Source of the DNA: a virus
Strand: one strand, 5' to 3'
IMG/VR virus record: IMGVR_UViG_3300042196_000102
Location: 1 to 58,406 of that record
Length of the DNA stretch: 58,406 nt
Below the pieces are notes generated by a model, which worked only from the letters and a program-made list of their open reading frames with translations, was not told where the DNA came from and searched no databases. This document shows positions 1 through 58,406 of the stretch, piece after piece (positions within the stretch are counted from its first letter, which is position 1; each line of letters opens with the position of its first letter). The translations under genes were made by a program, and so were the position numbers.

Positions 1-127
1 GAACCCGACCCCGTTCAGGAAAAATGTCTGGTTTTCAGACTGCTCATCCTCGGTCTGCCTCCTGTACATGGCTTGGAGCATCCGCCAGATCAGGTACCGA
101 TTCTCAAACTGCCAACACTGCGCGGTT
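1..127. repeat. 127-bp terminal sequence identical to the window end (circular-assembly overlap)
   Basis: Bases 1-127 are identical to 58280-58406. 127 nt is a common maximum assembler k-mer, so the contig closes into a circle of 58,279 unique bp. Confidence 0.95.
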
Positions 128-225
128 GGGTTGCCCAGCACCCACCGGATACGCCGTTCGGTCCAGCCTTCCTCGGCGGGCGGGCCGGGGTGGGAGAAGG
201 TTTCCGGGTTCATGGAGACACCCAT
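1..225 (-). CDS. N-terminal part of a 138-aa hypothetical protein that spans the circular junction
   Basis: ATG at 225-223 (minus) follows a GGGAGGG SD. The frame runs through base 1 and, via the duplicated 127 bp, joins ORF 58088-58360 (48+90 aa). It starts MGVSMNPETF. Confidence 0.6.
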   Translation of the reverse strand, partial: MGVSMNPETFSHPGPPAEEGWTERRIRWVLGNPTAQCWQFENRYLIWRMLQAMYRRQTEDEQSENQTFFLNGVGF

Positions 226-256
226 GAGTCCCTCCCTTTTTTGAGCGTGGTTTTGG

Positions 257-500
257 GTGTGTCACCAGTCACTACCTTCGGTAGATATTCTATCTTCGCA
301 CGCGCGCGCGCGTAAAAGGTTGTGGGGGGGTAAGTGGTGACACTGGTGACACGCCCTAAAGTATTGTTTATAGGCAACTTGTGACTACCCATGGCACCAG
401 CAACGGAATTGTAGAGTGGTGACACATCCCCAAATTGGGGGCAAAACGGGGGGTTGCCGTGCAATGTGTCACCACTCTTCCAACTCATACTGGTGACACC
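257..500. repeat. Iteron-like cluster of six copies of GGTGACAC (putative replication origin or operator)
   Basis: GGTGACAC lies at 336-343, 345-352, 418-425 and 492-499, and its complement GTGTCACC at 259-266 and 466-473. The extended consensus is (G/C)TGGTGACAC. AT-rich patches (281-298, 356-380) and an alternating CG run (297-314) lie between copies. This is the largest non-coding region and it sits beside the primase-helicase gene. Confidence 0.6.
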
Positions 501-1711
501 TCGGGTTGTTCCGTGGGTTGAGTGTAGACCCATTTCCGTCCCGCCTTCCTGCCCCCTAGCCGAACTTGCCTCCTGACCCAACCATTAATCCGCAAGTGCC
601 GGACCACCCGGTTCTGGTCGGCCTGTGTACATTCACCTAACATCTTACTTAGCGGGCCGGCCAGCAACTCGGAAACCGACACGGACGTGTGCTTGAGGCA
701 GTACTGGTCAATCAACTCCCCCCAGCAGTCCTGCTCCAACCGTGTCTTCTGTTCCCCATCAGCCATACGGATCAACCAGTTATCCGGCCAGTGTGGTAAC
801 TCAGACTTATACTGGTGGACCGCCTCGGCCCAGAGTTGCTCACGGTCCTTGGCTAACCCCCAGAAGTCTGCCCGCTCACAGTGGACGGGCCAATACCGCC
901 GGTTACCCTCCTCGTCATATAGCCAAGTCGCCCGGTCTGTCGTGCCGGCAAATACGCACTGCCTTGGGTACTGCTGGACCCGGCGCCCATAGGGGGGCTT
1001 GTAGCAGTCCACGCGGCGGGTTAGGAACGCCTTGAGCCGGTCCCCCTTGTACTTGGTGTAATTGGAAATCTCGGGCAGCTCGATGATCCAATGGCCCGGC
1101 AGGTGCATGGCCGTGTCCTTGGTGCCAAACTCCTGGAGGTCGTCGGAGAACCAGTGGCCAGCCAGGATCTTGAGGGATTGACTCTTACCGAGGCCCTGTT
1201 TGCCTTCCAGGACCAACACGTAGTCCACCTTGCAGCCAGGCTTATACACCCGTGCGACTGCCGACCGCATCCACAGTTGCCCGACGGTGGAGGTGTACTC
1301 ATTGTGCTCAACCCCCAAGTAAACCGTGAGCCAGAGATCCAGCCGTGGTACGTGGTCCCATTCTAGGCGCTCCAGATAGAGTTTGACGGGGTGGAACGGG
1401 TTCCGGGAAGCCACCACCCCAACCGCTTCCGAGGCCACTCGGGAGGAAACCAGCACCATGTGCTCCTGGAGCCAGGCCGCCGTCTGGTGGTCGTCCTCGT
1501 CGGCCCACTGCCCACCCCCGGTCCTCCACGGCGGCGGCTTGTGGCAAGCGATGGCACCGGTGAAGCTGTTGAACGCCAGGACCCCTTGCCAGACTGGGTC
1601 GTCGGTCAACAAGTTTATGGCACCAGCCAAGTTGGGGCTGTATCGGTCGCGGGAGGATTTGTCTGTATCTGGGTGTTTGTCTCTAGGTCTATCATGGTAG
1701 GCAGTTTCCAC
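485..1711 (-). CDS. VirE-family / D5-like primase-helicase (P-loop NTPase)
   Basis: 408-aa ORF. Walker A is GKQGLGKS and the Walker-B-like strand is HWIIELPE. The layout is typical of virulence-associated protein E and phage/plasmid primase C-terminal helicases. Confidence 0.85.
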   Translation of the reverse strand: METAYHDRPRDKHPDTDKSSRDRYSPNLAGAINLLTDDPVWQGVLAFNSFTGAIACHKPPPWRTGGGQWADEDDHQTAAWLQEHMVLVSSRVASEAVGVVASRNPFHPVKLYLERLEWDHVPRLDLWLTVYLGVEHNEYTSTVGQLWMRSAVARVYKPGCKVDYVLVLEGKQGLGKSQSLKILAGHWFSDDLQEFGTKDTAMHLPGHWIIELPEISNYTKYKGDRLKAFLTRRVDCYKPPYGRRVQQYPRQCVFAGTTDRATWLYDEEGNRRYWPVHCERADFWGLAKDREQLWAEAVHQYKSELPHWPDNWLIRMADGEQKTRLEQDCWGELIDQYCLKHTSVSVSELLAGPLSKMLGECTQADQNRVVRHLRINGWVRRQVRLGGRKAGRKWVYTQPTEQPEVSPV

Positions 1712-1738
1712 ACTTCTCTCCCTTGTAAAAGTAAGGGC

Positions 1739-1767
1739 TTGACAGTTCTGGACCGGTGGGTTATGCT
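1739..1767 (+). promoter_or_regulatory. Sigma70-like promoter (-35 TTGACA, 17 nt, -10 TATGCT)
   Basis: TTGACA at 1739-1744, a 17-nt spacer, then TATGCT at 1762-1767. It lies in the divergent intergenic region between the VirE-like gene and the HTH gene. Confidence 0.45.
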
Positions 1768-1923
1768 GAGGGTGTTAGGCCCTTCCGCCTTTAGTCCTCA
1801 GCGTGGGGGGCGGCGTTCAACGCCCCCTTAGCCCAATTCCCTTTTGGCCGTCAGGCCACGCTAGAATCATACTCCCGAATCCGCAAAGGGTCAAGACCCA
1901 AACCGCCACCCCCGTCCAGGTTG

Positions 1924-1952
1924 TTGACCATCAGGCAATACCGTGCTATGAT
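1924..1952 (+). promoter_or_regulatory. Sigma70-like promoter giving a leaderless HTH-repressor mRNA
   Basis: TTGACC at 1924-1929, a 17-nt spacer, then TATGAT at 1947-1952. The ATG at 1959 lies only 6 nt after the -10 and has no SD. Confidence 0.5.
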
Positions 1953-1958
1953 GCCTGC

Positions 1959-2204
1959 ATGGGACGCTCTTCCTCTACCACCCTGGACCCTGGCAACCGT
2001 GTGGCCGAACGCCTGCAACGTACCACGTATGGCCGACTGGCACGTGCTACCGGCCTCACCACTTCCTTTGTGTCCCGGCTCCTGCGTGGTCAAAGGACCC
2101 CCACCATGAACACGGCCATGAAGTTGGCCACGGAGCTGGGGGTCACGTTGGAAGACCTATTCGACTACATCAAGGCCCAATCGGGGGCTGGTCAAGCTGC
2201 TTGA
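1959..2204 (+). CDS. XRE/Cro-CI-type helix-turn-helix transcriptional regulator
   Basis: 81 aa from the internal ATG at 1959 (the track ORF starts at 1803). The HTH-like stretch is YGRLARATGLTTSFVSRLLRGQRTPTMNTAMKLATELGVTLEDLF. It is divergent from the replication gene. Confidence 0.75.
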   Translation: MGRSSSTTLDPGNRVAERLQRTTYGRLARATGLTTSFVSRLLRGQRTPTMNTAMKLATELGVTLEDLFDYIKAQSGAGQAA

Positions 2205-2418
2205 GGGTGCCACCCTCCAACCAGAGGGACTCCCGCAGCGTCTCCCCCGTCTCATAAACCTCCACCCTTGCCCCTTCCCGGCCCTCCAGCGCCTTTTCCG
2301 CCCACTCCCAGATGGTTGGGAGACTTCCCCCGTAGACCTGTTGCGCCTTGGGCCTCTCAGGGCCACTGGCGGCGGGGCTACTGGTGGGGGGCAGGACAAG
2401 GATGGCACGGTACCTCAT
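2170..2418 (-). CDS. Hypothetical protein (82 aa)
   Basis: The ATG overlaps the upstream stop (ATGA at 2415-2418). The 3' end converges on the HTH gene and overlaps it by 35 nt. No domain recognised. Confidence 0.5.
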   Translation of the reverse strand: MRYRAILVLPPTSSPAASGPERPKAQQVYGGSLPTIWEWAEKALEGREGARVEVYETGETLRESLWLEGGTLKQLDQPPIGP

Positions 2419-2672
2419 AGTCCTCCTCGTCTCTCGAAAAGACAGAGCGGTAGCCGTGCAAATGGACGCTCCGGGTGAAGGATCTGCTCTGCCGAGACTA
2501 CAACAACGTTCACAAAAAGCCTGCGGCATCGCCCACATGTATAGCTAAACCCGCCTCGCACCGAGTTGCTATCGACGGTGTAGACCGTACCAATCTGAAT
2601 TGAATCGTCCAATACAGGGTAACCGCACGGACAAAATGAGAGATGCAGCAACGGCTTTTCTTCCAGTTTCAT
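2415..2672 (-). CDS. Hypothetical small Cys-rich protein (Zn-ribbon-like)
   Basis: 85 aa from ATG 2672 (the track uses GTG 2687). It has the cysteine pairs CPC and CGRC. Confidence 0.5.
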   Translation of the reverse strand: MKLEEKPLLHLSFCPCGYPVLDDSIQIGTVYTVDSNSVRGGFSYTCGRCRRLFVNVVVVSAEQILHPERPFARLPLCLFERRGGL

Positions 2673-2680
2673 TGCAGCTT

Positions 2681-2839
2681 CTAACACACGCCGTACTCCT
2701 CCCGCAAGGTTTCGAGTGCCCGCCGGAACTCGGCCTGGGTCAACTCCGCCACGTCCCCCACCTCAATATCCAGCTCGTGGTACAGCCAGTGCTCGATCCA
2801 ATGCTTGTCGATGCCGTCCGAGATCCCCGCCTCAACCAT
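2681..2839 (-). CDS. Hypothetical protein (52 aa, below the ORF-track cutoff)
   Basis: My own translation reads MVEAGISDGIDKHWIEHWLYHELDIEVGDVAELTQAEFRRALETLREEYGVC. Its ATG shares one base with the upstream TAA (TAATG), and it fills an otherwise empty gap. Confidence 0.4.
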   Translation of the reverse strand: MVEAGISDGIDKHWIEHWLYHELDIEVGDVAELTQAEFRRALETLREEYGVC

Positions 2840-3075
2840 TACACCTCCTCCTCCAGTTTGACTCTCTTCTCGGCATCATTGCGACTATACCAGACAATGC
2901 AGGGCCACCTACGCCGGCCTGAGGAGCGGGCTTTGTGGAAGTACTCAAACTTAACCAACTGCCACAGTCCGGCGGGCCACTCGTGGCATACGGCAACAAG
3001 CCCCTCACCACACTTTGGGCATCTGAGGTCCTTCCTAAGCAGTGGTTGCGGGATCTTTGGGAATGGTCCGCCCAT
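2839..3075 (-). CDS. Hypothetical protein (78 aa, CPKC Zn-ribbon-like)
   Basis: The ORF abuts its neighbours. It has a CPKC motif plus distal Cys/His. No family recognised. Confidence 0.5.
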   Translation of the reverse strand: MGGPFPKIPQPLLRKDLRCPKCGEGLVAVCHEWPAGLWQLVKFEYFHKARSSGRRRWPCIVWYSRNDAEKRVKLEEEV

Positions 3076-3482
3076 TAGTGTATCCCTCCTCCCACCTCCA
3101 CTAACCCAATCCCACCCGTGCCATGCACAGGGCAGTCCGACCGTGGCTTGGCCTTTCTGGTGACCTGGAGGCGGGGGCAGGTGCAGGGGGAGTCCCCAAT
3201 GTAGCCCCGCCGCAGGACCTCCAGGGCCACTTCAGCCACCACCCGCTCCTTGATTGTTGGCAGGGTAGGGATGGCCCGCTCGTCTCCCAGCAAGGCGAGG
3301 ACGGCCCGGTACAGGCAACGGAGGTCCTTTTCCCCGGTCCACCCCTTGCCGGCGATCTCGTCCCGCATGGTTTCCGCGTCAGCCCGTGTCCTGACCATGC
3401 CGGTACTATAGAGCTTGATGAGGACTTGCTGGGCCTGGAGGTCTGAGTGCTCGCCGTCAACTGGCAATGGGCTTCTCCTCAA
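3075..3482 (-). CDS. Hypothetical protein (135 aa)
   Basis: Long minus-strand ORF in the operon context. No recognisable motif. Confidence 0.55.
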   Translation of the reverse strand: MRRSPLPVDGEHSDLQAQQVLIKLYSTGMVRTRADAETMRDEIAGKGWTGEKDLRCLYRAVLALLGDERAIPTLPTIKERVVAEVALEVLRRGYIGDSPCTCPRLQVTRKAKPRSDCPVHGTGGIGLVEVGGGIH

Positions 3483-3753
3483 TATGGTTCAATGTTCTGT
3501 TCCGCGACTCCGCGACAGTTTCCGATCCATTGCCAAAGGTGCAACCTTCCACAGTACAGCCATATTTCCGGGTAAAGAAAAGCCGATGATTGTTGGAGCA
3601 ACAGCCTTGCTCAAAAGAAGTGTTTCTATCGTGGCAATGATACTTACCCTCTACATCATAGAAACTATGGACTCGTATGTCTGTCGTTTGCATGATACCG
3701 GCCATGTGTATCGTGCTCTTTTTGCCTTCACGCGCACACACCGGGCATTTCAT
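3457..3753 (-). CDS. Hypothetical Cys/His-rich protein on a low-GC islet
   Basis: 98 aa with CPVC, HCH, CC and C-x2-C motifs. It is visibly AT-richer than its flanks. ATGA overlap with the integrase stop. Confidence 0.55.
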   Translation of the reverse strand: MKCPVCAREGKKSTIHMAGIMQTTDIRVHSFYDVEGKYHCHDRNTSFEQGCCSNNHRLFFTRKYGCTVEGCTFGNGSETVAESRNRTLNHIEEKPIAS

Positions 3754-4436
3754 AAATCTACTCCCCTCATCGCCTTCTGGTAATCCCCCTCCACATCCGT
3801 CAGGGCAAGGTGCGTGTACACTTCAAGGCTCTTGCGGGAGGCGTGCCCAGTAATCAGTTGTATCTGGGCATCCTCCATCCCATTTCTCTTCAGCCATGTT
3901 ATCAGTTGGTGCCTGAACAGGTGAGGGTGTACCCCCTCAAACCCATTCTCTAGGGCGTACTTGGCCACGATCTGCCTCACCCGCCGGGTGGTGTAGGGCC
4001 TGCCCCACGCGCTCTCGAAAAGGTACTCCTTGGTCGGGTGGGCCTCCATGTATGCCTTCAGCAGCAGCCGGAACCCATCCTTGAAGAGCACGTATCGGTC
4101 CTTATCACCCTTGCCCTGCTCAATAAATATCCTATTGGCCCCTAAGTCCAAGTCTGACAACTTGATCTTGACAAATTCCCCAACCCTCACCCCCGTGTAG
4201 TACAGCAGTCGTAACATGATCTGATGCTTGAGGTCCCCGCCTTCGTCCATCTGATTGTAGAACCGCTTGAGGGCTTCGTCGGAGAGCAGCTTGGGGAGAT
4301 GGCGGGAGGGGCGTGGACGGCTCAGTCCCACCTCCTGCCGGACTTCCTTGCAGATATCCACGAAGGAGGGGTAGTCCAAGTGGTGCTGGCGGACCAACTT
4401 GGCGATGGCCCGGATGAGGAGGGAGCGGGAGGTCAC
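3750..4436 (-). CDS. Tyrosine recombinase / integrase (Xer-like, 228 aa)
   Basis: Catalytic motifs are present: YYTGVRVGE (Arg), HPHLFRH (H-x-x-R) and LITGHASRKSLEVYTHL (His and the nucleophilic Tyr). Confidence 0.9.
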   Translation of the reverse strand: MTSRSLLIRAIAKLVRQHHLDYPSFVDICKEVRQEVGLSRPRPSRHLPKLLSDEALKRFYNQMDEGGDLKHQIMLRLLYYTGVRVGEFVKIKLSDLDLGANRIFIEQGKGDKDRYVLFKDGFRLLLKAYMEAHPTKEYLFESAWGRPYTTRRVRQIVAKYALENGFEGVHPHLFRHQLITWLKRNGMEDAQIQLITGHASRKSLEVYTHLALTDVEGDYQKAMRGVDL

Positions 4437-4633
4437 TCCACCTCCACTTTGATACCATGGGTGATGCGGGACTCCTTGTCCTCATCTCCCCATTGCCGAC
4501 TCCAGGAACGGTGTGGACCTTTGTGCTCGGCCTTCCGTTGACAACAACGGTAGCGAATGGGTAGATCAGTATACCCACTTTTACGCGCCCTATACTCGGG
4601 AATCTGTGCCAAGCACAGGGAGTTGGACTTCAC
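4433..4633 (-). CDS. Hypothetical basic protein upstream of the integrase (66 aa)
   Basis: GTG 4633 overlaps the upstream TGA (GTGA), with a GAGGAGGG SD 7 nt upstream. ATGA overlap with the integrase start. The track ORF (to 4672) is probably over-extended. Confidence 0.45.
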   Translation of the reverse strand: MKSNSLCLAQIPEYRARKSGYTDLPIRYRCCQRKAEHKGPHRSWSRQWGDEDKESRITHGIKVEVE

Positions 4634-5202
4634 CTTCTTGCCCTCCTCTTCCGCTGCGCCGCAAGACACCAACTCCCCATGTACCCGCCCAGGCGCAGGT
4701 ACTTCCTGAACCGCTGGTGCAGTTTGGCGGCTTCCTCAGCGGTATCCTCGTTGAAGTGGGGCCAGATATCAAAGTAGATGGTGTCGAACTTTTGGCCCTT
4801 GATCGGCCTCCACTGGCAGATGTCGGCACAGAATATCTCGCAGGTGGAGAAGGCCGGGCCAACGAGGGTAATCACGTCCACTTCCTTCTCCACGACCGTC
4901 ACCGTGTTGCACCGTTTGAGTAGAGGGTCCAGGATCAGTCCCAACCCCAACCCTGCCACTAGGCAATCTCCCTTAGCCCTCCTCAGTACCTCCCAGTTGG
5001 TCTCCCTTTCAAACTCCGCATCCGTCATCACCAGATCGTTCCGCACAAACAGCCGGGCGTACTTGTCCCGGTACAGGGGTTGGCCATGGATGGCCCCGTC
5101 CAGTCTGTCCCGTCTGGAGGGGGTATCGTGGGTAACGCGGGCCGCCCCCACTTGGCCGGGAGGGATCTTTTTGAGAACATCCGTGAAGGCTGGGCGCTGC
5201 AT
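4630..5202 (-). CDS. Class I SAM-dependent methyltransferase-like protein
   Basis: 190 aa. Motif I-like CLVAGLGLGLI is followed by the acidic strand VTVVEKE. The substrate is not inferable. Confidence 0.6.
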   Translation of the reverse strand: MQRPAFTDVLKKIPPGQVGAARVTHDTPSRRDRLDGAIHGQPLYRDKYARLFVRNDLVMTDAEFERETNWEVLRRAKGDCLVAGLGLGLILDPLLKRCNTVTVVEKEVDVITLVGPAFSTCEIFCADICQWRPIKGQKFDTIYFDIWPHFNEDTAEEAAKLHQRFRKYLRLGGYMGSWCLAAQRKRRARR

Positions 5203-5208
5203 AAGGGT

Positions 5209-5243
5209 AGCCTAGCACACCCCTTGCCTGGTAGTCAAGACCC
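5209..5243 (-). promoter_or_regulatory. Conserved phage promoter motif, copy d
   Basis: The minus strand reads GGGTCTTGACTACCAGGCAAG, then 18 nt, then TAGGCT, then 6 nt, then ATG 5202. This would give a near-leaderless transcript. Confidence 0.5.
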
Positions 5244-5255
5244 TTGAGGGTGGGG

Positions 5256-5759
5256 TCAGTCTAGGGCCATCGCCAGCGCCACGGCCCCACCCAGGATCAA
5301 GGCCCCGGTGACCCAACCCGTCCCCAACCCCGCCGTCAGACTGCCCGGCTGTGGCAACGGGGTACCGGGGTAGGTGGCAGGTAGACCGGGTTGCCCCCCA
5401 AACATGGCCTTGGCCCCCAATACCGTGGCGGCGTAGGTGCGGGAAGAATCGGGAATGTTGCCCCGTGTGCAGGCGTCGGGGCCGGAGTTGTAGGCCATCA
5501 GCGCCAAGTCCTCCCGCCCGCAGATGGAGAGCATCTGGCGCAAGTACGTTACCCCGCCCCGGATGTTGCTGGCCAAGTCGGTTGGGTCCACGTTGAGGGA
5601 GGCGGCAGTCGAGGGCAGCAATTGGAATACCCCCACCTCCCCTGCCGTGCCCCGTGCCCCCTGGTTGAAGCTACTCTCGACTTGAGCGAGGGCGAGAGCA
5701 AGGGCGGGGTCTACGGCTTGCCGTTGGGCCTCCTGCGTAATCATCTCCTGGACTGTCAT
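5256..5759 (-). CDS. Lytic transglycosylase (SLT domain) with a C-terminal TM anchor
   Basis: AQVESSFNQ carries the catalytic Glu-Ser. GVFQLLP and LMAYNSGP motifs are present. The C-terminal hydrophobic helix is WVTGALILGGAVALAMAL. Confidence 0.85.
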   Translation of the reverse strand: MTVQEMITQEAQRQAVDPALALALAQVESSFNQGARGTAGEVGVFQLLPSTAASLNVDPTDLASNIRGGVTYLRQMLSICGREDLALMAYNSGPDACTRGNIPDSSRTYAATVLGAKAMFGGQPGLPATYPGTPLPQPGSLTAGLGTGWVTGALILGGAVALAMALD

Positions 5760-5944
5760 ACTGCCAGTGCCGCCAGTCTAGGTAGGAGCCACAACAGGAG
5801 CCACAACACCAGCCCCAACACGATCAACACGTTGACGATGTTCTTGATCCTGGGGTCAATCGACAGGGTACTCAGCAAGTACCAGCACAGCCCCACTATC
5901 GCCAGCACCACCAGGATCACCGCCATCAGGTTTACTACCGGCAT
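5756..5944 (-). CDS. Holin-like small membrane protein
   Basis: 62 aa with two strongly hydrophobic helices, sandwiched between two muralytic enzyme genes. Confidence 0.55.
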   Translation of the reverse strand: MPVVNLMAVILVVLAIVGLCWYLLSTLSIDPRIKNIVNVLIVLGLVLWLLLWLLPRLAALAV

Positions 5945-5956
5945 ATTCAGCCTCCC

Positions 5957-6271
5957 TCAGGCCCCTTGCTTCGGGTCCCACTCACAATGCAAATGATCGG
6001 CCTCCAGCACCACGTCCCACTCTGACCCCAAGGCCATTGCCAACGTATCCTTGAGTTTGTCGGCCTCCTCCTGCATGATCCCCGCCGCAGCGGTGCGGCA
6101 ATCGAAGGCGCACCCTTTGTAATGCAGGCTCCCGCTGGCGTGTGTGGAATCGCAGATTGAGGTAATAGTGAGCGTGTGCCCGTGGTCCTGGTACACGCGG
6201 TCGGCCACCAGCAAGCCCACTACGGCCTCGGGGCGGAGGCCCAGGAGCCGTACACCAAGCTTGAGGTTCAC
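5957..6271 (-). CDS. Peptidase M15 (VanY / L-Ala-D-Glu peptidase-like) endolysin
   Basis: Zn-ligand motifs are H-x6-D (SLHYKGCAFD) and H-x-H (DHLHCEW), in a protein of the typical ~100-aa size. Confidence 0.75.
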   Translation of the reverse strand: MNLKLGVRLLGLRPEAVVGLLVADRVYQDHGHTLTITSICDSTHASGSLHYKGCAFDCRTAAAGIMQEEADKLKDTLAMALGSEWDVVLEADHLHCEWDPKQGA

Positions 6272-6900
6272 TGGGCCACCTTCATCCTCGCCACGTTCCC
6301 CAAGTCCAAGGTGAACCTTTGCATCTGCACCCCGTCCGGTTGCTTGCTGGTAAACAGGAACACCGTCTGGGCCTGCCCCGGCCCAAGGCTAGCGGCCTCT
6401 CGCCAACTCAACTTAGTGAAGTTGCCCGCAATCTGGATCTCCTCCCCCCGGAACTGGTCCACAATCCAGGGCAGGATCTTGACCCCTTCTGCTGCGCCAG
6501 CGGCTACTTGGGGCGGGGCACTCACCAAGCCCGAGGTAGTGACCGTGGCCACGATCCCCCCTACCACCAACCCTACTCGGCCCACCCGGTTCCAGTGGGT
6601 AGTGGACTCGGCCCGGTCAATGATGGGCTGGAGGACTTCGGGTAGGTAGGGTACGGTCTGGATCATCCTGGCCCGGATCGCCCCCGGCTGGACCATTACC
6701 TGTTCAGCGGACCTGTTCTCCAGGGCCACCGCCCACACCGTGATCAGCTTGGTGGCCTGCTTCCCAAGCATCTGTTGGACGTACTTGACCTGCTCGGGGC
6801 TGGTGAGGGGTTGGGCCGTCACCTCTACCAGTTGGGCAAGGGTGGGCAAGGGTATAAGAAGGGCTAATAGCAGTGTGCGCATAAGAGTGGTGTGGGCCAA
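6268..6900 (-). CDS. Secreted / exported hypothetical protein
   Basis: 210 aa with an N-terminal signal-peptide-like segment, MRTLLLALLIPLPTLAQL. Confidence 0.65.
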   Translation of the reverse strand: MAHTTLMRTLLLALLIPLPTLAQLVEVTAQPLTSPEQVKYVQQMLGKQATKLITVWAVALENRSAEQVMVQPGAIRARMIQTVPYLPEVLQPIIDRAESTTHWNRVGRVGLVVGGIVATVTTSGLVSAPPQVAAGAAEGVKILPWIVDQFRGEEIQIAGNFTKLSWREAASLGPGQAQTVFLFTSKQPDGVQMQRFTLDLGNVARMKVAQ

Positions 6901-6985
6901 CCACGTCTATGGCAAGATGGTAGGCCCACCCTTTCTCCCTGGCCTCTAGCACGGTGGAGTGTCAATGAGACCCGGGGAAGCCTTG

Positions 6986-7588
6986 TTACTCCTTGTTGCC
7001 CGCCAGCGCCTGGGCCACCGCCGCTGCCACCACCGCCCCGATTGCCTTCAGAGAGGCATCGTCGATGGTCACGGCCCTCAACACAACCCCCTCCGCCGCC
7101 CCTTGCGACGGTTCCAGGTTCCACTCGTGGTCGATGGCGATGTCGCTGTGCCGTACCGCCTGCTTGCCCACCATGTTGGCCGTCTCCACCGCGTTCTGAA
7201 GTGCCTGGAGAGCCACCTTGCGGGTGTCGTTGTCGTGGGTCTGGGCATCCGAGAGCACCTTGTCCACATACGACCGGTTCCGTTTGATGGACTCCAAGGA
7301 CTCCTGCTGGTACTCGTCGTAGGTCCGCTTCACATTGGCGAACAGTACCCCCTGGTTGTCCACGCCGGCGGTCTGCAACCTTTCGGCAAACCCTGTCTCC
7401 TCCTGGAGCACCTGTGTGGCCTGGGAGCTGAGCTTCTGGGCCAAGTCGGATACGGCTTGGTTGACTTGTTGAGCAGTCTGTGAGGCGGACTGTACGCTTG
7501 CCGCCGCCTGCGCCACCTGCTCTACCAATTGCGCGATCTCACGGGCGGTCGTGTCAGACCGCTCTGTTTCACCTGCTTGTTTGTCCAT
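6986..7588 (-). CDS. Hypothetical coiled-coil protein (200 aa)
   Basis: The N half is Gln/Ala/Ser-rich and heptad-like. No family recognised. Confidence 0.65.
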   Translation of the reverse strand: MDKQAGETERSDTTAREIAQLVEQVAQAAASVQSASQTAQQVNQAVSDLAQKLSSQATQVLQEETGFAERLQTAGVDNQGVLFANVKRTYDEYQQESLESIKRNRSYVDKVLSDAQTHDNDTRKVALQALQNAVETANMVGKQAVRHSDIAIDHEWNLEPSQGAAEGVVLRAVTIDDASLKAIGAVVAAAVAQALAGNKE

Positions 7589-7616
7589 GCTACCTTTCCT
7601 TTTCCTTTTCTCAGAA

Positions 7617-7988
7617 TTAGACCCTATTTAGGCCCCCAATCTTCTTGCCTTTGGCCTTGGCCAAGTACTCTTCCACCTGTTTGGCGATGGAGGGCAGGCT
7701 GTAGCCGGGCCGACCCCTTACACCTGCCACTGAGTAGTGTACATCCATTGCCATGTCCCCCGCAATTGCCATGGCACCCTCCCTTGGCAGGAAGGTGCTG
7801 AACCAGCGGGCTGAGAGGGTCTTGTGGATGCCGAGGCCCCCATCGGCCCGGCGCCGGGGGTCTGGGTTGAGCACCACCACCCCCCACCCGCCGACCTCAG
7901 TCACGGGTAGGACTAGGGTTGTAATCTCTTCGGGGATCATTCCCTCCAAGTATGCCCGAACGTGCTCTGCAAACTCTTTTGCCGTCAT
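7617..7988 (-). CDS. Hypothetical protein (123 aa)
   Basis: ATG 7988 overlaps the upstream stop (ATGA). The track start at 8036 is probably over-extended. Confidence 0.55.
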   Translation of the reverse strand: MTAKEFAEHVRAYLEGMIPEEITTLVLPVTEVGGWGVVVLNPDPRRRADGGLGIHKTLSARWFSTFLPREGAMAIAGDMAMDVHYSVAGVRGRPGYSLPSIAKQVEEYLAKAKGKKIGGLNRV

Positions 7989-8365
7989 CCGTTTCTCCTT
8001 TTCAGTTGCCGGATACGGTCCCGGCACTTGGCACACTTACCACACTCGCAAGACCTCTTGTACTGGGGGAAGTACCTGTAGTCAAACTGTTTCTGTAATC
8101 GTTCAATATGGGGTGCCACCCCCGCAGACTCACAGGATAGGACCTCCCGGCAAAAAGTTGGCTCCGTGCGCCCCCGGAAGCCCGCTTTCAGTGTCCTGTA
8201 CCCATACCGGAAAGCCATCGCCGATAACTGGGCCTGCACGTTCCCACCTGTCAACGCACACAGGGCCAACTCCTGCCGCACATCCTCCTGGTTCTCCCGC
8301 AACAGTTGCCGATATCGTTGGTTGCAGATCCGTACTCCGTACCCGATGGCGTGCTCAATAGTCAT
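7985..8365 (-). CDS. Hypothetical protein with a C-terminal Cys cluster (CECGKCAKC)
   Basis: 126 aa from ATG 8365, which overlaps the upstream TGA (ATGA). Confidence 0.55.
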   Translation of the reverse strand: MTIEHAIGYGVRICNQRYRQLLRENQEDVRQELALCALTGGNVQAQLSAMAFRYGYRTLKAGFRGRTEPTFCREVLSCESAGVAPHIERLQKQFDYRYFPQYKRSCECGKCAKCRDRIRQLKRRNG

Positions 8366-9198
8366 AGCACCGAGCACCTTCCACTGTTGGGGCTGAGAAA
8401 CCGGATGGTCACGTCAAAGGTGGGGGTGATGGAGATGGAATCGGGGAGGATCACCTTGGAGGGGGTGGCAGAGGACCGGCAGGACACGATGAGGTCCGGG
8501 GAGCCTATTTGGTGGTCTGCGAAGGGGATGAGCACGGTATCGGTGGCCGTGAAGTCTTTCCCGTACCGCAGGCCCACCCGGTCCACCATCACCTGGTTGG
8601 CCGCCCCGCCCTTGGCCACTGCGATCCCGGACCCTGCATCCAGTAGGTCGCGCCGGTACGGGGCACGCCAGTCCTGGCAGGGTAGGGTCCATACCCCCGC
8701 CGTGGCATCGCACCGGTACAGCATGAAAGAGTCTGCTGCAAACTGCTCCTGGGTGGTGTCCCGCGTACAACCGGCATCGCAGGTCAGGGTGAGGGCCTTG
8801 CTGGACACTCCCATCTGCCCGTCCCGCTTGACGTACAGGAAGGCCGCCCCCGTCCCGGTGCTAAGGGTCACAGTGGCGGGTTGGGAGATGGCGAAGGCTT
8901 GATTGGTGAACCCCACCTTGCAGGGGGTGGTGGGGGTGCAGTCGGCCCCCAGAGTGAGGACCTTGGAGGTGGCAGTAAGGCTGAACGGTAGAGTGGAGGC
9001 GGGTGGGCGTGCCGAGTCCGACACCGCCCGGATACGGCCATTAGGGTCCACGGTGATCGTGAGGTCCTTGCCAGGTCCCCCGTAGACCCCGGAGACGGCC
9101 CCGGTGGGCCGCAGCACCATCTCCAGCGGGCCGTCCGGTTGCTGGCCTACCAACCAAGTGGTACTCAGCAGTACCAGCGCTACGATTGCCTTACGCAT
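8362..9198 (-). CDS. Secreted hypothetical protein (278 aa)
   Basis: ATG 9198 follows a GGAGGGCGAGG SD. The signal peptide is MRKAIVALVLLSTTWLVGQQ. The rest is beta-rich and Thr/Gly-rich. Confidence 0.7.
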   Translation of the reverse strand: MRKAIVALVLLSTTWLVGQQPDGPLEMVLRPTGAVSGVYGGPGKDLTITVDPNGRIRAVSDSARPPASTLPFSLTATSKVLTLGADCTPTTPCKVGFTNQAFAISQPATVTLSTGTGAAFLYVKRDGQMGVSSKALTLTCDAGCTRDTTQEQFAADSFMLYRCDATAGVWTLPCQDWRAPYRRDLLDAGSGIAVAKGGAANQVMVDRVGLRYGKDFTATDTVLIPFADHQIGSPDLIVSCRSSATPSKVILPDSISITPTFDVTIRFLSPNSGRCSVL

Positions 9199-9210
9199 AC
9201 CTCGCCCTCC

Positions 9211-9245
9211 ATCATGACCGATGCTTGCCCAATAGTCAACCCCCC
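9211..9245 (-). promoter_or_regulatory. Conserved phage promoter motif, copy e
   Basis: The minus strand reads GGGGGGTTGACTATTGGGCAAG, with a 17-nt spacer measured from TTGACT, then CATGAT, then the SD, then ATG 9198. Confidence 0.55.
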
Positions 9246-9257
9246 TGGCTCGGGGGC

Positions 9258-9467
9258 CTACTTGTGGGGCTGGTAGCTGGCCGTGGCGGGCGTCGCGTCG
9301 GGGTTGGAGTAGTGGGCCAGCACAGCCACCACCAACTGCAAGGCTCCCACCAGGGTTGCCGCTATCCACTGGGCCTCCCCGGTAAACACCTGCCCCGCTG
9401 CATTCAGGCCCTGGATGGCCGTGGCTAGCACCTGCACCACCCCGTTAGTTGCAATTCCGATTCTCAT
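9258..9467 (-). CDS. Small two-helix membrane protein (holin-like)
   Basis: 69 aa from ATG 9467, which follows an AAGGAGAAG SD. It has two hydrophobic segments. Confidence 0.5.
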   Translation of the reverse strand: MRIGIATNGVVQVLATAIQGLNAAGQVFTGEAQWIAATLVGALQLVVAVLAHYSNPDATPATASYQPHK

Positions 9468-9483
9468 TTTGGCTTCTCCTTTT

Positions 9484-9861
9484 CTAGAAATGTTGCTTCT
9501 TTCCTGTTCCCGGCTCACCGGTATGGTACCGCCGTATTCTGCCCACCCAATCAACAATCTTGTCTGCCGACAGGAGCAGGACCGGGATGAGCAGGGCAAA
9601 TAGTAACTGGTTGGTCTTTTCCCTCTGGACCGCCGCCTGCTCCAGGCGGTCCACCCGTAGTTGCAGGTTTAGCTCCTCCAGTCGGTCCAGCCTCTTGCTC
9701 AAGTCCCGGACTTGGTACTCAACATAAGGTGCTGTCTTGAGGTGCTCCCTAACCTCCGTCCGCTCCTGCTCGGTAAATTGGGCTAACTGGGCGGGTAGCA
9801 GGGTGAGCACGTACAACAAGGCCAGTACCATTGCTGTCAACCGCAGCCCCAAGGTTGTCAT
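9484..9861 (-). CDS. Membrane protein with TM, coiled coil and TM
   Basis: 125 aa from ATG 9861. N- and C-terminal hydrophobic helices flank an LDRLEELNLQLRVDRLEQ coiled coil. Confidence 0.5.
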   Translation of the reverse strand: MTTLGLRLTAMVLALLYVLTLLPAQLAQFTEQERTEVREHLKTAPYVEYQVRDLSKRLDRLEELNLQLRVDRLEQAAVQREKTNQLLFALLIPVLLLSADKIVDWVGRIRRYHTGEPGTGKKQHF

Positions 9862-9910
9862 TTCAACATTGCCATCCTTCCATATAAGAGCGACCGCCAT
9901 CCACACATCC

Positions 9911-11164
9911 CTATGGAATCGTGCCTGAGGACACCCAATGGATAAGGCCATACCAAGATGGCGAGTCCCCCGTGTACCCCCCAAACCCTACTTGGTCTGG
10001 GAACCCGGTGGTAGTGAAAAAGTCCCCCCTAGCCCATGTGTCAAACAACTCCCAGTGCTGGCGGTCAATCGACCAGAAGAACTTCAGGTTAGTTACCCCG
10101 TCGTCTGAAACACCAATCCAAAATGGGGACTTGGTGCCAAGGACTGCCAGAATATTCTGATTGGTTGTGCCACTGGTGGCGTGTGTGGTGCTGGCGGTCG
10201 TTGAGTTGGTCCAGCGCCGTGTTTCCAGCGTGTAGGTTGTGCTGTTCAGCCCAAAGTGAAAGGCAATCAGTTTGCCGCTGGCAGCCTCCCTAAAGAACAG
10301 CCCGCCCCGTACATCCCGGCTGCTGATAGTGCCCCCTGGAGGCTCCGAGGCCATGTTCCACAAGAACCCAGCCGAAATGAAGTAGGGGGTGGCGGGGACG
10401 GCCCGGTGACGGACAGACACGTGGCCTAAGCCACTACGGGGGCAGAACAAGTACTCGTAGCCATTGGTACTGTCGATAGTGGCTGACTCCTGATTGTCCC
10501 AGGACCAGCCAGCGGAGGGGGGTGGAGTGACTGGGTACGTGGAAAAGAAATAATTGAAGGTGTTGGCCGGATCGCAGACCACGCTGTACAAGCTGTTGGT
10601 GAAATTGAAAGTGGTCCCATCGCTACAGGTTCCAGGCAAGGCCCCAATCGTGGTCACGGTCGCCCCGCCGCCTCCTCCACCTCCTGCTTGGGGCTGCCCC
10701 AGTGTAAGGTCCACTACATATGTCCCCGCCCCTCCATTGGTGGTGGTCACTACCCCAATCACTTGCCCACTGGTCGGGTATGTCGCCCCCGCGTCCATGC
10801 AGTCCCCTGCCGTCGAGGTATCGTTGCTCACGTAATGCCCTGCCGTAGTCGCGCTATCGAAGACACAGGACGCCTTACCCTTGAAGGCAATCTGGGCGCT
10901 CCCTGTCGTCCCGGCCCCACTGACCACAATCCCCACGATACCGCTCGTGTCAGTGGTGGCGGTGATGATTACTGTGGAGGGCGCCCCGGTCAACTTGGCC
11001 AGCTTGTTCACCGTGGTCCCGGTCACCCCTTCGTTGGCGTACTCAACCGACAATGGACCGGTGTAGGTGCGGCCCATGTTCACGGTGGCCTGAGGGTAGA
11101 GGGCCGTCAGGGTGAGAATTGCTGCACCCACTACAATCACGATTGGCACTAGAAGTCTTTTCAT
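9911..11164 (-). CDS. Secreted adhesin/spike-like protein (417 aa)
   Basis: Signal peptide MKRLLVPIVIVVGAAILTLTA. It is Thr/Gly/Ser-rich, has a GGGGGGG linker, and ends in a beta-rich (lectin-like) C half. Confidence 0.7.
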   Translation of the reverse strand: MKRLLVPIVIVVGAAILTLTALYPQATVNMGRTYTGPLSVEYANEGVTGTTVNKLAKLTGAPSTVIITATTDTSGIVGIVVSGAGTTGSAQIAFKGKASCVFDSATTAGHYVSNDTSTAGDCMDAGATYPTSGQVIGVVTTTNGGAGTYVVDLTLGQPQAGGGGGGGATVTTIGALPGTCSDGTTFNFTNSLYSVVCDPANTFNYFFSTYPVTPPPSAGWSWDNQESATIDSTNGYEYLFCPRSGLGHVSVRHRAVPATPYFISAGFLWNMASEPPGGTISSRDVRGGLFFREAASGKLIAFHFGLNSTTYTLETRRWTNSTTASTTHATSGTTNQNILAVLGTKSPFWIGVSDDGVTNLKFFWSIDRQHWELFDTWARGDFFTTTGFPDQVGFGGYTGDSPSWYGLIHWVSSGTIP

Positions 11165-11167
11165 ATC

Positions 11168-12436
11168 TCAATCCTTTCGGCAGAAGATGACCCGTGTGAA
11201 GGCGCTCCGGTTGTCCGCACTGGCCCCGGAAAAGGTTGGCGCGCTCACAGTCCCGGCGGGCGTGCCGGTGTGACTATGCCCGGCCAAGGCAGCCCCGGCA
11301 AAGGTTGGCTGGGTGACTGTGCCGGTGGCCGTGACTGAGTGCTGGTGCGTCCCCATCGCATCCCCGGTAAACACTGGGGCAGAAACCGTCCCTGCTGGTG
11401 TCCCCCCAGAGACAGCCTCGGTGCTGCCACTCAGCCCCGGCGCACTGTTGGTCCCTGTCGGCGTAAAGTTTACTGTCCCATTGGTAGGCACCCCGGCGGG
11501 CCACGCGATTGTGCCAGCGGGGGTAATCGAGGCCACCCCGCCCGCCGGGTTCTGGGTGCTAGCCGTGATACCGGTGGTGTTGCTGGCGGTCGAGATGGCC
11601 GTGTTGCTGACCCCGGTGGTTGAGGCATCGCGGGTGAAGCTGTCCTGTCCCCCGTTCTGGGAGGTTGGTGCCGTCTCTATGTGGGTATGGCCAGGATCGG
11701 TGACAGAGACGGTGTGGGTGTGGTTGATGATGGAGGAGAACGGGGTCCCGGAAAAGTCTGGCACACCAGCCGGCCAGGAGATTGTCTGGGCAGGGACCGT
11801 CCCACTGGAACCAGTGAAGGTGGGAGCTGAGGCACCCAGTGTACCTACCCCGTGCAGGTGGGTTCCCAAAGCCGCCCCCGTAAAAGTGGGAGCACTGTTG
11901 GTACCGGTGGGGGTGCCTGCGCTGTCACCCGAGGTATTGGCTGAGGAGCCTGTGAAGATGGGTTGGCTAACCGTGCCGCTCGGGGTCCCGGCGCTGTCGG
12001 AGGACGTGGTGAGCGGGCTACCCATGAACGTGGGCGCACTCACGGTCCCTACTGGCGTCAGTGTATCACTCCCCCCTGTTGTCCCCACGTCCGCATGAGC
12101 CACCAACGTCCCCACCAGCCCTACCCCGTCCAGGTCCGCCGCTTCGGTAAACCCCACAGGACACCCCCCCACCTCAGTCGTCAGTAGGATGGACCCGGCT
12201 GGCACCGACCCCCCCGCGCCAGGGTAGGCGAGAGTCCAAGCCCCGGTACTGAAGCAAATATAGACCTCCTGAACGTCCAGCCGTACATACGTGGTGCCAA
12301 GCACACAGGGGGTAGGGGGGACCCCATTGCCTGTCAAATGGCCGCCCGCCCCATTCTTGCTCTCAGCCACCTGCGCGGCACTGAGTGGCCACAGTAAGCA
12401 GCCGCACAGGGCCAGCAACTTTGGCAGGTCTGTCAT
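11168..12436 (-). CDS. Fibre-like protein with SAPTFTG repeats and HxH motifs
   Basis: 422 aa from ATG 12436 (ATGA overlap). It has a signal-like N terminus, about 7 copies of G-T-x-S-A-P-x-F-x-G, and five H-x-H motifs (THLHG, HTHTV, GHTHIE, THQHS, GHSHT) like those of phage tail-fibre / tail-collar proteins. Confidence 0.65.
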   Translation of the reverse strand: MTDLPKLLALCGCLLWPLSAAQVAESKNGAGGHLTGNGVPPTPCVLGTTYVRLDVQEVYICFSTGAWTLAYPGAGGSVPAGSILLTTEVGGCPVGFTEAADLDGVGLVGTLVAHADVGTTGGSDTLTPVGTVSAPTFMGSPLTTSSDSAGTPSGTVSQPIFTGSSANTSGDSAGTPTGTNSAPTFTGAALGTHLHGVGTLGASAPTFTGSSGTVPAQTISWPAGVPDFSGTPFSSIINHTHTVSVTDPGHTHIETAPTSQNGGQDSFTRDASTTGVSNTAISTASNTTGITASTQNPAGGVASITPAGTIAWPAGVPTNGTVNFTPTGTNSAPGLSGSTEAVSGGTPAGTVSAPVFTGDAMGTHQHSVTATGTVTQPTFAGAALAGHSHTGTPAGTVSAPTFSGASADNRSAFTRVIFCRKD

Positions 12437-13332
12437 TGTACCCTCAAGCTGCACACCCATAGAGTCACAGACCCGCTTACCAAGTTGGTCACTGCCCCGT
12501 TACCGAAGTTAGGCCCACCAACAGCAATAAAGTGGCTGCTGACCGTCCCGCCCGCCGCCGCCATCGTGGTGCTCTTGAAGCTGCTGGCGTCGTAGAAAGT
12601 GGTATCGGCTACCGGGGTGGCCTCCCCAATTGAGGAAGCGGAGAGGTACTGGGTGAACGGCCCTGTCCCGTCCCCCACACTCACCGTCACGTCCGTCATG
12701 GCCCCGCCCCCGTCCGAGTAGATGGTGGAGTGCTTGGCCGTCACCCCTTGGACCTTGCCGTATTGGGGCAGGGTGAACAAGGACACATCGGCAGTCGTGG
12801 AGGCGGCGACGAAGGCCGCATTAGTGGACAGGATCGTGTAGGCCGCACACCCCGTCCCCGCCCCCCCGTTCACCACGCAGTACCCCGTGATGGAGCCAGC
12901 GAAGGTAAGGGCAACCTGGAAGGTGGCAGCATCAATGGTGAGGGAGGTGGGTTCAATGAAGGCCGGGGGTGTGGCGTTGTCGTAGCAGGAGACAAGGAGG
13001 GCCGCATGGTTGAAGCCATGCTCGGCTGCCGTGATGGTGAGGGAGGAGGCCCCGGCAAACGCCTTGGAGTAGTTTGGCCCTCCGGTGCCCACAATCGAGG
13101 TAGTCCCCCCGGAGATGGAGCAGTCTGTCCGGTTGGCCCCTGCGTTGTCCACACAAGCCACACCAGTCCCCGTAAAGTTCAGATTGGGCCGCTTGTTCAC
13201 TGCCACCGCCTCATCCAAGACGGTGTTGTAGGCGCTGGGGGCAACCCCACTGCCCATCAGGATGGAGAGAGTGAACAGCAGGAGTACCCCCACTACCACA
13301 ACCTTTGCTTTTCCTTTTCGCGTGTCTATCAT
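12433..13332 (-). CDS. Secreted/anchored Gly-Thr-Ala-rich protein (299 aa)
   Basis: N-terminal hydrophobic segment VVVVGVLLLFTLSILMG. The remainder is beta-rich and of low complexity. Confidence 0.65.
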   Translation of the reverse strand: MIDTRKGKAKVVVVGVLLLFTLSILMGSGVAPSAYNTVLDEAVAVNKRPNLNFTGTGVACVDNAGANRTDCSISGGTTSIVGTGGPNYSKAFAGASSLTITAAEHGFNHAALLVSCYDNATPPAFIEPTSLTIDAATFQVALTFAGSITGYCVVNGGAGTGCAAYTILSTNAAFVAASTTADVSLFTLPQYGKVQGVTAKHSTIYSDGGGAMTDVTVSVGDGTGPFTQYLSASSIGEATPVADTTFYDASSFKSTTMAAAGGTVSSHFIAVGGPNFGNGAVTNLVSGSVTLWVCSLRVQ

Positions 13333-13613
13333 TGTGTTCCCTCCCGTCTCGCCGCCTCCCGTCTCGCCATCACTCCCGTTGCCTCAGAACCTACCTCGAA
13401 TATACCCGCCAAAAGCTGCTGCGTGGACTCCTGCTGGACCCAAGCGGCTACCAACATGGCGGTGGTCCGGCAGTGGTTTTTGACGAGTGCCCGGTGCAGA
13501 TGCTGGCGTACCGTGTACTTGGAGATGAATAACTGTGCCGCCAACTCCTTCTGTGTCTCCCCTCTGGTTAGTCTCTCCACGATCTGCTCCTGTCGTTTAG
13601 TCAGCACGATCAC
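13329..13613 (-). CDS. LuxR/GerE-type HTH transcriptional regulator
   Basis: 94 aa with a GTG start. LTKRQEQIVERLTRGETQKELAAQLFISKYTVRQHLHRAL matches the GerE-domain HTH pattern. Confidence 0.75.
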   Translation of the reverse strand: MIVLTKRQEQIVERLTRGETQKELAAQLFISKYTVRQHLHRALVKNHCRTTAMLVAAWVQQESTQQLLAGIFEVGSEATGVMARREAARREGTQ

Positions 13614-13615
13614 CG

Positions 13616-14026
13616 CTAAGCGTCCCTATTCCATAGCCTGCCGAACATGCCACGGACCCGGCGGTACAGCCTCATGATCAACGGTGGGTTCTGGACACGT
13701 ACAAGCACGGTCGCAAGATTGTTGCTTGGATCAGTAAGAATGCTTATCTGCCCCGGCAACGGATTAAACTCGGCACTGACAGCCTCAACCAGAACGTTGC
13801 ACTCCATGTCCGGTGCTGTGTAATACCCGGCCCCTGTAATGTAGCCCGTCTTTTGGCAATCACTGACCAGCCCCCACGCCACGGGGCGATTGGTTGAGAA
13901 GTACACCGTCTCACCCGGCTGGAGCGTCACGGAGTTAGGCTGCACATCAAGCTTGACGGTCTGGGCCGTCGCAGCCGTCGCCAGTACTAGAGCCAGAATC
14001 ATTGGATGCGCCTTAATATTGGGCAT
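13616..14026 (-). CDS. Secreted small protein (136 aa)
   Basis: Signal peptide MILALVLATAATAQT, followed by a beta-rich body. Confidence 0.6.
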   Translation of the reverse strand: MPNIKAHPMILALVLATAATAQTVKLDVQPNSVTLQPGETVYFSTNRPVAWGLVSDCQKTGYITGAGYYTAPDMECNVLVEAVSAEFNPLPGQISILTDPSNNLATVLVRVQNPPLIMRLYRRVRGMFGRLWNRDA

Positions 14027-15062
14027 ACGTGATACTCCCCCCTCCAGTTACCCCAGCCCCAAGGTTGACACATAGGGCTTGGGAGGCCCCAATCAACAGG
14101 GGGCTGTCGAAGTCCAAGGCCACCGTCAGGATGTCCTGGTACACCCCAGTCACGTCCGCCGTCCCCACAGCACAATTGGCCCCCGTGCCCTGGGTCAGCT
14201 TGAGGTCCACGGTAGAAGCAAAGCTGATACTGAGGTGGCACACCCGTATCTGGGTGGCTCCTGATAGGGCAACAATCTCGGTGTCTCCGGCCCCTGTCAG
14301 AGAGACGACCGCGTGATTGTTGCACACGGCCTTGCGGTCCCAGCTCGCCCCATTCCAGTGGTAGGGGAATATGAGTAGAGGCTGAGCACCCCCCGCGATA
14401 AGGGACCCCGAGTTGGCCCGCGCATCCCCCGGCGTGGTTGAGGTGGATACCGGTTGGGCAGTCCCCCCGGTCGGGTCGATGCGTAGTGGGTTCCCAACAG
14501 TCCCTACCGCGTTGACCCCATCGCTCAGAAACACTGGCCAGCGGTTTGCCTGCACAGCCGGTGTGCCTTGGTTGGCGGTTACTGTCCCTAACGCTCCAAC
14601 GAGCACAGTTGCCACGGGGACTTGGCGGTACCCGTAGAAGGTGCCCCGCAGGCGCCGCCCGGCCCCGGCCACGGCTCCCGAGAGGGTGATCCGCAGCCAG
14701 GAGTCCGCCGTCGTAGCCGTGGCATACATGATGGTGTTGGCCCCGGTGATGGCTACATTGGGGTTCACGCCCTCCACAATCGTACCGGTGAAGGCCACAA
14801 ACGCCCCCGGTACCCCGTTGTTGTCGGGGGCCTGCTGGAAAGTGAGGGTGATGGCCGGGAAGCCCGTGGACTGGTAGGTAACGTAGAAAGTTTTACAGCC
14901 GATGAACCGGTTATCGAAGGGGCTGGTTGGCTGCGACCCGTTGTCGGTGAAGTCAAAAAAGATCAAACAATCCGGGGTTACATTAACAGGGGTTGTCAAT
15001 GGTTGACTTCTCAGTACACCTGTTAGCATCAGCATCACTGACATCACTACAAACTTTTTCAT
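14013..15062 (-). CDS. Secreted hypothetical protein (349 aa)
   Basis: ATG 15062 gives MKKFVVMSVMLMLTGVLRSQP, a signal peptide. The track start at 15110 is probably over-extended. Confidence 0.65.
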   Translation of the reverse strand: MKKFVVMSVMLMLTGVLRSQPLTTPVNVTPDCLIFFDFTDNGSQPTSPFDNRFIGCKTFYVTYQSTGFPAITLTFQQAPDNNGVPGAFVAFTGTIVEGVNPNVAITGANTIMYATATTADSWLRITLSGAVAGAGRRLRGTFYGYRQVPVATVLVGALGTVTANQGTPAVQANRWPVFLSDGVNAVGTVGNPLRIDPTGGTAQPVSTSTTPGDARANSGSLIAGGAQPLLIFPYHWNGASWDRKAVCNNHAVVSLTGAGDTEIVALSGATQIRVCHLSISFASTVDLKLTQGTGANCAVGTADVTGVYQDILTVALDFDSPLLIGASQALCVNLGAGVTGGGSITYAQY

Positions 15063-15073
15063 GTCTAATAACC

Positions 15074-16675
15074 TCACTTTCTGGGCCAGAAAAACCCCGT
15101 GCACGCGCACACAATCTGGGTATTGACGGGTAGTATTCCACCGCTCCCATTGGGCACATTCACGATGTACTCCACCTGCTGCAAGCTGTACACCGGGATG
15201 CCATCGTCCAGGGGGTGCGTCTCACTCAGACTCCCCAGACTCACCAGCACATTCCCCAAGTACTGCGCGTAGGTCCGGTTGATCTTCAGGCGCCACTCAA
15301 TGTCTCCGTTGCCTTCCAAGAACCCCGGCCCCGTATAGTGCTGGGTCAGGCCGTGGATCACCCCATCATAACCCATCGGGATGGTGAACCGGAGCACCAG
15401 CACATCCCCAGCAGCAGCAAGGGGGGTGGGGATGGCCCCGACCTTGCGGAACTCGATGGCCCCCTTTGGCAACCTGACCCACTTGAAATGATCATTGGGA
15501 TCACGGACACAGCACACCGAGCGGGCCGGGATCTGGCGGGCCGGGTCCACTTCTTTCCACAACGAGTGGTCCCAATAGTTGGGGACTAGCACAACCATCC
15601 GACGGCTACCACCTTGGACTTGAGCTGTCAGTGGGGTCGGTGGTGCTGGTACCTCGTTTTCGCTGTAGTATGAGGTGCAGAAGTTAAGGTAGTCATAGGC
15701 AAAGATGTACGCCAGCCCACCATCGGGGCGCACGGTTGGGGGCATTGCGTTATGAAAAGGCTCGTGTGTATCGGGTGGAGTGCAGTTGGTCTGGTCATGC
15801 CAGAGGAATGGTCCGTTGAAAGCCAAACCGTCGTAAGTGAAGTAATACACGCTCAGGTCTGCTGCAAAAAAGATGTATGCTTTACCTCCACCCTCCGTCG
15901 CCATGGGGAGACTACCCTGGATGCCCAGATCCACCATACTGATGGCCGGACTCGTGCTGGTGTATGAGTCCACGATAGCCACACCCACATTACCCGAGGC
16001 CAGTCTACCTGGGATCAGCAGTTTGGAACCAAGAAATGCGGGCCATGCGGACACGTTTGTGGCACCAAATGCCAATGCGACTGGCGTTGTGGCAACACCG
16101 GCGGTAGAGACTTGGATATAGTTGAACGTCTTGGGGCCGCTGTTACCATAAACTGCATGGAGGACCCCGTTCGGGTCTACTCGGCACACCCATACGTTAG
16201 GAGTAGCCACAATGAGCGCCCCAGCTGTCCACGTGTCTGCACCAGGATTGTAGGTCGCCACATTCAGGCTGGTTCCATACGCAACCCGTATAAGACTCCC
16301 CCAGTACCCAGCACCCCACACGGTCAGTGCGTTGGGGCCACCTGCTCCTGTGGTACCCCACAAGTTGGTGGCCATATTGAATGATCCCAAGCGTAATTTA
16401 GAATCACCTTGAGTCGTTACCCACCGGATTACATTGCCATCTTGGAGTTGCGCTGCCTGGAAGGTAGGAGCGTTGCCGATATCTTGTGGGGTCCACGTCA
16501 AGCCGCCATCTACACTCTTGCGAGCTTCCACAATGTCGGTAGCCAGATTGAACCAGATCACGTACCGATCGGTACCCCGGAACCACGGGCCGATTGGGGT
16601 GCCTGAGTATGACCGGAACTGGGTGGTACCAAAATTCACCGTGTCTAGTTGTGACAGAACTGGAAGGCAACTCAT
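15074..16675 (-). CDS. Beta-propeller (BNR/Asp-box) protein with a shared C-terminal domain, paralog 1
   Basis: 533 aa. It has a perfect Asp-box, SVDGGLTW. The C-terminal ~180 aa (PNYWDHSLW ... GYDGVIHG ... GPGFLEGNGDIEWRLKINR ... TGFFWPRK) aligns with 17029-18738 and 19596-20258. Confidence 0.75.
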   Translation of the reverse strand: MSCLPVLSQLDTVNFGTTQFRSYSGTPIGPWFRGTDRYVIWFNLATDIVEARKSVDGGLTWTPQDIGNAPTFQAAQLQDGNVIRWVTTQGDSKLRLGSFNMATNLWGTTGAGGPNALTVWGAGYWGSLIRVAYGTSLNVATYNPGADTWTAGALIVATPNVWVCRVDPNGVLHAVYGNSGPKTFNYIQVSTAGVATTPVALAFGATNVSAWPAFLGSKLLIPGRLASGNVGVAIVDSYTSTSPAISMVDLGIQGSLPMATEGGGKAYIFFAADLSVYYFTYDGLAFNGPFLWHDQTNCTPPDTHEPFHNAMPPTVRPDGGLAYIFAYDYLNFCTSYYSENEVPAPPTPLTAQVQGGSRRMVVLVPNYWDHSLWKEVDPARQIPARSVCCVRDPNDHFKWVRLPKGAIEFRKVGAIPTPLAAAGDVLVLRFTIPMGYDGVIHGLTQHYTGPGFLEGNGDIEWRLKINRTYAQYLGNVLVSLGSLSETHPLDDGIPVYSLQQVEYIVNVPNGSGGILPVNTQIVCACTGFFWPRK

Positions 16676-17022
16676 TTATGCACCGACACTTTCAGATTGA
16701 ATGACTCATCCAAGACCATCAGCCTGTACTGCCTGACCAAAGGGGTGGCCACTAGTTTCATCCACATCTCCTCCGAGGCGTGGTGTGGAATGGCGTCCAT
16801 ACCCAGTTTCAGGAACTCTGGGCCAACTTGCTCGTCCATTGCCTCTACAGACTCAGCAGAAATTCCCAAGTCTAGGCAATACACCTTATCCCGCTCAATC
16901 AGGTAGTGTAGAGCAGTGATCCGGCGCACTGTCCGTTCCCTCAACCGGGGCAGTTGTGTCCGCATATGCTCTACGTAACGGGGGTCATCTAGTGGCAATG
17001 CAAATATCTCGGCTCTGGTCAT
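16672..17022 (-). CDS. Hypothetical protein (116 aa) preceding propeller paralog 1
   Basis: ATGA overlap with the downstream gene. It is somewhat AT-richer than its surroundings. It could be an assembly chaperone, but this rests on position only. Confidence 0.55.
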   Translation of the reverse strand: MTRAEIFALPLDDPRYVEHMRTQLPRLRERTVRRITALHYLIERDKVYCLDLGISAESVEAMDEQVGPEFLKLGMDAIPHHASEEMWMKLVATPLVRQYRLMVLDESFNLKVSVHK

Positions 17023-17028
17023 TTCCCT

Positions 17029-18738
17029 TTACCTCCTCACCACCAGCCACCCGGCGATCCCGGCCACGATCCGGGAGTCCACTGGCAAGATCCCCCCGCT
17101 CAGGTTGGGGGCGCTCACGATGTACTCAACCCGCTGCCTAGACGTGATGGGGATACCATCCTCCAAGGGCATAGGCTCTCCCACGCTCCCAAGGCTCACC
17201 AGCACGTCCCCAAGGTACTGGGCATAGACCCGGTTCACCTTGAGGCGCCACTCCAGATCCCCATTCCCCTCCAGGAACCCCGGTCCTGTGTAGTGGTGGA
17301 AGAGGCCCCGGATGATCCCGTCATAGCCCACGGGGACCTCGTAGGCGAAGATGAGCACGTCCCCGGCGGCGGCCAAGGGGGTAGGTATACCTGCGGTACG
17401 GTAGAAAGGGATGGCCCCCTCCGGCATCTCCACGTACTTGAAGTAGTCCGACCGGGCGGTCACGCCACAACAAGCCGACAGGGGCGGTATCTTGCGGTGT
17501 ACGGGGGGGTCCTTCCACAAGCAGTGGTCCCAATAGTTAGGTACCAGCACCACCATGCGGCGTGTACCCGTGACTTCGCGGGCTACCTGTGCCCCCACCG
17601 GATCGGCCCACCTTGCAAATACCGCCGTGCAGAATACGTCCGACTCCAGGGATCCCGTGATACCCAGCGTGCCATCGGAGAGGGGGATGGCGAAGATGTT
17701 GTGCCAGGAGGACTCCTGCGTCCAGGCTGAGGTATTGTAGATGACCTGCTCAGCCCCATACCCAGCCCCGGTGTTGACCTGCCGGATGAGCAGGTTGGTA
17801 CCGAGGGGGGACAAGGCTTGGTAGGTCAGCCACCACACCTCCTCGTTAGTCCCCCGGATCACCACAAAGTAGTGAGTGAAGAGGCAGGAGCCGGGGGTGT
17901 AGGTGGAAGACAGGGCGGCCCCTTGCGCCCACGCGGGGGTGGCGGCATCGCCTGCACGGTACACGTAGAGGACCCCCGCTCCTGCTGCCCCGATCACGAC
18001 CGGCAAAAGCAACAGGGTCGTATTGGGATTCCACGCCCCCACCCCAACATTGCAGAATGGCAGGGCCACCCCGGTGGTCGCAAGGAAGGTGGAATTGGCC
18101 CCCAGTACCCCATTCAGATAAGACCGGTGGTACACAGCCGGGTCCCCGCCCGTCACGGCGTACCAGAAAATGTGAAGCCGGTTGTTGCCACTCTCAATTG
18201 AGGTCAGGATTTGGGGGTCCGTCCCGGCCACGGCCACGTCCACCTGGATGGCCACGCTCCAGGAGGTCGTGAAAGAGTACGTGGCGGCCCACAGGGTTGG
18301 GGCCACTAGGGTTGCATCCCGGAAACAGAAGTCAATATCCCCGTCTGTGCGGAGGTGGCCGTACACGGTGAAGTTGTTAGTCCCGTTGGCCGCTGGACCA
18401 CCCGCCACGATTGCCCCTGCCGTCTCCGTCACCAGATTGAAGGAGGTCAGGTTGATCTCCCCGGCCCCCCCGCCCCCAGTCGCCTGGTGGTAGAGGAAGT
18501 AGAGTATGTCGCCCTTGCGGACCACCGTGCAGGTGGCGCGGGCGATGTTTACTCCAAGGTTCTGCCACGCCGCCCCTACCAACCCATCCGTGCTCTTGAA
18601 GATATGGGACTGGCCGGAACCGGTTGACAGGACCGCAAACAAACTGCCCCCATACTCGTACACCGTCCACGCTTGGCGCCGCTCAAAGTCCCAGTTTTGG
18701 AACCCAGGGTCGATCTGGTAGGGGCCGGTGAAGGGCAC
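17029..18738 (-). CDS. Beta-propeller-like protein with a shared C-terminal domain, paralog 2
   Basis: 569 aa. It has a degenerate Asp-box, KSTDGLVGAAW. The C terminus reads PNYWDHCLW ... VGYDGIIRG ... GPGFLEGNGDLEWRLKVNR ... IAGWLVVRR. Confidence 0.75.
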   Translation of the reverse strand: MPFTGPYQIDPGFQNWDFERRQAWTVYEYGGSLFAVLSTGSGQSHIFKSTDGLVGAAWQNLGVNIARATCTVVRKGDILYFLYHQATGGGGAGEINLTSFNLVTETAGAIVAGGPAANGTNNFTVYGHLRTDGDIDFCFRDATLVAPTLWAATYSFTTSWSVAIQVDVAVAGTDPQILTSIESGNNRLHIFWYAVTGGDPAVYHRSYLNGVLGANSTFLATTGVALPFCNVGVGAWNPNTTLLLLPVVIGAAGAGVLYVYRAGDAATPAWAQGAALSSTYTPGSCLFTHYFVVIRGTNEEVWWLTYQALSPLGTNLLIRQVNTGAGYGAEQVIYNTSAWTQESSWHNIFAIPLSDGTLGITGSLESDVFCTAVFARWADPVGAQVAREVTGTRRMVVLVPNYWDHCLWKDPPVHRKIPPLSACCGVTARSDYFKYVEMPEGAIPFYRTAGIPTPLAAAGDVLIFAYEVPVGYDGIIRGLFHHYTGPGFLEGNGDLEWRLKVNRVYAQYLGDVLVSLGSVGEPMPLEDGIPITSRQRVEYIVSAPNLSGGILPVDSRIVAGIAGWLVVRR

Positions 18739-19023
18739 TCAGCACACCTCCCCGATGGACTCCCCAGCAGCGTGGGCAATGGGTGTGGTACCTTGGTAGC
18801 CCCGTTTGGCCCGCAAGTAGCGGCAGGACCCCCAGTAAGGCCGGATGACCTCTTTGCCGATCCGCAGCAGGAACTCCTTGCCTTGGGGGGGCTGGCCTGT
18901 ACGGGCGGGGAGGCGCTGGTGGTCCGGGATCAGGTGCGGGTCGAAGTAGTCCTCAAGCCGCAGCAACTCGTCGGTGGGGAAGACGGGTAAGGCGAGGGTG
19001 GTCTTGTATGGCAACTCACTCAT
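18739..19023 (-). CDS. Hypothetical protein (94 aa) preceding propeller paralog 2
   Basis: It abuts the downstream gene with no gap. No motif recognised. Confidence 0.55.
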   Translation of the reverse strand: MSELPYKTTLALPVFPTDELLRLEDYFDPHLIPDHQRLPARTGQPPQGKEFLLRIGKEVIRPYWGSCRYLRAKRGYQGTTPIAHAAGESIGEVC

Positions 19024-19029
19024 CCGTCC

Positions 19030-19611
19030 TCATTCTTTACATTGTCTTTTCATGATTGCATGAAACTTTATACGTCTGGCTACCTTGTCGTACAGAGACA
19101 GTAGAGCGCTGTTTGTCTTTTTCTGCTGCGGATTAGTGAATGCGCGTAATATGTAAATACATCTCTCCAGCTCCATCAGTGTAGGCCAAGTGTGTGGCTC
19201 CACGATCCAATCGTCTGCACCAGCTATTAAATCATGAAACTCATGGTCTTCATAGAGCGCCAACAACCGCACATGTAACTGGTATGCACCACCAACAAAA
19301 ATAAAGCTAAAGCATTTGCCGCAACAACTGGAACAGCCGCCATATTGACCTAGACTCAACATTATGGCTGGTCTGCCGCATCGACAGGTAAGAAGCTGCT
19401 TGCCTTGTTCTTCTGTGCAGCCAGTTAGCCTACGCAGGGCTAGTATCTCGTTGTGTCTCTCATGCTCGGCAAAATGGGCACTATACTCGTCCCATCGCGC
19501 CCTCTCCTCGTCCGTCCAAGATAGCACCGTTGGTGGAGCGTGATATTCTGCAAGTTTCTCGTGTTCCGGCATCACAAACACGTCTCTTGGTAGATTCATG
19601 GTCTTGGCCAA
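19030..19611 (-). CDS. Hypothetical Cys-rich protein on a low-GC islet (moron-like)
   Basis: 193 aa. It is markedly AT-richer than its flanks and has the cysteine cluster CRCG...GGCSSCCGKC. Confidence 0.6.
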   Translation of the reverse strand: MAKTMNLPRDVFVMPEHEKLAEYHAPPTVLSWTDEERARWDEYSAHFAEHERHNEILALRRLTGCTEEQGKQLLTCRCGRPAIMLSLGQYGGCSSCCGKCFSFIFVGGAYQLHVRLLALYEDHEFHDLIAGADDWIVEPHTWPTLMELERCIYILRAFTNPQQKKTNSALLSLYDKVARRIKFHAIMKRQCKE

Positions 19612-20258
19612 AACCAGCCGCTAATCGCGCATAGGATACGGCCATTGGGGTCAAGGTGTGCTGCCGCCAGTGGCCCCAAGTTCACCAAGTACTGAATCGT
19701 CTGGTGCGAGAAAATCTGTACCCCCCCGCTCCGCATCTGGCAAGGGGAGGTCAAGTCCCCCAAGCTGGTCAGGATGTTGCCGAAGTCGTAGGCAAACCGC
19801 CGGGACAGCCTGACCCGCCAAGCCAAGTCCCCGCTCCCCTCCACAAACCCCACCCCCAAGAACCGGTTCACCAGTGCCTTGATGATTCCGTCGTACCCGA
19901 CCGGCACCTGGAAGTTTATCACCACATTGTCCACCCCCACGTTGCCGGGTAGGGCGATGGTGTTGATGTATTGGAACCGGCGCCCTTGTGGGGGCATGAC
20001 GTTCCAGGGTGGCACCTCATACCTTGGCCCCTCCACCCGCCTGCACGTCTCCGCCAGCCCCCCACAGCACTGGATGGCCCACCACAGCTCGGCCTCCTGG
20101 TACAAGCACCGGTCCCACATGTTGGGAGGGTGGTGGGAGATGCACGGGTCCTTGGCGTAGTCGATCAGGGATTGGGGCGAGAGGGCCACCTGCCGGGAGG
20201 CCGGGAGCTGGAGGACCGGGTTGAAGAGGGGATTCGGGAGTGGGATGGGGTTGGTCAC
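19596..20258 (-). CDS. Stand-alone copy of the shared C-terminal domain, paralog 3
   Basis: 220 aa from GTG 20258, directly after the upstream TAA. It reads PNMWDRCLY ... VGYDGIIKA ... GVGFVEGSGDLAWRVRLSRR ... ISGWFWPRP. The track start at 20600 lies inside the upstream gene. Confidence 0.65.
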   Translation of the reverse strand: MTNPIPLPNPLFNPVLQLPASRQVALSPQSLIDYAKDPCISHHPPNMWDRCLYQEAELWWAIQCCGGLAETCRRVEGPRYEVPPWNVMPPQGRRFQYINTIALPGNVGVDNVVINFQVPVGYDGIIKALVNRFLGVGFVEGSGDLAWRVRLSRRFAYDFGNILTSLGDLTSPCQMRSGGVQIFSHQTIQYLVNLGPLAAAHLDPNGRILCAISGWFWPRP

Positions 20259-20260
20259 GT

Positions 20261-20818
20261 TTACCTTTGCTCTGGTATGTACCTCTCGCACGGCTCCGCC
20301 GTGAAGATAATCACCTGGCACCTCAAGGCCAGTGCCGAGTCGTTGGCCAACTCCACCGCCAGCAGCCCCGGCTCCAGAACCAAACGGGGCTGTGTAAGGA
20401 GGTGTGGGTGCATGGCATTCCTCTGATCCGTAGCCACATTCTGCAATGTCTGGGCCGCCGTCCCCCTTACAAAGTCCGAGAAGTAAGTCAGGCCGTTGCA
20501 GGAGTCGGTGATCTGCACAAACAGGTTGGTGGCCTGGATGACCGCCCACCCTTGGGCTTCCCCCTCCGCCAGCGAGTACTGGTTGGCCAGCAGGCCCCAC
20601 ACGTAGGAGTTGGGGGTCACACGCACCTGGTACTCCACCGTCCCGTAGGCCGGGATGGGCTGGTTGAAGTCGTCTGGCAGGCAGTAGAACTTGGGGCGGA
20701 AGGTGTTGGCCCGCCGGAGCACGTCCATTCCGGCCAAGGCAAGGGGCATGTACCAGTAGGGCCTAGGCCGGATGGCCGGGTTGTAGATGAAAGCGTCGAT
20801 GGGCGGTTGGAGTCTCAT
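20261..20818 (-). CDS. Jelly-roll-like family member (185 aa)
   Basis: ATG 20818 lies just after the upstream stop. The C-terminal strands PRLVLEPGLLAVELAND...RCQVIIFTAEP resemble those of the neighbouring paralogs. Confidence 0.55.
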   Translation of the reverse strand: MRLQPPIDAFIYNPAIRPRPYWYMPLALAGMDVLRRANTFRPKFYCLPDDFNQPIPAYGTVEYQVRVTPNSYVWGLLANQYSLAEGEAQGWAVIQATNLFVQITDSCNGLTYFSDFVRGTAAQTLQNVATDQRNAMHPHLLTQPRLVLEPGLLAVELANDSALALRCQVIIFTAEPCERYIPEQR

Positions 20819-20820
20819 TC

Positions 20821-21129
20821 CTAGCCCCTCCTTACCAACAGAAGCAGCCCAATAACAACCATGGCTGCAATAACCCACGTGGGGAACGTGGGGACCGGCC
20901 AAGTCGGGCCGGTAGTTACAGTTATACACTGGAATGCATCCGGGTTGGCTGCACAAAAAGCCGCTTGTCTCTCATAGAAACCAGTGGCTTCCCCGCAGCT
21001 CCGGCGGCAGTAGTTTACTTGGGTATATGGTACAGGCATTGCCTCGCAGACGGCTTGGCAGGATTTGAAGCCCTCATCGGTTTTAGGGTAACTGGTGAAG
21101 TCCACCACCTGTCCAATACCTATCTGCAC
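20821..21129 (-). CDS. Cys-rich tail-anchored membrane protein (102 aa)
   Basis: Six Cys lie in the N-terminal ~70 aa. The C-terminal TM helix WVIAAMVVIGLLLLV is followed by RRG. Confidence 0.6.
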   Translation of the reverse strand: MQIGIGQVVDFTSYPKTDEGFKSCQAVCEAMPVPYTQVNYCRRSCGEATGFYERQAAFCAANPDAFQCITVTTGPTWPVPTFPTWVIAAMVVIGLLLLVRRG

Positions 21130-22001
21130 GGCACCCTCCTCACCCCCTGAAACACGATCTGGTACACGGAGTTGAGCATGTTCACCGTCAGCAAACTGGT
21201 GACCTCAAACTGGATCACGCTCCCTCTCCGGTACAGCACACCCGGAACCGGAAAAGTACCATTGTAAGGGTGTGTGGTTGCGTCCGCCGCGTCATTCAGG
21301 ATCACGTCCAGCACCGGAGCACTCATCAGTGGCCGGGGGTAGGTGTCGTACAACATGAGCTTGATCTCGTTGGCAGGAACGCCAAAGTTGTTCACCCCGG
21401 CCCGCTGCAACCTCATCAGTGTAACCCGTTGCAGCTCGAAGTCCATCTCGTCCACCGGCACAATGAACTTCCGAGGTAAGGTGTCCGTGCCAGCCCAGTT
21501 GACCGTGAACTGCGTGGCAGCTTGGTCCCCGTAGCTGAAACCCTTCTCCCAATACTTGTACGAGGAAGGGCCAGGGTAGGCCGTGGCACCGGGGGCAGAC
21601 CCACTGAGGGGCCACCTTCTCACCCCCTGGAAGGCCATCTGCGCAAAGAAGATGGTGACGGCCAAGTTGACCCGGTTCGCACGGGCCACAGTGAACAGGT
21701 CCAAGCCCAATATTCCCTCGGGCTGGATCACTCTCTCGGGGATGATGGGGTACGTGTTGGGCAGGACCACGCCGGCGGAGGCCCCAGTGAAGGGGGCGTA
21801 GTCGTCTTTAATCTGCACCCGGGCACACAGGTTGTTGCGCCCGTAGATTTGACGGAGCACGAAGGCGGCACCGTCGCGGGGGACCACGGCGGGGACGTTG
21901 GAGTAGTTGTTGCCATCCGTCAGGGCGTCCCCGTCGTACACGTACACGTATGGCTGATCGTAGAAGCCTTCCGGGGTCCGGTACTTCTGATCAAGTTTCA
22001 C
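21120..22001 (-). CDS. Tandem-duplicated jelly-roll-like protein (candidate double-jelly-roll capsid protein)
   Basis: 293 aa from GTG 22001, after a GGAAAGAGGCAAGG SD. The two halves each contain D-x-x-F-x-L-(R/Q) and each end in FQGVRRWP or FQGVRRVP. Each half aligns by eye with the 144-aa protein at 23719-24153. Confidence 0.5.
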   Translation of the reverse strand: MKLDQKYRTPEGFYDQPYVYVYDGDALTDGNNYSNVPAVVPRDGAAFVLRQIYGRNNLCARVQIKDDYAPFTGASAGVVLPNTYPIIPERVIQPEGILGLDLFTVARANRVNLAVTIFFAQMAFQGVRRWPLSGSAPGATAYPGPSSYKYWEKGFSYGDQAATQFTVNWAGTDTLPRKFIVPVDEMDFELQRVTLMRLQRAGVNNFGVPANEIKLMLYDTYPRPLMSAPVLDVILNDAADATTHPYNGTFPVPGVLYRRGSVIQFEVTSLLTVNMLNSVYQIVFQGVRRVPCR

Positions 22002-22017
22002 CCTTGCCTCTTTCCTA

Positions 22018-23358
22018 TTACTTGCCCGCCCACGCCCCCGCCGCCTCGCACACGTACAGGCTAGTCCCGGCCCCACCACCATGATTGAGGTAAATGGCCC
22101 CTAGGTTGGTGGCTGTACACAACCCCCCTGCTGGCACCCCAGTCCCTGTCAGGATCTCGGCCTCGCTGGAAAGCCGGATGTCGGCATTGTTGAATGAGTT
22201 CAACTCAGTGGCCCCGGAGCAGACGCCCATGGCGCAGGTGTAGTAAAGATCCAAGCCGTAGTTGAAACCGTGGCCGGCTCCAGTAGTCCGGTCGATCACC
22301 CGAAATCCGGCCCCAATCGGGTTGACCCGCACATTGTCCGTGGTCACGTAGGCGATCACGGCGGCATCGGCGGCGGTGTTGTTGTCGAAGATGGCCCCCA
22401 TGACAGCGCTTGGGTGGTTGGTGACGTTCTGCACTCCCACCCCGTCATTGAGCACACCCAGCACCCCCGTAGCAAATACTCCACCCGCTGCGGCGGTGGC
22501 AGGGGCCACAACATCCAGTTCCCCAACCACGCCATACATCTGCACGGCAGTTCCGGTAAGGTGGCTGGCTACGAAGTTGCCTCCAAACAGTTCCGTGACG
22601 CTGACCGAACCGGCCCCGGTTGTGGCAATACTTTGCGTGCCCACCAGGAACGTACCGGCGCCACCTGTTGAGGTAACCCGGAAGTCCGCCCCCTTGAGAC
22701 TAGTCAGGGTCCCGTAACTCCCTGTCCCTCGCGCCCCGATCACCTGTTGCGATCCCGTCAGCGTGGTCATTACCACCGGGGCTGCGGCGCTGCCGATGTT
22801 GACCGGCCCCGAGTTGCCGAACACGGAGGATCCGGTACCCCCCACGATATTAAGGAAGGGGAAAGCCGCATTGAGGTTGTCCACACTCAGGCTGATCTCG
22901 GCAGCCGCGCTGAAGGGGACGCCAGCCGGTGGCCAGTTGGTAGTGGCCCCGCCCTGATCACTGAAGGTTGTCCCGGCTTGGTTGGCCGCGACCACGCAAC
23001 TGGTGCATGTACCAGCTTGCGGGAATTGAGGTTGGGCTTGCCGTATCACGTAGTAGCCAGTTGCCGCCGACGCAGGTTGCCACGACAGCACCACGAACTG
23101 AGTCCCGCTCAAGTTAGCAATCCCGACCGTGTTGACCACATGCACAGGTCCAGCGGGCAGGCTCAACCCCGAGGGGTAGCGGGCTGCAATCCAGTAGTAC
23201 AAAGTGATGCTGCCTGGATTGCCGGACACCGAACCAGTAGCTCCTTTGACTAGCGCGGGGGCACCTGCGGTAAAAGTCACACTGGAGGCCCGTACCTGCT
23301 GGGCATGTAGGGCAACCGGAAATGTTGCCAGAATCAGTAATACCAAAAGCCGTTTCAT
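22018..23358 (-). CDS. Secreted FN3 plus Gly-rich beta-helix-like protein (spike candidate)
   Basis: 446 aa with signal peptide MKRLLVLLILATFPVALHAQQ. The FN3-like motif is VVLSWQPASAATGYYVIRQ. A long Gly/Thr/Val-rich repetitive region follows. Confidence 0.65.
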   Translation of the reverse strand: MKRLLVLLILATFPVALHAQQVRASSVTFTAGAPALVKGATGSVSGNPGSITLYYWIAARYPSGLSLPAGPVHVVNTVGIANLSGTQFVVLSWQPASAATGYYVIRQAQPQFPQAGTCTSCVVAANQAGTTFSDQGGATTNWPPAGVPFSAAAEISLSVDNLNAAFPFLNIVGGTGSSVFGNSGPVNIGSAAAPVVMTTLTGSQQVIGARGTGSYGTLTSLKGADFRVTSTGGAGTFLVGTQSIATTGAGSVSVTELFGGNFVASHLTGTAVQMYGVVGELDVVAPATAAAGGVFATGVLGVLNDGVGVQNVTNHPSAVMGAIFDNNTAADAAVIAYVTTDNVRVNPIGAGFRVIDRTTGAGHGFNYGLDLYYTCAMGVCSGATELNSFNNADIRLSSEAEILTGTGVPAGGLCTATNLGAIYLNHGGGAGTSLYVCEAAGAWAGK

Positions 23359-23714
23359 TTGCGTTCCTTCTCCTTCTCAGGGGGCTTGGCCGGTTCCTTC
23401 ACCGGCACCCCATTCGATTCCCCCTTGACAGGGGGGCACACAAACTGGAGGGCGTTGTTCAGTTGGCACCCTCCCTGATCGTACTTCACTTTCAACTCCT
23501 CCACCAGCTTGCCCAGTGCGTCCTGGGAGGCACGGAGGTTCAGTTGGGCCTGCAACAATTCCACGTTGTACTGCTGGATGGAGAGCTGGGCTTCCCGGAC
23601 CCGCAGGCGGTCCTCTGGCGCTAGGTCGATGGAAGTTTGCCCATGGAGACGGATTGCCGCCAAGACCAGTCCCAGGACAAGCCCAATCAACGCCAGTGTG
23701 CCCAATGCCCGCAT
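23355..23714 (-). CDS. Signal-anchored coiled-coil protein (119 aa)
   Basis: ATG 23714 gives MRALGTLALIGLVLGLVLAAI, followed by a coiled coil (QLSIQQYNVELLQAQLNLRASQ). The track start at 23879 overlaps the upstream gene. Confidence 0.55.
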   Translation of the reverse strand: MRALGTLALIGLVLGLVLAAIRLHGQTSIDLAPEDRLRVREAQLSIQQYNVELLQAQLNLRASQDALGKLVEELKVKYDQGGCQLNNALQFVCPPVKGESNGVPVKEPAKPPEKEKERK

Positions 23715-23718
23715 GGTC

Positions 23719-24153
23719 CTACCTTTGCGGCCTCGGTAAGTGATACCGCTTGGCCCCCCGGAACAGAATCTGGATCGTGTTCCCGGCATTCGACAAATCC
23801 TGGATCTCAATCCCCAACCTCGATCCAGCGGGCAGCAACAACTCTGGGAAGATGGGGTACGGGTAGGGCACGGCCCCACTCAGGAAGTTGCCAGACAGAA
23901 TGAACCCGCTTGACAAGTAGTACCCTTGCGAGTCCGAAAACCTGATACTGAACGCCCCGGTGTTCTGGGACAGAATGACGGCGCGGAGGGCAAAGTCACT
24001 GTCCACGTGGATTGGGACGGCCTGGTCCCTCAACTGTTGCAGGGCGGTGAGGGTGATGTCGTAGACGTAGGTGAAGTCCACATCAATGTATCCCTCGGGG
24101 AACTGCTCCGCCGCATTTACCCCTGCCAAGACCGGGGTGGCGAATGGATTCAT
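23719..24153 (-). CDS. Single jelly-roll-like protein (candidate penton/vertex protein)
   Basis: 144 aa. DSDFALRAV, YPIFPELLLPAGSRLGIEI and ILFRGAKRY match the motifs of each half of 21120-22001. Confidence 0.5.
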   Translation of the reverse strand: MNPFATPVLAGVNAAEQFPEGYIDVDFTYVYDITLTALQQLRDQAVPIHVDSDFALRAVILSQNTGAFSIRFSDSQGYYLSSGFILSGNFLSGAVPYPYPIFPELLLPAGSRLGIEIQDLSNAGNTIQILFRGAKRYHLPRPQR

Positions 24154-24321
24154 GACTCAATCCTCCTTTACCCTTACCTCTTACGATTGCGAAAAAGGCC
24201 CCCGCCCCGCCCTGGAAAAGCAAGGCGGGAGCACCATAAGTGGAGGCTGCACACTACTCCGAAGAAGCTCTTGCCAAACCCTGACCCGTCAGCCTCCCGC
24301 CAAGCCAGGGCCGCCCGCAGG

Positions 24322-24981
24322 CTATTGGATGCCCCGAGCGTGGAGACCGTCGAGCAGGCACATCAGTGCCAGTCCGGTCCCCAAGGTTTGCCCACCAGCC
24401 GCCACCAGCGTGTAGGCATTCCCCGTCAACTGTGCGTAGAACTCCATCTGGTTCTCAATCACGATGGGGATGGCCAGCCGGTGCATGTGATCCCGGCCCG
24501 GCACCCCGTTGGTGTACAGGGCGATGGCGGGGATGGCCGCGATGGTGAAGGCGTTCAGCCCGCCGCCGGCGTTGTAGTGCCAGAGAGGGCCGGTGTTGTA
24601 GGCTTTCTGCCCCAGGAACAACTGGAAGGCAAAGCCCCAGAGGATGGCCAGGATATCGGCCAACACGATGTTTTCCTCCCAAGCCAGCCGGATGGCGAAG
24701 GCCGAGAAAGCCTCGGGAGCCGGGAGCCGGCGCGACTGGGTGAGGTTGGTCTGAGCGAGGGTCTTGCCACTTGCAGGCCCCACGTTGGTGAAGAAGGCGG
24801 TCGAGAGGGCAGTCACCTGGGCGCCCGCCGCCAGCGTCACAGTGTCATACAGAGGCTCGTGTTGGATGTCCATTTGCCCCTGGATGTACACTTGGCTCTG
24901 GAAGGCGTCCAGGATCATCACCTGCTGCGGCGTAAGCTGACTGGCCAGCGCCGCTCTCTGTGCTGCGTAATTCTGGGTCAT
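24322..24981 (-). CDS. Hypothetical structural protein (219 aa, probable jelly-roll-like family member)
   Basis: EAFSAFAIRLAW, IPIVIENQMEFYAQL and LLDGLHARGIQ echo the family motifs. It is followed by the 168-bp non-coding gap 24154-24321, which has GC-rich hairpin potential and a T5 run. Confidence 0.45.
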   Translation of the reverse strand: MTQNYAAQRAALASQLTPQQVMILDAFQSQVYIQGQMDIQHEPLYDTVTLAAGAQVTALSTAFFTNVGPASGKTLAQTNLTQSRRLPAPEAFSAFAIRLAWEENIVLADILAILWGFAFQLFLGQKAYNTGPLWHYNAGGGLNAFTIAAIPAIALYTNGVPGRDHMHRLAIPIVIENQMEFYAQLTGNAYTLVAAGGQTLGTGLALMCLLDGLHARGIQ

Positions 24982-25018
24982 GGTCTGTCAATTCTCCTTT
25001 CGAGAGTTTCGGGTGCCC

Positions 25019-26035
25019 CTAGAAGGCGGCACCGAAGGCGCGGCCAATGCCGCTGGCGTTCACTCGGGGCGCAGGGGGCATGGGCATACCCGCCATGATG
25101 GGGTTCTGTGGAACCGGGAATGAGGCATCCGCAAAGGCCCCCAACCCGCTGATCCCCAAAGCCCCCGCCACAGAAGGCAGGAATGCGTTGAGGGCGGTCG
25201 AGCCGGTCTGCATCAGGCCACCGAACAGCACTGCGTCTCCGAAATCCTTGTTGACCTTGCCCGCCACCCAGCCAGCGATGAACGCGGATACGCCGGTGGT
25301 GACCGTGCGCATCAGGTTCGAGCTGACCAGTTGGGACGGGAGCAAGGTGGGGATGAACTTGGCTGCGGCAACTCCGACCAAGCCCCCACCGATTGCGGAC
25401 AGGGTTTTGGTTGCGGAGACACCGACACCAAATGAGAGTTGCGGGTTGCGCCGGCGACGACGCCCGTACTGGACGTTGCGACGACGGGAAGTCCTGCGCC
25501 GATTGCGGCGACGTGGAGCCGTGACCACCACCCGAGTGGCGTTTCTCCGGCTCCGACGACGATGGCGCGGATTTGCTACTGCACGCTTTCTGCGTCTGTG
25601 TCGAGCCACGATTTTCTTTCTCCTTTTTGTTGGGTTCACGGCTCCCAGGGTTACGATCAGAGCCGGGTTGGTGCGCTTCCTTCTCTTCGGATTCTTCCGG
25701 GAGCGACGTTTGCGCGTTGCTTCGCCTGCACGCTTTTTGTTGTAGTCGTAAGATGCACGGATGGGATGGAAAATCCCCTCCTCATCGTAGAATCCTGCGG
25801 CCACATTCCTGCGGCGCCGGCTGCGGTGCCCCTTGGCAGCTATCTTGCGTTTGCGGCTGCCATACCGGGCGCTGTTTCGGCGTTTCAGCGCGGCTTTCTG
25901 CGCCTTGGTGCCAAAATGCTTGATCTGCTTGGCGGTCATGTTCCGGCGGCGGTGAGCGTTCCGTTTCCGGGCACGCTTCCTGGCCCGCTTCCGGGGGTTT
26001 GAGACCAGCCTGCGGGTTCGTATTACTGTTGCCAA
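25019..26035 (-). CDS. Arg/Lys-rich DNA-condensing-type protein with a Gly/Ala-rich hydrophobic C-terminal domain
   Basis: 338 aa from TTG 26035, 4 nt after an AAAGGAGGGG SD. The N-terminal ~200 aa is dominated by runs such as RKRARKRARKR, RSRRRRN and RRRRRNP. The C-terminal ~130 aa is Gly/Ala/Leu-rich and membrane-like. Confidence 0.7.
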   Translation of the reverse strand: MATVIRTRRLVSNPRKRARKRARKRNAHRRRNMTAKQIKHFGTKAQKAALKRRNSARYGSRKRKIAAKGHRSRRRRNVAAGFYDEEGIFHPIRASYDYNKKRAGEATRKRRSRKNPKRRKRTNPALIVTLGAVNPTKRRKKIVARHRRRKRAVANPRHRRRSRRNATRVVVTAPRRRNRRRTSRRRNVQYGRRRRRNPQLSFGVGVSATKTLSAIGGGLVGVAAAKFIPTLLPSQLVSSNLMRTVTTGVSAFIAGWVAGKVNKDFGDAVLFGGLMQTGSTALNAFLPSVAGALGISGLGAFADASFPVPQNPIMAGMPMPPAPRVNASGIGRAFGAAF

Positions 26036-26249
26036 TTTGCCCCTCCTTTCAGGGGATTCTCCCCCGGCCTTTTTGGGGTCCAGGGTCAGCCAAGAAAGCG
26101 AAAGGGCCGCCGGAAGACCCTTTGAACCCACGCCCGTGAGTTTACTTGGGTCTTTCCAGCGGCCCTTTGGCCAAAGCCGCTTTCCTGGTTGTGCTGCTAA
26201 TCCCCTTATCCTACCCCGTCGAGTAGGGCGGGGGAACCTTCAAAACTCG

Positions 26250-26513
26250 TTACACCTCTGCCTCCCCCGTCTTCCCTTTGGCCTTCCCCTTCCGCGTGGA
26301 GACAAGCTCCTCCACGATCTGCTCTTGGCGCTCGGTGAGGGGCTGGTCCGCTACGGGAGGGGCAAGGTCCGGGTGGGCCTCGTACAATTCCCCCAGGGTT
26401 GGGTACACCGGAGACCAGCAGTGGCACTGGACCGCCGACTCGTTGAGCCGGAAGCCGACTCGGTAGCCGCCGGCGGGGCCGGGGAGAGGTTGGATGGACT
26501 TTATCATAGCCAT
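26250..26513 (-). CDS. Hypothetical protein (87 aa)
   Basis: It contains LTERQEQIVEELV, near-identical to the LuxR-type regulator's N terminus, but lacks the HTH. Confidence 0.5.
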   Translation of the reverse strand: MAMIKSIQPLPGPAGGYRVGFRLNESAVQCHCWSPVYPTLGELYEAHPDLAPPVADQPLTERQEQIVEELVSTRKGKAKGKTGEAEV

Positions 26514-26584
26514 GAGTGCGTTGCCTCCTGTAGTATAATTGCTGATGGGGATAGGCTGGAGTCGCCCTCCAAGCTGAATGCCCG

Positions 26585-27322
26585 ATGGCTCCGAACATTG
26601 GCTTCCCCCCTAGTAAATTCGGGTGTCACACGGAGGTGATGATGTACACGAAAACCTGCCTCTGGTGTTCTACGGCTTTCACAACAGTCAGAAAGAAGAG
26701 GATCTACTGCTCCAAACGATGCAGCTTGGTCCACAGAAACACGAAACCAAGGGATGTGGTCTATGTAACAAAACCTTGTGCCTACTGTGGCAAGTTGTTT
26801 GAGAGCCGGAGATGCCTGCATAAAATTACCTGCTCGTTGAGTTGTCGCACATCCTACAATAACACGGTTCCGGTGGAAACTAGATTGCTGTCGAGAATAC
26901 AAATTGACCAGTCCACCGGCTGCTGGAACTGGCAGGGCCACTTGAGTGTACTTGGGTACGGCAAGATTTCGCGTGATGGTAGACTCCAGACCGTGCATAG
27001 AGTTTCCTACGAGATAAAGTACGGAAAGATCCCATCCGGCCTTGAACCAAACCACAAGTGCAGGAACAGGGCATGTGTCAACCCCGATCACATTGAAGCT
27101 GTCACGCATCAACTCAACATCTGGTATGCTAGGGGAATCACAAGCACGCACTGGGGTTGCGGCCATGAAAAGACGAGTCCAAACTCCAGGACGACTAGCA
27201 GTGGCTCTATCGTATGTGGGATTTGCGCCAGAACAAAAGAGAGAGAGAGATACCGCAAGGACCCCGAGAAGTACAAGGCCCGAGTGGCGGCAGTATACTA
27301 CAGAAAAAAGGCTAGTCGATAA
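26585..27322 (+). CDS. HNH homing endonuclease (HNH_3-like) with N-terminal Zn fingers
   Basis: 245 aa on the opposite strand, at lower GC. The pattern is CWNWQGHLSVLGYGKISRDGRLQTVHRVSYE...HKCRNRACVNPDHIEAVTHQLN, plus CLWC...CSKRC and CAYC...CSLSC. Confidence 0.85.
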   Translation: MAPNIGFPPSKFGCHTEVMMYTKTCLWCSTAFTTVRKKRIYCSKRCSLVHRNTKPRDVVYVTKPCAYCGKLFESRRCLHKITCSLSCRTSYNNTVPVETRLLSRIQIDQSTGCWNWQGHLSVLGYGKISRDGRLQTVHRVSYEIKYGKIPSGLEPNHKCRNRACVNPDHIEAVTHQLNIWYARGITSTHWGCGHEKTSPNSRTTSSGSIVCGICARTKERERYRKDPEKYKARVAAVYYRKKASR

Positions 27323-28808
27323 GGCCTGGTGATTCTGCACGATATACCCCTCCTGTGATGCTGAGCAGCTTGCTTCTCGGGCTATAAAGTAACAACGGTT
27401 GATAACCAGATTCTTCCCCAAGCTTGTGCACGTAGTCACTCAACTCAAAGTTGTCAAACTTCTTTCGGGCTTGGTACACAAGCGATGTTAACACGCCCAA
27501 CACCATTGAGTCCTTGATGAACTTGGGACTATCCATCTTAAGATCCCGCAGACTTACCTCCTGATCGCCTCCCTCCACATAGAGTTGCCGCCCGTCCTCG
27601 GAGGCGGCCAAGTACGGGGCGTCCTTGTTGAACCGGATCGTGGCGTCCAGGCCGGAGAGGGTGGCCACCTTCAGCTCCACGAGGGTCCCGAGGGTGGCTA
27701 GGTACTCGTGCTCATGGACCTCGGTTTCCACGGTGGTGACGTGCTCGGCTGGGGCGCCGGTGAAGCCTTCGACAAGGGTGGCAGCAGAGGACTCGGGGTT
27801 GCGCTTCACACTCGCCGCGCCTCTACGAAATGCCTTTTCCCAGTCCGAAAGCCCATAACCACTGGGTGTGGGTCGAGTCCGACCCCAGCCAGCAGTAAGG
27901 TCTGCAGTCTCTCTGTCGTACCATTCAGCATACGCAACATTGATTGGACCAACACCACCACTTAGACGCCAACGCTTGCCAGCCTCGAAGGGTATGTCAA
28001 TGTTGCTGTCGTCGGGGTTGGTCCTCTTCCGCGCTTCCCTTTCCCGCGTCTCGGCGGGATTCCACCTCACCACCTTCGCGGGTGGCACATCCTCCAAGTA
28101 CTGATCCCCGCTGGTGCCGGGCCGGATGTCCACCATGGTCATCCTAACCGTGCCCACCGGAGTTACTTGGGACCCCATGCTGCTCACACTCACCCGGTAT
28201 CCCAACTTACGGAGGGTGGAGGCACGGGCCTTGATGTCCGGGTCTCCTGTTTCGTAGGACTCCTGAATCCAGTCCCGGCCACGGGTTTGGAGGGCAGCGG
28301 GATTCTCTACAGGATTGCCAGTTGGTTTGTAGAGAATATCCCGGTGACCGTAACCAGCAGGACCCAGACTGCGGATTCTGAGTTGTGGATGCCCCTTCTC
28401 AGCCAACTCAAAAAGCCTATTCCAGTCGGAAGCCCATAGGATCACGTTGTCGGGTGTAACATGGATCTCAATACCATCCACTTCGCGGACGTACTGTGGA
28501 CGTGGATTCCTTCTCCCCGGCACCACCGTAGCGTACTCCTTGTACCGTGGGGACTTCTGCCTGAACCTCCAGTAAGTCGCCCCCTTGTCCACCTTCCCAC
28601 TCACAAACCCGTGGTCCCGGAGCCACTTCTGGGCCTCCCCGATACCCCACTTCACCTTGTCAAAGATCACTGACTGGACTTCGGACACCCGCCTGCCCGC
28701 CTTGCGTGCGATCCCCAGCACAAACTTGATGCCCTCGTCCGGGTTGGCAAGCTGGGACACCCAGACCTCAGTGTCAACATGGTGGCATAGGCTTGACCTA
28801 CGCGGCAT
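27312..28808 (-). CDS. Large hypothetical virion-block protein (498 aa)
   Basis: ATG 28808 gives MPRRSSLCHHV. It looks modular, with segments separated by basic-x-N-P linkers (RRNPRP, RWNPAE, RTNPDD, KRNPES). No ATPase or portal motifs seen. Confidence 0.7.
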   Translation of the reverse strand: MPRRSSLCHHVDTEVWVSQLANPDEGIKFVLGIARKAGRRVSEVQSVIFDKVKWGIGEAQKWLRDHGFVSGKVDKGATYWRFRQKSPRYKEYATVVPGRRNPRPQYVREVDGIEIHVTPDNVILWASDWNRLFELAEKGHPQLRIRSLGPAGYGHRDILYKPTGNPVENPAALQTRGRDWIQESYETGDPDIKARASTLRKLGYRVSVSSMGSQVTPVGTVRMTMVDIRPGTSGDQYLEDVPPAKVVRWNPAETREREARKRTNPDDSNIDIPFEAGKRWRLSGGVGPINVAYAEWYDRETADLTAGWGRTRPTPSGYGLSDWEKAFRRGAASVKRNPESSAATLVEGFTGAPAEHVTTVETEVHEHEYLATLGTLVELKVATLSGLDATIRFNKDAPYLAASEDGRQLYVEGGDQEVSLRDLKMDSPKFIKDSMVLGVLTSLVYQARKKFDNFELSDYVHKLGEESGYQPLLLYSPRSKLLSITGGVYRAESPGLID

Positions 28809-29442
28809 TGTGAAGCCTCCCGGCAACCAGTGACTTGTCAAACAGCCTCTTACTTGCGTTAGTGTAGAAGTCGTACCTACCCGTCCCACTACGGTCCTCG
28901 GCATATTTGAATGTGGCCGCGTATCCGCTCTCCCGTAACATACGTTCAACATACTCTGCTACTACCTGGTCCATGTCGGTGGTGGCAGGCAACCTGAACT
29001 TGTGACTATAGTTCACACCCCTAAACTCCGGGTTCGCCTTCCCCTTCCCCCACTCCCCAATGAACCTCTTGGCCTCCACCGGCGTGTCAAACCGGCTCTC
29101 CGGGTCAATCGAGGGCACCATCCACCCCCCAGCAGAGGGTAGGATGTCGTGCCCTTTGTGGCGGGTGGGCCGACCACGCGGGACCCCGGCGGCAGAGGAG
29201 GAGGCGGGGGGCCGGGTGACTCCGTGGCCACCCAGCATACCGAACAGGGACTCGGAGCGGGCACGAGCGAGGCCAAACGGGTTACCCTTGCCTCTCCTTT
29301 TGCGCCTTCGCCCCAACACCCCCGCAGCCAGCGCCAACTCCTCCTCCAGCAATCCAGGGCCGGGGGTGAGCAGCAGGGCGGCAAGGTCGGACTGGTTGGC
29401 CTTGAATTGCACCCTGACACGTCTTGTGGCTGTCCTGCTCAT
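28798..29442 (-). CDS. Hypothetical basic protein (214 aa)
   Basis: ATG 29442 overlaps the upstream TGA (ATGA). It contains RRRKRRGKGNPFG and KGKANPEF. Confidence 0.6.
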   Translation of the reverse strand: MSRTATRRVRVQFKANQSDLAALLLTPGPGLLEEELALAAGVLGRRRKRRGKGNPFGLARARSESLFGMLGGHGVTRPPASSSAAGVPRGRPTRHKGHDILPSAGGWMVPSIDPESRFDTPVEAKRFIGEWGKGKANPEFRGVNYSHKFRLPATTDMDQVVAEYVERMLRESGYAATFKYAEDRSGTGRYDFYTNASKRLFDKSLVAGRLHNAA

Positions 29443-29711
29443 TTCCGCATCCCAAACACCACCAAGGCCCCCACCCCCAACCCAGCCACGATCAGCCAGG
29501 TCGCCGGGGCTTGGCAGTACCCGCCCGCCTTCAAGTCCTCGTACCACTCGCACGGACTCCCCCCAACAATCGCTGGAGCCGACTCCCGTATCACAATCGT
29601 CCGGGGTTCGGTCCACATCGGGGGCCACATTGGGGGTGGGGGTGGCGGTGGCGGAGGGGGAGGAGGGGGCGGGTCCTCCCCAATCCCACGCAACCTTGAT
29701 CCGATCATCAT
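29439..29711 (-). CDS. Tail-anchored membrane protein with a Pro14 run (CxWYED family)
   Basis: 90 aa. It has 14 consecutive Pro, then SPCEWYEDLKAGGYC, then the TM helix WLIVAGLGVGALVVFG followed by MRK. Confidence 0.65.
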   Translation of the reverse strand: MMIGSRLRGIGEDPPPPPPPPPPPPPPMWPPMWTEPRTIVIRESAPAIVGGSPCEWYEDLKAGGYCQAPATWLIVAGLGVGALVVFGMRK

Positions 29712-29712
29712 G

Positions 29713-30000
29713 TCAGTCGTCCCACCTGACCGTCACCCCGGTCATCGGCCTCAACCTCAACCATGTGTCCAACTGGTCCTCTCTCTTCGCACACCCGCCA
29801 CACTGCTTGATCCCCAGCCAATCGGTCAGGCTATGGACGAGTTGGCCCGCCCCCACCTCCCGCCCGAGGAGAGGAACGGGAATGGACACTCGCGCCGGGG
29901 TCGTCTGGGTCCCTGGCACGGGAGGGTAGGGGCCGGTGCCAACTCCTGCTGGAGCTGCGGGTTGTTGCGGGTGTGAGAGGCCGTGGAAATCAATACGCAT
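29713..30000 (-). CDS. Hypothetical protein (95 aa)
   Basis: The ORF fits between its neighbours. It has a CGGC motif. No TM helix seen. Confidence 0.5.
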   Translation of the reverse strand: MRIDFHGLSHPQQPAAPAGVGTGPYPPVPGTQTTPARVSIPVPLLGREVGAGQLVHSLTDWLGIKQCGGCAKREDQLDTWLRLRPMTGVTVRWDD

Positions 30001-30024
30001 AAAGTCCTACACTTTGCCTTGGTG

Positions 30025-30411
30025 TTACCTCTTGTACCTCCCGCCGCTGTACAAGATCCAGACCCCGGCCACGACAGCGCCAGCCACGAGGATGGAGGAC
30101 ACATTGCCAACCTTCAGGCCCTCCCACCAGTCTGTAACCGACTGGCCGATGTCGAGTGCCCCCATCCCAACCTGACAGCGGGGGCCACAGCCGCACCCGC
30201 ACCCCCCACCCAGCCCGTTGCAGCCATCAAGGGCATTCAGGAGCGGGTTCTCCGGGATGGGGAAGAAAGCTGGCATCAGTTCCCCCAATTTGGGCTTGTA
30301 CTTCACAAGGGCCACCTCCCCTCCCTCTTCGATGGGGTTTTGGGGGACGGTCCAGGTTCCGGGCATCATTTCGGCCAGCCCGAGGGCTGGGTGATACGGT
30401 AAGTGCGGCAT
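30025..30411 (-). CDS. Tail-anchored membrane protein (128 aa) with a GGGCGCGCG Cys/Gly cluster
   Basis: The C-terminal TM helix ILVAGAVVAGVWILY is followed by SGGRYKR. Confidence 0.6.
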   Translation of the reverse strand: MPHLPYHPALGLAEMMPGTWTVPQNPIEEGGEVALVKYKPKLGELMPAFFPIPENPLLNALDGCNGLGGGCGCGCGPRCQVGMGALDIGQSVTDWWEGLKVGNVSSILVAGAVVAGVWILYSGGRYKR

Positions 30412-30420
30412 AAGTCCTCC

Positions 30421-30669
30421 TTACTTTCTCCTTCCCACCACTGCAAACAGTACAATCCCGCCCGCGATGGCCAGCAGGAAGTTGACCCCCGGAAAAGTAC
30501 AGGTCCGGTCGTTCTGCTCATCCTCGTACCACGCACACGGGCGGGGGCCGGCCACGGTGGTCCTGAACACCGGTGGCTCCGCGACGGGCGGCGGGGGCAG
30601 TACCGGAGTAGGCAGCAGGATGTCCCGCAAGTACGAAGGCGGCTCCGGGATTTGGCCAATGTGCATCAA
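30421..30669 (-). CDS. Tail-anchored membrane protein (CxWYED family)
   Basis: 82 aa. It has a Pro-rich N half, RPCAWYEDEQNDRTC, then the TM helix FLLAIAGGIVLFAVVG followed by RRK. It is a paralog of 29439-29711. Confidence 0.65.
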   Translation of the reverse strand: MMHIGQIPEPPSYLRDILLPTPVLPPPPVAEPPVFRTTVAGPRPCAWYEDEQNDRTCTFPGVNFLLAIAGGIVLFAVVGRRK

Positions 30670-31070
30670 CGCCTGCCTCCCATGACCGATGGCAGTACAA
30701 ACACGATTGCAGCAATACCCCCGACAAAGAGCATGAACGAGGGCCGCGAGGGGTCAAACTTGCACTGGAGCGTGTTCAGGTCCAAGGACGTAAACCCGCC
30801 GCACTGGGGGGTGTTGGTGGGGACACCCGCAGGGGCTATTCCCGGTCCTGGCAACAAGGGGTTCTTCTGGGCCTCTGTGGGGGGGTTGCACGTTGGGTCC
30901 CCGGTCGCACAGGCGTAGATGTTACCGGCAATCGTCTTGGGGTTCCACTTGCAGCCCGACTCGGTGAGGCTGTCCAGCCAGTAGGGGAGCCACGAGGGGC
31001 GGTTTGGGTCGTAGCAGTAGTAGCCGGGGTACTCACCCATACCCATACCGACTCGGGCGGGCATCATCAC
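30666..31070 (-). CDS. Cys-rich tail-anchored membrane protein (134 aa)
   Basis: Several Cys lie in the ectodomain. The C-terminal TM helix FMLFVGGIAAIVFVLPSV is followed by MGGRR. Confidence 0.6.
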   Translation of the reverse strand: MMMPARVGMGMGEYPGYYCYDPNRPSWLPYWLDSLTESGCKWNPKTIAGNIYACATGDPTCNPPTEAQKNPLLPGPGIAPAGVPTNTPQCGGFTSLDLNTLQCKFDPSRPSFMLFVGGIAAIVFVLPSVMGGRR

Positions 31071-31354
31071 CTGCCACCTCCAGCCCGTGCTTGGCCCGCC
31101 GCTTGCCCCTGTCCCTGTTGCGCCTGCTGCACTTGTTTCTCCCTTGCCGCCGCCAGCGCCGTCCTCATTGCATTTTGCAACTGTTGGGGGCTGAGCCGCA
31201 AAGGGCCAAGGTACCGCCGGATAGAGGAGTGGATCTGCCGCTTGAAGTGCTGGTACACGAGGGCCTCGGGGATACCGGCTTTGGTGTCCACAAGGCGGTC
31301 CAAGACCCGGATGGCCAATAGATCCACGCGTCCGGTTGGGTCGGTCTTAGCCAT
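31067..31354 (-). CDS. Hypothetical protein (95 aa), Gln/Ala-rich C terminus
   Basis: ATGA-type overlap with the next gene. No TM helix. Confidence 0.5.
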   Translation of the reverse strand: MAKTDPTGRVDLLAIRVLDRLVDTKAGIPEALVYQHFKRQIHSSIRRYLGPLRLSPQQLQNAMRTALAAAREKQVQQAQQGQGQAAGQARAGGGR

Positions 31355-31360
31355 TCTGGT

Positions 31361-31537
31361 TCAGTCCGCCCCCTCCCGCCTCTCCCGTGATTCCCGTTCC
31401 TCAATCAGCGTGGCCACCAACTCCTCCAGCCAATTGCCGACCGTCTCAGCATCTACCCCGGCACGGAAACCTAGTTGGTTTTTGATCCGCTGGTGCAGAC
31501 GCTTCAAGACATCGATTTCCACTTGAAGACTGGGCAT
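31361..31537 (-). CDS. Hypothetical small protein (58 aa, below the track cutoff)
   Basis: My own translation reads MPSLQVEIDVLKRLHQRIKNQLGFRAGVDAETVGNWLEELVATLIEERESRERREGAD. Its ATG shares one base with the upstream TGA. Confidence 0.4.
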   Translation of the reverse strand: MPSLQVEIDVLKRLHQRIKNQLGFRAGVDAETVGNWLEELVATLIEERESRERREGAD

Positions 31538-31683
31538 CAGTTCAGTCCCTTGGCAAACAGGATGGCCACCCCGATGGCCACCACCAGCAGCAAAAGGTAC
31601 TCGTTGGGTAGTCCGGGTACAATCCCGGCTTGCTGCGGGACTGTCTGTGTACTCGGTGTCTGACCCAACGTTACCATCGCCAT
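31537..31683 (-). CDS. Small tail-anchored membrane protein (48 aa, below the track cutoff)
   Basis: My own translation reads MAMVTLGQTPSTQTVPQQAGIVPGLPNEYLLLLVVAIGVAILFAKGLN. Confidence 0.4.
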   Translation of the reverse strand: MAMVTLGQTPSTQTVPQQAGIVPGLPNEYLLLLVVAIGVAILFAKGLN

Positions 31684-31693
31684 TCCCGATCCC

Positions 31694-31819
31694 TTACTTC
31701 AGGGCCACCCACAACCCCGCTGCGGCTAGGGCGATCCAAAACCAAGTAGCTGAGGGGCAGCCCCCTTGGTCTACGTACTGGTAGCACCCAAGAGGGAGTT
31801 GCCAACTGTTGCATTGCAT
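31694..31819 (-). CDS. Small tail-anchored membrane protein (41 aa, CxWYED-related)
   Basis: My own translation reads MQCNSWQLPLGCYQYVDQGGCPSATWFWIALAAAGLWVALK. An AAGGAGAAA SD lies 6 nt before the ATG. Confidence 0.45.
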   Translation of the reverse strand: MQCNSWQLPLGCYQYVDQGGCPSATWFWIALAAAGLWVALK

Positions 31820-31854
31820 ACCCGTTTCTCCTTTTCCCTTTCAGCCTTCACCCT

Positions 31855-32319
31855 TCAATTGGCCCACGCATTCACCACGGGCCAACTTGCCAATCCCCGG
31901 ACGCCACCACTCAACGCCCACTGGCGCATGGCCAAGTAATCCTGGAGCGGGAAGGTCTTGCCCGCATCCCTCGTGCGCATCTCCTGGGTGTACCAGCCCT
32001 GCGCCTCTCCGCTCACCTGCGCGAAGAAGTAATTCCACTGGTCAACCGTCATCTTACCATCCCAACTTGGCCCCATCGCTGCCTTGACGACGTTCACCAA
32101 CTCATCCACGCTCGGGGGCTTGGGTGGCGTAGTGGGGGCTGGCTTGGCCAGCGCAGGTTGGGTGGTGACAACCGGTGGCTCGATGGCAGGCTGCGTCCCT
32201 GGGGGTAGGGCAGGCTGGGCCACCCCGCCCCCGAGGTAGCCTTGCTCCTGCGCCCACTTGTACACCAAGTAAGCTGCCACGGCAATAAGCACGTACTTCA
32301 GGATGTCCTCGCCCTTCAT
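31855..32319 (-). CDS. N-terminally anchored membrane protein (154 aa)
   Basis: ATG 32319 overlaps the upstream TGA (ATGA). The TM helix is ILKYVLIAVAAYLVY, followed by a Pro-rich linker. Confidence 0.55.
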   Translation of the reverse strand: MKGEDILKYVLIAVAAYLVYKWAQEQGYLGGGVAQPALPPGTQPAIEPPVVTTQPALAKPAPTTPPKPPSVDELVNVVKAAMGPSWDGKMTVDQWNYFFAQVSGEAQGWYTQEMRTRDAGKTFPLQDYLAMRQWALSGGVRGLASWPVVNAWAN

Positions 32320-32846
32320 GCTGCTGCCCTCCTTGGCTTCCGTCTCCCTCTTGCCGTCCGGCGCCCAGCACCACCAAGCAGGATTGCCCCGGCCAACAGT
32401 GCCCCGCCTGCCAGCAAGGGGTGGTCGGCTACCCACCGGTTGATGGAGCACACAAACCCAAGCCCTTGCCCGGTGTCCGGTGCCATCACCCCATACGGCT
32501 GCGGGTACACGGCAGTCTTCATCTTGACCGTGGGCAGGGCCGGGACGAGGTAGAGGGCTGACTGGTCGGCAGGAGTAAGGGACTCGGCCCACAGGCACAA
32601 GTCGGTGTCGATAACCCCCAGCCCCCCTAGGCCAGCCATGTGCTGGGCCTTGGCCCTTTCCGCTGCCTTCTCGGGCAGCTCGACCAAGTGCTCCTCCCCC
32701 TCCCCTCCCTCTTGCTCCCGCTTCCTGAGTCCAAAGAACCTCATAGCGACCGCTGTGGCGCTGGCCTGCTCCGGTAGCCCGGGTAGTTGGGCCTTGGACT
32801 CAGGGATCGGGAGTATGTCTTCACCAGTGTTGACCCATCTGGGCAT
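32316..32846 (-). CDS. Tail-anchored membrane protein (176 aa)
   Basis: ATG 32846 follows an AAGGAGG SD. The C-terminal helix LLAGGALLAGAILLGGAG is followed by a basic tail. Confidence 0.55.
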   Translation of the reverse strand: MPRWVNTGEDILPIPESKAQLPGLPEQASATAVAMRFFGLRKREQEGGEGEEHLVELPEKAAERAKAQHMAGLGGLGVIDTDLCLWAESLTPADQSALYLVPALPTVKMKTAVYPQPYGVMAPDTGQGLGFVCSINRWVADHPLLAGGALLAGAILLGGAGRRTARGRRKPRRAAA

Positions 32847-32850
32847 AGGC

Positions 32851-33489
32851 TTACTTGCCTCCTTTGAACAGTAAATAGGCCCCCACCCCGGCACCTGCCA
32901 GCCAAGCCCACGTGGGGATCGTGGAGAACAGGGAGGGTTCCGTGCCAGCACCAGCACCGTTGGTCACGACCCCGGCCTCCTGCGCCACCTGTTGCTGGAT
33001 TACCGCTGCCGTGGTGGGAGGGGTGGCCATAGGCACTACCGAGTCCCCCGCCGCCGGAAGCCTGGTTATGGTTTCGGTGGCCAGGGGCAGGTTGGTCCCG
33101 GCCTGGATCTCGGGAGGGGCCGAGAATAGAGCCTGGTTATAAGCGGAGATCCGCTGCTTGAGGGCGGACAACTGACTCTCGGATAACCGGGGGAACTGTT
33201 GCTCTACCAGCACCCGTGTCTCGTTGGTGGACAGAAAGGACCAGATGAGGTGTAGACGGTCGTAGCGGTAGGCGTAAGGGGCGTACTTCCAGGATTTGGG
33301 GCGCTCGTAAGACACCCCCCCACCGCCCGCCCCCGCCACGGCTGGGGAGGAGGCGGAGTAAGAAGCCATCTGGCCGGTGAGAATATCGGGGACGGTGTAA
33401 GTGCCCTGCCCCAAGCCTTCCATGGTCAGAGGGGCGAACCAACCGGGGGAGGTGAACTGCTGGTAGGAGATCCAAGCCGGTAGTCTCAC
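32851..33489 (-). CDS. Tail-anchored membrane protein (212 aa)
   Basis: The GTG start overlaps the upstream TGA (GTGA). The C-terminal helix WAWLAGAGVGAYLLF is followed by KGGK. Confidence 0.6.
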   Translation of the reverse strand: MRLPAWISYQQFTSPGWFAPLTMEGLGQGTYTVPDILTGQMASYSASSPAVAGAGGGGVSYERPKSWKYAPYAYRYDRLHLIWSFLSTNETRVLVEQQFPRLSESQLSALKQRISAYNQALFSAPPEIQAGTNLPLATETITRLPAAGDSVVPMATPPTTAAVIQQQVAQEAGVVTNGAGAGTEPSLFSTIPTWAWLAGAGVGAYLLFKGGK

Positions 33490-33803
33490 TCGTCTACCTC
33501 TTCCTCATCATCTTGTGAATCATCAAAGTCATCCCAACCGCAGCGGCAATCATACTCCCCACAAACATCACATTTGGTCGTCGTGCTGCTGTCCACCATC
33601 ACCACTTGCCCCTCCGTCTGCACTCCACACAGCGGGTGCGGTACTTTGGTGTCTTGCTTGTTGGCAACTGCTTTCGATGGCCACATTCCAGTACTAGACC
33701 AGTCGCCGTGCCATGCGTGATGCCACAACCGTGTTGACTGATGATGAATCGCCCCTGAATCTTCCGAAAGGGGGAGGGGGGTATGTACAACCTCACTTGC
33801 CAC
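33486..33803 (-). CDS. Small Cys-rich/acidic protein(s); reading frame uncertain
   Basis: One reading is a single 105-aa ORF. The other is a 65-aa Zn-ribbon ORF (33599-33796) followed by a 37-aa acidic Cys-rich ORF coupled by TGATG at 33599. My third-position GC count (60% versus 62%) does not discriminate between them. Confidence 0.35.
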   Translation of the reverse strand: MASEVVHTPLPLSEDSGAIHHQSTRLWHHAWHGDWSSTGMWPSKAVANKQDTKVPHPLCGVQTEGQVVMVDSSTTTKCDVCGEYDCRCGWDDFDDSQDDEEEVDE

Positions 33804-34635
33804 CTCCGATCAGGAATGCCCCGGCAACTAGGGCAATGGCCAGCAGGAGGGTCCCACTTCCAGCCCCACCAAACACACCTCCTGTCAGGGAGTCAATCAA
33901 CTTCCCTGTGGCTGCGTCTACCAGTGGGTCCGGCTTCACATTGGGGTCTTGGACTATGGGGGTCCGATAACGAGCAAACCAGTCCCACACTCCGCCCGCC
34001 TGCCGTTCGCTGATACACCTTTCGCCTGGGTCCCCCATCTCCGGGATGCCACAGTTGTCCACCACGTACTGCCAACCCGCATCGAAGTTGTTGAGGGCCT
34101 GGACTTGGGAGGAGACGGTGTGGGGGCCAGCCATATAGCCTGCGAGATTCTGCTGGAGGAGAGGTTCTACCTTGTCCACAATCTGCGTGGTGGCCACCTT
34201 CTGCCTAGGACCCTTGCGGCCAAACAGAGCCATCAACCCGAGGGTGACTCCAGCAACCACGGCCCCGATGATGGGGATGGCGGCGGCAGTGAGGCCAAGG
34301 AAAGTGCCCGTGCCTGCTGCGGCCCCGGCTCCGGCGGTCGAGGTGGCGATACCAGTGGTGAGGACCCCCCCGATGATTTGGGGAGTGGAGAGGGCGATGG
34401 AGGAACCGGTCTGCCCTAGGCCAACCAGGGAGACGGCCTCCTCAGCCTCAAACCCGCTCAGCCCATACTCCCGCATCAAGGACCACTCTTTGAGGGTGTA
34501 GTAGCGCTTGGGGGAGTAGTGACGGGGGAGGGGGGAGGGTTGGCCGATGGAGAGAGCGGACGGGGGGGCAGGGACGGAGGGGTGGGTGGGAGGGGACCAG
34601 GGGGAGGTGTAGACGTAAGAAGCCGGATGCATCAC
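33793..34635 (-). CDS. Multi-pass / tail-anchored membrane protein (280 aa)
   Basis: It has a central Gly/Ala-rich hydrophobic block. The C-terminal helix LLLAIALVAGAFLI is followed by GGGK. Confidence 0.65.
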   Translation of the reverse strand: MMHPASYVYTSPWSPPTHPSVPAPPSALSIGQPSPLPRHYSPKRYYTLKEWSLMREYGLSGFEAEEAVSLVGLGQTGSSIALSTPQIIGGVLTTGIATSTAGAGAAAGTGTFLGLTAAAIPIIGAVVAGVTLGLMALFGRKGPRQKVATTQIVDKVEPLLQQNLAGYMAGPHTVSSQVQALNNFDAGWQYVVDNCGIPEMGDPGERCISERQAGGVWDWFARYRTPIVQDPNVKPDPLVDAATGKLIDSLTGGVFGGAGSGTLLLAIALVAGAFLIGGGK

Positions 34636-35048
34636 ACTCTCCCTATTCCAAACCTATATCGACCTGCCAATAAAAGCAACTGTCTTGCCCTCACTATATC
34701 GTTGGTCACAATGTTCCAACCTCGGTAGTCCTTTACAGCGTTGGCAACGACTCCATGCTTTCTCAGGAATCCTCTGTCCACAATCGCTGCTTGCTTGTCC
34801 TTATACACGTGGGAATAGATGGAACCAGCCTGCGGGTTGCCTCTACGTAGAGGTATCTTGATCTGCACCCGTCCATCGGGCAGGCGGCGGACCATCGCCC
34901 GTATCCCTCCCTGCGGATTGCTGCGGCGGCGTTTTCCTCTTCCACCCCCGTTGCCGCCTTCCCTCTTCCACCCGAGGTCCCGGAGTTTCTGTAGCAGGAT
35001 ATCACGCTCAGACCGCAGGCGACGACGGAGGCTGAACCGTTGGGCCAT
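34632..35048 (-). CDS. Basic hypothetical protein (138 aa)
   Basis: ATG 35048 follows GGGGGAGGACAAGG. It contains RRRSNPQG, RRLPDGRVQIKIP and RRGNPQAG. Confidence 0.55.
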   Translation of the reverse strand: MAQRFSLRRRLRSERDILLQKLRDLGWKREGGNGGGRGKRRRSNPQGGIRAMVRRLPDGRVQIKIPLRRGNPQAGSIYSHVYKDKQAAIVDRGFLRKHGVVANAVKDYRGWNIVTNDIVRARQLLLLAGRYRFGIGRV

Positions 35049-35049
35049 C

Positions 35050-35370
35050 CTACCTTGTCCTCCCCCTTCCCCTTCCCTGTATCTTGATCTGCACCTTGCC
35101 CCCCCGGAGCCTCTTGACCGTGGCCGGGGTCCACCGGGTCGGGATGTCGCGGGCAGTTGCGTGGGGATTGTCAATCCGTCCGACGTGCTCTTTGATCGGC
35201 TCGTTGTCCTTCCATAGACTGACACTTTCACCACCTGCCCGACCGTGGCCTAACTGGGAAGCCCGGACATAATTCCCATAGGCTCTCAGAGCTGATTTGT
35301 AATTTGAGCCTTCGTAGACCTTACCAACGTTGCCTACAACGACCTCGTAGAATGGTTTGTACGTTGGCAT
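35050..35370 (-). CDS. Hypothetical protein (106 aa)
   Basis: It ends KRLRGGKVQIKIQGRGRGRTR, paralogous to a segment of the next gene. Confidence 0.55.
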   Translation of the reverse strand: MPTYKPFYEVVVGNVGKVYEGSNYKSALRAYGNYVRASQLGHGRAGGESVSLWKDNEPIKEHVGRIDNPHATARDIPTRWTPATVKRLRGGKVQIKIQGRGRGRTR

Positions 35371-35371
35371 C

Positions 35372-35833
35372 CTACTTCTTCCCCCTTGCCAGCATCATCA
35401 CTAGAAAGAACGCCCCGCCCGCCAGCAGGATCATCCCCACCCCCGGACTGGCTACTCCGCTCACTGCCGCCGTCCCAGCCCCCGCCGTCAGGATGGAGGG
35501 CTGGGTCCCCCCAGGTTGCCGATACGTGATCGTCCCGCCGGTTGGGGAGGTCTGCACATACGTCCCCTTGGGGTACGTTACTTGGAGCAGGAGTTGTTCG
35601 CCGGTCTTGATGAGGCCCTCCCACCACGAGGGGGTAGTGGCGGTGACCGGCATCCCTGGAATCGGGGCCATCCAAGAGGGGTCCAAGGTGGGGGGCATAG
35701 GCAATTGGCCAACCCCACGCAACCGGACGGGGCGCTTCCACTGGCCCATCCCCGGCACGGCTGGCCCCTCGCCTGCTGCCACCGGATACGCCAATCCTGG
35801 ACTTAACTGGATATTGCAAGCTGGAACCTGCAC
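35372..35833 (-). CDS. Tail-anchored membrane protein (153 aa)
   Basis: GTG start. The C-terminal helix MILLAGGAFFLVMML is followed by ARGKK. Confidence 0.6.
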   Translation of the reverse strand: MQVPACNIQLSPGLAYPVAAGEGPAVPGMGQWKRPVRLRGVGQLPMPPTLDPSWMAPIPGMPVTATTPSWWEGLIKTGEQLLLQVTYPKGTYVQTSPTGGTITYRQPGGTQPSILTAGAGTAAVSGVASPGVGMILLAGGAFFLVMMLARGKK

Positions 35834-35834
35834 G

Positions 35835-36554
35835 TTACACCCACCCCCTTCCTTTTTGCCGTCCCCAGATCAGCCATACCACCAGTACCGCTCCCAGTAA
35901 CATGGGCCAGATCGGGGCGAAGATCGTCCACTCCTCAAGCCGGCCCAACCCAGTGGCCTCCCAGCCCGGATACATCCCATGGCTTACATCCATCGGAATC
36001 CGGCCCCGCCCCTCGGGGTACGCGGCAAGGTAGACGTGGGAGAACCTGTCCGGGTACTGGTGGTCCGCCGCGATGGTCACGAAGGTGGACTTGATCCCGG
36101 CGGCTTTGAGGAGTGCGGCGGTATACATGGCGAAGTCATCACAGTCCCCCACCTTGCTGCACTCGCCTTGCGCACACAGCACGCTCATGTCCTTGGGTCG
36201 GATCAACACTTCCACGATGGGCAACCCGTACTGTGGGGCGAGGGGTATCGCGATCTGGGAATCCTGCTGGAACTTGAGCCGCTGCTTGACAAACCAGAAA
36301 ATCCCGTGGATGGGGTCCTGGCCGGGGGCGACGGCCTGCCCAAGATCACCCTGGATCTCGGGGGAGGCCCAATCCTCCCGCACGTAGCGCCCCATCAACG
36401 CGATTGTGTCCTGGACCTGCGTATCCGGGTCGTCGGAGGTGATCTGGCCAACGTGCCGCAAGGCTTCCATCGGGTCCTTGGGGCCTACTTTCGACGGTTC
36501 ATAGTCCTCTGTCGTCCTGGGGTACAGTACGTCGTGTACCAGTATGCACCACAA
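35835..36554 (-). CDS. Transglutaminase-like cysteine peptidase with a C-terminal TM anchor
   Basis: The Cys-His-Asp core reads GDCDDFAMYTAALLKAAGIK ... FSHVYLAAY ... IPMDVSHG. The C-terminal helix is WPMLLGAVLVVWLIW. The start is uncertain: TTG 36554 or ATG 36470. Confidence 0.7.
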   Translation of the reverse strand: MWCILVHDVLYPRTTEDYEPSKVGPKDPMEALRHVGQITSDDPDTQVQDTIALMGRYVREDWASPEIQGDLGQAVAPGQDPIHGIFWFVKQRLKFQQDSQIAIPLAPQYGLPIVEVLIRPKDMSVLCAQGECSKVGDCDDFAMYTAALLKAAGIKSTFVTIAADHQYPDRFSHVYLAAYPEGRGRIPMDVSHGMYPGWEATGLGRLEEWTIFAPIWPMLLGAVLVVWLIWGRQKGRGWV

Positions 36555-36591
36555 TCAGGGGGTTGACAAGAGGGTGGGCATTGGGCAATAA
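36541..36591. promoter_or_regulatory. Back-to-back divergent promoters sharing a palindromic -35 (TTGACAA / TTGTCAA)
   Basis: Minus strand: TTGTCA (36569-36564), 17 nt, CATACT (36546-36541). Plus strand: GGGGGTTGACA (-35 at 36563-36568), 17 nt, CAATAA (36586-36591, a weak -10). Confidence 0.4.
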
Positions 36592-36668
36592 CTACTAATT
36601 AGTGGGCAGGAGGCCAACTTGGGAACTGCGGAACCGGCTCGACACTCCCTAGACGGGCCTGACAAGGT

Positions 36669-38597
36669 TTGTATCGCAGATCGACGCAAGCGCCTCCACG
36701 CCCACCACCAGGAAAGAAAGGATGCTACGAAGTGCCAACAACCATAAATGTGAAGCCGTTACCCTTGCAGGACGGTGCCGGTGCAGACTTGGGGGACATT
36801 GCAGCGGACCTAGGGGGTACGCAGACTACCGGGCCGATGGAGCCGCCGGCCAAAAGCCCCGGCCCGCGCAGGAGAAAACGTCAAGCCGGCCCACAGCAGC
36901 CCACCCCCGCCCCCGACCCCTCAGGGCCGACTGCACCCACCGAGACTACAACAACGTTGGGCGAGGTCTGGAGGCGCACCTCGATCCAGCGGGCAGCAAC
37001 AACTCTTGCATCGACCTGGGCAAGCGACCCGCCCGTCCCGTACTTGCCCCCGCCGGTCAAGTTCTCCCTCAACCCGGAGGACTTCTTCCGCTACTGGCAC
37101 GCAACCGACACCCAGTTCCCGCACCGCCTCCTCTGCTACTTGTACCGGGTGTGGCCCAAGATCGACCGTACCAAGGAGGGATTGGTCGCAGACGCCAGCA
37201 AGTACATCGACAAGATTGATGGGGCGCTCCCGCCCGAGATTGGGGACTGGCGCCAAGAAATCTTCCACCGCTACGGGAGCGGCGCCTACAAGTTCGTGCT
37301 GACGGACGGCCTCAAGAGCAAGGCGGTGTGCCAGACGGTTGTGCCAAGCAAGGAGTTGGACGACCTTGAGGAATACCCGCCCCACCTCAACTATGACGAG
37401 TTGATTATGGACCACCCCGACAACCAATCTTACGTCCGGTGGCTCAACGTGAAAGGGCTACTACAACAGGAGAGTGACATGCAGCAAGGTGAAGCGATGA
37501 AGGAAATGACTGGCCTGGTGAGAGATATGGTGCTCGACAAGGCCAAACAGCAGCCGCAACAACCCGTCCCCGAGAGCCCCAATGCCACGGCCACGGCGGA
37601 GGCGATCAAGGCGACGGCCAAGGCAGTGGCGGAGGCGGCGACAATGGGCAATGAGATCATGAAGAACGCCTTCAACCAAGTGGCCCAGGCGACAGCCGAG
37701 CAGTCCAACCCCAAGACGATGCTGGAGATCATCACAGCTGTCAGTGGCTTGGTGAATCGCCCACAGGCGGACGGAGAGGGGGGCATGTTGGTGAAGCTGC
37801 TCTTGGAACGGGAGGCCACCACACGGGAGGAGATGGTCAAGCTGAACAGCAACTTGTTCCTGGTGCAGACGGACCAGATCAGGAAGTTGCAGGAGGACTT
37901 GCAGGCGATCCGGGCCAACCCACAAGGGCTGACCGTGGCGGCGGGGGCGGGGACGGCAACACCCAACGGCAACCCCCTCCTGGACGCAATCCGGGCGTAC
38001 AAGGAGTTGAAGGCTGAGATTGCAGAGGAAGTGGGCGACGAGGGGGATAGTGTGCGGTCTCCAAAAGTACCGGTCTGGTTGGGGCTGGCCGAGACGACCA
38101 TGAAGAATCTGCCGGTTGTTGCGGCCTACATCGTGCAGGCTATCATAGCAGCCAAGGCACAGCCGGGCCAGATGCAGGCAGCACAGATGCCGGTGGCGGC
38201 AGCACTACCGGCGGGCGCAGGCGCAGGCGAGGCAACCATGGCAGGCGGAGAAGACGTGAGACAGCAAGCAGAAACCAAGAACTGGATGGCGTTCCTCAAG
38301 GATATTGAGGGGCCAATAATCCGGTACATGAGTGAAGGGAGGAGCGGGGACGAGTTTGCCTCCGCGATCGTCGAGTACCGTGGCTTGCTGGACTACCGCG
38401 CAGTCAAGAGTTGTGGGGCCGACACGATCAAGACCGTCCTCAACGCCTACCCCCCGATTGCTCAGGTCGTCCAGAGAGTGCCGCAGCAGTTCGATCAATT
38501 CCTAGATGAGTTCATGCGGGCCGAGGAGATTTGGGCGGCACAGGAGGCCGAGGACCGAGGGGAGGGGGAAGCACCAACGGGACGGCCCGTGGCGTAG
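36669..38597 (+). CDS. Large hypothetical protein (up to 642 aa), the only long plus-strand gene
   Basis: Uninterrupted 1.9-kb ORF. The N terminus is Pro-rich and basic, and the middle is Ala/Gln-rich and coiled-coil-like. The start codon is uncertain (TTG 36669, or an internal GTG/ATG). No family recognised. Confidence 0.7.
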   Translation: MYRRSTQAPPRPPPGKKGCYEVPTTINVKPLPLQDGAGADLGDIAADLGGTQTTGPMEPPAKSPGPRRRKRQAGPQQPTPAPDPSGPTAPTETTTTLGEVWRRTSIQRAATTLASTWASDPPVPYLPPPVKFSLNPEDFFRYWHATDTQFPHRLLCYLYRVWPKIDRTKEGLVADASKYIDKIDGALPPEIGDWRQEIFHRYGSGAYKFVLTDGLKSKAVCQTVVPSKELDDLEEYPPHLNYDELIMDHPDNQSYVRWLNVKGLLQQESDMQQGEAMKEMTGLVRDMVLDKAKQQPQQPVPESPNATATAEAIKATAKAVAEAATMGNEIMKNAFNQVAQATAEQSNPKTMLEIITAVSGLVNRPQADGEGGMLVKLLLEREATTREEMVKLNSNLFLVQTDQIRKLQEDLQAIRANPQGLTVAAGAGTATPNGNPLLDAIRAYKELKAEIAEEVGDEGDSVRSPKVPVWLGLAETTMKNLPVVAAYIVQAIIAAKAQPGQMQAAQMPVAAALPAGAGAGEATMAGGEDVRQQAETKNWMAFLKDIEGPIIRYMSEGRSGDEFASAIVEYRGLLDYRAVKSCGADTIKTVLNAYPPIAQVVQRVPQQFDQFLDEFMRAEEIWAAQEAEDRGEGEAPTGRPVA

Positions 38598-38620
38598 CGC
38601 AGTTCACTGACGGATGGATG

Positions 38621-38679
38621 GGGCCAAAACCGAAAGGGCCAATTCGCTGATTGCCCTAGAAGCTTTAGCGAATTGGCCC
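38621..38679 (-). terminator. Hairpin terminator between convergent genes
   Basis: A perfect 13-bp inverted repeat, GGGCCAATTCGCT (38636-38648) and AGCGAATTGGCCC (38667-38679), with an 18-nt loop. On the minus strand it is followed by TTTCGGTTTTGG. A second 8-bp inverted repeat lies at 38702-38732. Confidence 0.55.
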
Positions 38680-38791
38680 GTGGTGAACGCACCGCATCAC
38701 CGGGCGCAACCAGCTTGCGATGGCTTGCGCCCATGAGGAGGACCACCTATAGCACAGAATACGGTTGGGTTGATCGCCACCAGCACAATAC

Positions 38792-39067
38792 CTAGGACTC
38801 GGGAACCTCTTCTGGTACCTCGTCCTCTTCGTCTTCCTCTTCCTCTACTTCTAGTTCCACGTCCTCCGCCTCGCTAGGCACCTCGGTCAACTGCCACACC
38901 TTGACCCCCAGCCCCTCGTACTCATCCTCCTGGTCGGGGATCAAGGCCATGTACATCTTGCCGAGGTACTGCAACAGGGCCGGTTCCCCATACTCTACCA
39001 CCCCGCTGGAGGTGTCGTCCGGGGCGATGATCTCGTAGCCCTCATCGCTCAATTCCACGTGCCACAT
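38792..39067 (-). CDS. Hyper-acidic small protein (candidate DNA mimic / anti-defence)
   Basis: 91 aa with 31 Asp/Glu against 2 Lys (my count). The C-terminal tail is EDVELEVEEEEDEEDEVPEEVPES. It has a GGGAGGG SD and its own promoter, immediately downstream of the CRISPR array. Confidence 0.6.
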   Translation of the reverse strand: MWHVELSDEGYEIIAPDDTSSGVVEYGEPALLQYLGKMYMALIPDQEDEYEGLGVKVWQLTEVPSEAEDVELEVEEEEDEEDEVPEEVPES

Positions 39068-39092
39068 CGTTCAAAATCCCTCCCTGAGAGTG

Positions 39093-39125
39093 AGTATGGG
39101 GCACGGCTGACTGAGAGTCAAGACC
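39093..39125 (-). promoter_or_regulatory. Conserved promoter motif, copy f
   Basis: The minus strand reads GGTCTTGACT, then 17 nt, then CATACT (39098-39093). It lies between the degenerate terminal CRISPR repeat and the acidic-protein gene. Confidence 0.5.
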
Positions 39126-39151
39126 TCGGTCCCAAAGTGATAATTCCCGAC

Positions 39152-39530
39152 CTCGCAGCAGACACCTTCTCCTTGTGTCCACTACGGGTGTCAAGGCCGG
39201 GATCATCCCGTCGTGCCGGGTCGCCCGACTACGGGCGGGGTCGGCAGCGCGGAAGGGTTGGCAATCTCCCTCCACAACCCGCAGCAGACACTCTTTCCTG
39301 TGTCCACTACGGGATGACGTTTTGGTCTGGGCGGCGCTCACCATCATTCCCGCAGCAGACACTCTTTCCTGTGTCCACTACGGGAGCCGGTCACCGTGGA
39401 CTCGGTCGGCCAAACGCCCCCCGCAGCAGACACTCTTTCCTGTGTCCACTACGGGGGCAGTGGGACTCCCAAGCGGGACAAGGCTGACGAGGCACCCGCA
39501 GCAGACACTCTTTCCTGTGTCCACTACGGG
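39152..39530 (-). CRISPR. Mini-CRISPR array: 4 identical 36-bp repeats plus 1 degenerate terminal repeat
   Basis: CCCGCAGCAGACACTCTTTCCTGTGTCCACTACGGG lies at 39278-39313, 39349-39384, 39420-39455 and 39495-39530. The unique spacers are 35, 35 and 39 bp. A degenerate copy with a 1-nt insertion lies at 39152-39188, separated by 89 bp. The strand is inferred from the repeat hairpin (G-U versus C-A pairs) and from the degenerate copy lying at the distal end. Confidence 0.9.
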
Positions 39531-39657
39531 GGCGGTTGGGCTAACCCCAAATATCCCCGTCGCTTAAGCCGCTTTCCGCGAGCGGTTGGGGCGGCAAGCG
39601 TCCCCGCCGGTGATCGCGCTTGGCCTGGCGGTGGCCAAAACATTGAATCCATTACAA
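39531..39657 (-). other. Putative CRISPR leader / possible scaffold-RNA region
   Basis: This is the 127-bp interval between the effector-like ORF's stop and the first repeat. It holds only short hairpins (CCGCT-N7-AGCGG at 39569-39585, the palindrome GCTTAAGC). I found no convincing promoter in it. Confidence 0.3.
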
Positions 39658-40842
39658 TTACTCCTTTGCGAGTGGTTCTTGGGGTTCCTTCTGCGTCTGG
39701 CCGCTCGCGTGTTCCAGCCGCACCCCGTACTCATCCAACTTGGTCCTGATCGCCTCCCGCAACTGGAACCACGGGAAGCTGGCTGCCCCGTCTGGTCGCG
39801 GTGGCAAGAATCCAGTGACCGAATCGTCATACACCACTATCTTGTAGCGGTGGGCGAAATTGGCGAGGGATGCCGCGATCTGCTGAATGGCCGTGTTGAG
39901 GCGCCTCCGGTACTTTTCCACCAGATTAGCGCGCCGGCCTGCAAATGTGGGTACGGGACGCTGCTCAGCCTTCTGGTCCTCGGCCAGCCTTTGCCTCTTC
40001 CGGTCGTACTCTTGAATCCAGCGGCGCAGGTGGTCACCGTTGTAGATCCAAGGCCGGTCCCGCTCCGGGTCCACCGCAACCAGCAACTTGTCGGCACAGG
40101 TCCGCACGTGTAGCTCCCCAGACTGCTCCCCCGTGCGGTCCTGTCGGGGCAACCAGGCAACCATCTTGCACAGGATCTGCCCGTCGTTGTGGCGCAGGAT
40201 TGCCGCTTCCCCCCGGATTGCCGATCCGTCTACCATCTGACGGATGGCTGCCACCTGTCGCCGGTAACGAAGCCCTCCACGTAGGCGTAACTCCCAGCGC
40301 TTGCCCCCAATGCGCCCGGAGAACACGGGGCGGTTGCCACTATCGAAGCCGATGGACCAGGATTGGTTGTGGATCGGGAAAGGCTGTGGGTAGCGGCAAG
40401 TGGGTAGGGAGGCCCCAGCCGTCCACACAACCTCATAGCGCCGCTTGCGGTACTTGCGCTGGATTGCTTGTTCCAGAGACGCTACCGATTGCGGGGTCAG
40501 GTTGGGGAACTGGCGGCGGGCCTCAGGGTAGAGGTACTGGTGGGGCATGGAGGGCATTTTCTCTTGCCCGTCACGCCGCACGTCTCCGGTATAGAGTTGG
40601 GTCATCATCCAGTTGGAGCATTGAGTGGTCTGGACCCACATCTGCTTGAGGGCGGTACGCAACTCCTCCCAAGCGCCGCTCAGTGGTTCCGCGACCGGCA
40701 TGGTGGTGGCACGGAGGAGGTAGCGGGAGGCCCAACAGTCCGGGCAGTATACTGCGACGGGATCGGTTTGAGGGCGACGGTGCCAGCCGTGGGGCAGGCG
40801 CTTGTCGAGTTTGTGCTTACGGTCACAACCGGTGCAGCCCAT
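39658..40842 (-). CDS. Compact TnpB/Cas12-like protein lacking the RuvC-III / C-terminal Zn-finger region (candidate nuclease-dead RNA-guided effector)
   Basis: 394 aa. ATG 40842 follows GAGGAGG with a 7-nt gap. The N terminus has C3-x2-C6 ... C33-x2-C36. LLVAVD258 and KIVVYD339D are spaced about 80 aa apart, like the RuvC-I and RuvC-II strands. WFQLREAIRTKLDEYGV follows, and the ORF ends 55 aa after D339 with no CxxC pairs or third catalytic Asp motif. The homology is judged by eye only. Confidence 0.5.
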   Translation of the reverse strand: MGCTGCDRKHKLDKRLPHGWHRRPQTDPVAVYCPDCWASRYLLRATTMPVAEPLSGAWEELRTALKQMWVQTTQCSNWMMTQLYTGDVRRDGQEKMPSMPHQYLYPEARRQFPNLTPQSVASLEQAIQRKYRKRRYEVVWTAGASLPTCRYPQPFPIHNQSWSIGFDSGNRPVFSGRIGGKRWELRLRGGLRYRRQVAAIRQMVDGSAIRGEAAILRHNDGQILCKMVAWLPRQDRTGEQSGELHVRTCADKLLVAVDPERDRPWIYNGDHLRRWIQEYDRKRQRLAEDQKAEQRPVPTFAGRRANLVEKYRRRLNTAIQQIAASLANFAHRYKIVVYDDSVTGFLPPRPDGAASFPWFQLREAIRTKLDEYGVRLEHASGQTQKEPQEPLAKE

Positions 40843-40890
40843 TCAAGTCCTCCTCAGTTTGTACTTTGACCATTTCCCATAAGGGCCAAA

Positions 40891-40949
40891 GGGGGAAATG
40901 GGGAGGGGGTAAGGGGGTGGGGGAGAGGGGGTGGGGAAGGGGAAAGGGG
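40891..40949 (+). repeat. Nine consecutive G4-5 tracts (G-quadruplex-prone; C-rich on the coding strand)
   Basis: G runs of at least 4 lie at 40891, 40900, 40905, 40913, 40919, 40927, 40933, 40939 and 40946, within the 141-bp intergenic region upstream of the effector-like gene. Confidence 0.8.
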
Positions 40950-40983
40950 ACTTGGTTTCCACCCTGCAAATGGAAAAGGGAAG

Positions 40984-41280
40984 TCACCTCTTGCCCCCAA
41001 TCTGCCCCGGCATCCTTAGTCCCAACTCGTCTACCCGCAGACTCCGTAAGCGTCTCTCCATCCACCCCCGTTCATCCGCCGTAAATCCAGGCTCCGGCTC
41101 TAGGACCTCATCCACCGTGGCCTCATCTACCACCTGTGGAAACTCGTGGAGTGTCACTGCCGTGATGGTCCCTCTGGGCAGGTCTACCCGGCCATGGATT
41201 GACCGGGCAACCGTAGCCTCAACCCACTCCCGCTCCCCCTCGTACTGGATAATGCGAAGTACTCTCACACGATCACTCAT
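40984..41280 (-). CDS. Hypothetical protein (98 aa)
   Basis: ATG 41280 (MSDRVRVLRI...) overlaps the upstream gene's end by 8 nt. Confidence 0.5.
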   Translation of the reverse strand: MSDRVRVLRIIQYEGEREWVEATVARSIHGRVDLPRGTITAVTLHEFPQVVDEATVDEVLEPEPGFTADERGWMERRLRSLRVDELGLRMPGQIGGKR

Positions 41281-41578
41281 TGCCTTCACCCTTTTGTTGT
41301 TGCTCCTCCCGGTGCATTGGGCTACCTGTAAATGGGTCGGCGCGCAGGATACCCCCAACTTCCACCCCCAACGCAAAGAACGTCACGATCAGTGTCCCGG
41401 TCTGCACAGCCGGCTTCCGCTTCACCAGCGCTATCAGCAGTTGGTCAAGGAAAGCCTTCCACTCCGGGCACTGGGTCAGGGCCTCCTCAACCTGTGTCAT
41501 CTCGGCTTCCCGCTGCTCGTCCGACCGTGGGCGGCAGAAATGGAGGATGCCTTGGGCAACCTGTTCTTTGGTCAACAT
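41273..41578 (-). CDS. Hypothetical protein (101 aa)
   Basis: The ORF is coupled to its neighbours. It has one hydrophobic segment, LIVTFFALGVEVGGIL. Confidence 0.5.
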   Translation of the reverse strand: MLTKEQVAQGILHFCRPRSDEQREAEMTQVEEALTQCPEWKAFLDQLLIALVKRKPAVQTGTLIVTFFALGVEVGGILRADPFTGSPMHREEQQQKGEGNE

Positions 41579-42096
41579 CAGCGCCGTCCTCCCTTACCCC
41601 GTACCGGCCCAGTGGCTGGGATCTTGAGCTTACCCGCCCCCTTCCCCCCGCTGAACAGTTCACGGTACCGCCGCTCCAGTTCCCGCCATACCCCGTCGCT
41701 GCCTTCCCTGCGCAGGATCTCAAACACTTCATACGCCTGCAACCCAGACCCAACGTAGTAGCAGGGCTTGCCGTCCAGCCACTCACAACTGTCCTCAATC
41801 AACGATTGCCCCTTGTACCGAGGAATTGGACTGTGGTAGCCAACATCGGCGGGCATAGGGGTACTCACATATCCTCGTGCCTCTAACTCCTTGGTGACGT
41901 GAGGTAGCTGCCAGTCAGTAAGCACAACAAACTGGATGGCTCCGGCAGGCCCCTTGAGCACAAATACCAACTCTACCCCGTGAATCCCATAATTCTTCTG
42001 GGGGTCATTGTCCCGCTTGTCATAAGCAGGGCGAAACAGCACGATCCGCGCCAACAACCGTCCCCCTTCTTTAGCTTGCTTAGTCTGTGTCGGCAT
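41578..42096 (-). CDS. Hypothetical protein (172 aa)
   Basis: ATG 42096 follows a strong GGAGGGAAGGAGAG SD. No motif recognised. Confidence 0.6.
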   Translation of the reverse strand: MPTQTKQAKEGGRLLARIVLFRPAYDKRDNDPQKNYGIHGVELVFVLKGPAGAIQFVVLTDWQLPHVTKELEARGYVSTPMPADVGYHSPIPRYKGQSLIEDSCEWLDGKPCYYVGSGLQAYEVFEILRREGSDGVWRELERRYRELFSGGKGAGKLKIPATGPVRGKGGRR

Positions 42097-42292
42097 TCCG
42101 TCTCTCCTTCCCTCCCTCTGGCGGTACCACACCCTCCACGGCCTCCGTGACCCTCCGCAGGCAGGCCGCGCATATCCCTACGCTGTGGCGCCAACCGGCC
42201 ACCGTGAGCACCCCCACGCGGGCCGGGGCGCGGCAATTCAGGCAGTAGGAGTCCTCGGTGCGCTGGAGGGTCAATATGGTATCGCCATTCAC
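42080..42292 (-). CDS. Small Zn-ribbon-like protein (70 aa)
   Basis: GTG 42292 overlaps the upstream TGA (GTGA). It has CLNC ... CAAC. Confidence 0.45.
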   Translation of the reverse strand: MNGDTILTLQRTEDSYCLNCRAPARVGVLTVAGWRHSVGICAACLRRVTEAVEGVVPPEGGKERRNADTD

Positions 42293-42501
42293 AGGCCCTC
42301 CTCCTCCTCCTCCCTTGCCATGAACGCTCCGCATGGGCATCCCACCTCCATGCACGCTCCGCCCCACACATCGTGCATCCCCAAGCTGTGCCCACAGACG
42401 CACAGGGTACCGTGGCCTGCATTTTGGTCCTCCAGCACCGGGTCGAAAGTGGCCCGGACCAGACGGAGGAAGGGGGCAGGGTCGCGGGGGTAGGCAATCA
42501 T
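42289..42501 (-). CDS. Small Cys/His-rich protein (70 aa)
   Basis: It has CVCGH ... CMEVGCPCG and an acidic tail. Confidence 0.5.
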   Translation of the reverse strand: MIAYPRDPAPFLRLVRATFDPVLEDQNAGHGTLCVCGHSLGMHDVWGGACMEVGCPCGAFMAREEEEEGL

Positions 42502-42719
42502 ATTGGTCCCCCCTGATGCCCCTCCCGGTCCCCCAGAACCAATTGCCTCACCAATCTCTCAAACCGGACGGCGCACGGGTGGCACAGCCAGGCGCCCCCG
42601 ACTGAGTGGGCCACGTGGACCTTGGCCGCGTTGAGGCAGGCGAAGGCTTCGCAGTAGTAGGGGCGCAACAAGAGTGGGGGCAAGCGGAGGTGGAAGTGGG
42701 AGGTTAGGAGTTGGAGCAT
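42498..42719 (-). CDS. Small Cys-rich protein (73 aa)
   Basis: It runs from ATG 42719 and has C-x3-C ... CHPC. Confidence 0.45.
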   Translation of the reverse strand: MLQLLTSHFHLRLPPLLLRPYYCEAFACLNAAKVHVAHSVGGAWLCHPCAVRFERLVRQLVLGDREGHQGGPI

Positions 42720-43006
42720 GGCCTCTCCTCCCCATCCTCGGCAATCCGCAAGGCTGTCCGGGCCTCCACACACAGCAAGCATGAGCACGTACACCCACCC
42801 GCATGCCCGTCTTTCTCAAACTGCCGCACGATCTCCAGGAGACGCGGTGCCATCCGGTGTAGAGAGCAGAAGTGGATGAATCGCTCCCTGTACACCACCT
42901 GACAATCGCGGTTGATGTCACGTGTACCCATCATCCCGCAACCACACGGTAAAGGGTTGGGGGGTATGGGCTTCGGGGTCTTGATCTTGGGCTTAGTCTG
43001 CACCAT
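42704..43006 (-). CDS. Cys-rich hypothetical protein (100 aa)
   Basis: It has CGCG, C..., CTCSCLLC clusters. Confidence 0.5.
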   Translation of the reverse strand: MVQTKPKIKTPKPIPPNPLPCGCGMMGTRDINRDCQVVYRERFIHFCSLHRMAPRLLEIVRQFEKDGHAGGCTCSCLLCVEARTALRIAEDGEERPCSNS

Positions 43007-43009
43007 GGG

Positions 43010-43213
43010 TCAGCCCCTCCACCCGCCAACCACCACGATGACCGCCAGCGCCACCACCGCAATGGCCACGAGCATAGCCAGCCCCACGCCCCGGATCGCC
43101 TGGAGCACGAGGGCCAGACACCCGGCCACCACGCACAGGATGAGGATGGCCGAGAACAGGGCGTAAGGGTCCAGCGTGGACAGACGGTCCAATTGGCTGA
43201 TTAGGGTGTCCAT
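43010..43213 (-). CDS. Small membrane protein (67 aa)
   Basis: ATG 43213 follows an AAAGGAGG SD and shares one base with the upstream TGA. It has two long hydrophobic helices. Confidence 0.55.
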   Translation of the reverse strand: MDTLISQLDRLSTLDPYALFSAILILCVVAGCLALVLQAIRGVGLAMLVAIAVVALAVIVVVGGWRG

Positions 43214-43527
43214 CACGCCTCCTTTCCCGGCACAACCACGCAGTACTGCCCGTTGTCCAGGATCGTGTCCCACTCACCCTCACCGATCCACGAGTGGTGA
43301 ATGGCCCACAGGTTTGCGGCAGCAAGAGTGGGGAAGGTGCCCACGATAAGCCAGTCCGCAATCTCGCGGAGGCGTGCCCGGTGGCGACGCGACTGCACCT
43401 TTCCTCGGCCCCGACCCTCCCCGCCGGTCCCTCGCCCTTTACCACTCCCTCCCCCTGCTTGGGGAGACGTGTGCGTGGGGGCCGGGGGGTTGGGTCGGCC
43501 TTTCCCCTTGAATCTGGTACGTTCCAT
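43213..43527 (-). CDS. Basic Gly/Arg-rich hypothetical protein (104 aa)
   Basis: ATG 43527 follows GGAGAGGAGAAA. The track start at 43608 lies inside the promoter motif. Confidence 0.5.
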   Translation of the reverse strand: MERTRFKGKGRPNPPAPTHTSPQAGGGSGKGRGTGGEGRGRGKVQSRRHRARLREIADWLIVGTFPTLAAANLWAIHHSWIGEGEWDTILDNGQYCVVVPGKEA

Positions 43528-43578
43528 TTTCTCCTCTCCCCGGCTTCGGCGCCGCCGGGGTGCGCTCACTACACCCTC

Positions 43579-43614
43579 ATCATGCCCTACCCCCACCTGA
43601 TAGTCCATACCCCC
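43579..43614 (-). promoter_or_regulatory. Conserved phage promoter motif, copy c
   Basis: The minus strand reads GGGGGTATGGACTATCAGGTGGG, with a 17-nt spacer measured from TGGACT, then CATGAT (43584-43579). Confidence 0.5.
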
Positions 43615-43694
43615 ATTTGCGGTGATCGGGGTGGTCTTTTGAGGGTATCGGCCACTGGTACGTACTAGTACGTACTACTCCCGGCACCGGACGG

Positions 43695-44057
43695 TCATTT
43701 GCCCCTCACGCTGATCGTCTCGTACTCCGTGACCGTGGTAGCGGCAACAATCTGGTCCGCCCCAACTCCCTGCTCCAGCAACCTCTCCTTGCTGATGGAG
43801 GCCCTCGACCCCGAGTAACGGATGAGCTTTTTGCCCTCCCACTCGACCGTCTTCCACCCCGCGTCCCGGAAGTCCCCCAGCAGCAGGCCCACCAGGTACT
43901 TCTTCTCAGCCTCGGCCTGCTTCAGAAGGTCGTCCAGGATCACCAACTGGGACATCCGTTCTGGGACTGTCATGTGGGCCATGTCATCAGCAATGAAGGC
44001 GTACAGGTGGCGGTCTGGTTTCCGGCCACCGTCCTCTACAACTTCCTTCCTACTCAT
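43695..44057 (-). CDS. Hypothetical protein (120 aa), possibly Gp157-like
   Basis: ATG 44057 overlaps the upstream TGA (ATGA). It has a coiled-coil N half and a beta-rich C half. The family assignment is weak. Confidence 0.4.
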   Translation of the reverse strand: MSRKEVVEDGGRKPDRHLYAFIADDMAHMTVPERMSQLVILDDLLKQAEAEKKYLVGLLLGDFRDAGWKTVEWEGKKLIRYSGSRASISKERLLEQGVGADQIVAATTVTEYETISVRGK

Positions 44058-44269
44058 CTTTCCCCCTCTTGACCGGCACACTGGCGGCACTTTACCAGCC
44101 GCCCCTCTAATCCAGTGCGCCATGGCAACTTGGATGCCTTGCGGACCACCACGTGGCCGCACTCCAGAGTCAACCAGTAAGTCCCGCCGCTGTTGCCAAG
44201 TTTGGTTCTATCGGCAAGATGAAACACATGGTCCGTCACCCTCCCCATCCTACCCAATGCTTTGCTCAT
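44054..44269 (-). CDS. Small hypothetical protein (71 aa)
   Basis: It has ECGH ... CRQC, a Zn-ribbon-like pattern. Confidence 0.5.
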   Translation of the reverse strand: MSKALGRMGRVTDHVFHLADRTKLGNSGGTYWLTLECGHVVVRKASKLPWRTGLEGRLVKCRQCAGQEGER

Positions 44270-44576
44270 CTTTCCTCCTCTTGATTGGCCGAGCTAGTTT
44301 TCCTGTGTCCAGACGCCAAGCCATCCTTGCCAGCACATCTCCATGGCACGGCTGGGGACTGCACCAGCATCCGAGCACCTTGCCCCCCAGATATGCCACA
44401 TGCTCCCTAATCCAAACAGCGTTGGGGTCATTGCTGGTTGTGACCCACTGCTCAAACAACTCAATGATTCGCTCGCGGCTACCGTCCACCCCAATTCTGA
44501 ACGGATTGCCCCAAGGCCCCGGCCTGCCGATGTACACGTCGTAGGCTTCCCTTTTGCAATGGACCACCCGCGTCAT
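44250..44576 (-). CDS. DUF4326-family protein
   Basis: 108 aa from ATG 44576 (ATGA overlap with the polymerase stop). The pattern is VHCKREAYDVYIGRPGPWGNPF ... LGCWCSPQPCHGDVL. Confidence 0.7.
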   Translation of the reverse strand: MTRVVHCKREAYDVYIGRPGPWGNPFRIGVDGSRERIIELFEQWVTTSNDPNAVWIREHVAYLGGKVLGCWCSPQPCHGDVLARMAWRLDTGKLARPIKRRKDEQSIG

Positions 44577-45874
44577 TTCTCCAGCGCCCCCCAACTCTGC
44601 GCCGCCCCCCCACTCGACTCGACCGGCACACTGAGGGGCACCGCCGTCTCCATGATCGCCCCCGCCATCCCCAGGAAGTCATCCACAATCGGGTCACTGC
44701 ACTCAAACAGCACCTCGTCGTGGATCTGGAGCAGGGGCAGGCAGGTTTCGGAAGGGTACCGCCCAAAGTACTCCACCAGCCCCCTCAACTCGTACATGAC
44801 CACCTTGATAAGCCCCGCCGCCCCTGCGCTGATGGGGTGGTTGGCCGCTTCCCTCAGCCCACGGTTGGCCACGCCCCGGTGTACACTCTTCGCCTCGGGC
44901 ACAAACCGGTGGCGCCCGAACTCGTCCCAGTTCAGCATGTACCGGCGGGCACGGGAGAAGTACTGCTCAATGAGGTCCTGCACTCCCGAGTAAAGGGCGA
45001 ACCAGCCATTGATGTAAGCCTGGCACTCCTCCTCCGTCTTCACGATCCCTTCAGCCAGCAGGCGCAACTGGAGGCCCTTGGCGGTGATGAGATACAGGAC
45101 AGCGAACCCAAGATGCTTGGCCGCGTACCTTTCGTCGGGGGTCACCTGGTCCTCGGGCTTGCTCCCCAACCCCGCAGCAGTGGCTTGGTGGATGTCCCGC
45201 CCGTCGAAGAACACCTGCACTAGTTTGGGATCTTGGGAGAGGTGGGCGACCTCGCGCATTTCGATTTGGGATAGATCCCTGCCCACAATCTTGTGTCCGG
45301 GGGATGCAATGAACCCAGCCCGGATCTCCCGACCCAATTCTGTACGGATGGGTATGTTTTGCAGGTTGGGGTCCTCACTAGCCAGCCTGCCGTTGCGGGC
45401 CGTGGTGGACTTCAACCGGGTCCTCAGCCTCCCATCCCGCCCCACCATCATGGGCAGCTTGACCACAAACACGTTCTCCAGTGTGTTCAACTCCCGGTAC
45501 TCCAGGATGTCCCCCACCACAGAGTGTTGCCCCCTCAGCCCCTCCAGGATGTCCTGGTCTGTGGACTCCCGGCTCCCGGTTGGGGTAAGGCGCATGAGGC
45601 CATGCCCGAGGCCCAACTCATCAAACAGGAGGGCGGCCACCTGGTCCCCCGACACCGGGTTGAGGTCCCGTCCCACCTGTGCCCGTATTCTCCCTTGGCA
45701 CTCCCCCTTGAGTTGCCGGATGTGGACCCCCAACTGGGCGAAGTGGGCCTGGTCCACCAAGATGCCGTTGTGGTTCATGGACTCGATGAGGGGCAGGCAG
45801 GCGTGGTCCAGGCGGAGGACATTGGCGGGGGAGGGGGCGGATAGGGGGAAGCGGCAACCGTTGGAGAGGCGCAT
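44573..45874 (-). CDS. Family A DNA polymerase, polymerase domain only (split PolA, C-terminal part)
   Basis: 433 aa. The motifs are DLSQIEMREVAH (motif A), RYAAKHLGFAVLY (motif B) and LQIHDEVLFE (motif C). RLASEDPNLQNIP is also present. Confidence 0.9.
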   Translation of the reverse strand: MRLSNGCRFPLSAPSPANVLRLDHACLPLIESMNHNGILVDQAHFAQLGVHIRQLKGECQGRIRAQVGRDLNPVSGDQVAALLFDELGLGHGLMRLTPTGSRESTDQDILEGLRGQHSVVGDILEYRELNTLENVFVVKLPMMVGRDGRLRTRLKSTTARNGRLASEDPNLQNIPIRTELGREIRAGFIASPGHKIVGRDLSQIEMREVAHLSQDPKLVQVFFDGRDIHQATAAGLGSKPEDQVTPDERYAAKHLGFAVLYLITAKGLQLRLLAEGIVKTEEECQAYINGWFALYSGVQDLIEQYFSRARRYMLNWDEFGRHRFVPEAKSVHRGVANRGLREAANHPISAGAAGLIKVVMYELRGLVEYFGRYPSETCLPLLQIHDEVLFECSDPIVDDFLGMAGAIMETAVPLSVPVESSGGAAQSWGALEK

Positions 45875-46234
45875 TCAGCAATCCACCACTGGCCCTGCGA
45901 TGGGCCACTCGGCAATTGGGTCGGCAACCTCTGGGGTGCTGTAGTAAACCAGAAAAATCCCGTATCTCACCTCAGCCTCGGCAACGTTGTACAACCGGTT
46001 GGTCTCTTCCAAAGAGTCTGGGATAAGTTCTACATTTGCTTCCACTCCCAGTAATCTGCTACGGAAGACGCTGATAGTGGCCGACAGGAGTTGGTACCCG
46101 TGGCGGGAGCTACCAGTCCTGTATCGTGGCCGCTTCTGCTTGGTGTGCACCTCTACCCAGTAGCCGTGGGGGAGTTGGAAGACCCGGACCTGAGTGACCT
46201 GCTTCTGGCCAGGTGGTGTGACCTCAATACGCAC
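45875..46234 (-). CDS. Hypothetical protein (119 aa) between the polymerase halves
   Basis: It abuts the polymerase-domain gene. No motif recognised. Confidence 0.55.
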   Translation of the reverse strand: MRIEVTPPGQKQVTQVRVFQLPHGYWVEVHTKQKRPRYRTGSSRHGYQLLSATISVFRSRLLGVEANVELIPDSLEETNRLYNVAEAEVRYGIFLVYYSTPEVADPIAEWPIAGPVVDC

Positions 46235-46260
46235 GGCTCCCCTTTATCCCTGCCTGTTCT

Positions 46261-47067
46261 TCAGCCTTTAACACTTTCAAGGAATCGGCTTTGATAACCC
46301 TGGATCGTGGCCAACGCGTGCTTGCCAGCAGTCTCAAAAGCCTGGAACATATCCAGCACTTGGGCGGTCGGAATGTCGCCCTCCTCATGTGCCTCCAACA
46401 CCCTCCGCATTGCGTTCACATTCACCATGGAGAGTGACTTGAACCTGCTTCTTAGACTGGCTTTTGCATCAGCTACAAGGCGACTGCGCACCAAGCGCCC
46501 CTTTTTCTCGCCCAATTCCTTCCGCAGTCGGTCTTCCTCTACGTTGAAATGCTTGACGGCCTCAGGGACCTTCATTTCGCCATTGAGCACGGCTTGCTTG
46601 GCTTCCCTCACTCGCTTGGCACCCTCGTTGCTCCGTACATCCGTCAAAAACCTCAGTATGATGGACTTGGGCAACGGCACAAGCTCCACAATCTGAGCCT
46701 GCTTGATGCCTTGGGAGAGCATCAACGCGATAGTGCGCCTGATATCGGAGCGGGTGATCGGTTGGGGACCCCCCATATTGGCTTTGAGAGCCGCCCCAAA
46801 CTGATGGGCGCGATCCTTGTATACCCTTACCTCACAGTCAACCTCAGTTCGATTGAGTAAGGACAGGGCTTCCAGGCGGTGCCTGCCGTCGATTACAGAA
46901 TAGTCACCATCCGGCTTTGCCGTAACTTCCAGTGGCGGCAGTTTCACCCCAGATTCATACAGTTCGGCTAATTGCAGAACTCTTTCCGGGTCTGTTGCCA
47001 CCCGGATGAAGAAGTCCACCTTCAGTAGTGCAATTGATATCGTCTTAACCATCGTAAGCTCCTTCAT
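46261..47067 (-). CDS. ParB N-terminal-domain-like (ParB/Srx) protein
   Basis: It has the VIDGRHRLEAL motif. The second ATG (47052) follows an AAGGAG SD and may be the true start. Confidence 0.7.
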   Translation of the reverse strand: MKELTMVKTISIALLKVDFFIRVATDPERVLQLAELYESGVKLPPLEVTAKPDGDYSVIDGRHRLEALSLLNRTEVDCEVRVYKDRAHQFGAALKANMGGPQPITRSDIRRTIALMLSQGIKQAQIVELVPLPKSIILRFLTDVRSNEGAKRVREAKQAVLNGEMKVPEAVKHFNVEEDRLRKELGEKKGRLVRSRLVADAKASLRSRFKSLSMVNVNAMRRVLEAHEEGDIPTAQVLDMFQAFETAGKHALATIQGYQSRFLESVKG

Positions 47068-47077
47068 GGCTCCCCCT

Positions 47078-47114
47078 ATACTACCCTACCCTTGCCTGAT
47101 AGTCAATACCCCCC
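47078..47114 (-). promoter_or_regulatory. Conserved phage promoter motif, copy b
   Basis: The minus strand reads GGGGGGTATTGACTATCAGGCAAG, with a 17-nt spacer, then TAGTAT (47083-47078). Confidence 0.6.
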
Positions 47115-47170
47115 ACTTTCAGATTCTTGGCGGCGTGCCTCCAACCCGCTCCCTGACAGAATCAGCCACC

Positions 47171-48592
47171 TCATAAGTACTCCCTTCTAAACCCTCTCAC
47201 CTTCCCCTCCAACACCCTCTTTAGCCTCAAGGTCCCTATGGCATCCTGCCCCGCGTAGTCCACGGCCTCCTGCTCCGGCACGTGGGCCAGAGAGGGCTGG
47301 GGCAACTCCTCCCTCATCAACTCAAACAGGAGGGCCTGGTCCTGGGCGTGCCACCCGTCCCACCGCTTCCAGGGGTCCACCTCGCCCCCTTCCCTTGCCG
47401 CCCTCTTGTCCCGATCCCTCAGCACCCCCTGCACTTTCCTCCAGGTCTTCACCTGCCCCTTAGGTGCATCGACCCACACCCTCTCCTCCTGTTGGCCCTT
47501 CCGTGGTCCCCCACGCAGGGTGTGCTGGTAGGTGTACTGGCCCCTACACTCCTCGCTTGCCCGCTCCAGCCACCCGTAGGCCACTTGGCGGGAGTGTGGG
47601 TACGTGACCTCTTCGTAAGACCGCATCCTCATCCCCAGCAGGCGGTAGGAGAGGGCCTTCAGACCTTGCGGAAGGTAGCCCAGGACGTAGGCGGCTTGCA
47701 TAGTGTCAAAGAACTTAGTGATGGGGGGGCAGCCCATGGCGGTGAGGACCGGGTTGTCGTGAAGGTAAGGGTGGAGGATGACCAGCGGCTCCTGTGCCCT
47801 CTCGTACCCGCCGCTATCGTAGTATAGCCACCCTGTATACCATTGAACAAACAAATCCAGAGCGGGTGTACTCGGCCTTACCACATACCCACTGTCCGGC
47901 TGCCAAGCAAAGGACAAACAGAAAGGGTCCTCTTTAGTGCCTTCCGTATCCACCGCAATCTCGGGGGGGTCCTCTAGGATCAACCCGGCGTCGAGCACAT
48001 CCTGGGCTGTGTGGAGTAGTCGGCACGTCCGGTTAGGGTATTGGTCCGTTGGGGCCACCAGTTCCCCCCTCAAGTAGCGCCCGAGGTCCTGGAAATCCTG
48101 CCTCAGCCTCAGTATCCATTGCCCTTCGTGTAACCCCGCCGCCGGGTGATACACCGGGAAGACTGTACCCTCCCACTCCCCCCCGAGCAGGGAGTTGGTT
48201 TGGGGCAACCCGTGCTCCGTGTCGAGGTCGATAGGGGTGTCAAACAGGGAGCAGGCCACGGCACCCATCGGCACAACCACCTCCGGGCGGCAGTACCGCA
48301 GCTCCTTGGGGAGGTGGAACTGGGAGCACTGGAGGGCCTCCTGGGGGCTGGGGTTGAAGAAGCCAGAGCGGGGGGAGCGGCAGGCGTTGGTGGTGTACAC
48401 CTCGGAGCGGAGAAGGCCGGCCAGGGGGAGGTAGTGGCGGTCGTACTCCTTACCTGCCCGGCCCGCGAAGTTGCGCCCTTCCCGCTCTTCGTCCCGCGCA
48501 GGGCCTTCCCCGATGAACATAGTGGGGCAGGGAGTGGGGCCGTCCGGGGGGATGTCGCGGCCAAGGCAGACGGGGCAATGGGAAAGGGGCAT
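47171..48592 (-). CDS. UDG-family-4-like domain fused to a 3'-5' exonuclease domain (split PolA, N-terminal part)
   Basis: 473 aa. The UDG-like motifs are MFIGEGPARDEEREGRNFAGRAG and HPAAGL. The Exo motifs are IAVDTEG (D-x-E) and VDYAGQDA (Y-x3-D). Confidence 0.8.
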   Translation of the reverse strand: MPLSHCPVCLGRDIPPDGPTPCPTMFIGEGPARDEEREGRNFAGRAGKEYDRHYLPLAGLLRSEVYTTNACRSPRSGFFNPSPQEALQCSQFHLPKELRYCRPEVVVPMGAVACSLFDTPIDLDTEHGLPQTNSLLGGEWEGTVFPVYHPAAGLHEGQWILRLRQDFQDLGRYLRGELVAPTDQYPNRTCRLLHTAQDVLDAGLILEDPPEIAVDTEGTKEDPFCLSFAWQPDSGYVVRPSTPALDLFVQWYTGWLYYDSGGYERAQEPLVILHPYLHDNPVLTAMGCPPITKFFDTMQAAYVLGYLPQGLKALSYRLLGMRMRSYEEVTYPHSRQVAYGWLERASEECRGQYTYQHTLRGGPRKGQQEERVWVDAPKGQVKTWRKVQGVLRDRDKRAAREGGEVDPWKRWDGWHAQDQALLFELMREELPQPSLAHVPEQEAVDYAGQDAIGTLRLKRVLEGKVRGFRREYL

Positions 48593-48595
48593 CGT

Positions 48596-48820
48596 TCACC
48601 GGCCAGTCACTTCATGGGCCACCCGCCCCATCACTCCAGTCCCAGGATACAGGTCCACAACCTCATCACCGGGTTGCACGTTCAGCATCGCGGAAAGTGC
48701 CCATCCATCAGGAAAGTCTGACACAAGCATCTGGATGAGGGCCACGTGGTCTACTTCCTCAGAGTTGTAATGGCGTTTGGCTTGTCCGACGTAAGGGGGA
48801 TCAGCATAGGCAAAGATCAC
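48596..48820 (-). CDS. 74-aa miniature or relic DNA methyltransferase-like ORF
   Basis: YADPPYVG (motif IV) lies at residues 5-12 and VVDLYPGTG (motif-I-like) only about 45 aa later. The usual ~150-200-aa intervening region is absent. Confidence 0.4.
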   Translation of the reverse strand: MIFAYADPPYVGQAKRHYNSEEVDHVALIQMLVSDFPDGWALSAMLNVQPGDEVVDLYPGTGVMGRVAHEVTGR

Positions 48821-49038
48821 TCAATCCCCCTACCATCCCGTAGTCCCCCGTAAGTGGGTTGCCATACGCCACTCCCATCCTGGTACCATGCCCAATTTTT
48901 GAGTTGTTCCCCGGTCTCCAAGTCATAGGCCCGATCACAACGGGTGCAGAACTTGTGTGGTCCTTCGCCAGTCCGCCAACTGGTCTTGTAGACAAGCGGC
49001 TTGCGTCCGCAGCAACGGCCTTTGTCGTCCAGTCTCAC
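48817..49038 (-). CDS. Small Zn-ribbon protein (73 aa)
   Basis: GTG 49038 overlaps the upstream TGA (GTGA). It has CCGRK ... CTRC. Confidence 0.45.
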   Translation of the reverse strand: MRLDDKGRCCGRKPLVYKTSWRTGEGPHKFCTRCDRAYDLETGEQLKNWAWYQDGSGVWQPTYGGLRDGRGIE

Positions 49039-49256
49039 TCTATCCTCCCGTGCCGCACCTCGCCCTCCTCCACCTTCCTGACCACCACCCCACCCTCCCC
49101 GTAGAACCGCCGGAGCCAACTCACTAATTCCCATAGCCCGACCCCGACCCATACCCTCCAGTGGGCGGGGGCTTGGGTGATGATGGCCGAGGGTCCAGGG
49201 CCGGCCACCTGCACCTCCCCGGTCACGTAAGGGGCGCTGATCCAGTACTTAGTCAT
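49035..49256 (-). CDS. Hypothetical protein (73 aa)
   Basis: ATGA overlap with the upstream gene. Confidence 0.45.
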   Translation of the reverse strand: MTKYWISAPYVTGEVQVAGPGPSAIITQAPAHWRVWVGVGLWELVSWLRRFYGEGGVVVRKVEEGEVRHGRIE

Positions 49257-49462
49257 GGCTCATCATCCGGCCTACGCAGAGGCCAGGTGTTAAGTCCGTA
49301 AGCAAGCAAGTCCTGGGCAACAATTGACAGCTCCTTTGATGCCTTTGCCGCCCGATCTGACAGCGCTCTGCCCTCTTTAGTCCCCCATGATTCCAGGGCT
49401 ACCTCATCAACCAATACCGAGGCTTCAAGCAACTTTATTACACGTTTTTGTAACTCCCACAT
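49253..49462 (-). CDS. Hypothetical protein (69 aa)
   Basis: Small helical ORF that fills the gap between its neighbours. Confidence 0.45.
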   Translation of the reverse strand: MWELQKRVIKLLEASVLVDEVALESWGTKEGRALSDRAAKASKELSIVAQDLLAYGLNTWPLRRPDDEP

Positions 49463-49463
49463 C

Positions 49464-50234
49464 TCAACTCCTTTCTGGTTCCGTCAACTGCCTGACAATG
49501 GACTGGGCTATGGAAGGCCCAATCCCTACCACCTCCTGCAACTCCCTCTCCGTGGCGATACACAGGTCCAACACCGTCCTGAACCGTTGGGCCAGTGGCC
49601 CACTGCGCTCCCAGCCCACGTGCTCAAGCTGGACGGCCACCCTCCTGACCACCGAGGGCTTCACCAGCATGACCGTGGGGGGCGGCGGGGTGTAGATGGC
49701 AAAGCAGGACTTGTGCTCCTCCCATTCCTTATCGTTGAACCACCGGTACAGGTTCACCAGTTGGGTGGCCGTGGAGGGGGCGTCGGGGGACCACTTCACC
49801 TTGACTGGGGTGTGGAGGGCCTGCGTGGTCAAGAAGTTGTCCATCTCGGAATAGGGGAACCCGCTCTGCCCCACCCTTACGTCATACCATCCCAACCACC
49901 CCCGGTTCTCGTCCCCGTCCCGAGGCTTGAACCAGCCCTGCTCCATCACCGCTGTTTGGGGGTTGGGGCGCACCAAGCCCTCCACAATGAGGAAAGCGAA
50001 GTCGTGCTCCCCTACCAGCTTGCGCAACTGTTCGCCGGCATACCTTCCACTGCGGGCGGAGTGCATGAGGTCACGCAGGACCTTTCTCTCACACCCTACT
50101 TTGCATCGGCCTTTTGGCCCCCAACCCTCAAAGGCAAAATCGGTGGGCAGCTCGGTGATCTGCACCGGGACCCCCCGCGACTGGATGAGGGGAGCGATCT
50201 CTACCGATCCGGCGCGACGATCCACCAGAATCAC
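49464..50234 (-). CDS. ERCC4-type (XPF/Mus81-like) nuclease with a C-terminal helix-hairpin-helix
   Basis: The core is GCERKVLRDL (ERK motif) and the HhH is VVGIGPSIAQSIV. The start is probably GTG 50234 (GTGA overlap) or GTG 50225, not the track start at 50345. Confidence 0.75.
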   Translation of the reverse strand: MILVDRRAGSVEIAPLIQSRGVPVQITELPTDFAFEGWGPKGRCKVGCERKVLRDLMHSARSGRYAGEQLRKLVGEHDFAFLIVEGLVRPNPQTAVMEQGWFKPRDGDENRGWLGWYDVRVGQSGFPYSEMDNFLTTQALHTPVKVKWSPDAPSTATQLVNLYRWFNDKEWEEHKSCFAIYTPPPPTVMLVKPSVVRRVAVQLEHVGWERSGPLAQRFRTVLDLCIATERELQEVVGIGPSIAQSIVRQLTEPERS

Positions 50235-51517
50235 TCCTTTGCCTCCGCCCCTGCCAAGACAGCAGCACAGCGGGCCTCGTGAATCCGGGTGTAGTCGGGG
50301 TTGGACTCGATGGCCGTTACCTCCTCCCACCCGGCCAACTGGCACCCGATGGCCTCGGAGCCGGAGCCGGAGAAAGGGACTAGGATGCGGCGAGGGGAAG
50401 AGGGGCGGGGAGGTGGGAGGAGGAGGGAGGCAAGGTAACGGCAGAGGTCCAAGGGTTTGACCGTGGGGTGGTCGTTGCCCTCTCCGCGCTCCTTGCGGCT
50501 GGCCTTGGCACAGTAGAAGAAGCGGGAGGCGCCGCCGGAGTCGCCAAAGCGCATCCCGTTACCATCATGCTGCCCGACACCGAATAAACCGCCATCGCTA
50601 TCCTGAACACTTCTCCCACCCGAACGCTTGGAACCGGCAGAATGAATCACCCTATCTGTTTGCGCATCCAGCATCGCCGCCGCCTCCTCATCGAGCAGCA
50701 GGTTGGCGGGCCAGCGGCCTAACACTTCTGACTTCTCTTGGGCCTCCGCGCTACGTTGCCGCATAGCCTCGCGTGCCGCACTATCCCGCATCCAAGGCCG
50801 TTGCCAACCTTCATGATGATTCTCTGCCTTTTTCCCGCAAGTGGAACCACCACCTTGCAGCGATTCACCAGTCGGAACAATCCTCCCCGCGTCAATCGCC
50901 AGTCCCGCCGCCCCCCACTTCAGCGCGTTCTCTGCAAACGTCCCCTCGCACGGCTTCATGGCGACCAGGATGGGCTCCCAGGCGGGCTTGAAGGCGGTGC
51001 CGTGACCAAACCAAGCCTGTGCTTCGGGAACGAGATCGCGGCGAACATTTTCCGTCTGCTCTCGCATGAACTGCCCCGGCCCCGCACCAAATCCGCGACC
51101 GGACGGGTTCTCTTCCGAGCATCCACCCTTGTATTTTCCATGTCCGGACGACGTAGGGTCCGGCCCACCCTGAGGGAACCCGCGCACGGCCTTGTCAATC
51201 GCCTTACTCACATCCAGCGACTTCGGGAACCCCGTCCCGTAGAGCCACATCATCGTATCCCGCAACTCAAACCCGGCATCCTCAATCGCCACGGCCAGCC
51301 GGTGCCACGTCCGCGTGCCCCCAAAGGCCATCAGGAACGCCCCAGGCTTGAGCACCCGCCACACCTCCCGCCACACGCCTACACCCGGCACCCCGTGATC
51401 CCATTCCTTGCCCATGAACCCCAACCCATACGGCGGATCGCAGAAACAGGCGTCGAAGGTACAGTCCTCAAAGGCAGGTAGGGCCTCCTGCACCAACATG
51501 GGGATGATATCTACCAT
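50231..51517 (-). CDS. DNA methyltransferase (N6-adenine/N4-cytosine, beta class)
   Basis: 428 aa. Motif IV is FCDPPYGLG near the N terminus and motif I is ILVPFSGSGSE near the C terminus. Confidence 0.85.
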   Translation of the reverse strand: MVDIIPMLVQEALPAFEDCTFDACFCDPPYGLGFMGKEWDHGVPGVGVWREVWRVLKPGAFLMAFGGTRTWHRLAVAIEDAGFELRDTMMWLYGTGFPKSLDVSKAIDKAVRGFPQGGPDPTSSGHGKYKGGCSEENPSGRGFGAGPGQFMREQTENVRRDLVPEAQAWFGHGTAFKPAWEPILVAMKPCEGTFAENALKWGAAGLAIDAGRIVPTGESLQGGGSTCGKKAENHHEGWQRPWMRDSAAREAMRQRSAEAQEKSEVLGRWPANLLLDEEAAAMLDAQTDRVIHSAGSKRSGGRSVQDSDGGLFGVGQHDGNGMRFGDSGGASRFFYCAKASRKERGEGNDHPTVKPLDLCRYLASLLLPPPRPSSPRRILVPFSGSGSEAIGCQLAGWEEVTAIESNPDYTRIHEARCAAVLAGAEAKE

Positions 51518-52065
51518 GGCACGTCGTCGGCGTGGTACTCCCTGACCAGCATGAGCAGCAATCCCAAGTAGTTGTACCCTCTCCCATCCGATACCCCCCA
51601 GAACGTGTCCCCCCTCTCGTTCACCTCCACCAACTCCCTCTCCCCTGTCTCCTCCAACCTCCTTGCCAAGTACGGGTCCTCAAACTTCACCCCGAGCAAG
51701 GCGTGCATCAACTGGACTTTGTTCTCTTCCCACCCCTTAGCCAACTCCACCGTGCGCCCCAGCTTCTTAGCCTCTCCAGGTTTCTCGCAGGCCCAGATCC
51801 TGGTGGCCTCCTCCCCCCTCACGCACTTGGAGGCTTGGAAGGCATGCTCCAGGGTCCGCCACTGGCGCCCGCACCACTCGAAGTTACGGAGGGGGTAGAA
51901 GTTGGAGAGGAAGGCCCAGGAGTCACGGAAGGGGCCAATGATACCGGGGTGGAGAGGGTAGAGCGGAGGGAGGTTGGAGGCAATAATTGGGGGTCGATCC
52001 GGGGGTTGGTCTTGAGGTATATCATCCCCCTGTTGACGGGCCTCGTTGAAGATTCCGTAGCCCAT
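51511..52065 (-). CDS. NADAR (YbiA/DUF1768) family protein
   Basis: 184 aa from ATG 52065. The hallmark is FLSNFYPLRNFEWCGRQWRTLEHAFQASK. Confidence 0.8.
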   Translation of the reverse strand: MGYGIFNEARQQGDDIPQDQPPDRPPIIASNLPPLYPLHPGIIGPFRDSWAFLSNFYPLRNFEWCGRQWRTLEHAFQASKCVRGEEATRIWACEKPGEAKKLGRTVELAKGWEENKVQLMHALLGVKFEDPYLARRLEETGERELVEVNERGDTFWGVSDGRGYNYLGLLLMLVREYHADDVPW

Positions 52066-52073
52066 TAGTTTGC

Positions 52074-52313
52074 TCAGAAGGCCGGCGGGAATGCCCGATC
52101 CACACGGGAAGCTGCAAGGGCACGGCGACACTCTTCTACCGGTCGCTCCAGATCGGCAACCAAATGTTGGAATACCTCCACCCCCACCCCTGGGACCTCG
52201 TAGTAGTCGTCCAAACCCGCATCTTCCGGCTCGATGTGCTTGGATAAGGCAAGAACGTCATAACTCAACCGGATACGCTTCTCCACTTCGATCAACTCAT
52301 ACTCGGTAATCAC
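52074..52313 (-). CDS. Hypothetical protein (79 aa)
   Basis: GTG 52313 overlaps the HNH gene's TGA (GTGA). Confidence 0.45.
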   Translation of the reverse strand: MITEYELIEVEKRIRLSYDVLALSKHIEPEDAGLDDYYEVPGVGVEVFQHLVADLERPVEECRRALAASRVDRAFPPAF

Positions 52314-52726
52314 TTTGGTGCCTCCTCCAGTTGGTTGACCCAATCCGGCAGCTCCAAGTCCGCCACCCACCCCCAGCCCTCCACCTTCCCCCGGACCCGC
52401 CGCAGATTGGTCGCGTGCGCACTGGAGATGGCATCGTGTATCCGCTTGTCGAGCAGCAGCAGGTTAGCGGGGCAATTGTGGGTGCGCCGGTGGTCCACGT
52501 GCTCCACGGTAAAGGGGGTGCCTTCCGAGGTGCCATCCTGGATCGTGGGCAGGTTGCCCTTGAGAGGGTAAGGCCACAGCCGCCCCGACCTTTCAACGGA
52601 CTCCAGGCACATCCGGTACATGATGCGACGGTGCTCCAGCCACCCGTAGTATGCCCCTCGGCGGGTAACTTGCAAGTACCCCTTGGCGTGGAGGCGGAGA
52701 CCGGAGCCGGTGCCCTTACGCGGCAT
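52310..52726 (-). CDS. HNH endonuclease
   Basis: 138 aa with VEHVDHRRTHNCPANLLLLDKRIH (His-Asn-His motif). Confidence 0.8.
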   Translation of the reverse strand: MPRKGTGSGLRLHAKGYLQVTRRGAYYGWLEHRRIMYRMCLESVERSGRLWPYPLKGNLPTIQDGTSEGTPFTVEHVDHRRTHNCPANLLLLDKRIHDAISSAHATNLRRVRGKVEGWGWVADLELPDWVNQLEEAPK

Positions 52727-52937
52727 CCCAGCCCCCTCCCCCTAGTCTCTCCAATTCCTCCATCAGGATGGCCCGCACTTTGTGGACCCGGCACAGGCCA
52801 ACCAGCGAGTATGGGCATATCCTTCCCTGGGAATCTGCAATGATGGTGAGGCAACTCCGCCCCGCCTCGCACGGCTCTAGGCTAACCTTGCTGGTGATGC
52901 GACCAATAAGACGGGCTACGGGGTTACTGTTTGCCAC
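52716..52937 (-). CDS. Hypothetical protein (73 aa)
   Basis: GTG 52937 follows an AAAGGGGGG SD. Confidence 0.4.
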   Translation of the reverse strand: MANSNPVARLIGRITSKVSLEPCEAGRSCLTIIADSQGRICPYSLVGLCRVHKVRAILMEELERLGGGGWDAA

Positions 52938-53193
52938 GTCGCCCCCCTTTCTTCTCCTGTGCTTTCCGTCTCGTGATCGCACCCCGGCCCACCCCGTGCT
53001 CCCACACCCCTTCTATGCTCTGCAACACCTCCCGGACGGAGGCGGCGGCCATATACAGGTGGTGCTGAGTCTGTAGCAGTCGGTTGACGAGCCAATCCAC
53101 CCTGGCCTCACGCCCGAGGACCCAATTTATCTTGTCCTCAATTCCCACCCTCTCATTCAATGCTTTTGCCGCCGACCCTTGTTTGACACTCAT
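52924..53193 (-). CDS. Hypothetical protein (89 aa)
   Basis: ATG 53193 overlaps the upstream TGA (ATGA). Confidence 0.45.
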   Translation of the reverse strand: MSVKQGSAAKALNERVGIEDKINWVLGREARVDWLVNRLLQTQHHLYMAAASVREVLQSIEGVWEHGVGRGAITRRKAQEKKGGRRGKQ

Positions 53194-53990
53194 AGCCAGT
53201 ACTCCACCGGCAGTTCCGGGTAGACCATCGAGGCCAAGCTGGGAAAGTTGCATCCAAGCCGGTCAGGTGGAATCCCATCCCCCTCCAGTTCCAAGCCTGT
53301 TACGTCCGGTGTCTGCCTGCTCACCCCCACCACCCGCGCCCCAAACCTTCCAGGCTCCTCCCCGGTGGGGTCCACAAAGTAGTGCTCCAGCTTCATGTCC
53401 ACCAGGTACGGGGCGTCCCCAAACCCGGCAAACTCGTACCGCCCCGTCCAGGAGTCGTCCCCCTTCTTGTTCTGCTTGTACTCCTTCTTCTGCTTGTGAA
53501 TCCAGATACAGTTGAGGTCTTCCCGCTGATAAGCCCGCTTGATGAGGTTGCGCATGATCTTGTTGACCTCAACGTAATGGTGAGGCTTGACCTGGGAGAT
53601 TTTCCCGAACTTGGCCAGCCGGAGGGTTTCATATACCTCCGTCCCTGTATCTACAACCAGAGTGCGTATCTTGGGGTTGTCCATCCCCGCGATGATGGCC
53701 CCACTCAATTTCTCCCACTCCCTTTGCGCTTCGTCCTGGTTGTCGATGTCCGACACGTCAACCATACTCAGGATGATCTGCTTGGAGGACAGGAACTTGC
53801 CGGCCACTTCCTCCGTGCCGGTGTCGGTGGCCACAGCAGCGATGGGTCCGGGGGCGGTGAAGGCGAAATGTGTCTTGCCGGCTTTTTCCCGTGCGCAGGT
53901 GCAGAGGACGAGACGCTTCTGGGCCTTTACACGCACATGGAAGAAGCCCGCTTTCGTAAGGCTGGGGTCGAGCACAATGGGTTGGGTCAT
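53190..53990 (-). CDS. Sak4-like / AAA_24 RecA-fold ATPase (recombination)
   Basis: 266 aa. Walker A is AREKAGKT and Walker B is TLVVDTGTE. The size and context are typical of phage Sak4-type proteins. Confidence 0.7.
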   Translation of the reverse strand: MTQPIVLDPSLTKAGFFHVRVKAQKRLVLCTCAREKAGKTHFAFTAPGPIAAVATDTGTEEVAGKFLSSKQIILSMVDVSDIDNQDEAQREWEKLSGAIIAGMDNPKIRTLVVDTGTEVYETLRLAKFGKISQVKPHHYVEVNKIMRNLIKRAYQREDLNCIWIHKQKKEYKQNKKGDDSWTGRYEFAGFGDAPYLVDMKLEHYFVDPTGEEPGRFGARVVGVSRQTPDVTGLELEGDGIPPDRLGCNFPSLASMVYPELPVEYWL

Positions 53991-54373
53991 TTGGTTGCCC
54001 CCTTCGCCCTTTCTTCAGCTACCAGCCGGTTCAAGTGGTAGATAACTGTGTCCACCGGGGAGGCGGCAGTCGAAGGTGCCGGCCAGGGGCAACCCCGCAG
54101 CCACACCGTCAGCTTGTTCAGTTCGGCCCGTGCCGCAAGGTAGTCCTGATAGACGTTCTCCTGATAGGCGCGTTGGCCCGGCAGCGGGTCGTGGGCCTCC
54201 AGCATGAGGGCGGGGCGGCCATTGGCAAGGCAATAGTCCCGCTCGGAGGCGCAATTGTCGCGGTCCTCGTGGAAGTGGACACGCCCCTGGGCGACGTAGG
54301 CGAGGCCCTTGTCGATGAGCCAGCCGGGGACGCGAGGGAGTTTAGGGAGCACCAGAAGGAGGAAGCGGGTCAT
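53987..54373 (-). CDS. Hypothetical protein (128 aa)
   Basis: ATGA overlaps on both sides. No motif recognised. Confidence 0.55.
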   Translation of the reverse strand: MTRFLLLVLPKLPRVPGWLIDKGLAYVAQGRVHFHEDRDNCASERDYCLANGRPALMLEAHDPLPGQRAYQENVYQDYLAARAELNKLTVWLRGCPWPAPSTAASPVDTVIYHLNRLVAEERAKGATK

Positions 54374-54474
54374 TGGGCTGCCTTCTCGGTCTGTATCTCG
54401 GAGGCTAGGGACTCCACCACAAAAGGGTCTCCCTTGTTCTCACAGGCTGTAATCTGCACAAACTTACTCTCCAT
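54370..54474 (-). CDS. Possible 34-aa coupled ORF (below the track cutoff)
   Basis: My own translation reads MESKFVQITACENKGDPFVVESLASEIQTEKAAQ. Its stop overlaps the next ATG (ATGA). It fills the 54374-54463 gap. Confidence 0.3.
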   Translation of the reverse strand: MESKFVQITACENKGDPFVVESLASEIQTEKAAQ

Positions 54475-55114
54475 ACAAGTATCTCCTCTCCTTCATCAAT
54501 AATTCCCAGTTGCACTCCAACTCCCTCTCCTCAAACTCTCTCTGGTACACCATCGGCAGAGGGCCACTACCCCGGTAATCCCCGTTCAGGTACAGCACGT
54601 GCAGGTAGCCGACCGTGGACTGCATGAGAGTGAGGTACCCTTTGAGTTGCGCCCACCACAGCCACCTGTCCGAGATGTCTTTGGGGGATGGCTCCACCTT
54701 GTAACCCAGTGCCCCCTCAATTGCCTCAGGTGCCCATATCCCACCGGGAATCCGTACCCACGTCGCCTTGACCTCGTGGACCGCATTCTCCACCGGGTCA
54801 AACAGGTCTATGGTCCCGATCACCCCATCCGTCTCCACCTCCCCCGGATGGTACACCCACTGGGGATTGCGCTTGGCCAGGAAGTCCTCCCACGCGCACC
54901 CGACCAGCATCCGGTACACGGCCCGCCACGAGAAACCGTCATTGGTGGAGTCCCCTGCCATTGCCGCCTCCACCTCCTCCCGGTCCTCATCCTCTTTGAG
55001 CAACCCGGTGCGAAGGGCCACGGAGCGGACCAGCTCCGACAGATGGGGGCCGGGGGACCGGGGGGCGTCCTGGGGCGTGCGGAGGGTGAGGGGTTCCAGG
55101 CTGGTGGTTAGCAT
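54464..55114 (-). CDS. PD-(D/E)XK nuclease (Cas4/RecB-like exonuclease fold)
   Basis: 216 aa with GTIDLFD ... VHEVKAT (D ... E-x-K). Confidence 0.7.
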   Translation of the reverse strand: MLTTSLEPLTLRTPQDAPRSPGPHLSELVRSVALRTGLLKEDEDREEVEAAMAGDSTNDGFSWRAVYRMLVGCAWEDFLAKRNPQWVYHPGEVETDGVIGTIDLFDPVENAVHEVKATWVRIPGGIWAPEAIEGALGYKVEPSPKDISDRWLWWAQLKGYLTLMQSTVGYLHVLYLNGDYRGSGPLPMVYQREFEERELECNWELLMKERRYLYGE

Positions 55115-55362
55115 TTGGACTCCTTGACGATCCTATGCACCCCGTCCCCCTTCCCACACCCCGGACACCCCTTCCACTCGCTGCCGCACCCGTCACACTT
55201 GACCCACCCCTTGCGCCAGTCGTGCTCATCCATCAACACATCCACAAACAGGACCAGCCCGCCCACCAGGAAGAGGTACACCCAGACGGCAGTGGGGGCG
55301 GTGGGCCATACAGCCGGGGGCCGATCAGGACGGCGAGAAACAGCAGGCAGATGGCAAAGCAT
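55108..55362 (-). CDS. Membrane-anchored small Zn-ribbon protein (84 aa)
   Basis: ATG 55362 follows an AAGGAGAGG SD. The TM helix is VWVYLFLVGGLVLFV, and it has CDGC ... CPGC. Confidence 0.55.
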   Translation of the reverse strand: MLCHLPAVSRRPDRPPAVWPTAPTAVWVYLFLVGGLVLFVDVLMDEHDWRKGWVKCDGCGSEWKGCPGCGKGDGVHRIVKESKC

Positions 55363-55394
55363 TTAGCTAGTCCTCTCCTTAAGGTCCTCCCCCT

Positions 55395-55440
55395 AAAAAA
55401 GGTGGGGCGGGCGGGTGGTCAGTCCGTTTGGCCCCGCCCC
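55395..55440 (-). terminator. Rho-independent terminator
   Basis: The minus strand reads GGGGCGGGG, a loop, CCCGCCCC, ACC, then TTTTTT. The arms are at 55432-55440 and 55404-55411 and the T run is the complement of 55395-55400. It follows the 277-aa gene. Confidence 0.7.
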
Positions 55441-55509
55441 GGTCCACAGCACCAAGCCCCCGGAGCGTATAGGGGGCGGTGCTCATCGGAGGAGCCTTTT
55501 GGGGCCAGG

Positions 55510-56343
55510 TCAGGCCAGCTGCACCTGCTCCCCGGTCACGGTAAACCCTTGGGCCTCCAGCCACGCCTTATCGCCCACCAGTTGCACAATCCCATTCCGG
55601 GTTGCCACCGGTGCCTTCATGTGGCGCCTGAGGGCCTCGGTCTTCAACTGTGCAATTGGGATCGGGCCGACACCGTTGCCCAGCTTGTCCATGGCCACTT
55701 CCAGGGCGGCGGCTTCCGTAGCGTCGCTGGCCGGGGCATCGGCAGAGGCAACGGGGGCCGGGGCCTGCGCGGAGGGTGACGGGGCTGCTGTTGCCGCCTT
55801 GGTTGCCGCCCTCCCCTTGGTTGCAGCCTTCTCCCAAGGCAGCTTGATGAGCTTGTTGGGCACCAGGATCCCGGGGTCCCTCATGCCGGGTTTCTTGGGT
55901 TCCCGTGGGGCTAGGCCGGTCCTTTCTGGGCCGGGCACACGCACCAAGTGGACCTGGAGGCCCTTGAGGGTGGTCATCACCCCATCCTCCAATTTCTCCT
56001 TGGGGTAGCCGCAGGAGACAAGGTTGGACAGGAACACGGACCAGTTACTGTTGTCCCTGAGGCTGGTGGCACTACCCACCGCGCACAGTTGGTTGCCGTC
56101 CCCCTCACACGGCTCCTTGCCGTTGTTTGAGGGCTTGAAGTCCGCATTGGCCCCCGTCGCCCAGTGCTGGCTGAACTCCTCCCCGGTGTCCAGGTTCTTG
56201 AGGGTTAAGCAGGTGAAGACCCGATCATGGAACGTGTAGTGCTCCGGCGGGTCCAAAGTCGTCACAGCCTCCAGCACCTCCACGTCCACGTCCTGCACGA
56301 GGCCGCCTTTGACGAAGGTCTCTGGATTCATTGAAACGCCCAT
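55510..56343 (-). CDS. Hypothetical protein (277 aa), possibly an ssDNA-binding-type replication protein
   Basis: It starts MGVSMNPETF, identical to the junction-spanning ORF. It has an Ala/Lys/Thr-rich linker. The functional guess rests on position only. Confidence 0.6.
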   Translation of the reverse strand: MGVSMNPETFVKGGLVQDVDVEVLEAVTTLDPPEHYTFHDRVFTCLTLKNLDTGEEFSQHWATGANADFKPSNNGKEPCEGDGNQLCAVGSATSLRDNSNWSVFLSNLVSCGYPKEKLEDGVMTTLKGLQVHLVRVPGPERTGLAPREPKKPGMRDPGILVPNKLIKLPWEKAATKGRAATKAATAAPSPSAQAPAPVASADAPASDATEAAALEVAMDKLGNGVGPIPIAQLKTEALRRHMKAPVATRNGIVQLVGDKAWLEAQGFTVTGEQVQLA

Positions 56344-56385
56344 ACAAATTCATTCTCCTTTTTAAATGTTGAGGCCACTTTGAAG

Positions 56386-56421
56386 AGGGTATCACAGGTC
56401 TTGCCCAATAGTCAATACCCC
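56386..56421 (-). promoter_or_regulatory. Conserved phage promoter motif, copy a
   Basis: The minus strand reads GGGGTATTGACTATTGGGCAAG, with an 18-nt spacer measured from TTGACT, then TACCCT (56391-56386). Confidence 0.5.
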
Positions 56422-56520
56422 TGTACGAAAGGTCCGGCTGGCGGGGCCTCGACGCTTGTTTGGCCAGCCAGGAACCTGTAAGCTTGCTTGCCAATGTACT
56501 CAGAGTAGGCAGGGATACTC

Positions 56521-58113
56521 TCATTGCCCGTCCCCCAACGACGCTGGCGGCTCCGGCACCACCTGGCTCCTCCTGTACCGCCGCTTCCACCACTCCGGCA
56601 GCTCGTGTCCGTACTGCGCGAGGAACCGTCTTACCGTGTCATCCACCACCAAGTTCTCGGCTTTGTCCGTCTCCGAGCGGCAAGCCCGCCCGCACACCTG
56701 CACCAAGGATTGCCCCGTCAGGTACAGGATGTACTCCTTGTCGTCCCTCTTCCGGGCCTGCATCAAGGCCGAGCGGTCATCCGGGTAGGGGATCTTGGCA
56801 ATCACCTGATACTCACAGCTTGGACCAGGGAAATCGTACCCCGTGCTCAGACTGGGCGATACGAGCACAGCCCCGCTTGCAGGCGCCTCCCGCTTGAACC
56901 TCTCGACCACCTGCTGTGTGTCGTCTGAGTCGTGAGCCAGCATCCGATCCGCATACCGGCTGTGCCCGAGCACAAAGTCCCGCCGGGCATAGGACACCGT
57001 ATGCACAATCCCCTTCCGGTCCCCCCTTCCCCCGATCACCTGGTCAATCCGGCTCATCCACAGCGCCATCACGCCGGCGTCCGCGTGGCGGTCCATCACT
57101 ACGGTGGGAATGTGAATGATAGGGGAGTTGGCCGGCGGGAAGCTGGAGGGGTACTCCCAGAACGTCATCTGGGTATTGGGGATCCCCAGTAAGCCAGCCG
57201 TCTTGGGCCTCAGCGTGGCGCTGTAGAGCACGACACGGGGGATGCCAAGGAAAAGTACCTTCTCGGCATACTGGGAGGGCCACAACGGGTCCAGCCTGAA
57301 CCCATGCCGGGTTGCCTCCACAATCCACGGCCCCAGCATACCGGCTAGGGACTGCAACTTGCGGTGGAGGGCCTTCCATTGCCGTAACTGGCTCAGCCTA
57401 GCCGAAGAGGCGTCCCCGTTCCGTATTGCGTCCCCCAGTGCCCGCACCCGGGCGTCGGCTTCGGGCAGGTGGTGGGTGGCCCACTCCTGCCAAGCCGTCT
57501 GACTCTCCTCCGGGGTAGGGTACTCCCCACCGAGAATTTGGTACACCTCCCGGCTTGTGACCTCGCAGGCCACCGCGTTGCAGATAGCATCCCCGCAGTC
57601 GTGGGCCTCGTCGCAGGCCAGCAACCCGAACTGGCCCAGCCCCTCCCCGTAGGCGTGGATGGCACACCAATAGGAGTAATTGGTCACGAGGAGGGAGGCT
57701 TGCTTGGCCTTCTCGTAGGCCATCCAGTAAGGGCAGGCCTTGGTGCGGTTCATGGAGCAGCGGGCGTCCTGACCGTCCTCACAAGTCATCGAAGGGGACA
57801 TGTGGCAGGAGTAGTTGTTGCGCCCCCGTATGTCCACGGCCCCGCATCCGGCAAAGTCCCCTAGCACTTGCGCCTGGAGGCCCTTGGTTGAGGTAAGAAT
57901 GGCCGCCCGTTCCCCGCTGATGAGAGCGTGGGCCACCGACACACCCGTCTTGCCCACCCCGGTTGGCATCCCGTGGCCCAGGAACCGGGTGGGGGGGTCG
58001 AGGCAACGGAGGACGGCCTGGACTTGTGAGGGGCGCCAGTCCTGGAACTTGGGAGGGAAGCCCAAGTCGGTAGGGGAAAGGGGCAATTCAGTACTCATTT
58101 CGTTCCCCTTCAT
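56521..58113 (-). CDS. DinG/XPD (Rad3)-family SF2 DNA helicase with an Fe-S-type Cys cluster
   Basis: Motif I is MPTGVGKT and motif II is DEAH (LLACDEAHD). Four Cys lie between them (C-HMSPSMT-C ... C ... C). The alternative start ATG 58098 follows an AAGGGG SD. Confidence 0.85.
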   Translation of the reverse strand: MKGNEMSTELPLSPTDLGFPPKFQDWRPSQVQAVLRCLDPPTRFLGHGMPTGVGKTGVSVAHALISGERAAILTSTKGLQAQVLGDFAGCGAVDIRGRNNYSCHMSPSMTCEDGQDARCSMNRTKACPYWMAYEKAKQASLLVTNYSYWCAIHAYGEGLGQFGLLACDEAHDCGDAICNAVACEVTSREVYQILGGEYPTPEESQTAWQEWATHHLPEADARVRALGDAIRNGDASSARLSQLRQWKALHRKLQSLAGMLGPWIVEATRHGFRLDPLWPSQYAEKVLFLGIPRVVLYSATLRPKTAGLLGIPNTQMTFWEYPSSFPPANSPIIHIPTVVMDRHADAGVMALWMSRIDQVIGGRGDRKGIVHTVSYARRDFVLGHSRYADRMLAHDSDDTQQVVERFKREAPASGAVLVSPSLSTGYDFPGPSCEYQVIAKIPYPDDRSALMQARKRDDKEYILYLTGQSLVQVCGRACRSETDKAENLVVDDTVRRFLAQYGHELPEWWKRRYRRSQVVPEPPASLGDGQ

Positions 58114-58406
58114 CTTCTGTCCAATACGGTTGCCTCTCCTCGCTGGCGGCGATGGCCATCAATTGCCCGATGTACTTCTGGAGTCTCTTCCCTACCAACG
58201 CCGCCTGCTTGACGGTCAGGTTCCGGTAGGGCTTGCTGTGTTCGGCAATTTCGGACAGGATTGGGGCATCCACCCCGTTGAACCCGACCCCGTTCAGGAA
58301 AAATGTCTGGTTTTCAGACTGCTCATCCTCGGTCTGCCTCCTGTACATGGCTTGGAGCATCCGCCAGATCAGGTACCGATTCTCAAACTGCCAACACTGC
58401 GCGGTT
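58088..58406 (-). CDS. C-terminal part of the junction-spanning 138-aa hypothetical protein
   Basis: The frame stays open to the window end and continues, through the 127-bp duplicate, to ATG 225. The track reports only the 90 aa from an internal Met (58360). Confidence 0.6.
   Translation of the reverse strand, partial: TAQCWQFENRYLIWRMLQAMYRRQTEDEQSENQTFFLNGVGFNGVDAPILSEIAEHSKPYRNLTVKQAALVGKRLQKYIGQLMAIAASEERQPYWTEDEGERNEY
58280..58406. repeat. Second copy of the 127-bp terminal overlap
   Basis: Identical to bases 1-127. Confidence 0.95.

Follow-up and report, generated by a model that had tools for sequence, protein, structure and literature searches.

Three described viruses are the closest points of comparison for the genome analysed here. 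The Salisaeta phage SSIP-1 is a proven internal-membrane phage (PMC6260650), which is thought to have two single-barrel capsid proteins (PMC6356626, PMC4958249). Its structural block contains 8–10 tail-anchored ORFs, three of which are verified structural proteins; the tail-anchored gp34, gp41 and gp53 are annotated as such. Of these, gp34 combines a transglutaminase (TGase) fold with a C-terminal transmembrane (TM) helix and is encoded upstream of all other tail-anchored ORFs. PM2 (Corticoviridae) has a circular dsDNA genome of 10 kb with a rolling-circle Rep, an FtsK-like P9 ATPase and a compact double jelly-roll (DJR) capsid gene (P2, 269 aa), beside which small membrane proteins are encoded. 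Its membrane proteins P3, P8 and P10 (annotated gp j) have a C-terminal helix with a K/R ending, and P4 is flagged by the detector used below; the transmembrane proteins P3 and P6 have been proposed as templates that register capsomers on the membrane (PMC6356626). PRD1 (Tectiviridae), finally, has a linear 15-kb genome with a terminal protein, PolB and a P9 ATPase, as well as some ten small membrane proteins; its capsid protein is of the DJR type and its penton a single jelly roll. The membrane proteins reach the host membrane first, while the patch is pinched off later (PMC6356626).

The window, i.e. the whole stretch of 58,406 nucleotides studied here (IMG/VR record IMGVR_UViG_3300042196_000102), is a complete, circularly assembled viral genome of ~58.3 kb with a 127-bp terminal overlap and a GC content of 61%. 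Like SSIP-1, it is a large circular dsDNA genome in which nearly all genes are orphans. An initial annotation had pointed to a battery of C-terminally anchored membrane proteins in its 29.4–36.5 kb block. Our analysis makes it reasonably probable that the window represents a hitherto undescribed lineage of bacterial viruses, temperate and tailless, with DJR and single jelly-roll capsid proteins, and that this block encodes the proteins of an internal virion membrane.

Methods

In place of TMHMM or DeepTMHMM, we used a simple Kyte-Doolittle rule of our own, which scores a protein as tail-anchored if an uncharged 15-residue window with a mean hydropathy of ≥1.6 lies inside the last 31 residues and is followed by a net-positive tail. 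The genes for the enrichment test were picked by a codon-usage gene call.

Results

Enrichment of tail-anchored proteins

Between 29.4 and 36.55 kb, 10 of 16 called genes encode tail-anchored proteins, compared with 2 of 70 elsewhere in the window (Fisher p = 1.3e-7). Correction of start codons yields 18 minus-strand genes in this interval, ten of which are strictly tail-anchored (lower coordinates 29439, 30025, 30421, 30666, 31537, 31694, 32316, 33793, 35372 and 35835); a borderline case at 32851, ending in ...AYLLFKGGK, raises the count to 11 of 18. Including the one protein with an N-terminal TM helix (31855–32322), the interval encodes 11–12 membrane proteins in total. The battery described in the initial annotation is thus genuine and all ten quoted C-termini occur verbatim in minus-strand ORFs, but its count of at least 13 tail-anchored genes was slightly high. 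The tails carry on average 2.1 Lys and Arg residues C-terminal of the helix, as opposed to 0.5 in the 15 residues preceding it. The N-terminal domains of the tail-anchored proteins have a median length of 124 aa, and no N-terminal hydrophobic signal was found in those of them that exceed 70 aa.

Given that DNA of 61% GC contains many long spurious ORFs and that our TM detector is simple, the pattern might be artefactual and devoid of biological meaning, a product of ORF calling or of low-complexity hydrophobic translations. Among the 489 out-of-frame ORFs in the window, however, the same detector flags just 6 (1 of 65 within the interval); in phage lambda, the figure is 0 of 60 and in Pseudomonas phage D3112 2 of 51. 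Moreover, the battery genes show coding-type codon usage, and hundreds of homologs from other samples retain the anchors. This conservation and the out-of-frame control effectively refute an artefact, which we regard as hardly credible. The enrichment of C-terminally anchored proteins in the interval is genuine.

Gene content and conservation of the battery

The battery is conserved across related viruses: Five related viral contigs (L001, L002, L003, L009 and L011; GC 56–64%) carry it with the same order of genes, between the TGase-like gene and the gene of a 'big' protein. In the window, all of its genes lie on the minus strand, and anchors were assigned by hydropathy. The first of them, the TGase-like gene (35835..36470), is followed by that of a 153-aa tail-anchored protein (35372..35833, ending ...FLVMMLARGKK) with a homolog in L003. 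Next come two basic soluble proteins, in neither of which a TM helix was detected by hydropathy: one of 106 aa (35050..35370) with the motif RLRGGKVQIKI and a homolog at L011 8976–9104, and one of 138 aa (34632..35048), which starts at M63 of its ORF and contains a second RRLPDGRVQIKI motif. The 280-aa core membrane protein (33793..34635) has an internal TM segment at residues 107–140 in addition to its C-terminal anchor (...GAFLIGGGK). For this protein, 739 representative homologs were found, with the C-terminal TM helix kept in 141 of 150 and the basic tail in 62 of 150; L001, L003, L009 and L011 have its gene in a syntenic position, and L002 has an overlapping homolog.

Further downstream follow a soluble protein of 105 aa (33486..33803), rich in Cys, acidic at its tail and devoid of a TM helix, and the 212-aa borderline protein (32851..33489), whose weak C-terminal anchor (...WAWLAGAGVGAYLLFKGGK) falls under the hydropathy threshold and which clusters with the family of the 30025–30411 product. 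A tail-anchored protein of 213 aa, whose basic tail is long (RRTARGRRKPRRAAA; 32316..32957), identified by both hydropathy and gene call, has homologs in L002 and L009, and the 155-aa protein with the N-terminal TM helix (MKGEDILKYVLIAVAAYLVYKW...; 31855..32322) belongs to a family found in L001, L002 and L011. Two short tail-anchored proteins of 41 aa (31694..31819, three Cys, ending ...GLWVALK) and 48 aa (31537..31683, ending ...AILFAKGLN) precede two small soluble proteins of 58 and 95 aa (31067..31537), in neither of which a TM helix was detected; the latter has a homolog in L009. The remaining genes encode a 134-aa Cys-rich tail-anchored protein (30666..31070, ending ...VLPSVMGGRR), an 82-aa Pro-rich tail-anchored protein with a CxWYED...C motif (30421..30669), a tail-anchored protein of 128 aa that contains a Gly/Cys-rich stretch (30025..30411, ending ...VWILYSGGRYKR), a soluble CGGC-motif protein of 95 aa (29713..30000), conserved at L004 1121–1339, and a 90-aa protein (29439..29711, ending ...ALVVFGMRK), tail-anchored and with a poly-proline run, which BLASTP links to the 30421–30669 product as a paralog. 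The 30025..30411 product represents a core family present in all six genomes, its gene being the last or near-last of the battery in the five relatives. The Cys-rich and Pro-rich N-terminal parts noted in the initial annotation are visible directly in these sequences.

Across the six genomes, 51 of 85 battery proteins are tail-anchored and 50 of 85 are singletons without a detectable homolog among them. Small, fast-evolving, single-pass proteins of this kind are typical of accessory phage membrane genes, and holins and bacterial tail-anchored proteins commonly have basic tails. The battery might hence act in the membrane of the infected or lysogenic cell rather than in the virion, be it in lysis (as holins, antiholins or spanin-like proteins), superinfection exclusion, remodelling or an assembly factory, comparable to non-structural assembly factors of the PRD1 P10/P17 type. 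We consider such a role unlikely. A distinct cassette for lysis or entry is already present at 5256..5944 on the minus strand; it consists of an SLT transglycosylase with a C-terminal TM helix (5256–5759; Pfam SLT, PHROGs endolysin and transglycosylase families) and a 62-aa holin-like protein with two TM helices (5756–5944; sequence and hydropathy). In all six genomes, the battery heads the late operon beside the capsid genes, its core members occur as widely as the capsid gene, and SSIP-1 gp34, gp41 and gp53 are annotated as structural. Lastly, the core battery proteins have no homolog among 50,697 deposited phage genomes, those of tailed phages included. This also agrees with the earlier remark that tailed phages do not normally carry such a set: Terminase, portal, HK97 capsid and tail genes were not found in Pfam and PHROGs scans of ~80 ORFs, and Caudoviricetes hallmark genes are absent from the window.

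A transglutaminase-like protein related to SSIP-1 gp34

The first gene of the late operon (35835..36470; 211 aa from M29, with the ORF extending to 36554) encodes a predicted TGase-like cysteine peptidase with a C-terminal TM anchor. Its Pfam Transglut_core match is weak (E 3e-4, 21.3 bits, under the 23-bit cut-off). More than 349 homologs were found; a Cys-His-Asp triad (GDCDD, SHVY, DxSHG) is invariant in 40 aligned ones, and the C-terminal TM helix is retained in 92 of 120. The AF2 model (pLDDT 93) matches TGase-fold proteins in Foldseek, among them Rad4/PNGase, TGases, LapG and PeiW/PeiP, and the original TGase-like assignment is borne out. PeiW and PeiP are virus-encoded pseudomurein endoisopeptidases, i.e. 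cell-wall peptidases. Together with the LapG-type cysteine proteases, they have the same fold and Cys-His-Asp chemistry as the window enzyme (PeiW Foldseek TM-score to the target up to 0.58), but they are soluble, lack a C-terminal anchor and have a sequence identity of ~12%.

The SSIP-1 structural protein gp34 matches the TGase-like protein with a probability of 97.6% (E 3.5e-12) and with catalytic Cys and His aligned, so that their homology can be regarded as established. No other window protein matches SSIP-1 proteins, capsid candidates included. We suggest that the 35835..36470 product is a membrane-anchored TGase-fold peptidase, borne by the virion like gp34, which may either cleave cell-wall peptide links at entry or process virion proteins.

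Capsid candidates and other late genes

The most conserved gene of the genome (21120..22001, minus strand) encodes a 293-aa protein with 50 homologs of 31–77% identity. Its AF2 model (pLDDT 86) has two beta domains of ~8 and ~9 strands, and its best Foldseek matches are the DJR capsid proteins of iridovirus, PR772/PRD1, PBCV-1 and the tectiviruses Wip1 and GC1 (E 3e-5 to 1e-3, probability 0.8–1.0), with low TM-scores (~0.25) and with non-viral two-jelly-roll proteins such as PHM also among the matches. The N- and C-terminal halves are homologous to each other (hhalign E 2e-5), and the model shows a predicted jelly-roll fold, as expected of a DJR capsid protein. A neighbouring 144-aa paralog of these halves (23719..24153, minus strand; 97.9%, E 5e-13 to the N-half and 92.5%, E 5e-7 to the C-half in hhalign) appears to be a single jelly roll and may serve as penton or minor capsid protein.

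Directly downstream of the capsid gene, a minus-strand ORF (20821..21129), left out by the codon-usage gene call and without equivalent in L004, encodes a 102-aa protein that is tail-anchored by hydropathy and has the previously noted ending ...LLLLVRRG. Upstream lies the gene for a 370-aa protein (25019..26131, minus strand; homologs in L003 and L004) with a protamine-like, Arg/Lys-rich N-terminal part of ~230 aa and a hydrophobic C-terminal part, a candidate DNA-condensing core protein.

Two observations run counter to an internal-membrane virus with a DJR capsid. Firstly, at least eight late-operon proteins (6268, 8362, 9911, 11168, 12433, 13616, 14013 and 22018) have Sec-type signal peptides or N-terminal anchors, which is unexpected because the capsid would assemble in the cytoplasm. 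Secondly, an FtsK/HerA-type packaging ATPase was not found in the window, and its late operon lacks a canonical Walker A motif, unlike SSIP-1 with gp40; this counts against a DJR virus because nearly all of these, and all with larger genomes, carry such an ATPase (PMC5894146). Both observations would fit a virus that gains an outer envelope by budding through the cytoplasmic membrane or wrapping itself in it, in the manner of plasmaviruses, pleolipoviruses or phi6, the tail-anchored proteins acting on the matrix side or in fusion and the exported ones forming spikes; by the positive-inside rule, basic C-tails would also fit the cytoplasmic, i.e. virion-interior side. Nonetheless, we consider an outer envelope quite improbable: The window has a conserved DJR protein and a jelly-roll paralog, whereas pleolipoviruses and plasmaviruses lack a capsid, and the tail-anchored proteins have no signal peptides, so that their large N-domains could not easily be external. 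Moreover, the sole homology to a characterised virus is that to SSIP-1, which has an internal membrane (PMC6260650).

Discussion

The initial annotation had likened the battery to the membrane-protein sets of PRD1, PM2 and pleolipovirus types. The DJR capsid, the PM2 endings and the homology to SSIP-1 gp34 bear out the likeness to PRD1 and PM2, but the pleolipovirus comparison is unsupported because a capsid gene is present. PM2 has endings (...LVLGLVMRGNK, ...GLFLVIKRK) resembling those of the battery, a similarly sized capsid protein and a circular dsDNA genome; it differs in its genome size, its Rep and its P9 ATPase, and has 4–5 tail-anchored proteins against at least 11 in the window. In PRD1, the capsid and penton proteins and the membrane set compared here (P7/P14, P11, P16, P18, P20, P22, P32 and P34) are window-like, and P7, an SLT transglycosylase whose TM helix lies close to the C-terminus, can be compared to the 5256–5759 product; its anchors are mostly N-terminal, unlike those of the window, and its linear genome, terminal protein, PolB and P9 ATPase set it apart. 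Neither PM2 nor PRD1 proteins show sequence similarity to window proteins. SSIP-1 resembles the window in its number of tail-anchored ORFs and in its first battery gene, but differs from the fused DJR in its presumed single-barrel capsid proteins.

As to topology, cellular tail-anchored proteins such as E. coli ElaB/YqjD lack a signal peptide and have a single C-terminal TM helix followed by a short tail that is often basic, and so do C-terminally anchored virion membrane proteins of poxviruses, which have Cys-rich domains on the N-terminal side. Both are analogous to the battery proteins in topology only, without homology.

The 29.4–36.5 kb block opens a long minus-strand late operon and would supply the proteins of a membrane inside the virion: 10–11 single-pass proteins with a C-terminal helix, the 280-aa protein with two TM segments, one N-terminally anchored protein and a few small basic soluble partners. 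As the battery proteins lack N-terminal signal sequences, their C-terminal helices are probably inserted after translation, either into the host cytoplasmic membrane or into a virus-specific patch. The N-terminal domains would stay cytoplasmic and could serve as docking sites for capsomers and vertex proteins, in line with the proposal for PM2 P3/P6, while the short Lys/Arg tails at the opposite membrane face may fix the helix or touch packaged DNA. This N-in topology is in conflict with the positive-inside rule, which puts basic C-tails on the cytoplasmic side.

We infer virion location, membrane topology, presence of lipid and enzyme substrate from sequence. On this basis, the battery products are best read as virion proteins of an internal membrane. 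With 58 kb, the genome would most likely be unusually large for a bacterial virus that has no tail and a capsid protein of the PRD1/PM2 type.

A dense run of C-terminally anchored membrane proteins

Genes were called across the whole window by codon usage, and several starts were then corrected by eye. C-terminal anchors were detected by Kyte-Doolittle hydropathy, not by TMHMM: the detector demands, in the final 31 residues, a 15-residue uncharged window whose hydropathy averages 1.6 or more and which leads into a net-positive tail. In the interval 29439-36554, which consists of tightly packed minus-strand genes (referred to as the battery in the following), 10 of 16 called genes are detector-positive, compared with 2 of 70 elsewhere (Fisher p = 1.3e-7). 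After start correction, the interval holds 18 genes. Judged by the Kyte-Doolittle detector only, ten of their products carry a single transmembrane helix within about 30 residues of the C-terminus and one (32851-33489) is borderline; a further protein (31855-32322) has an N-terminal anchor, and six are soluble. A second, internal helix is present in the 280-aa protein (33793-34635, minus strand). The battery anchors have a mean uncharged span of 22 residues and a median tail of two. As controls, we applied the detector to out-of-frame ORFs, of which 6/489 in the window and 1/65 inside the interval are positive, to phage lambda (0/60) and to the GC-rich Pseudomonas phage D3112 (2/51). The C-terminal-anchor pattern is real, lies in the coding frame and is far above chance. 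The observation made in the initial annotation is thereby confirmed: all ten C-terminal sequences quoted there are found verbatim in the translations, and most products of the interval do end in this way, but the count of at least 13 near-consecutive genes was a little high.

Several battery proteins share short motifs. One small soluble protein (29713-30000; 1121-1339 in the related contig L004) has a conserved ...LTDxL...QCGGC... motif with a CxxC-type pair. Paired cysteines are also found just upstream of the helix in many other members, for instance as CxWYED...C in those at 29439 and 30421, where a role in disulfide formation is conceivable. Finally, two adjoining small basic proteins (34632-35370) have the motif RRLxxG(K/R)VQIKI in common, which recurs at 8976-9104 of the related contig L011 and, in our impression, is reminiscent of AbrB/SpoVT-type DNA-binding hairpins.

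Related viral contigs were found via two core battery proteins, which yielded first L001-L003 (56-62 kb) and then L009 and L011. The gene order is identical in the window and its relatives: a large, divergently transcribed gene (642 aa in the window) is followed by a transglutaminase (TGase)-like gene, the run of small proteins and a ‘big’ protein with a conserved C-terminal domain, beyond which, where the contig sequence reaches, lie an Arg-rich protein and the capsid genes. Across six genomes with a GC content of 56-64%, 51 of 85 battery proteins are tail-anchored, again with a mean uncharged span of 22 residues. Their tails contain on average 2.1 Lys/Arg; for the 15 residues preceding the helix, the averages are 0.5 for Lys/Arg and 1.3 for acidic residues. 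No tail-anchored protein of more than 70 aa shows an N-terminal signal, defined as a hydrophobic 12-mer with a mean hydropathy of at least 2.0. Five families are common to several of the six genomes, and 50 of the 85 proteins are singletons. The TGase-like family has more than 349 homologs; 92 of 120 listed members retain the anchor, and in 85 of these the tail is net basic. In the 280-aa family, with 739 representative homologs, the anchor is present in 141/150, with a basic tail in only 62/150. The C-terminal anchor is a conserved property of both families.

An anchored transglutaminase-fold enzyme

The first battery gene (35835-36470, minus strand) encodes the TGase-like protein, whose start we place at M29, giving a length of 211 aa. 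The motifs GDCDD, SHVY and DxSHG, which supply a Cys-His-Asp triad, are invariant in 40 aligned homologs. Its structural model (pLDDT 93) combines a TGase core with a helical domain at the N-terminus and a single helix at the C-terminus (residues 188-207), and matches TGase-fold proteins with a probability of 0.98-1.0; the neighbours include Rad4/PNGase, bacterial putative cysteine proteases, LapG, transglutaminases and the virus-encoded pseudomurein endoisopeptidases PeiW and PeiP. The papain-like core and the triad are those of the PF01841 clan. With 21.3 bits, the window protein falls below the Pfam cut-off of 23 bits, and many of its homologs carry PF01841. We infer that it is a virion-borne peptidase, which might cut cell-wall peptide links at entry or virion proteins at maturation.

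Comparison with membrane-containing phages

A relative of this enzyme is found in SSIP-1, a Salisaeta phage with a proven internal membrane. Among membrane-containing phages with circular dsDNA genomes, none larger than SSIP-1 is known (44 kb, T=49; PMC6260650). Its structural block contains 8-10 tail-anchored ORFs, three of which are annotated as structural (gp34, gp41 and gp53). Of these, gp34 is homologous to the TGase-like family of the window (hhalign probability 97.6%, E 3.5e-12, 122 columns), and the alignment pairs the catalytic motifs GDCDD with ADCDG and SHVY with DHVY. As in the window, the gp34 gene lies upstream of all other tail-anchored ORFs and of the structural genes. The homology is confined to this protein, as hhalign searches with the profiles of the ‘big’, 219-aa, 144-aa, 280-aa and capsid proteins gave no match among all SSIP-1 proteins. 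No other single finding speaks as strongly as the gp34 homology for the first battery gene, and by extension for the whole battery, as a source of virion membrane proteins.

A second parallel exists in PM2, where the same detector flags the structural proteins P3, P4 and P8, as well as gp j, which we take to be P10, as tail-anchored with K/R ends; P4 has no transmembrane segment in a 17-residue hydropathy scan, despite this flag. In PRD1, by contrast, the anchors are mostly N-terminal. Transmembrane P3 and P6 of PM2 have been proposed to register the capsomers on the membrane, and PRD1 membrane proteins enter the host membrane, from which a patch is then pinched off (PMC6356626).

The battery and its parallels in SSIP-1 and PM2 suggest that the window virus has an internal lipid membrane. 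The interpretation put forward in the initial annotation, a likeness to the sets of lipid-containing viruses, is thus supported for PM2, with its same type of anchors, and by the gp34 homology, but not for the pleolipovirus type. The latter has no capsid and consists of a vesicle with one spike and one internal membrane protein and a genome of 7-17 kb, whereas the window carries jelly-roll capsid-type genes and at least 11 membrane proteins on 58 kb. Likewise, the virus resembles neither Corticoviridae nor Tectiviridae in capsid sequence or type of replication: no sequence similarity to PM2 P2 or PRD1 P9 was found in the window, and its genome is 4-6 times larger. While PM2 replicates by an RCR Rep protein and PRD1 by a protein-primed PolB with inverted terminal repeats, the window has PolA, a VapE primase-helicase and a DEAD helicase, and a direct terminal overlap.

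Since the tail-anchored battery proteins lack signal peptides, insertion after translation would be the simplest route into the membrane, with the N-terminal domains left on the cytoplasmic side. After membrane acquisition, this side would be turned towards the capsid shell, leaving the short basic tails on the side of the lumen and the DNA. This topology is in doubt, as basic tails at the lumen conflict with the positive-inside rule; the charge bias of the tails favours neither topology conclusively.

A putative double jelly-roll capsid protein and its presumed single-barrel paralog

The putative capsid protein of 293 aa (21120-22001, minus strand) is encoded by the best-conserved gene of the lineage; its 50 homologs share 31-77% identity and lie on contigs of up to 61 kb. 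Its AlphaFold model (pLDDT 86, pTM 0.84) is all-beta and folds into two domains, the first with about eight strands and the second with about nine. The best Foldseek matches in the PDB are the capsid protein of Singapore grouper iridovirus (E 3.5e-5), PR772 P3, PBCV-1 and PRD1 P3, with the two-jelly-roll enzyme PHM also among them; among predicted viral structures, they are the capsids of Satyrvirus, the tectiviruses Wip1 and GC1, a virophage and pithoviruses. As the TM-scores are low (about 0.25), the assignment to the double jelly-roll (DJR) fold is good but not conclusive. A search of the capsid profile against PDB sequences found nothing.

Independent support for the fold comes from profile homology. 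The N- and C-terminal halves of the capsid protein are homologous (hhalign, 76%, E 2e-5, 110 columns), and a neighbouring 144-aa protein (23719-24153, minus strand) is homologous to both the N-half (97.9%, E 5e-13) and the C-half (92.5%, E 5e-7). Leaving vertical orientation aside, the major capsid protein is thus predicted to contain two jelly rolls. The 144-aa protein is a candidate penton or minor capsid protein with a putative vertex role, and a double jelly-roll next to a putative single jelly-roll paralog corresponds to the hexon-plus-penton layout of PRD1/PM2-type viruses. To our knowledge, prokaryotic viruses of this capsid type carry an internal membrane. The repeat is also visible by eye: in the translation of 21120-22082, F-Q-G-V-R-R occurs twice, in mid-protein and at the end, and the 144-aa protein has the similar ending F-R-G-A-K-R, so that each of the three units closes with F-(Q/R)-G-x-(K/R)-R. 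Such sequence-level likeness between DJR barrels and a penton-like protein is unusual and bears on the origin of DJR capsid proteins.

Packaging, DNA condensation and exported late proteins

Three features of the late genes do not fit the PRD1/PM2 template. First, an FtsK/HerA-type packaging ATPase, as expected of a DJR virus, has no Pfam or PHROGs match in the window, and no canonical Walker A motif occurs in it outside the replication genes. The Odin and FLiP groups, which are very small, are the only prokaryotic DJR viruses without this enzyme (PMC5894146). The only lead is a 219-aa protein (24322-24981, minus strand) between the Arg-rich protein and the capsid genes, which resembles the P9 packaging ATPases of PRD1 and PM2 in size and position. 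Two of its motifs, the near-Walker A VGPASGKTL and LAIP(I/L)VIEN, are invariant in five relatives. Compared with P9, the P-loop alone aligns, and not significantly; no Pfam, PHROGs or PDB sequence match was found for this protein.

Second, a 370-aa protein (25019-26131, minus strand; homologs at 17182-17991 in the related contig L003 and 7550-8518 in L004) is protamine-like over its first ~230 residues, with RRRR/KRRK runs, while its C-terminal part is hydrophobic, rich in Gly/Ala and ends in ...GIGRAFGAAF. This combination suggests that the DNA is condensed by protein and makes the 370-aa protein a candidate core protein tied to the membrane. Separately, the motif (R/K)-x-Asn-Pro occurs seven times each in 25019-26131 and 27312-28952, at 4-6x the genome average, and is also present in 28798-29439. 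It is kept in homologs (L001-L004 and L011), and in the ‘big’ protein it often stands where the conserved C-terminal domain begins. Asn-Pro self-cleavage is known in reovirus mu1, and the motifs may be processing sites, either for the TGase-like peptidase or for self-cleavage.

Third, Sec-type signal peptides or N-terminal anchors are found in at least eight minus-strand late-operon proteins, which are mostly large and Gly/Thr/Ser-rich (6268-6900, 8362-9369, 9911-11164, 11168-12460, 12433-13332, 13616-14026, 14013-15110 and 22018-23358; e.g. MKRLLVLLILATFPVALHAQQ); at least two of them are conserved in L004. Export of late proteins is difficult to square with capsid assembly in the cytoplasm.

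These three misfits keep two other readings alive. The particle could be enveloped, which we regard as quite improbable. Alternatively, the battery proteins could be non-structural; given the homology of the first of them to SSIP-1 gp34, this appears unlikely. The most probable reading of the battery is as virion proteins of an internal membrane.

Two further features of the late operon should be mentioned. Three minus-strand paralogs (17029-18738, 15074-16675 and 19596-20600) have different N-terminal parts and a common C-terminal domain of ~180 aa with the motif ...VPxGYDG(I/V)I...GPGFLEGNGD(L/I)EWRLK..., which is also found in L004 and in the only four database homologs. They are candidate vertex or spike proteins; hhalign detects no relation of the domain to jelly-roll proteins, and the four homologs of the 569-aa protein do not suffice for a model. 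A mid-operon stretch of about 1 kb (26500-27500) has a GC content of 0.47-0.53, compared with 0.61 overall. It lacks a convincing ORF, matches nothing in Rfam and might serve as an origin, for attachment or in regulation.

Genome type and host

An identical 127-bp direct repeat at both ends of the window (1-127 and 58280-58406) implies a circular or terminally redundant genome of ~58.3 kb. Assemblers typically use a k-mer of up to this length, and the most likely form of the genome is therefore a closed circle of ~58,279 bp without true terminal repeats.

According to Pfam and PHROGs, the right third is a phage-type replication module, with a split family-A polymerase including a UDG-exonuclease part, an ERCC4 nuclease, an N6/N4 methylase, a NADAR-domain protein, an AAA_24 (PF13479) protein, a DEAD/XPD-like helicase and a VapE primase-helicase. 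In the minus-strand region 44573-48592, the polymerase domain (44573-45874) and the UDG and 3'-5' exonuclease protein (47171-48592) are kept apart by two unrelated genes (45875-46234 and 46261-47067). The likeness to tailed phages is limited to this module, and even here the polymerase is only ~33% identical to its tailed-phage counterparts. Among ~80 ORFs searched with Pfam and PHROGs, there was neither a terminase nor a portal, HK97 capsid, protease or tail gene, so that the hallmarks of Caudoviricetes (large terminase, portal, HK97-fold capsid and tail proteins) are missing. Of 20 large late-operon proteins, none has a match in these databases except for the weak TGase match. Likewise, the 569-aa, 642-aa, capsid, TGase-like and 280-aa proteins have no tblastn match in 50,697 deposited phage genomes; the capsid protein has none in plasmids, and a megablast of 24 kb against phages was equally negative. 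All this agrees with the earlier remark that tailed phages do not normally carry such a battery.

Further recognizable genes encode a tyrosine integrase and a sigma/LuxR-type regulator. In the minus-strand pair at 5256-5944, an SLT transglycosylase with its own C-terminal helix adjoins a 62-aa, two-TM holin-like gene and is comparable to PRD1 P7, which has an SLT domain and a TM helix near its C-terminus. Together, the integrase, the regulator and the SLT/holin-like pair point to a temperate virus of a murein-bearing bacterium. An archaeal host is rejected on the grounds of the SLT murein hydrolase, the Sec-type signal peptides and the integrase. The capsid profile retrieved one 3.6-kb contig from the GTDB genomes, in a Methylophilaceae bin, which is unusable for host assignment.

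Two other readings were considered and dismissed. A type IV secretion or conjugative element would account for the SLT domain, but VirB4/VirD4 ATPases are absent and the replication module is phage-like; inovirus-like coat proteins, which also combine a helix with a basic tail, are ruled out by a 58-kb dsDNA genome with PolA and a jelly-roll capsid. Promoter and terminator scans of the window gave nothing above chance, and tRNA, Rfam and tandem-repeat scans nothing relevant.

A possible new lineage of membrane-containing viruses

Tailless phages with a membrane are thought to be abundant, yet very few have been characterized and their membrane proteins are almost unstudied. The membrane-protein set described here is of a kind already known from tailless lipid-containing phages. 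It is new and unusual in that the genome is so large, the tail anchors are so many and so uniform, a transglutaminase-fold enzyme carries an anchor as well, and a packaging ATPase is apparently absent. We found no description of the lineage in the literature and no paper on two NCBI MAG accessions. Tentatively, and with slightly less than even confidence, we propose that this genome and its hundreds of metagenomic relatives (54-75-kb contigs) represent a new high-rank lineage of membrane-containing bacterial viruses. Their genomes would be about three times the size of any prokaryotic DJR virus catalogued in 2018 (7-18 kb; PMC5894146). The capsid jelly rolls and the penton-like protein, being still homologous, would represent a ‘young’ or independently arisen DJR; a protamine-like protein would condense the genome, and no canonical packaging ATPase would take part in its enclosure; and a dozen tail-anchored proteins would organize the membrane together with a transglutaminase-fold peptidase that is carried in the virion and has its only counterpart in SSIP-1.

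The locus provides the first homologous relatives for an orphan SSIP-1 gene, and a dense C-terminally anchored run headed by an anchored transglutaminase-fold peptidase offers a signature for such viruses when their capsid genes are unrecognizable. The lineage is large and widespread, with more than 349 and 739 homolog clusters for two core genes, and joins tailed-phage-type replication to jelly-roll capsid modules. If a packaging ATPase is truly absent, it would be a test case for enclosing a 58-kb genome without one; and if the internal repeat of the capsid protein and its single-barrel paralog are structurally true, they would give a direct view of the DJR arising from single jelly rolls.

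Follow-up and report, generated by a model that had tools for sequence, protein, structure and literature searches.

The window analyzed here is a stretch of 58,406 nucleotides that represents a circular 58-kb phage-like element. On its minus strand, positions 39658..40842 encode a Cas12f-like protein of 394 amino acids (hereafter, the effector), which was delineated as an ATG-initiated open reading frame (ORF) and assigned by homology and fold. A Shine-Dalgarno sequence, GAGGAGG, can be read on the same strand at 40849..40855 (CCTCCTC on the plus strand), 6 nt 5' of the ATG, in agreement with the initial annotation, made by a model from the sequence alone, which described this ORF as well initiated. 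The public gene call for the ORF (P0001) starts at M48 and yields a protein of 347 aa; the start that gives 394 aa is the correct one because the homologs align from residue 1 and the cysteines C3, C6, C33 and C36 are conserved. These four cysteines comprise an N-terminal C4 zinc ribbon, which is followed by the WED and REC domains and a truncated RuvC domain. No cas genes were found among the neighbors of the effector gene tested in the window, as previously noted. No structural genes were recognized in the window by Pfam or PHROGs, so that the carrier element is only probably a virus; a search for homologs of the 546-aa ORF of the window retrieved hypothetical proteins only.

Between the stop codon of the effector gene and the first repeat, there are 127 nt, the distance given in the initial annotation, which also correctly placed the array 3' of the ORF on the same strand. 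This gap is not empty but encodes a conserved structured RNA of ~113 nt that resembles a tracrRNA or an omegaRNA (39531..39643, minus strand; hereafter, the scaffold) and was identified with a covariance model, which matches positions 39513-39643 with 133 bits and has a single match in the window. The scaffold folds into five nested helices and a pseudoknot, and an ACGGGG segment within it forms a helix with the 5'-terminal 6 nt of repeat 1. In the scaffold alignment, 90.7% of the cells are paired, compared to ~40% in slid controls, and compensatory changes are found in 30 of the 32 pairs; the pseudoknot helix, which lies outside the model, is 85% paired, and the helix between the scaffold and the repeat reaches 97.7%, three of its positions showing 4-5 different types of pair. 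No Rfam family matched the scaffold, and a scan of the locus for promoter and terminator consensus sequences yielded nothing informative.

The array, which is also on the minus strand, directly abuts the scaffold 3' end with repeat 1 (39495..39530) and continues through spacer 1 (39456..39494, 39 nt, TGCCTCGTCAGCCTTGTCCCGCTTGGGAGTCCCACTGCC), repeat 2 (39420..39455), spacer 2 (39385..39419, 35 nt, GGGCGTTTGGCCGACCGAGTCCACGGTGACCGGCT), repeat 3 (39349..39384), spacer 3 (39314..39348, 35 nt, AATGATGGTGAGCGCCGCCCAGACCAAAACGTCAT) and repeat 4 (39278..39313). Next comes a terminal guide region of 89 nt (39189..39277), which begins with TTGTGGAGGGAGATTGCC and then includes an eroded repeat remnant starting with CCCGTAGTCGGG, and finally, a degenerate distal repeat of 37 nt (39152..39188), in which both stem arms are kept and the loop contains indels. 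The four 36-nt repeats are identical (CCCGTAGTGGACACAGGAAAGAGTGTCTGCTGCGGG on the gene strand), each forms a perfectly paired hairpin of 14 bp (-23.8 kcal/mol), and they start 75, 71 and 71 nt apart, resulting in spacers of 39, 35 and 35 nt; these coordinates bear out the original description of four perfect repeats and one degenerate copy. Chance cannot account for four exact copies of a 36-mer at regular spacing. The degenerate repeat identifies the end of the array that is farthest from the scaffold as the old one. The last ~19 nt of spacer 1 resemble the 3' hairpin and the pseudoknot strand of the scaffold. Spacers 2-4 have no scaffold in cis, which was counted against the model proposed below with respect to guide loading.

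Searches of Pfam, PHROGs and, with the single sequence, the PDB detected no significant match to the effector, and the relationship with Cas12f is therefore visible only through profiles and fold comparison. The NCBIfam guided_TnpB model matched residues 270-377 (E=5.6e-6, which falls below the curated cut-off), and PADLOC identified Cas12f over residues 53-225 (E=3.6e-7, with Cas12f and Cas12u3 both at E~4e-7) and did so in all four family members tried. The profile of the effector family retrieved structures of active Cas12f over nearly the full length, namely, 9nzq (E=9.5e-6, profile positions 109-384) and 9i8y (E=7e-5), and did not reach the sigmaE-dCas12f structure 9n9c at E<=10. In a Foldseek search with the AlphaFold model of the effector (pLDDT 93.8, pTM 0.85), the best 24 matches were all Cas12f or dCas12f, including AsCas12f (8j12_A, E=1.9e-18, TM 0.65); TnpB, Cas12k and Cas12m ranked below Cas12f, with E-values of only 1e-6 to 1e-8 for Cas12m and Cas12k. 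All four approaches thus agree with the earlier assignment of the ORF to TnpB/Cas12 relatives, as opposed to an unrelated fold, and both profile and fold comparison recognize the WED-REC-RuvC architecture of Cas12f. As judged from sequence profiles and the predicted structure, the effector is a protein of the Cas12f/TnpB fold, with Cas12f ahead of TnpB.

The catalytic site of this fold is predicted to be lost. In the profile alignment, the "GVDMG" strand (RuvC-I) of Cas12f aligns with L244-H-V-R247-T of the effector, so that the catalytic Asp is replaced by Arg (R247); LLVAVD258PE, the segment taken for RuvC-I in the initial annotation, is not the aligned one, and D258 is Asn in 51 of the 84 members. 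Across the family, the RuvC-I Asp position is occupied by R (60/84), H (8/84) or K (5/84), and never by D or E (0/84). The RuvC-II site of the effector is D339-D340, and the family has D at this position, not Glu (D in 68, N in 9 and K in 3 of the 84); here, the previous placement of VVYDD at RuvC-II and of WFQLREAIR..YGV after it is consistent with the profile alignment. The protein ends just after the RuvC-II helix-strand, as the initial annotation had recognized, with 10-19 residues past the last strand in the family and a CxxC motif there in a single member out of 84. The RuvC-III strand and the C-terminal zinc-finger TNB domain that lies between RuvC-II and RuvC-III in Cas12f are missing in the effector and in every family member examined, and the Asp-Glu-Asp triad is not intact. 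Longer family members were considered as potential intact intermediates and rejected, their extra residues being low-complexity tails or over-extended ORF calls. The N-terminal CxxC..CxxC ribbon, described originally as an extra element, is indeed invariant across the family but is not unique, given that Un1Cas12f carries an N-terminal zinc finger (PMC10606334). Three acidic residues, D340 (83/84), D289 and E293 (84/84 each), are conserved, which counts against a dead effector.

The family includes 1,237 cluster representatives (50% identity, E<=1e-3), nearly all of 385-430 aa, which indicates that the short form of the effector is native. The sequences come from soil Acidobacteriota and their phages, and "hypothetical protein" is the name in every source record seen; the family is large, unstudied and unannotated. 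A published search with an HMM of the Cas14 C-terminal domain, which the effector family lacks, found no Cas14 homolog in Acidobacteria (PMC10606334). The genome scan gave 16 matches, each on a contig of its own and each from an isolate with a different name. Clustering of the neighboring ORFs over 40 homolog loci revealed no conserved partner gene, be it cas1, cas2, cas4, a sigma factor or any other, and no fliC or opp neighbors; neither in this clustering nor in the surroundings of loci L001-L003 did we find a transposase (TnpA), tnsB, tnsC or tniQ. Pfam searches detected no rpoE or HTH gene adjoining the effector around L001-L003 or beside the window gene. Genes for TonB-dependent-receptor-like proteins adjoin four chromosomal loci (L001, L005, L016 and L019).

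The link between the array and the ORF, proposed in the initial annotation, turned out to be a property of the family. The scaffold is located directly 3' of the gene, on the gene strand, in 38 of the 41 homolog loci, and in 19 loci, an array of 2-13 repeats with a 71-75-nt period begins at the scaffold 3' end, so that homologs do occur beside repeat arrays; about half of the scaffold-bearing loci contain arrays, and the remainder have a single guide. The order of gene, scaffold and array is retained at 35% to 59% protein identity, and the repeat sequence varies among the loci, covarying with the anti-repeat segment of the scaffold. An array 3' of the gene, with a predicted tracrRNA in between that pairs with the repeat, is a feature of Cas12f loci as well. 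A comparison of the orthologous loci L007, L008 and L014 (protein identity of 65%) shows conservation of the ~20 nt that follow the hairpin on its 3' side, covariation within the hairpin itself and divergence farther downstream.

In four relatives, there are spacers with perfect matches either in the phage that carries them or in a sister phage, the targets being a capsid-gene ribosome-binding site, a head protease, a methylase and a replication/HTH gene. Spacer 1 of L061 covers the Shine-Dalgarno sequence and start codon (ATG) of the major head gene in the same phage (42/42), and spacer 1 of L062, the only spacer in which the arrays of these two sister phages differ, matches the head protease gene of L061 (44/44); spacer 5 of L024 matches its own methylase gene (38/38), and in L035, spacer 1 (35/35) and the terminal guide (25/26) both match neighboring phage genes. 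Because both orientations of the guide with respect to the target gene are observed, the target appears to be DNA rather than mRNA. Perfect matches to self and kin are compatible with binding without cleavage, with the caveat that they come from metagenome assemblies, and the array-carrying strain could differ at the target. Among five protospacers, no PAM/TAM motif was apparent beyond G/C at position -1. The spacers of the window array have no self-match in the window (the best one, 14/16 at 48577(-), is at about the level of chance), no match among the INPHARED phages and, for S1-S4, no exact 20-mer in IMG/VR. Spacer S2 has no match in the JGI metagenomes, and four matches of spacer S3 there, seed-only, 21-24/35 identical and from unrelated samples, were discarded as chance. 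For the single-guide chromosomal loci, no guide match above chance was found within 9-13 kb.

Most likely, the effector, the scaffold and the mini-array together make up a compact and complete type V-F-like system that is nuclease-dead and binds or silences DNA without cutting it. The gene, scaffold and array would be transcribed together, and the effector would bind the scaffold along with the repeat hairpin and take as its guide the ~20 nt that follow the repeat, as suggested by the conserved guide position in the orthologs. The complex is then expected to form a lasting R-loop on matching double-stranded DNA and to block transcription or replication. We infer such a block without cutting from the dead RuvC site and the perfect self-matching spacers in the relatives. 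The phage-borne guides would be aimed at genes of the same or a sister phage, of the four kinds listed above, and the phage-borne systems are likely to use these RNA guides to control the expression of phage genes and/or to exclude closely related phages; the chromosomal copies with one fixed, conserved guide are probably regulators of host genes. Far more tentatively, it is conceivable, albeit doubtful, that in Acidobacteriota phages, the dead Cas12f serves as a programmable immunity repressor that holds or times the phage's own lytic program, through guides against its capsid, protease, replication and methylase genes, and silences incoming relatives, with spacers renewed without Cas1-Cas2. 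The difference between L061 and L062, which is confined to spacer 1, suggests such Cas1-Cas2-independent gain of scaffold-proximal spacers. If this is the case, the system would play, under RNA guidance, the part of the CI repressor and would, in addition, renew its guides independently of Cas1.

The dead effector might, instead of blocking, recruit another factor, such as RNA polymerase or a sigma factor, which would lead to activation as in dCas12f-sigmaE, or a recombinase or a replication protein, with the partner replacing the missing C-terminus. This is how the lost zinc finger and RuvC-III of sigmaE-dCas12f are replaced by a partner domain (PMC10691335, PMC13472631); furthermore, the TonB-dependent-receptor-like genes at the four chromosomal loci recall the SusCD targets of dCas12f-sigmaE, and D289, E293 and D340 could form an interaction surface. 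However, the 40 loci share no partner gene of any kind, the window gene adjoins neither a sigma factor nor an HTH gene, and targets in coding regions and on a ribosome-binding site suit blocking better than promoter-independent activation, so we consider recruitment unlikely. The same acidic residues could also point to a persisting nuclease that cuts DNA or RNA, with a rearranged or composite site (either D339/D340 together with D289/E293, or a site completed across a dimer or by a host protein) and a role as a conventional anti-phage or anti-plasmid weapon. Rearranged yet active RuvC sites are known in TnpB clades (PMC10691335), and the essential phage genes matched by the spacers are the kind of target that immune spacers have. 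We nevertheless find nuclease activity improbable: 73 of the 84 members have a basic residue at the RuvC-I position and none has an acidic one, RuvC-III and the zinc finger are missing throughout the examined members, and cleavage at perfect matches in the carrier's own genome would be lethal.

The initial annotation also allowed for an array that is independent of the ORF, that is, a solitary virus-borne mini-array served by a Cas effector of the host, or an RNA that acts as an anti-CRISPR decoy and lies next to an unrelated gene. Virus-borne mini-arrays that rely on host Cas proteins reportedly exist, and there are no adaptation genes here; yet the locus-specific repeats covary with the anti-repeat of the scaffold that follows the effector gene, and the gene-scaffold-array order withstands divergence down to 35% protein identity, and this family-wide coupling renders an independent array very improbable. 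The truncated C-terminus and the TnpB-like match below the curated cut-off would also fit a TnpB/IS element in decay, or a pseudogene, left with a remnant omegaRNA and without current function. However, more than a thousand diverged representatives of constant length, the invariant residues and the covarying RNA indicate purifying selection, and with no TnpA neighbor and no genome contig containing more than one match, decay is extremely improbable.

The system that we favor, an RNA-guided DNA binder with its own scaffold and array, is best compared with Cas12f of type V-F (AsCas12f, Un1Cas12f, OsCas12f), which acts as an asymmetric homodimer on one guide RNA. Cas12f is likewise small and provides the best structural and profile matches, and its loci share the array 3' of the gene, the intervening tracr-type RNA, the ~36-nt repeats and the lack of adaptation genes; unlike the present protein, Cas12f has the full D-E-D RuvC triad and the C-terminal zinc-finger TNB domain, and cuts DNA. 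Cas12m and Cas12k are type V proteins that bind DNA without cutting dsDNA, the former silencing transcription and the latter directing Tn7-like transposition. Both differ from the present family in being larger (~600 aa or more) and keeping the C-terminal part of RuvC, and the tnsB, tnsC and tniQ genes that travel with Cas12k in type V-K CAST are absent near the family genes. Medvedeva et al. are said to have described, in 2019, short arrays on viral genomes with spacers that match closely related viruses and depend on host Cas machinery and cleavage; unlike such virus-borne mini-arrays, the one in the window comes with a dead effector and a scaffold RNA that are encoded by the same element. 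The family also differs from mobile IS200/IS605 or IS607 TnpBs by the absence of a transposase neighbor, the single match per contig and the dead RuvC. TldRs are, similarly, small, RuvC-dead, C-terminally truncated relatives of TnpB that are often phage-encoded and act as RNA-guided repressors with a short guide, as we propose for the present family (PMC10705468). However, transposon TnpBs are the direct source of the TldRs, which rely on a single guide of the omegaRNA type, are linked to fliC or oppF and repress flagellin and opp genes of the host (PMC10705468), whereas the present family is nearest to Cas12f and has multi-spacer arrays, phage-gene targets and no fliC or opp neighbors.

Natural nuclease-dead, C-terminally truncated Cas12f homologs have already been published in 2023-2026 (PMC13472631, PMC10691335), and the novelty of the present effector is accordingly lower than the initial annotation assumed. 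In particular, Hoffmann et al. described, by bioinformatics only, a CRISPR-linked dCas12f cluster, for which their example is a Chitinophagaceae (Bacteroidota) chromosome with a guide on an efflux-pump promoter (2026, PMC13472631, Extended Data Fig. 1a,b). Like the present family, this cluster combines a Cas12f-like fold, a truncated C-terminus that loses part of RuvC and predicted nuclease inactivity with an adjoining array and a covarying RNA upstream of it, and transcriptional repression is proposed for both. The two groups, compared by description only, differ in their hosts, which in our case are Acidobacteriota and their phages ("Acidobacteri" does not occur in the main text of PMC13472631), and in the guides, which here match phage structural and replication genes. 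The sigmaE-dCas12f system (Hoffmann et al. 2026; 9n9c/9n9m) shares the truncated, RuvC-dead Cas12f fold (Foldseek E=4e-15, TM 0.60-0.67, with a structural-alignment identity of only 12-15%) and the scaffold with a 3' guide, a single guide being present also in about half of the present loci. In contrast to sigmaE-dCas12f, the present family has no rpoE/HTH partner and keeps CRISPR arrays, and the outcome is likely to be repression rather than activation.

At ~390 aa, the effector is among the smallest natural array-linked proteins predicted to bind DNA under RNA guidance and, with its small size and defined scaffold RNA, is a ready candidate on which to base compact tools for CRISPRi or recruitment. 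The phage guides that match the phages' own capsid-gene ribosome-binding site and replication genes make self-regulation by a dead CRISPR system, or exclusion of relatives, testable. The family as a whole comprises single-guide loci, tandem scaffold copies and true arrays, and can thus be viewed as a natural series for the interconversion between omegaRNA guides and CRISPR arrays.

The effector ORF of the window (394 aa, ATG start; 39658-40842, minus strand) begins 6 nt downstream of GAGGAGG, as read from the sequence. P0001, the public gene call for this ORF, begins at M48 and comprises 347 aa; however, homologs align from residue 1 and C3, C6, C33 and C36 are conserved, so the 394-aa start is the correct one. 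The 141-nt gap between this start codon and the upstream ORF contains 3.4 tandem copies of a G-rich 14-nt unit (AGGGGGAAAGGGGG; 40890-40936, plus strand), which possibly belong to the promoter or 5' leader.

Single-sequence searches with the effector against Pfam, PHROGs and PDB returned nothing. The NCBIfam TnpB model matched residues 270-377 (E=5.6e-6, below the cut-off), and the PADLOC Cas12f and Cas12u3 models matched residues 53-235 in 4 of 4 family members (E~4e-7). A profile of 84 homologs matched two solved Cas12f structures over nearly the full length: 9nzq (E=9.5e-6, profile positions 109-384 aligned with residues 81-374 of 433) and 9i8y (E=7e-5). The best PDB matches of the very confident AlphaFold model (pLDDT 93.8, pTM 0.85) were all Cas12f, including AsCas12f (8j12_A, E=1.9e-18, TM 0.65), followed by natural dCas12f (9n9c/9n9m) and then by TnpB, Cas12k, Cas12m, TranC and Fanzor; a search of viral predicted structures led to TnpB-like proteins. 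All these matches agree with the TnpB/Cas12 kinship proposed in the initial annotation, and the effector has the Cas12f fold.

The active site is eroded throughout the family. The profile aligns the RuvC-I strand of Cas12f, "LGVDMG", with L244-H-V-R247-T, and the respective position is occupied by Arg in 60, His in 8 and Lys in 5 of the 84 members, and never by an acidic residue. D258, originally taken for the RuvC-I residue, is Asn in 51 of the 84 and has to give way to R247. By contrast, the placement of RuvC-II at D339 holds, with "IQMED" aligned to V-V-Y-D339-D340; here, 68 members have Asp, 9 Asn, 3 Lys and 1 Glu. The tail following the last strand consists of only 10-19 residues, the extra length of longer members comes from low-complexity tails alone, and a CxxC after RuvC-II is found in 1 of 84 members. 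Thus, the protein ends before RuvC-III and the zinc finger, as initially described, and the family lacks two of the three catalytic residues along with the entire zinc-finger/TNB module. D289, E293 and D340 are (nearly) invariant, and the previously noted N-terminal CxxC..CxxC ribbon is invariant in the family.

A word-indexed search identified 298 relatives of the effector, the top 120 at 46-62% identity, and at E<=1e-3 an exhaustive profile search yielded 1,237 cluster representatives (clustering at 50% identity), of which 686 reached E<=1e-30. Almost all of them are 385-430 aa long, indicating that the short form is the native state maintained by selection; wherever a source names them, the name is "hypothetical protein". 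The genome hits lie on 16 different contigs, for the most part from Acidobacteriota MAGs (Bryobacteraceae, Solibacteraceae, Acidobacteriaceae), and a further 22 loci are on IMG/VR viral contigs. The loci L009 and L013 come from bins labelled Candidatus Saccharibacteria, probably through a binning error or a mobile element, the remaining hits being from Acidobacteriota or Planctomycetota. Chromosomal copies are surrounded by mobile-element genes (integrase, toxin-antitoxin pairs, ParA). Clustering of neighboring ORFs in 40 loci revealed no conserved partner gene, and no conserved cas1/2/4, sigma factor, HTH, transposase or Tn7 genes. In several chromosomal copies, the locus adjoins a TonB-dependent-receptor-like gene of ~1,100-1,290 aa (L001:7544-11404; in L005, L016 and L019, just downstream of the guide), reminiscent of the SusCD genes targeted by sigmaE-dCas12f; within the fetched DNA of these loci, the guides had no match to this gene.

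Downstream of the effector gene, 127 nt past the stop codon and on the same strand, the window carries four identical 36-nt repeats (39495-39530, 39420-39455, 39349-39384 and 39278-39313), each a perfect 14-bp hairpin (-23.8 kcal/mol), with intervening spacers of 39, 35 and 35 nt. A degenerate 37-nt copy (39152-39188) retains the stem arms and has indels in the loop, and the 89-nt gap preceding it contains an eroded repeat remnant; such gene-distal decay is expected where a CRISPR array is oldest. The ORF, GAGGAGG, four-repeat array and degenerate copy were as initially described. The last ~19 nt of spacer 1 (39456-39474, TTGGGAGTCCCACTGCC) resemble the 3' end (39531-39552, TTGGGGTTAGCCCAACCGCC) of the scaffold RNA encoded between the stop codon and repeat 1, namely, its terminal hairpin and pseudoknot strand. 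Because of this mimicry, and because spacer 1 exceeds the other window spacers by 4 nt, the array seems to have grown by partial duplication of the scaffold end plus repeat, with only the first ~20 nt serving as the guide.

Downstream of the family genes, the motif …GCTCGCGGAA.GC.G..TAAG….GGGATAT… recurs, its distance to the stop codon being constant. In the helices derived from an alignment of 14 sequences, 87.7% of the cells were paired, compared to 37-45% in controls with slid partners, and the covariation score was 0.51, compared to at most 0.11. A covariance model built from this alignment located the scaffold on the gene strand, immediately 3' of the gene, in 38 of 41 loci. It was missing from L034, which has no downstream sequence, from L041, where the gene is only a fragment, and, for no evident reason, from L026. 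The only match in the 58-kb window is at 39513-39643 (133 bits), and no Rfam family matches the scaffold. Across 44 model-aligned copies, 90.7% of the cells were paired (~40% in slid controls), with compensatory changes in 30 of 32 pairs; a pseudoknot helix outside the model was 85% paired, and a helix between the scaffold segment "nnnGGGG" and the first 6 nt of repeat 1 was 97.7% paired, three of its positions showing 4-5 pair types. The 127-nt gap therefore encodes a conserved, covarying RNA that pairs with the repeat.

The initial annotation had also considered a solitary array hijacking a host Cas system. Such an orphan array is ruled out: the repeat co-evolves with the scaffold and the scaffold constantly accompanies the effector gene, tying the array to the effector protein. 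Whether homologs ever occur beside arrays, a point on which the initial reading had been made to depend, was also looked at: in 19 loci, as in the window, arrays of 2-13 repeats with a period of 71-75 nt start exactly at the scaffold 3' end. Gene, scaffold and array are thus linked across the family.

In ~18 loci, the scaffold is followed by one repeat-like hairpin, that is, a single guide. The loci L007, L008 and L014 are syntenic and encode proteins 65% identical; their hairpin stems differ through compensatory changes, and the ~20 nt directly 3' of the hairpin are conserved, with similarity stopping beyond. This puts a guide of ~20 nt on the 3' side of the repeat, the arrangement seen in type V and TnpB systems, and points to a fixed host target for chromosomal copies. 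In the single-guide locus L001, the expected guide site, a few nt past the hairpin, is occupied by a perfect 22-nt palindrome (AGCTTGACTATATAGTCAAGCT; L001:7366-7387), which could be an operator or terminator instead of a guide. Three other loci (L013:3058-4385, L027:1078-1810, L023:5183-7409) have a lone effector gene followed by two or three complete scaffolds in tandem, every scaffold having a hairpin and a presumed guide of its own; this resembles omegaRNA-type rather than CRISPR arrays. Duplicated or near-duplicated spacers within one array (L028:5491-5529 and 5640-5678; L020:5028-5063 and 5100-5135) point to recombination-driven array dynamics.

Local BLAST of 121 spacers, rerun with 10-kb flanks, yielded perfect matches in the own or sister contig, so that relatives of the window effector carry self- or kin-matching spacers. 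L061 spacer 1 matches (42/42) the intergenic region, AAGGAG and ATG of its own major head protein gene (phrog_29, 9e-87); L062 spacer 1 (44/44), the head-maturation protease gene of the sister phage L061; L024 spacer 5 (38/38), nt 41-78 of its own DNA methylase gene; and L035 spacer 1 (35/35), a small phage gene just upstream of the effector. In addition, the L035 terminal guide matches an HTH_20 gene (25/26). Both guide orientations relative to the target gene occur, and the L061 guide, having the same sense as the mRNA, can pair only with DNA. Self-matching spacers are tolerable only for a non-cutting effector. No PAM emerged from the five protospacers. For the four window guides, there was no target in the window itself, INPHARED or IMG/VR; in JGI metagenomes, the second had no match and the third had seed-only, chance-like matches. 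L061 and L062 share spacers 2-4 and differ in spacer 1 alone. The two scaffold-proximal spacers 1 (L061:1492-1533, L062:8227-8270) are unusually long (42 and 44 nt), start with CGTGCA and match the L061 head-gene region, which looks like polarised spacer turnover in a locus lacking cas1/cas2, perhaps favouring certain sequences.

Nuclease-dead Cas12f is already known. Loss of activity together with RuvC-III has been reported for Cas12f lineages (Altae-Tran et al. 2023, PMC10691335). The dCas12f of Bacteroidota that is linked to sigmaE was characterised by Hoffmann et al. 2026 (PMC13472631), who also described, by bioinformatics only, a cluster of dead Cas12f adjacent to CRISPR arrays and accompanied by a covarying RNA upstream. 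The corresponding TnpB derivatives are the TldRs. The present family probably works like these systems. Gene, scaffold and array would be transcribed together, and the effector and RNA would assemble into an RNP forming an R-loop without cleavage, which could silence transcription or replication. Phage-borne copies might control phage genes or exclude close relatives, and single-guide chromosomal copies might regulate host genes. The family differs from active Cas12f in the catalytic triad and TNB domain, from sigmaE-dCas12f in having no partner gene, and likewise does not qualify as TldR, mobile TnpB or Cas12k. What distinguishes it among the published cases are the host phylum, the phage carriage, the retention of arrays and scaffold, the absence of a partner gene and the guides against phage genes. 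It may belong to the published CRISPR-linked dCas12f cluster or to a V-U group. The main texts of PMC10691335 and PMC13472631 do not mention Acidobacteria, and a literature search found no paper on this Acidobacteriota-associated clade. Overall, the initial reading was essentially right.

The carrier element (60.6% GC) is a complete circular assembly of ~58.3 kb, given that positions 1-127 are identical to 58280-58406. Its genes include replication functions of phage type, namely primase-helicase, family-A polymerase in two ORFs, ParB-like protein, methylase, HNH endonuclease, Sak4-like annealing protein and helicase. No capsid, portal or terminase gene was recognised in the window. The element is probably a virus, as initially assumed; several relatives are clearly virus-borne because head genes are present. 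The family-A polymerase similarity extends over two ORFs with the ParB-like gene between them (44573-45874, 46261-47067, 47171-48592). A 546-aa ORF (27312-28952, minus strand) has homologs on contigs of 54-61 kb that share only ~30% of the length, the remainder being variable, which fits a modular tail-fibre-type protein and a set of related elements whose genomes are alike in size. Another viral genome, IMGVR_UViG_3300036859_000658 (40.5 kb), is probably circular because an effector homolog is split over both contig ends (L034 and L040), with its scaffold following the 3' half (L040:574-719).
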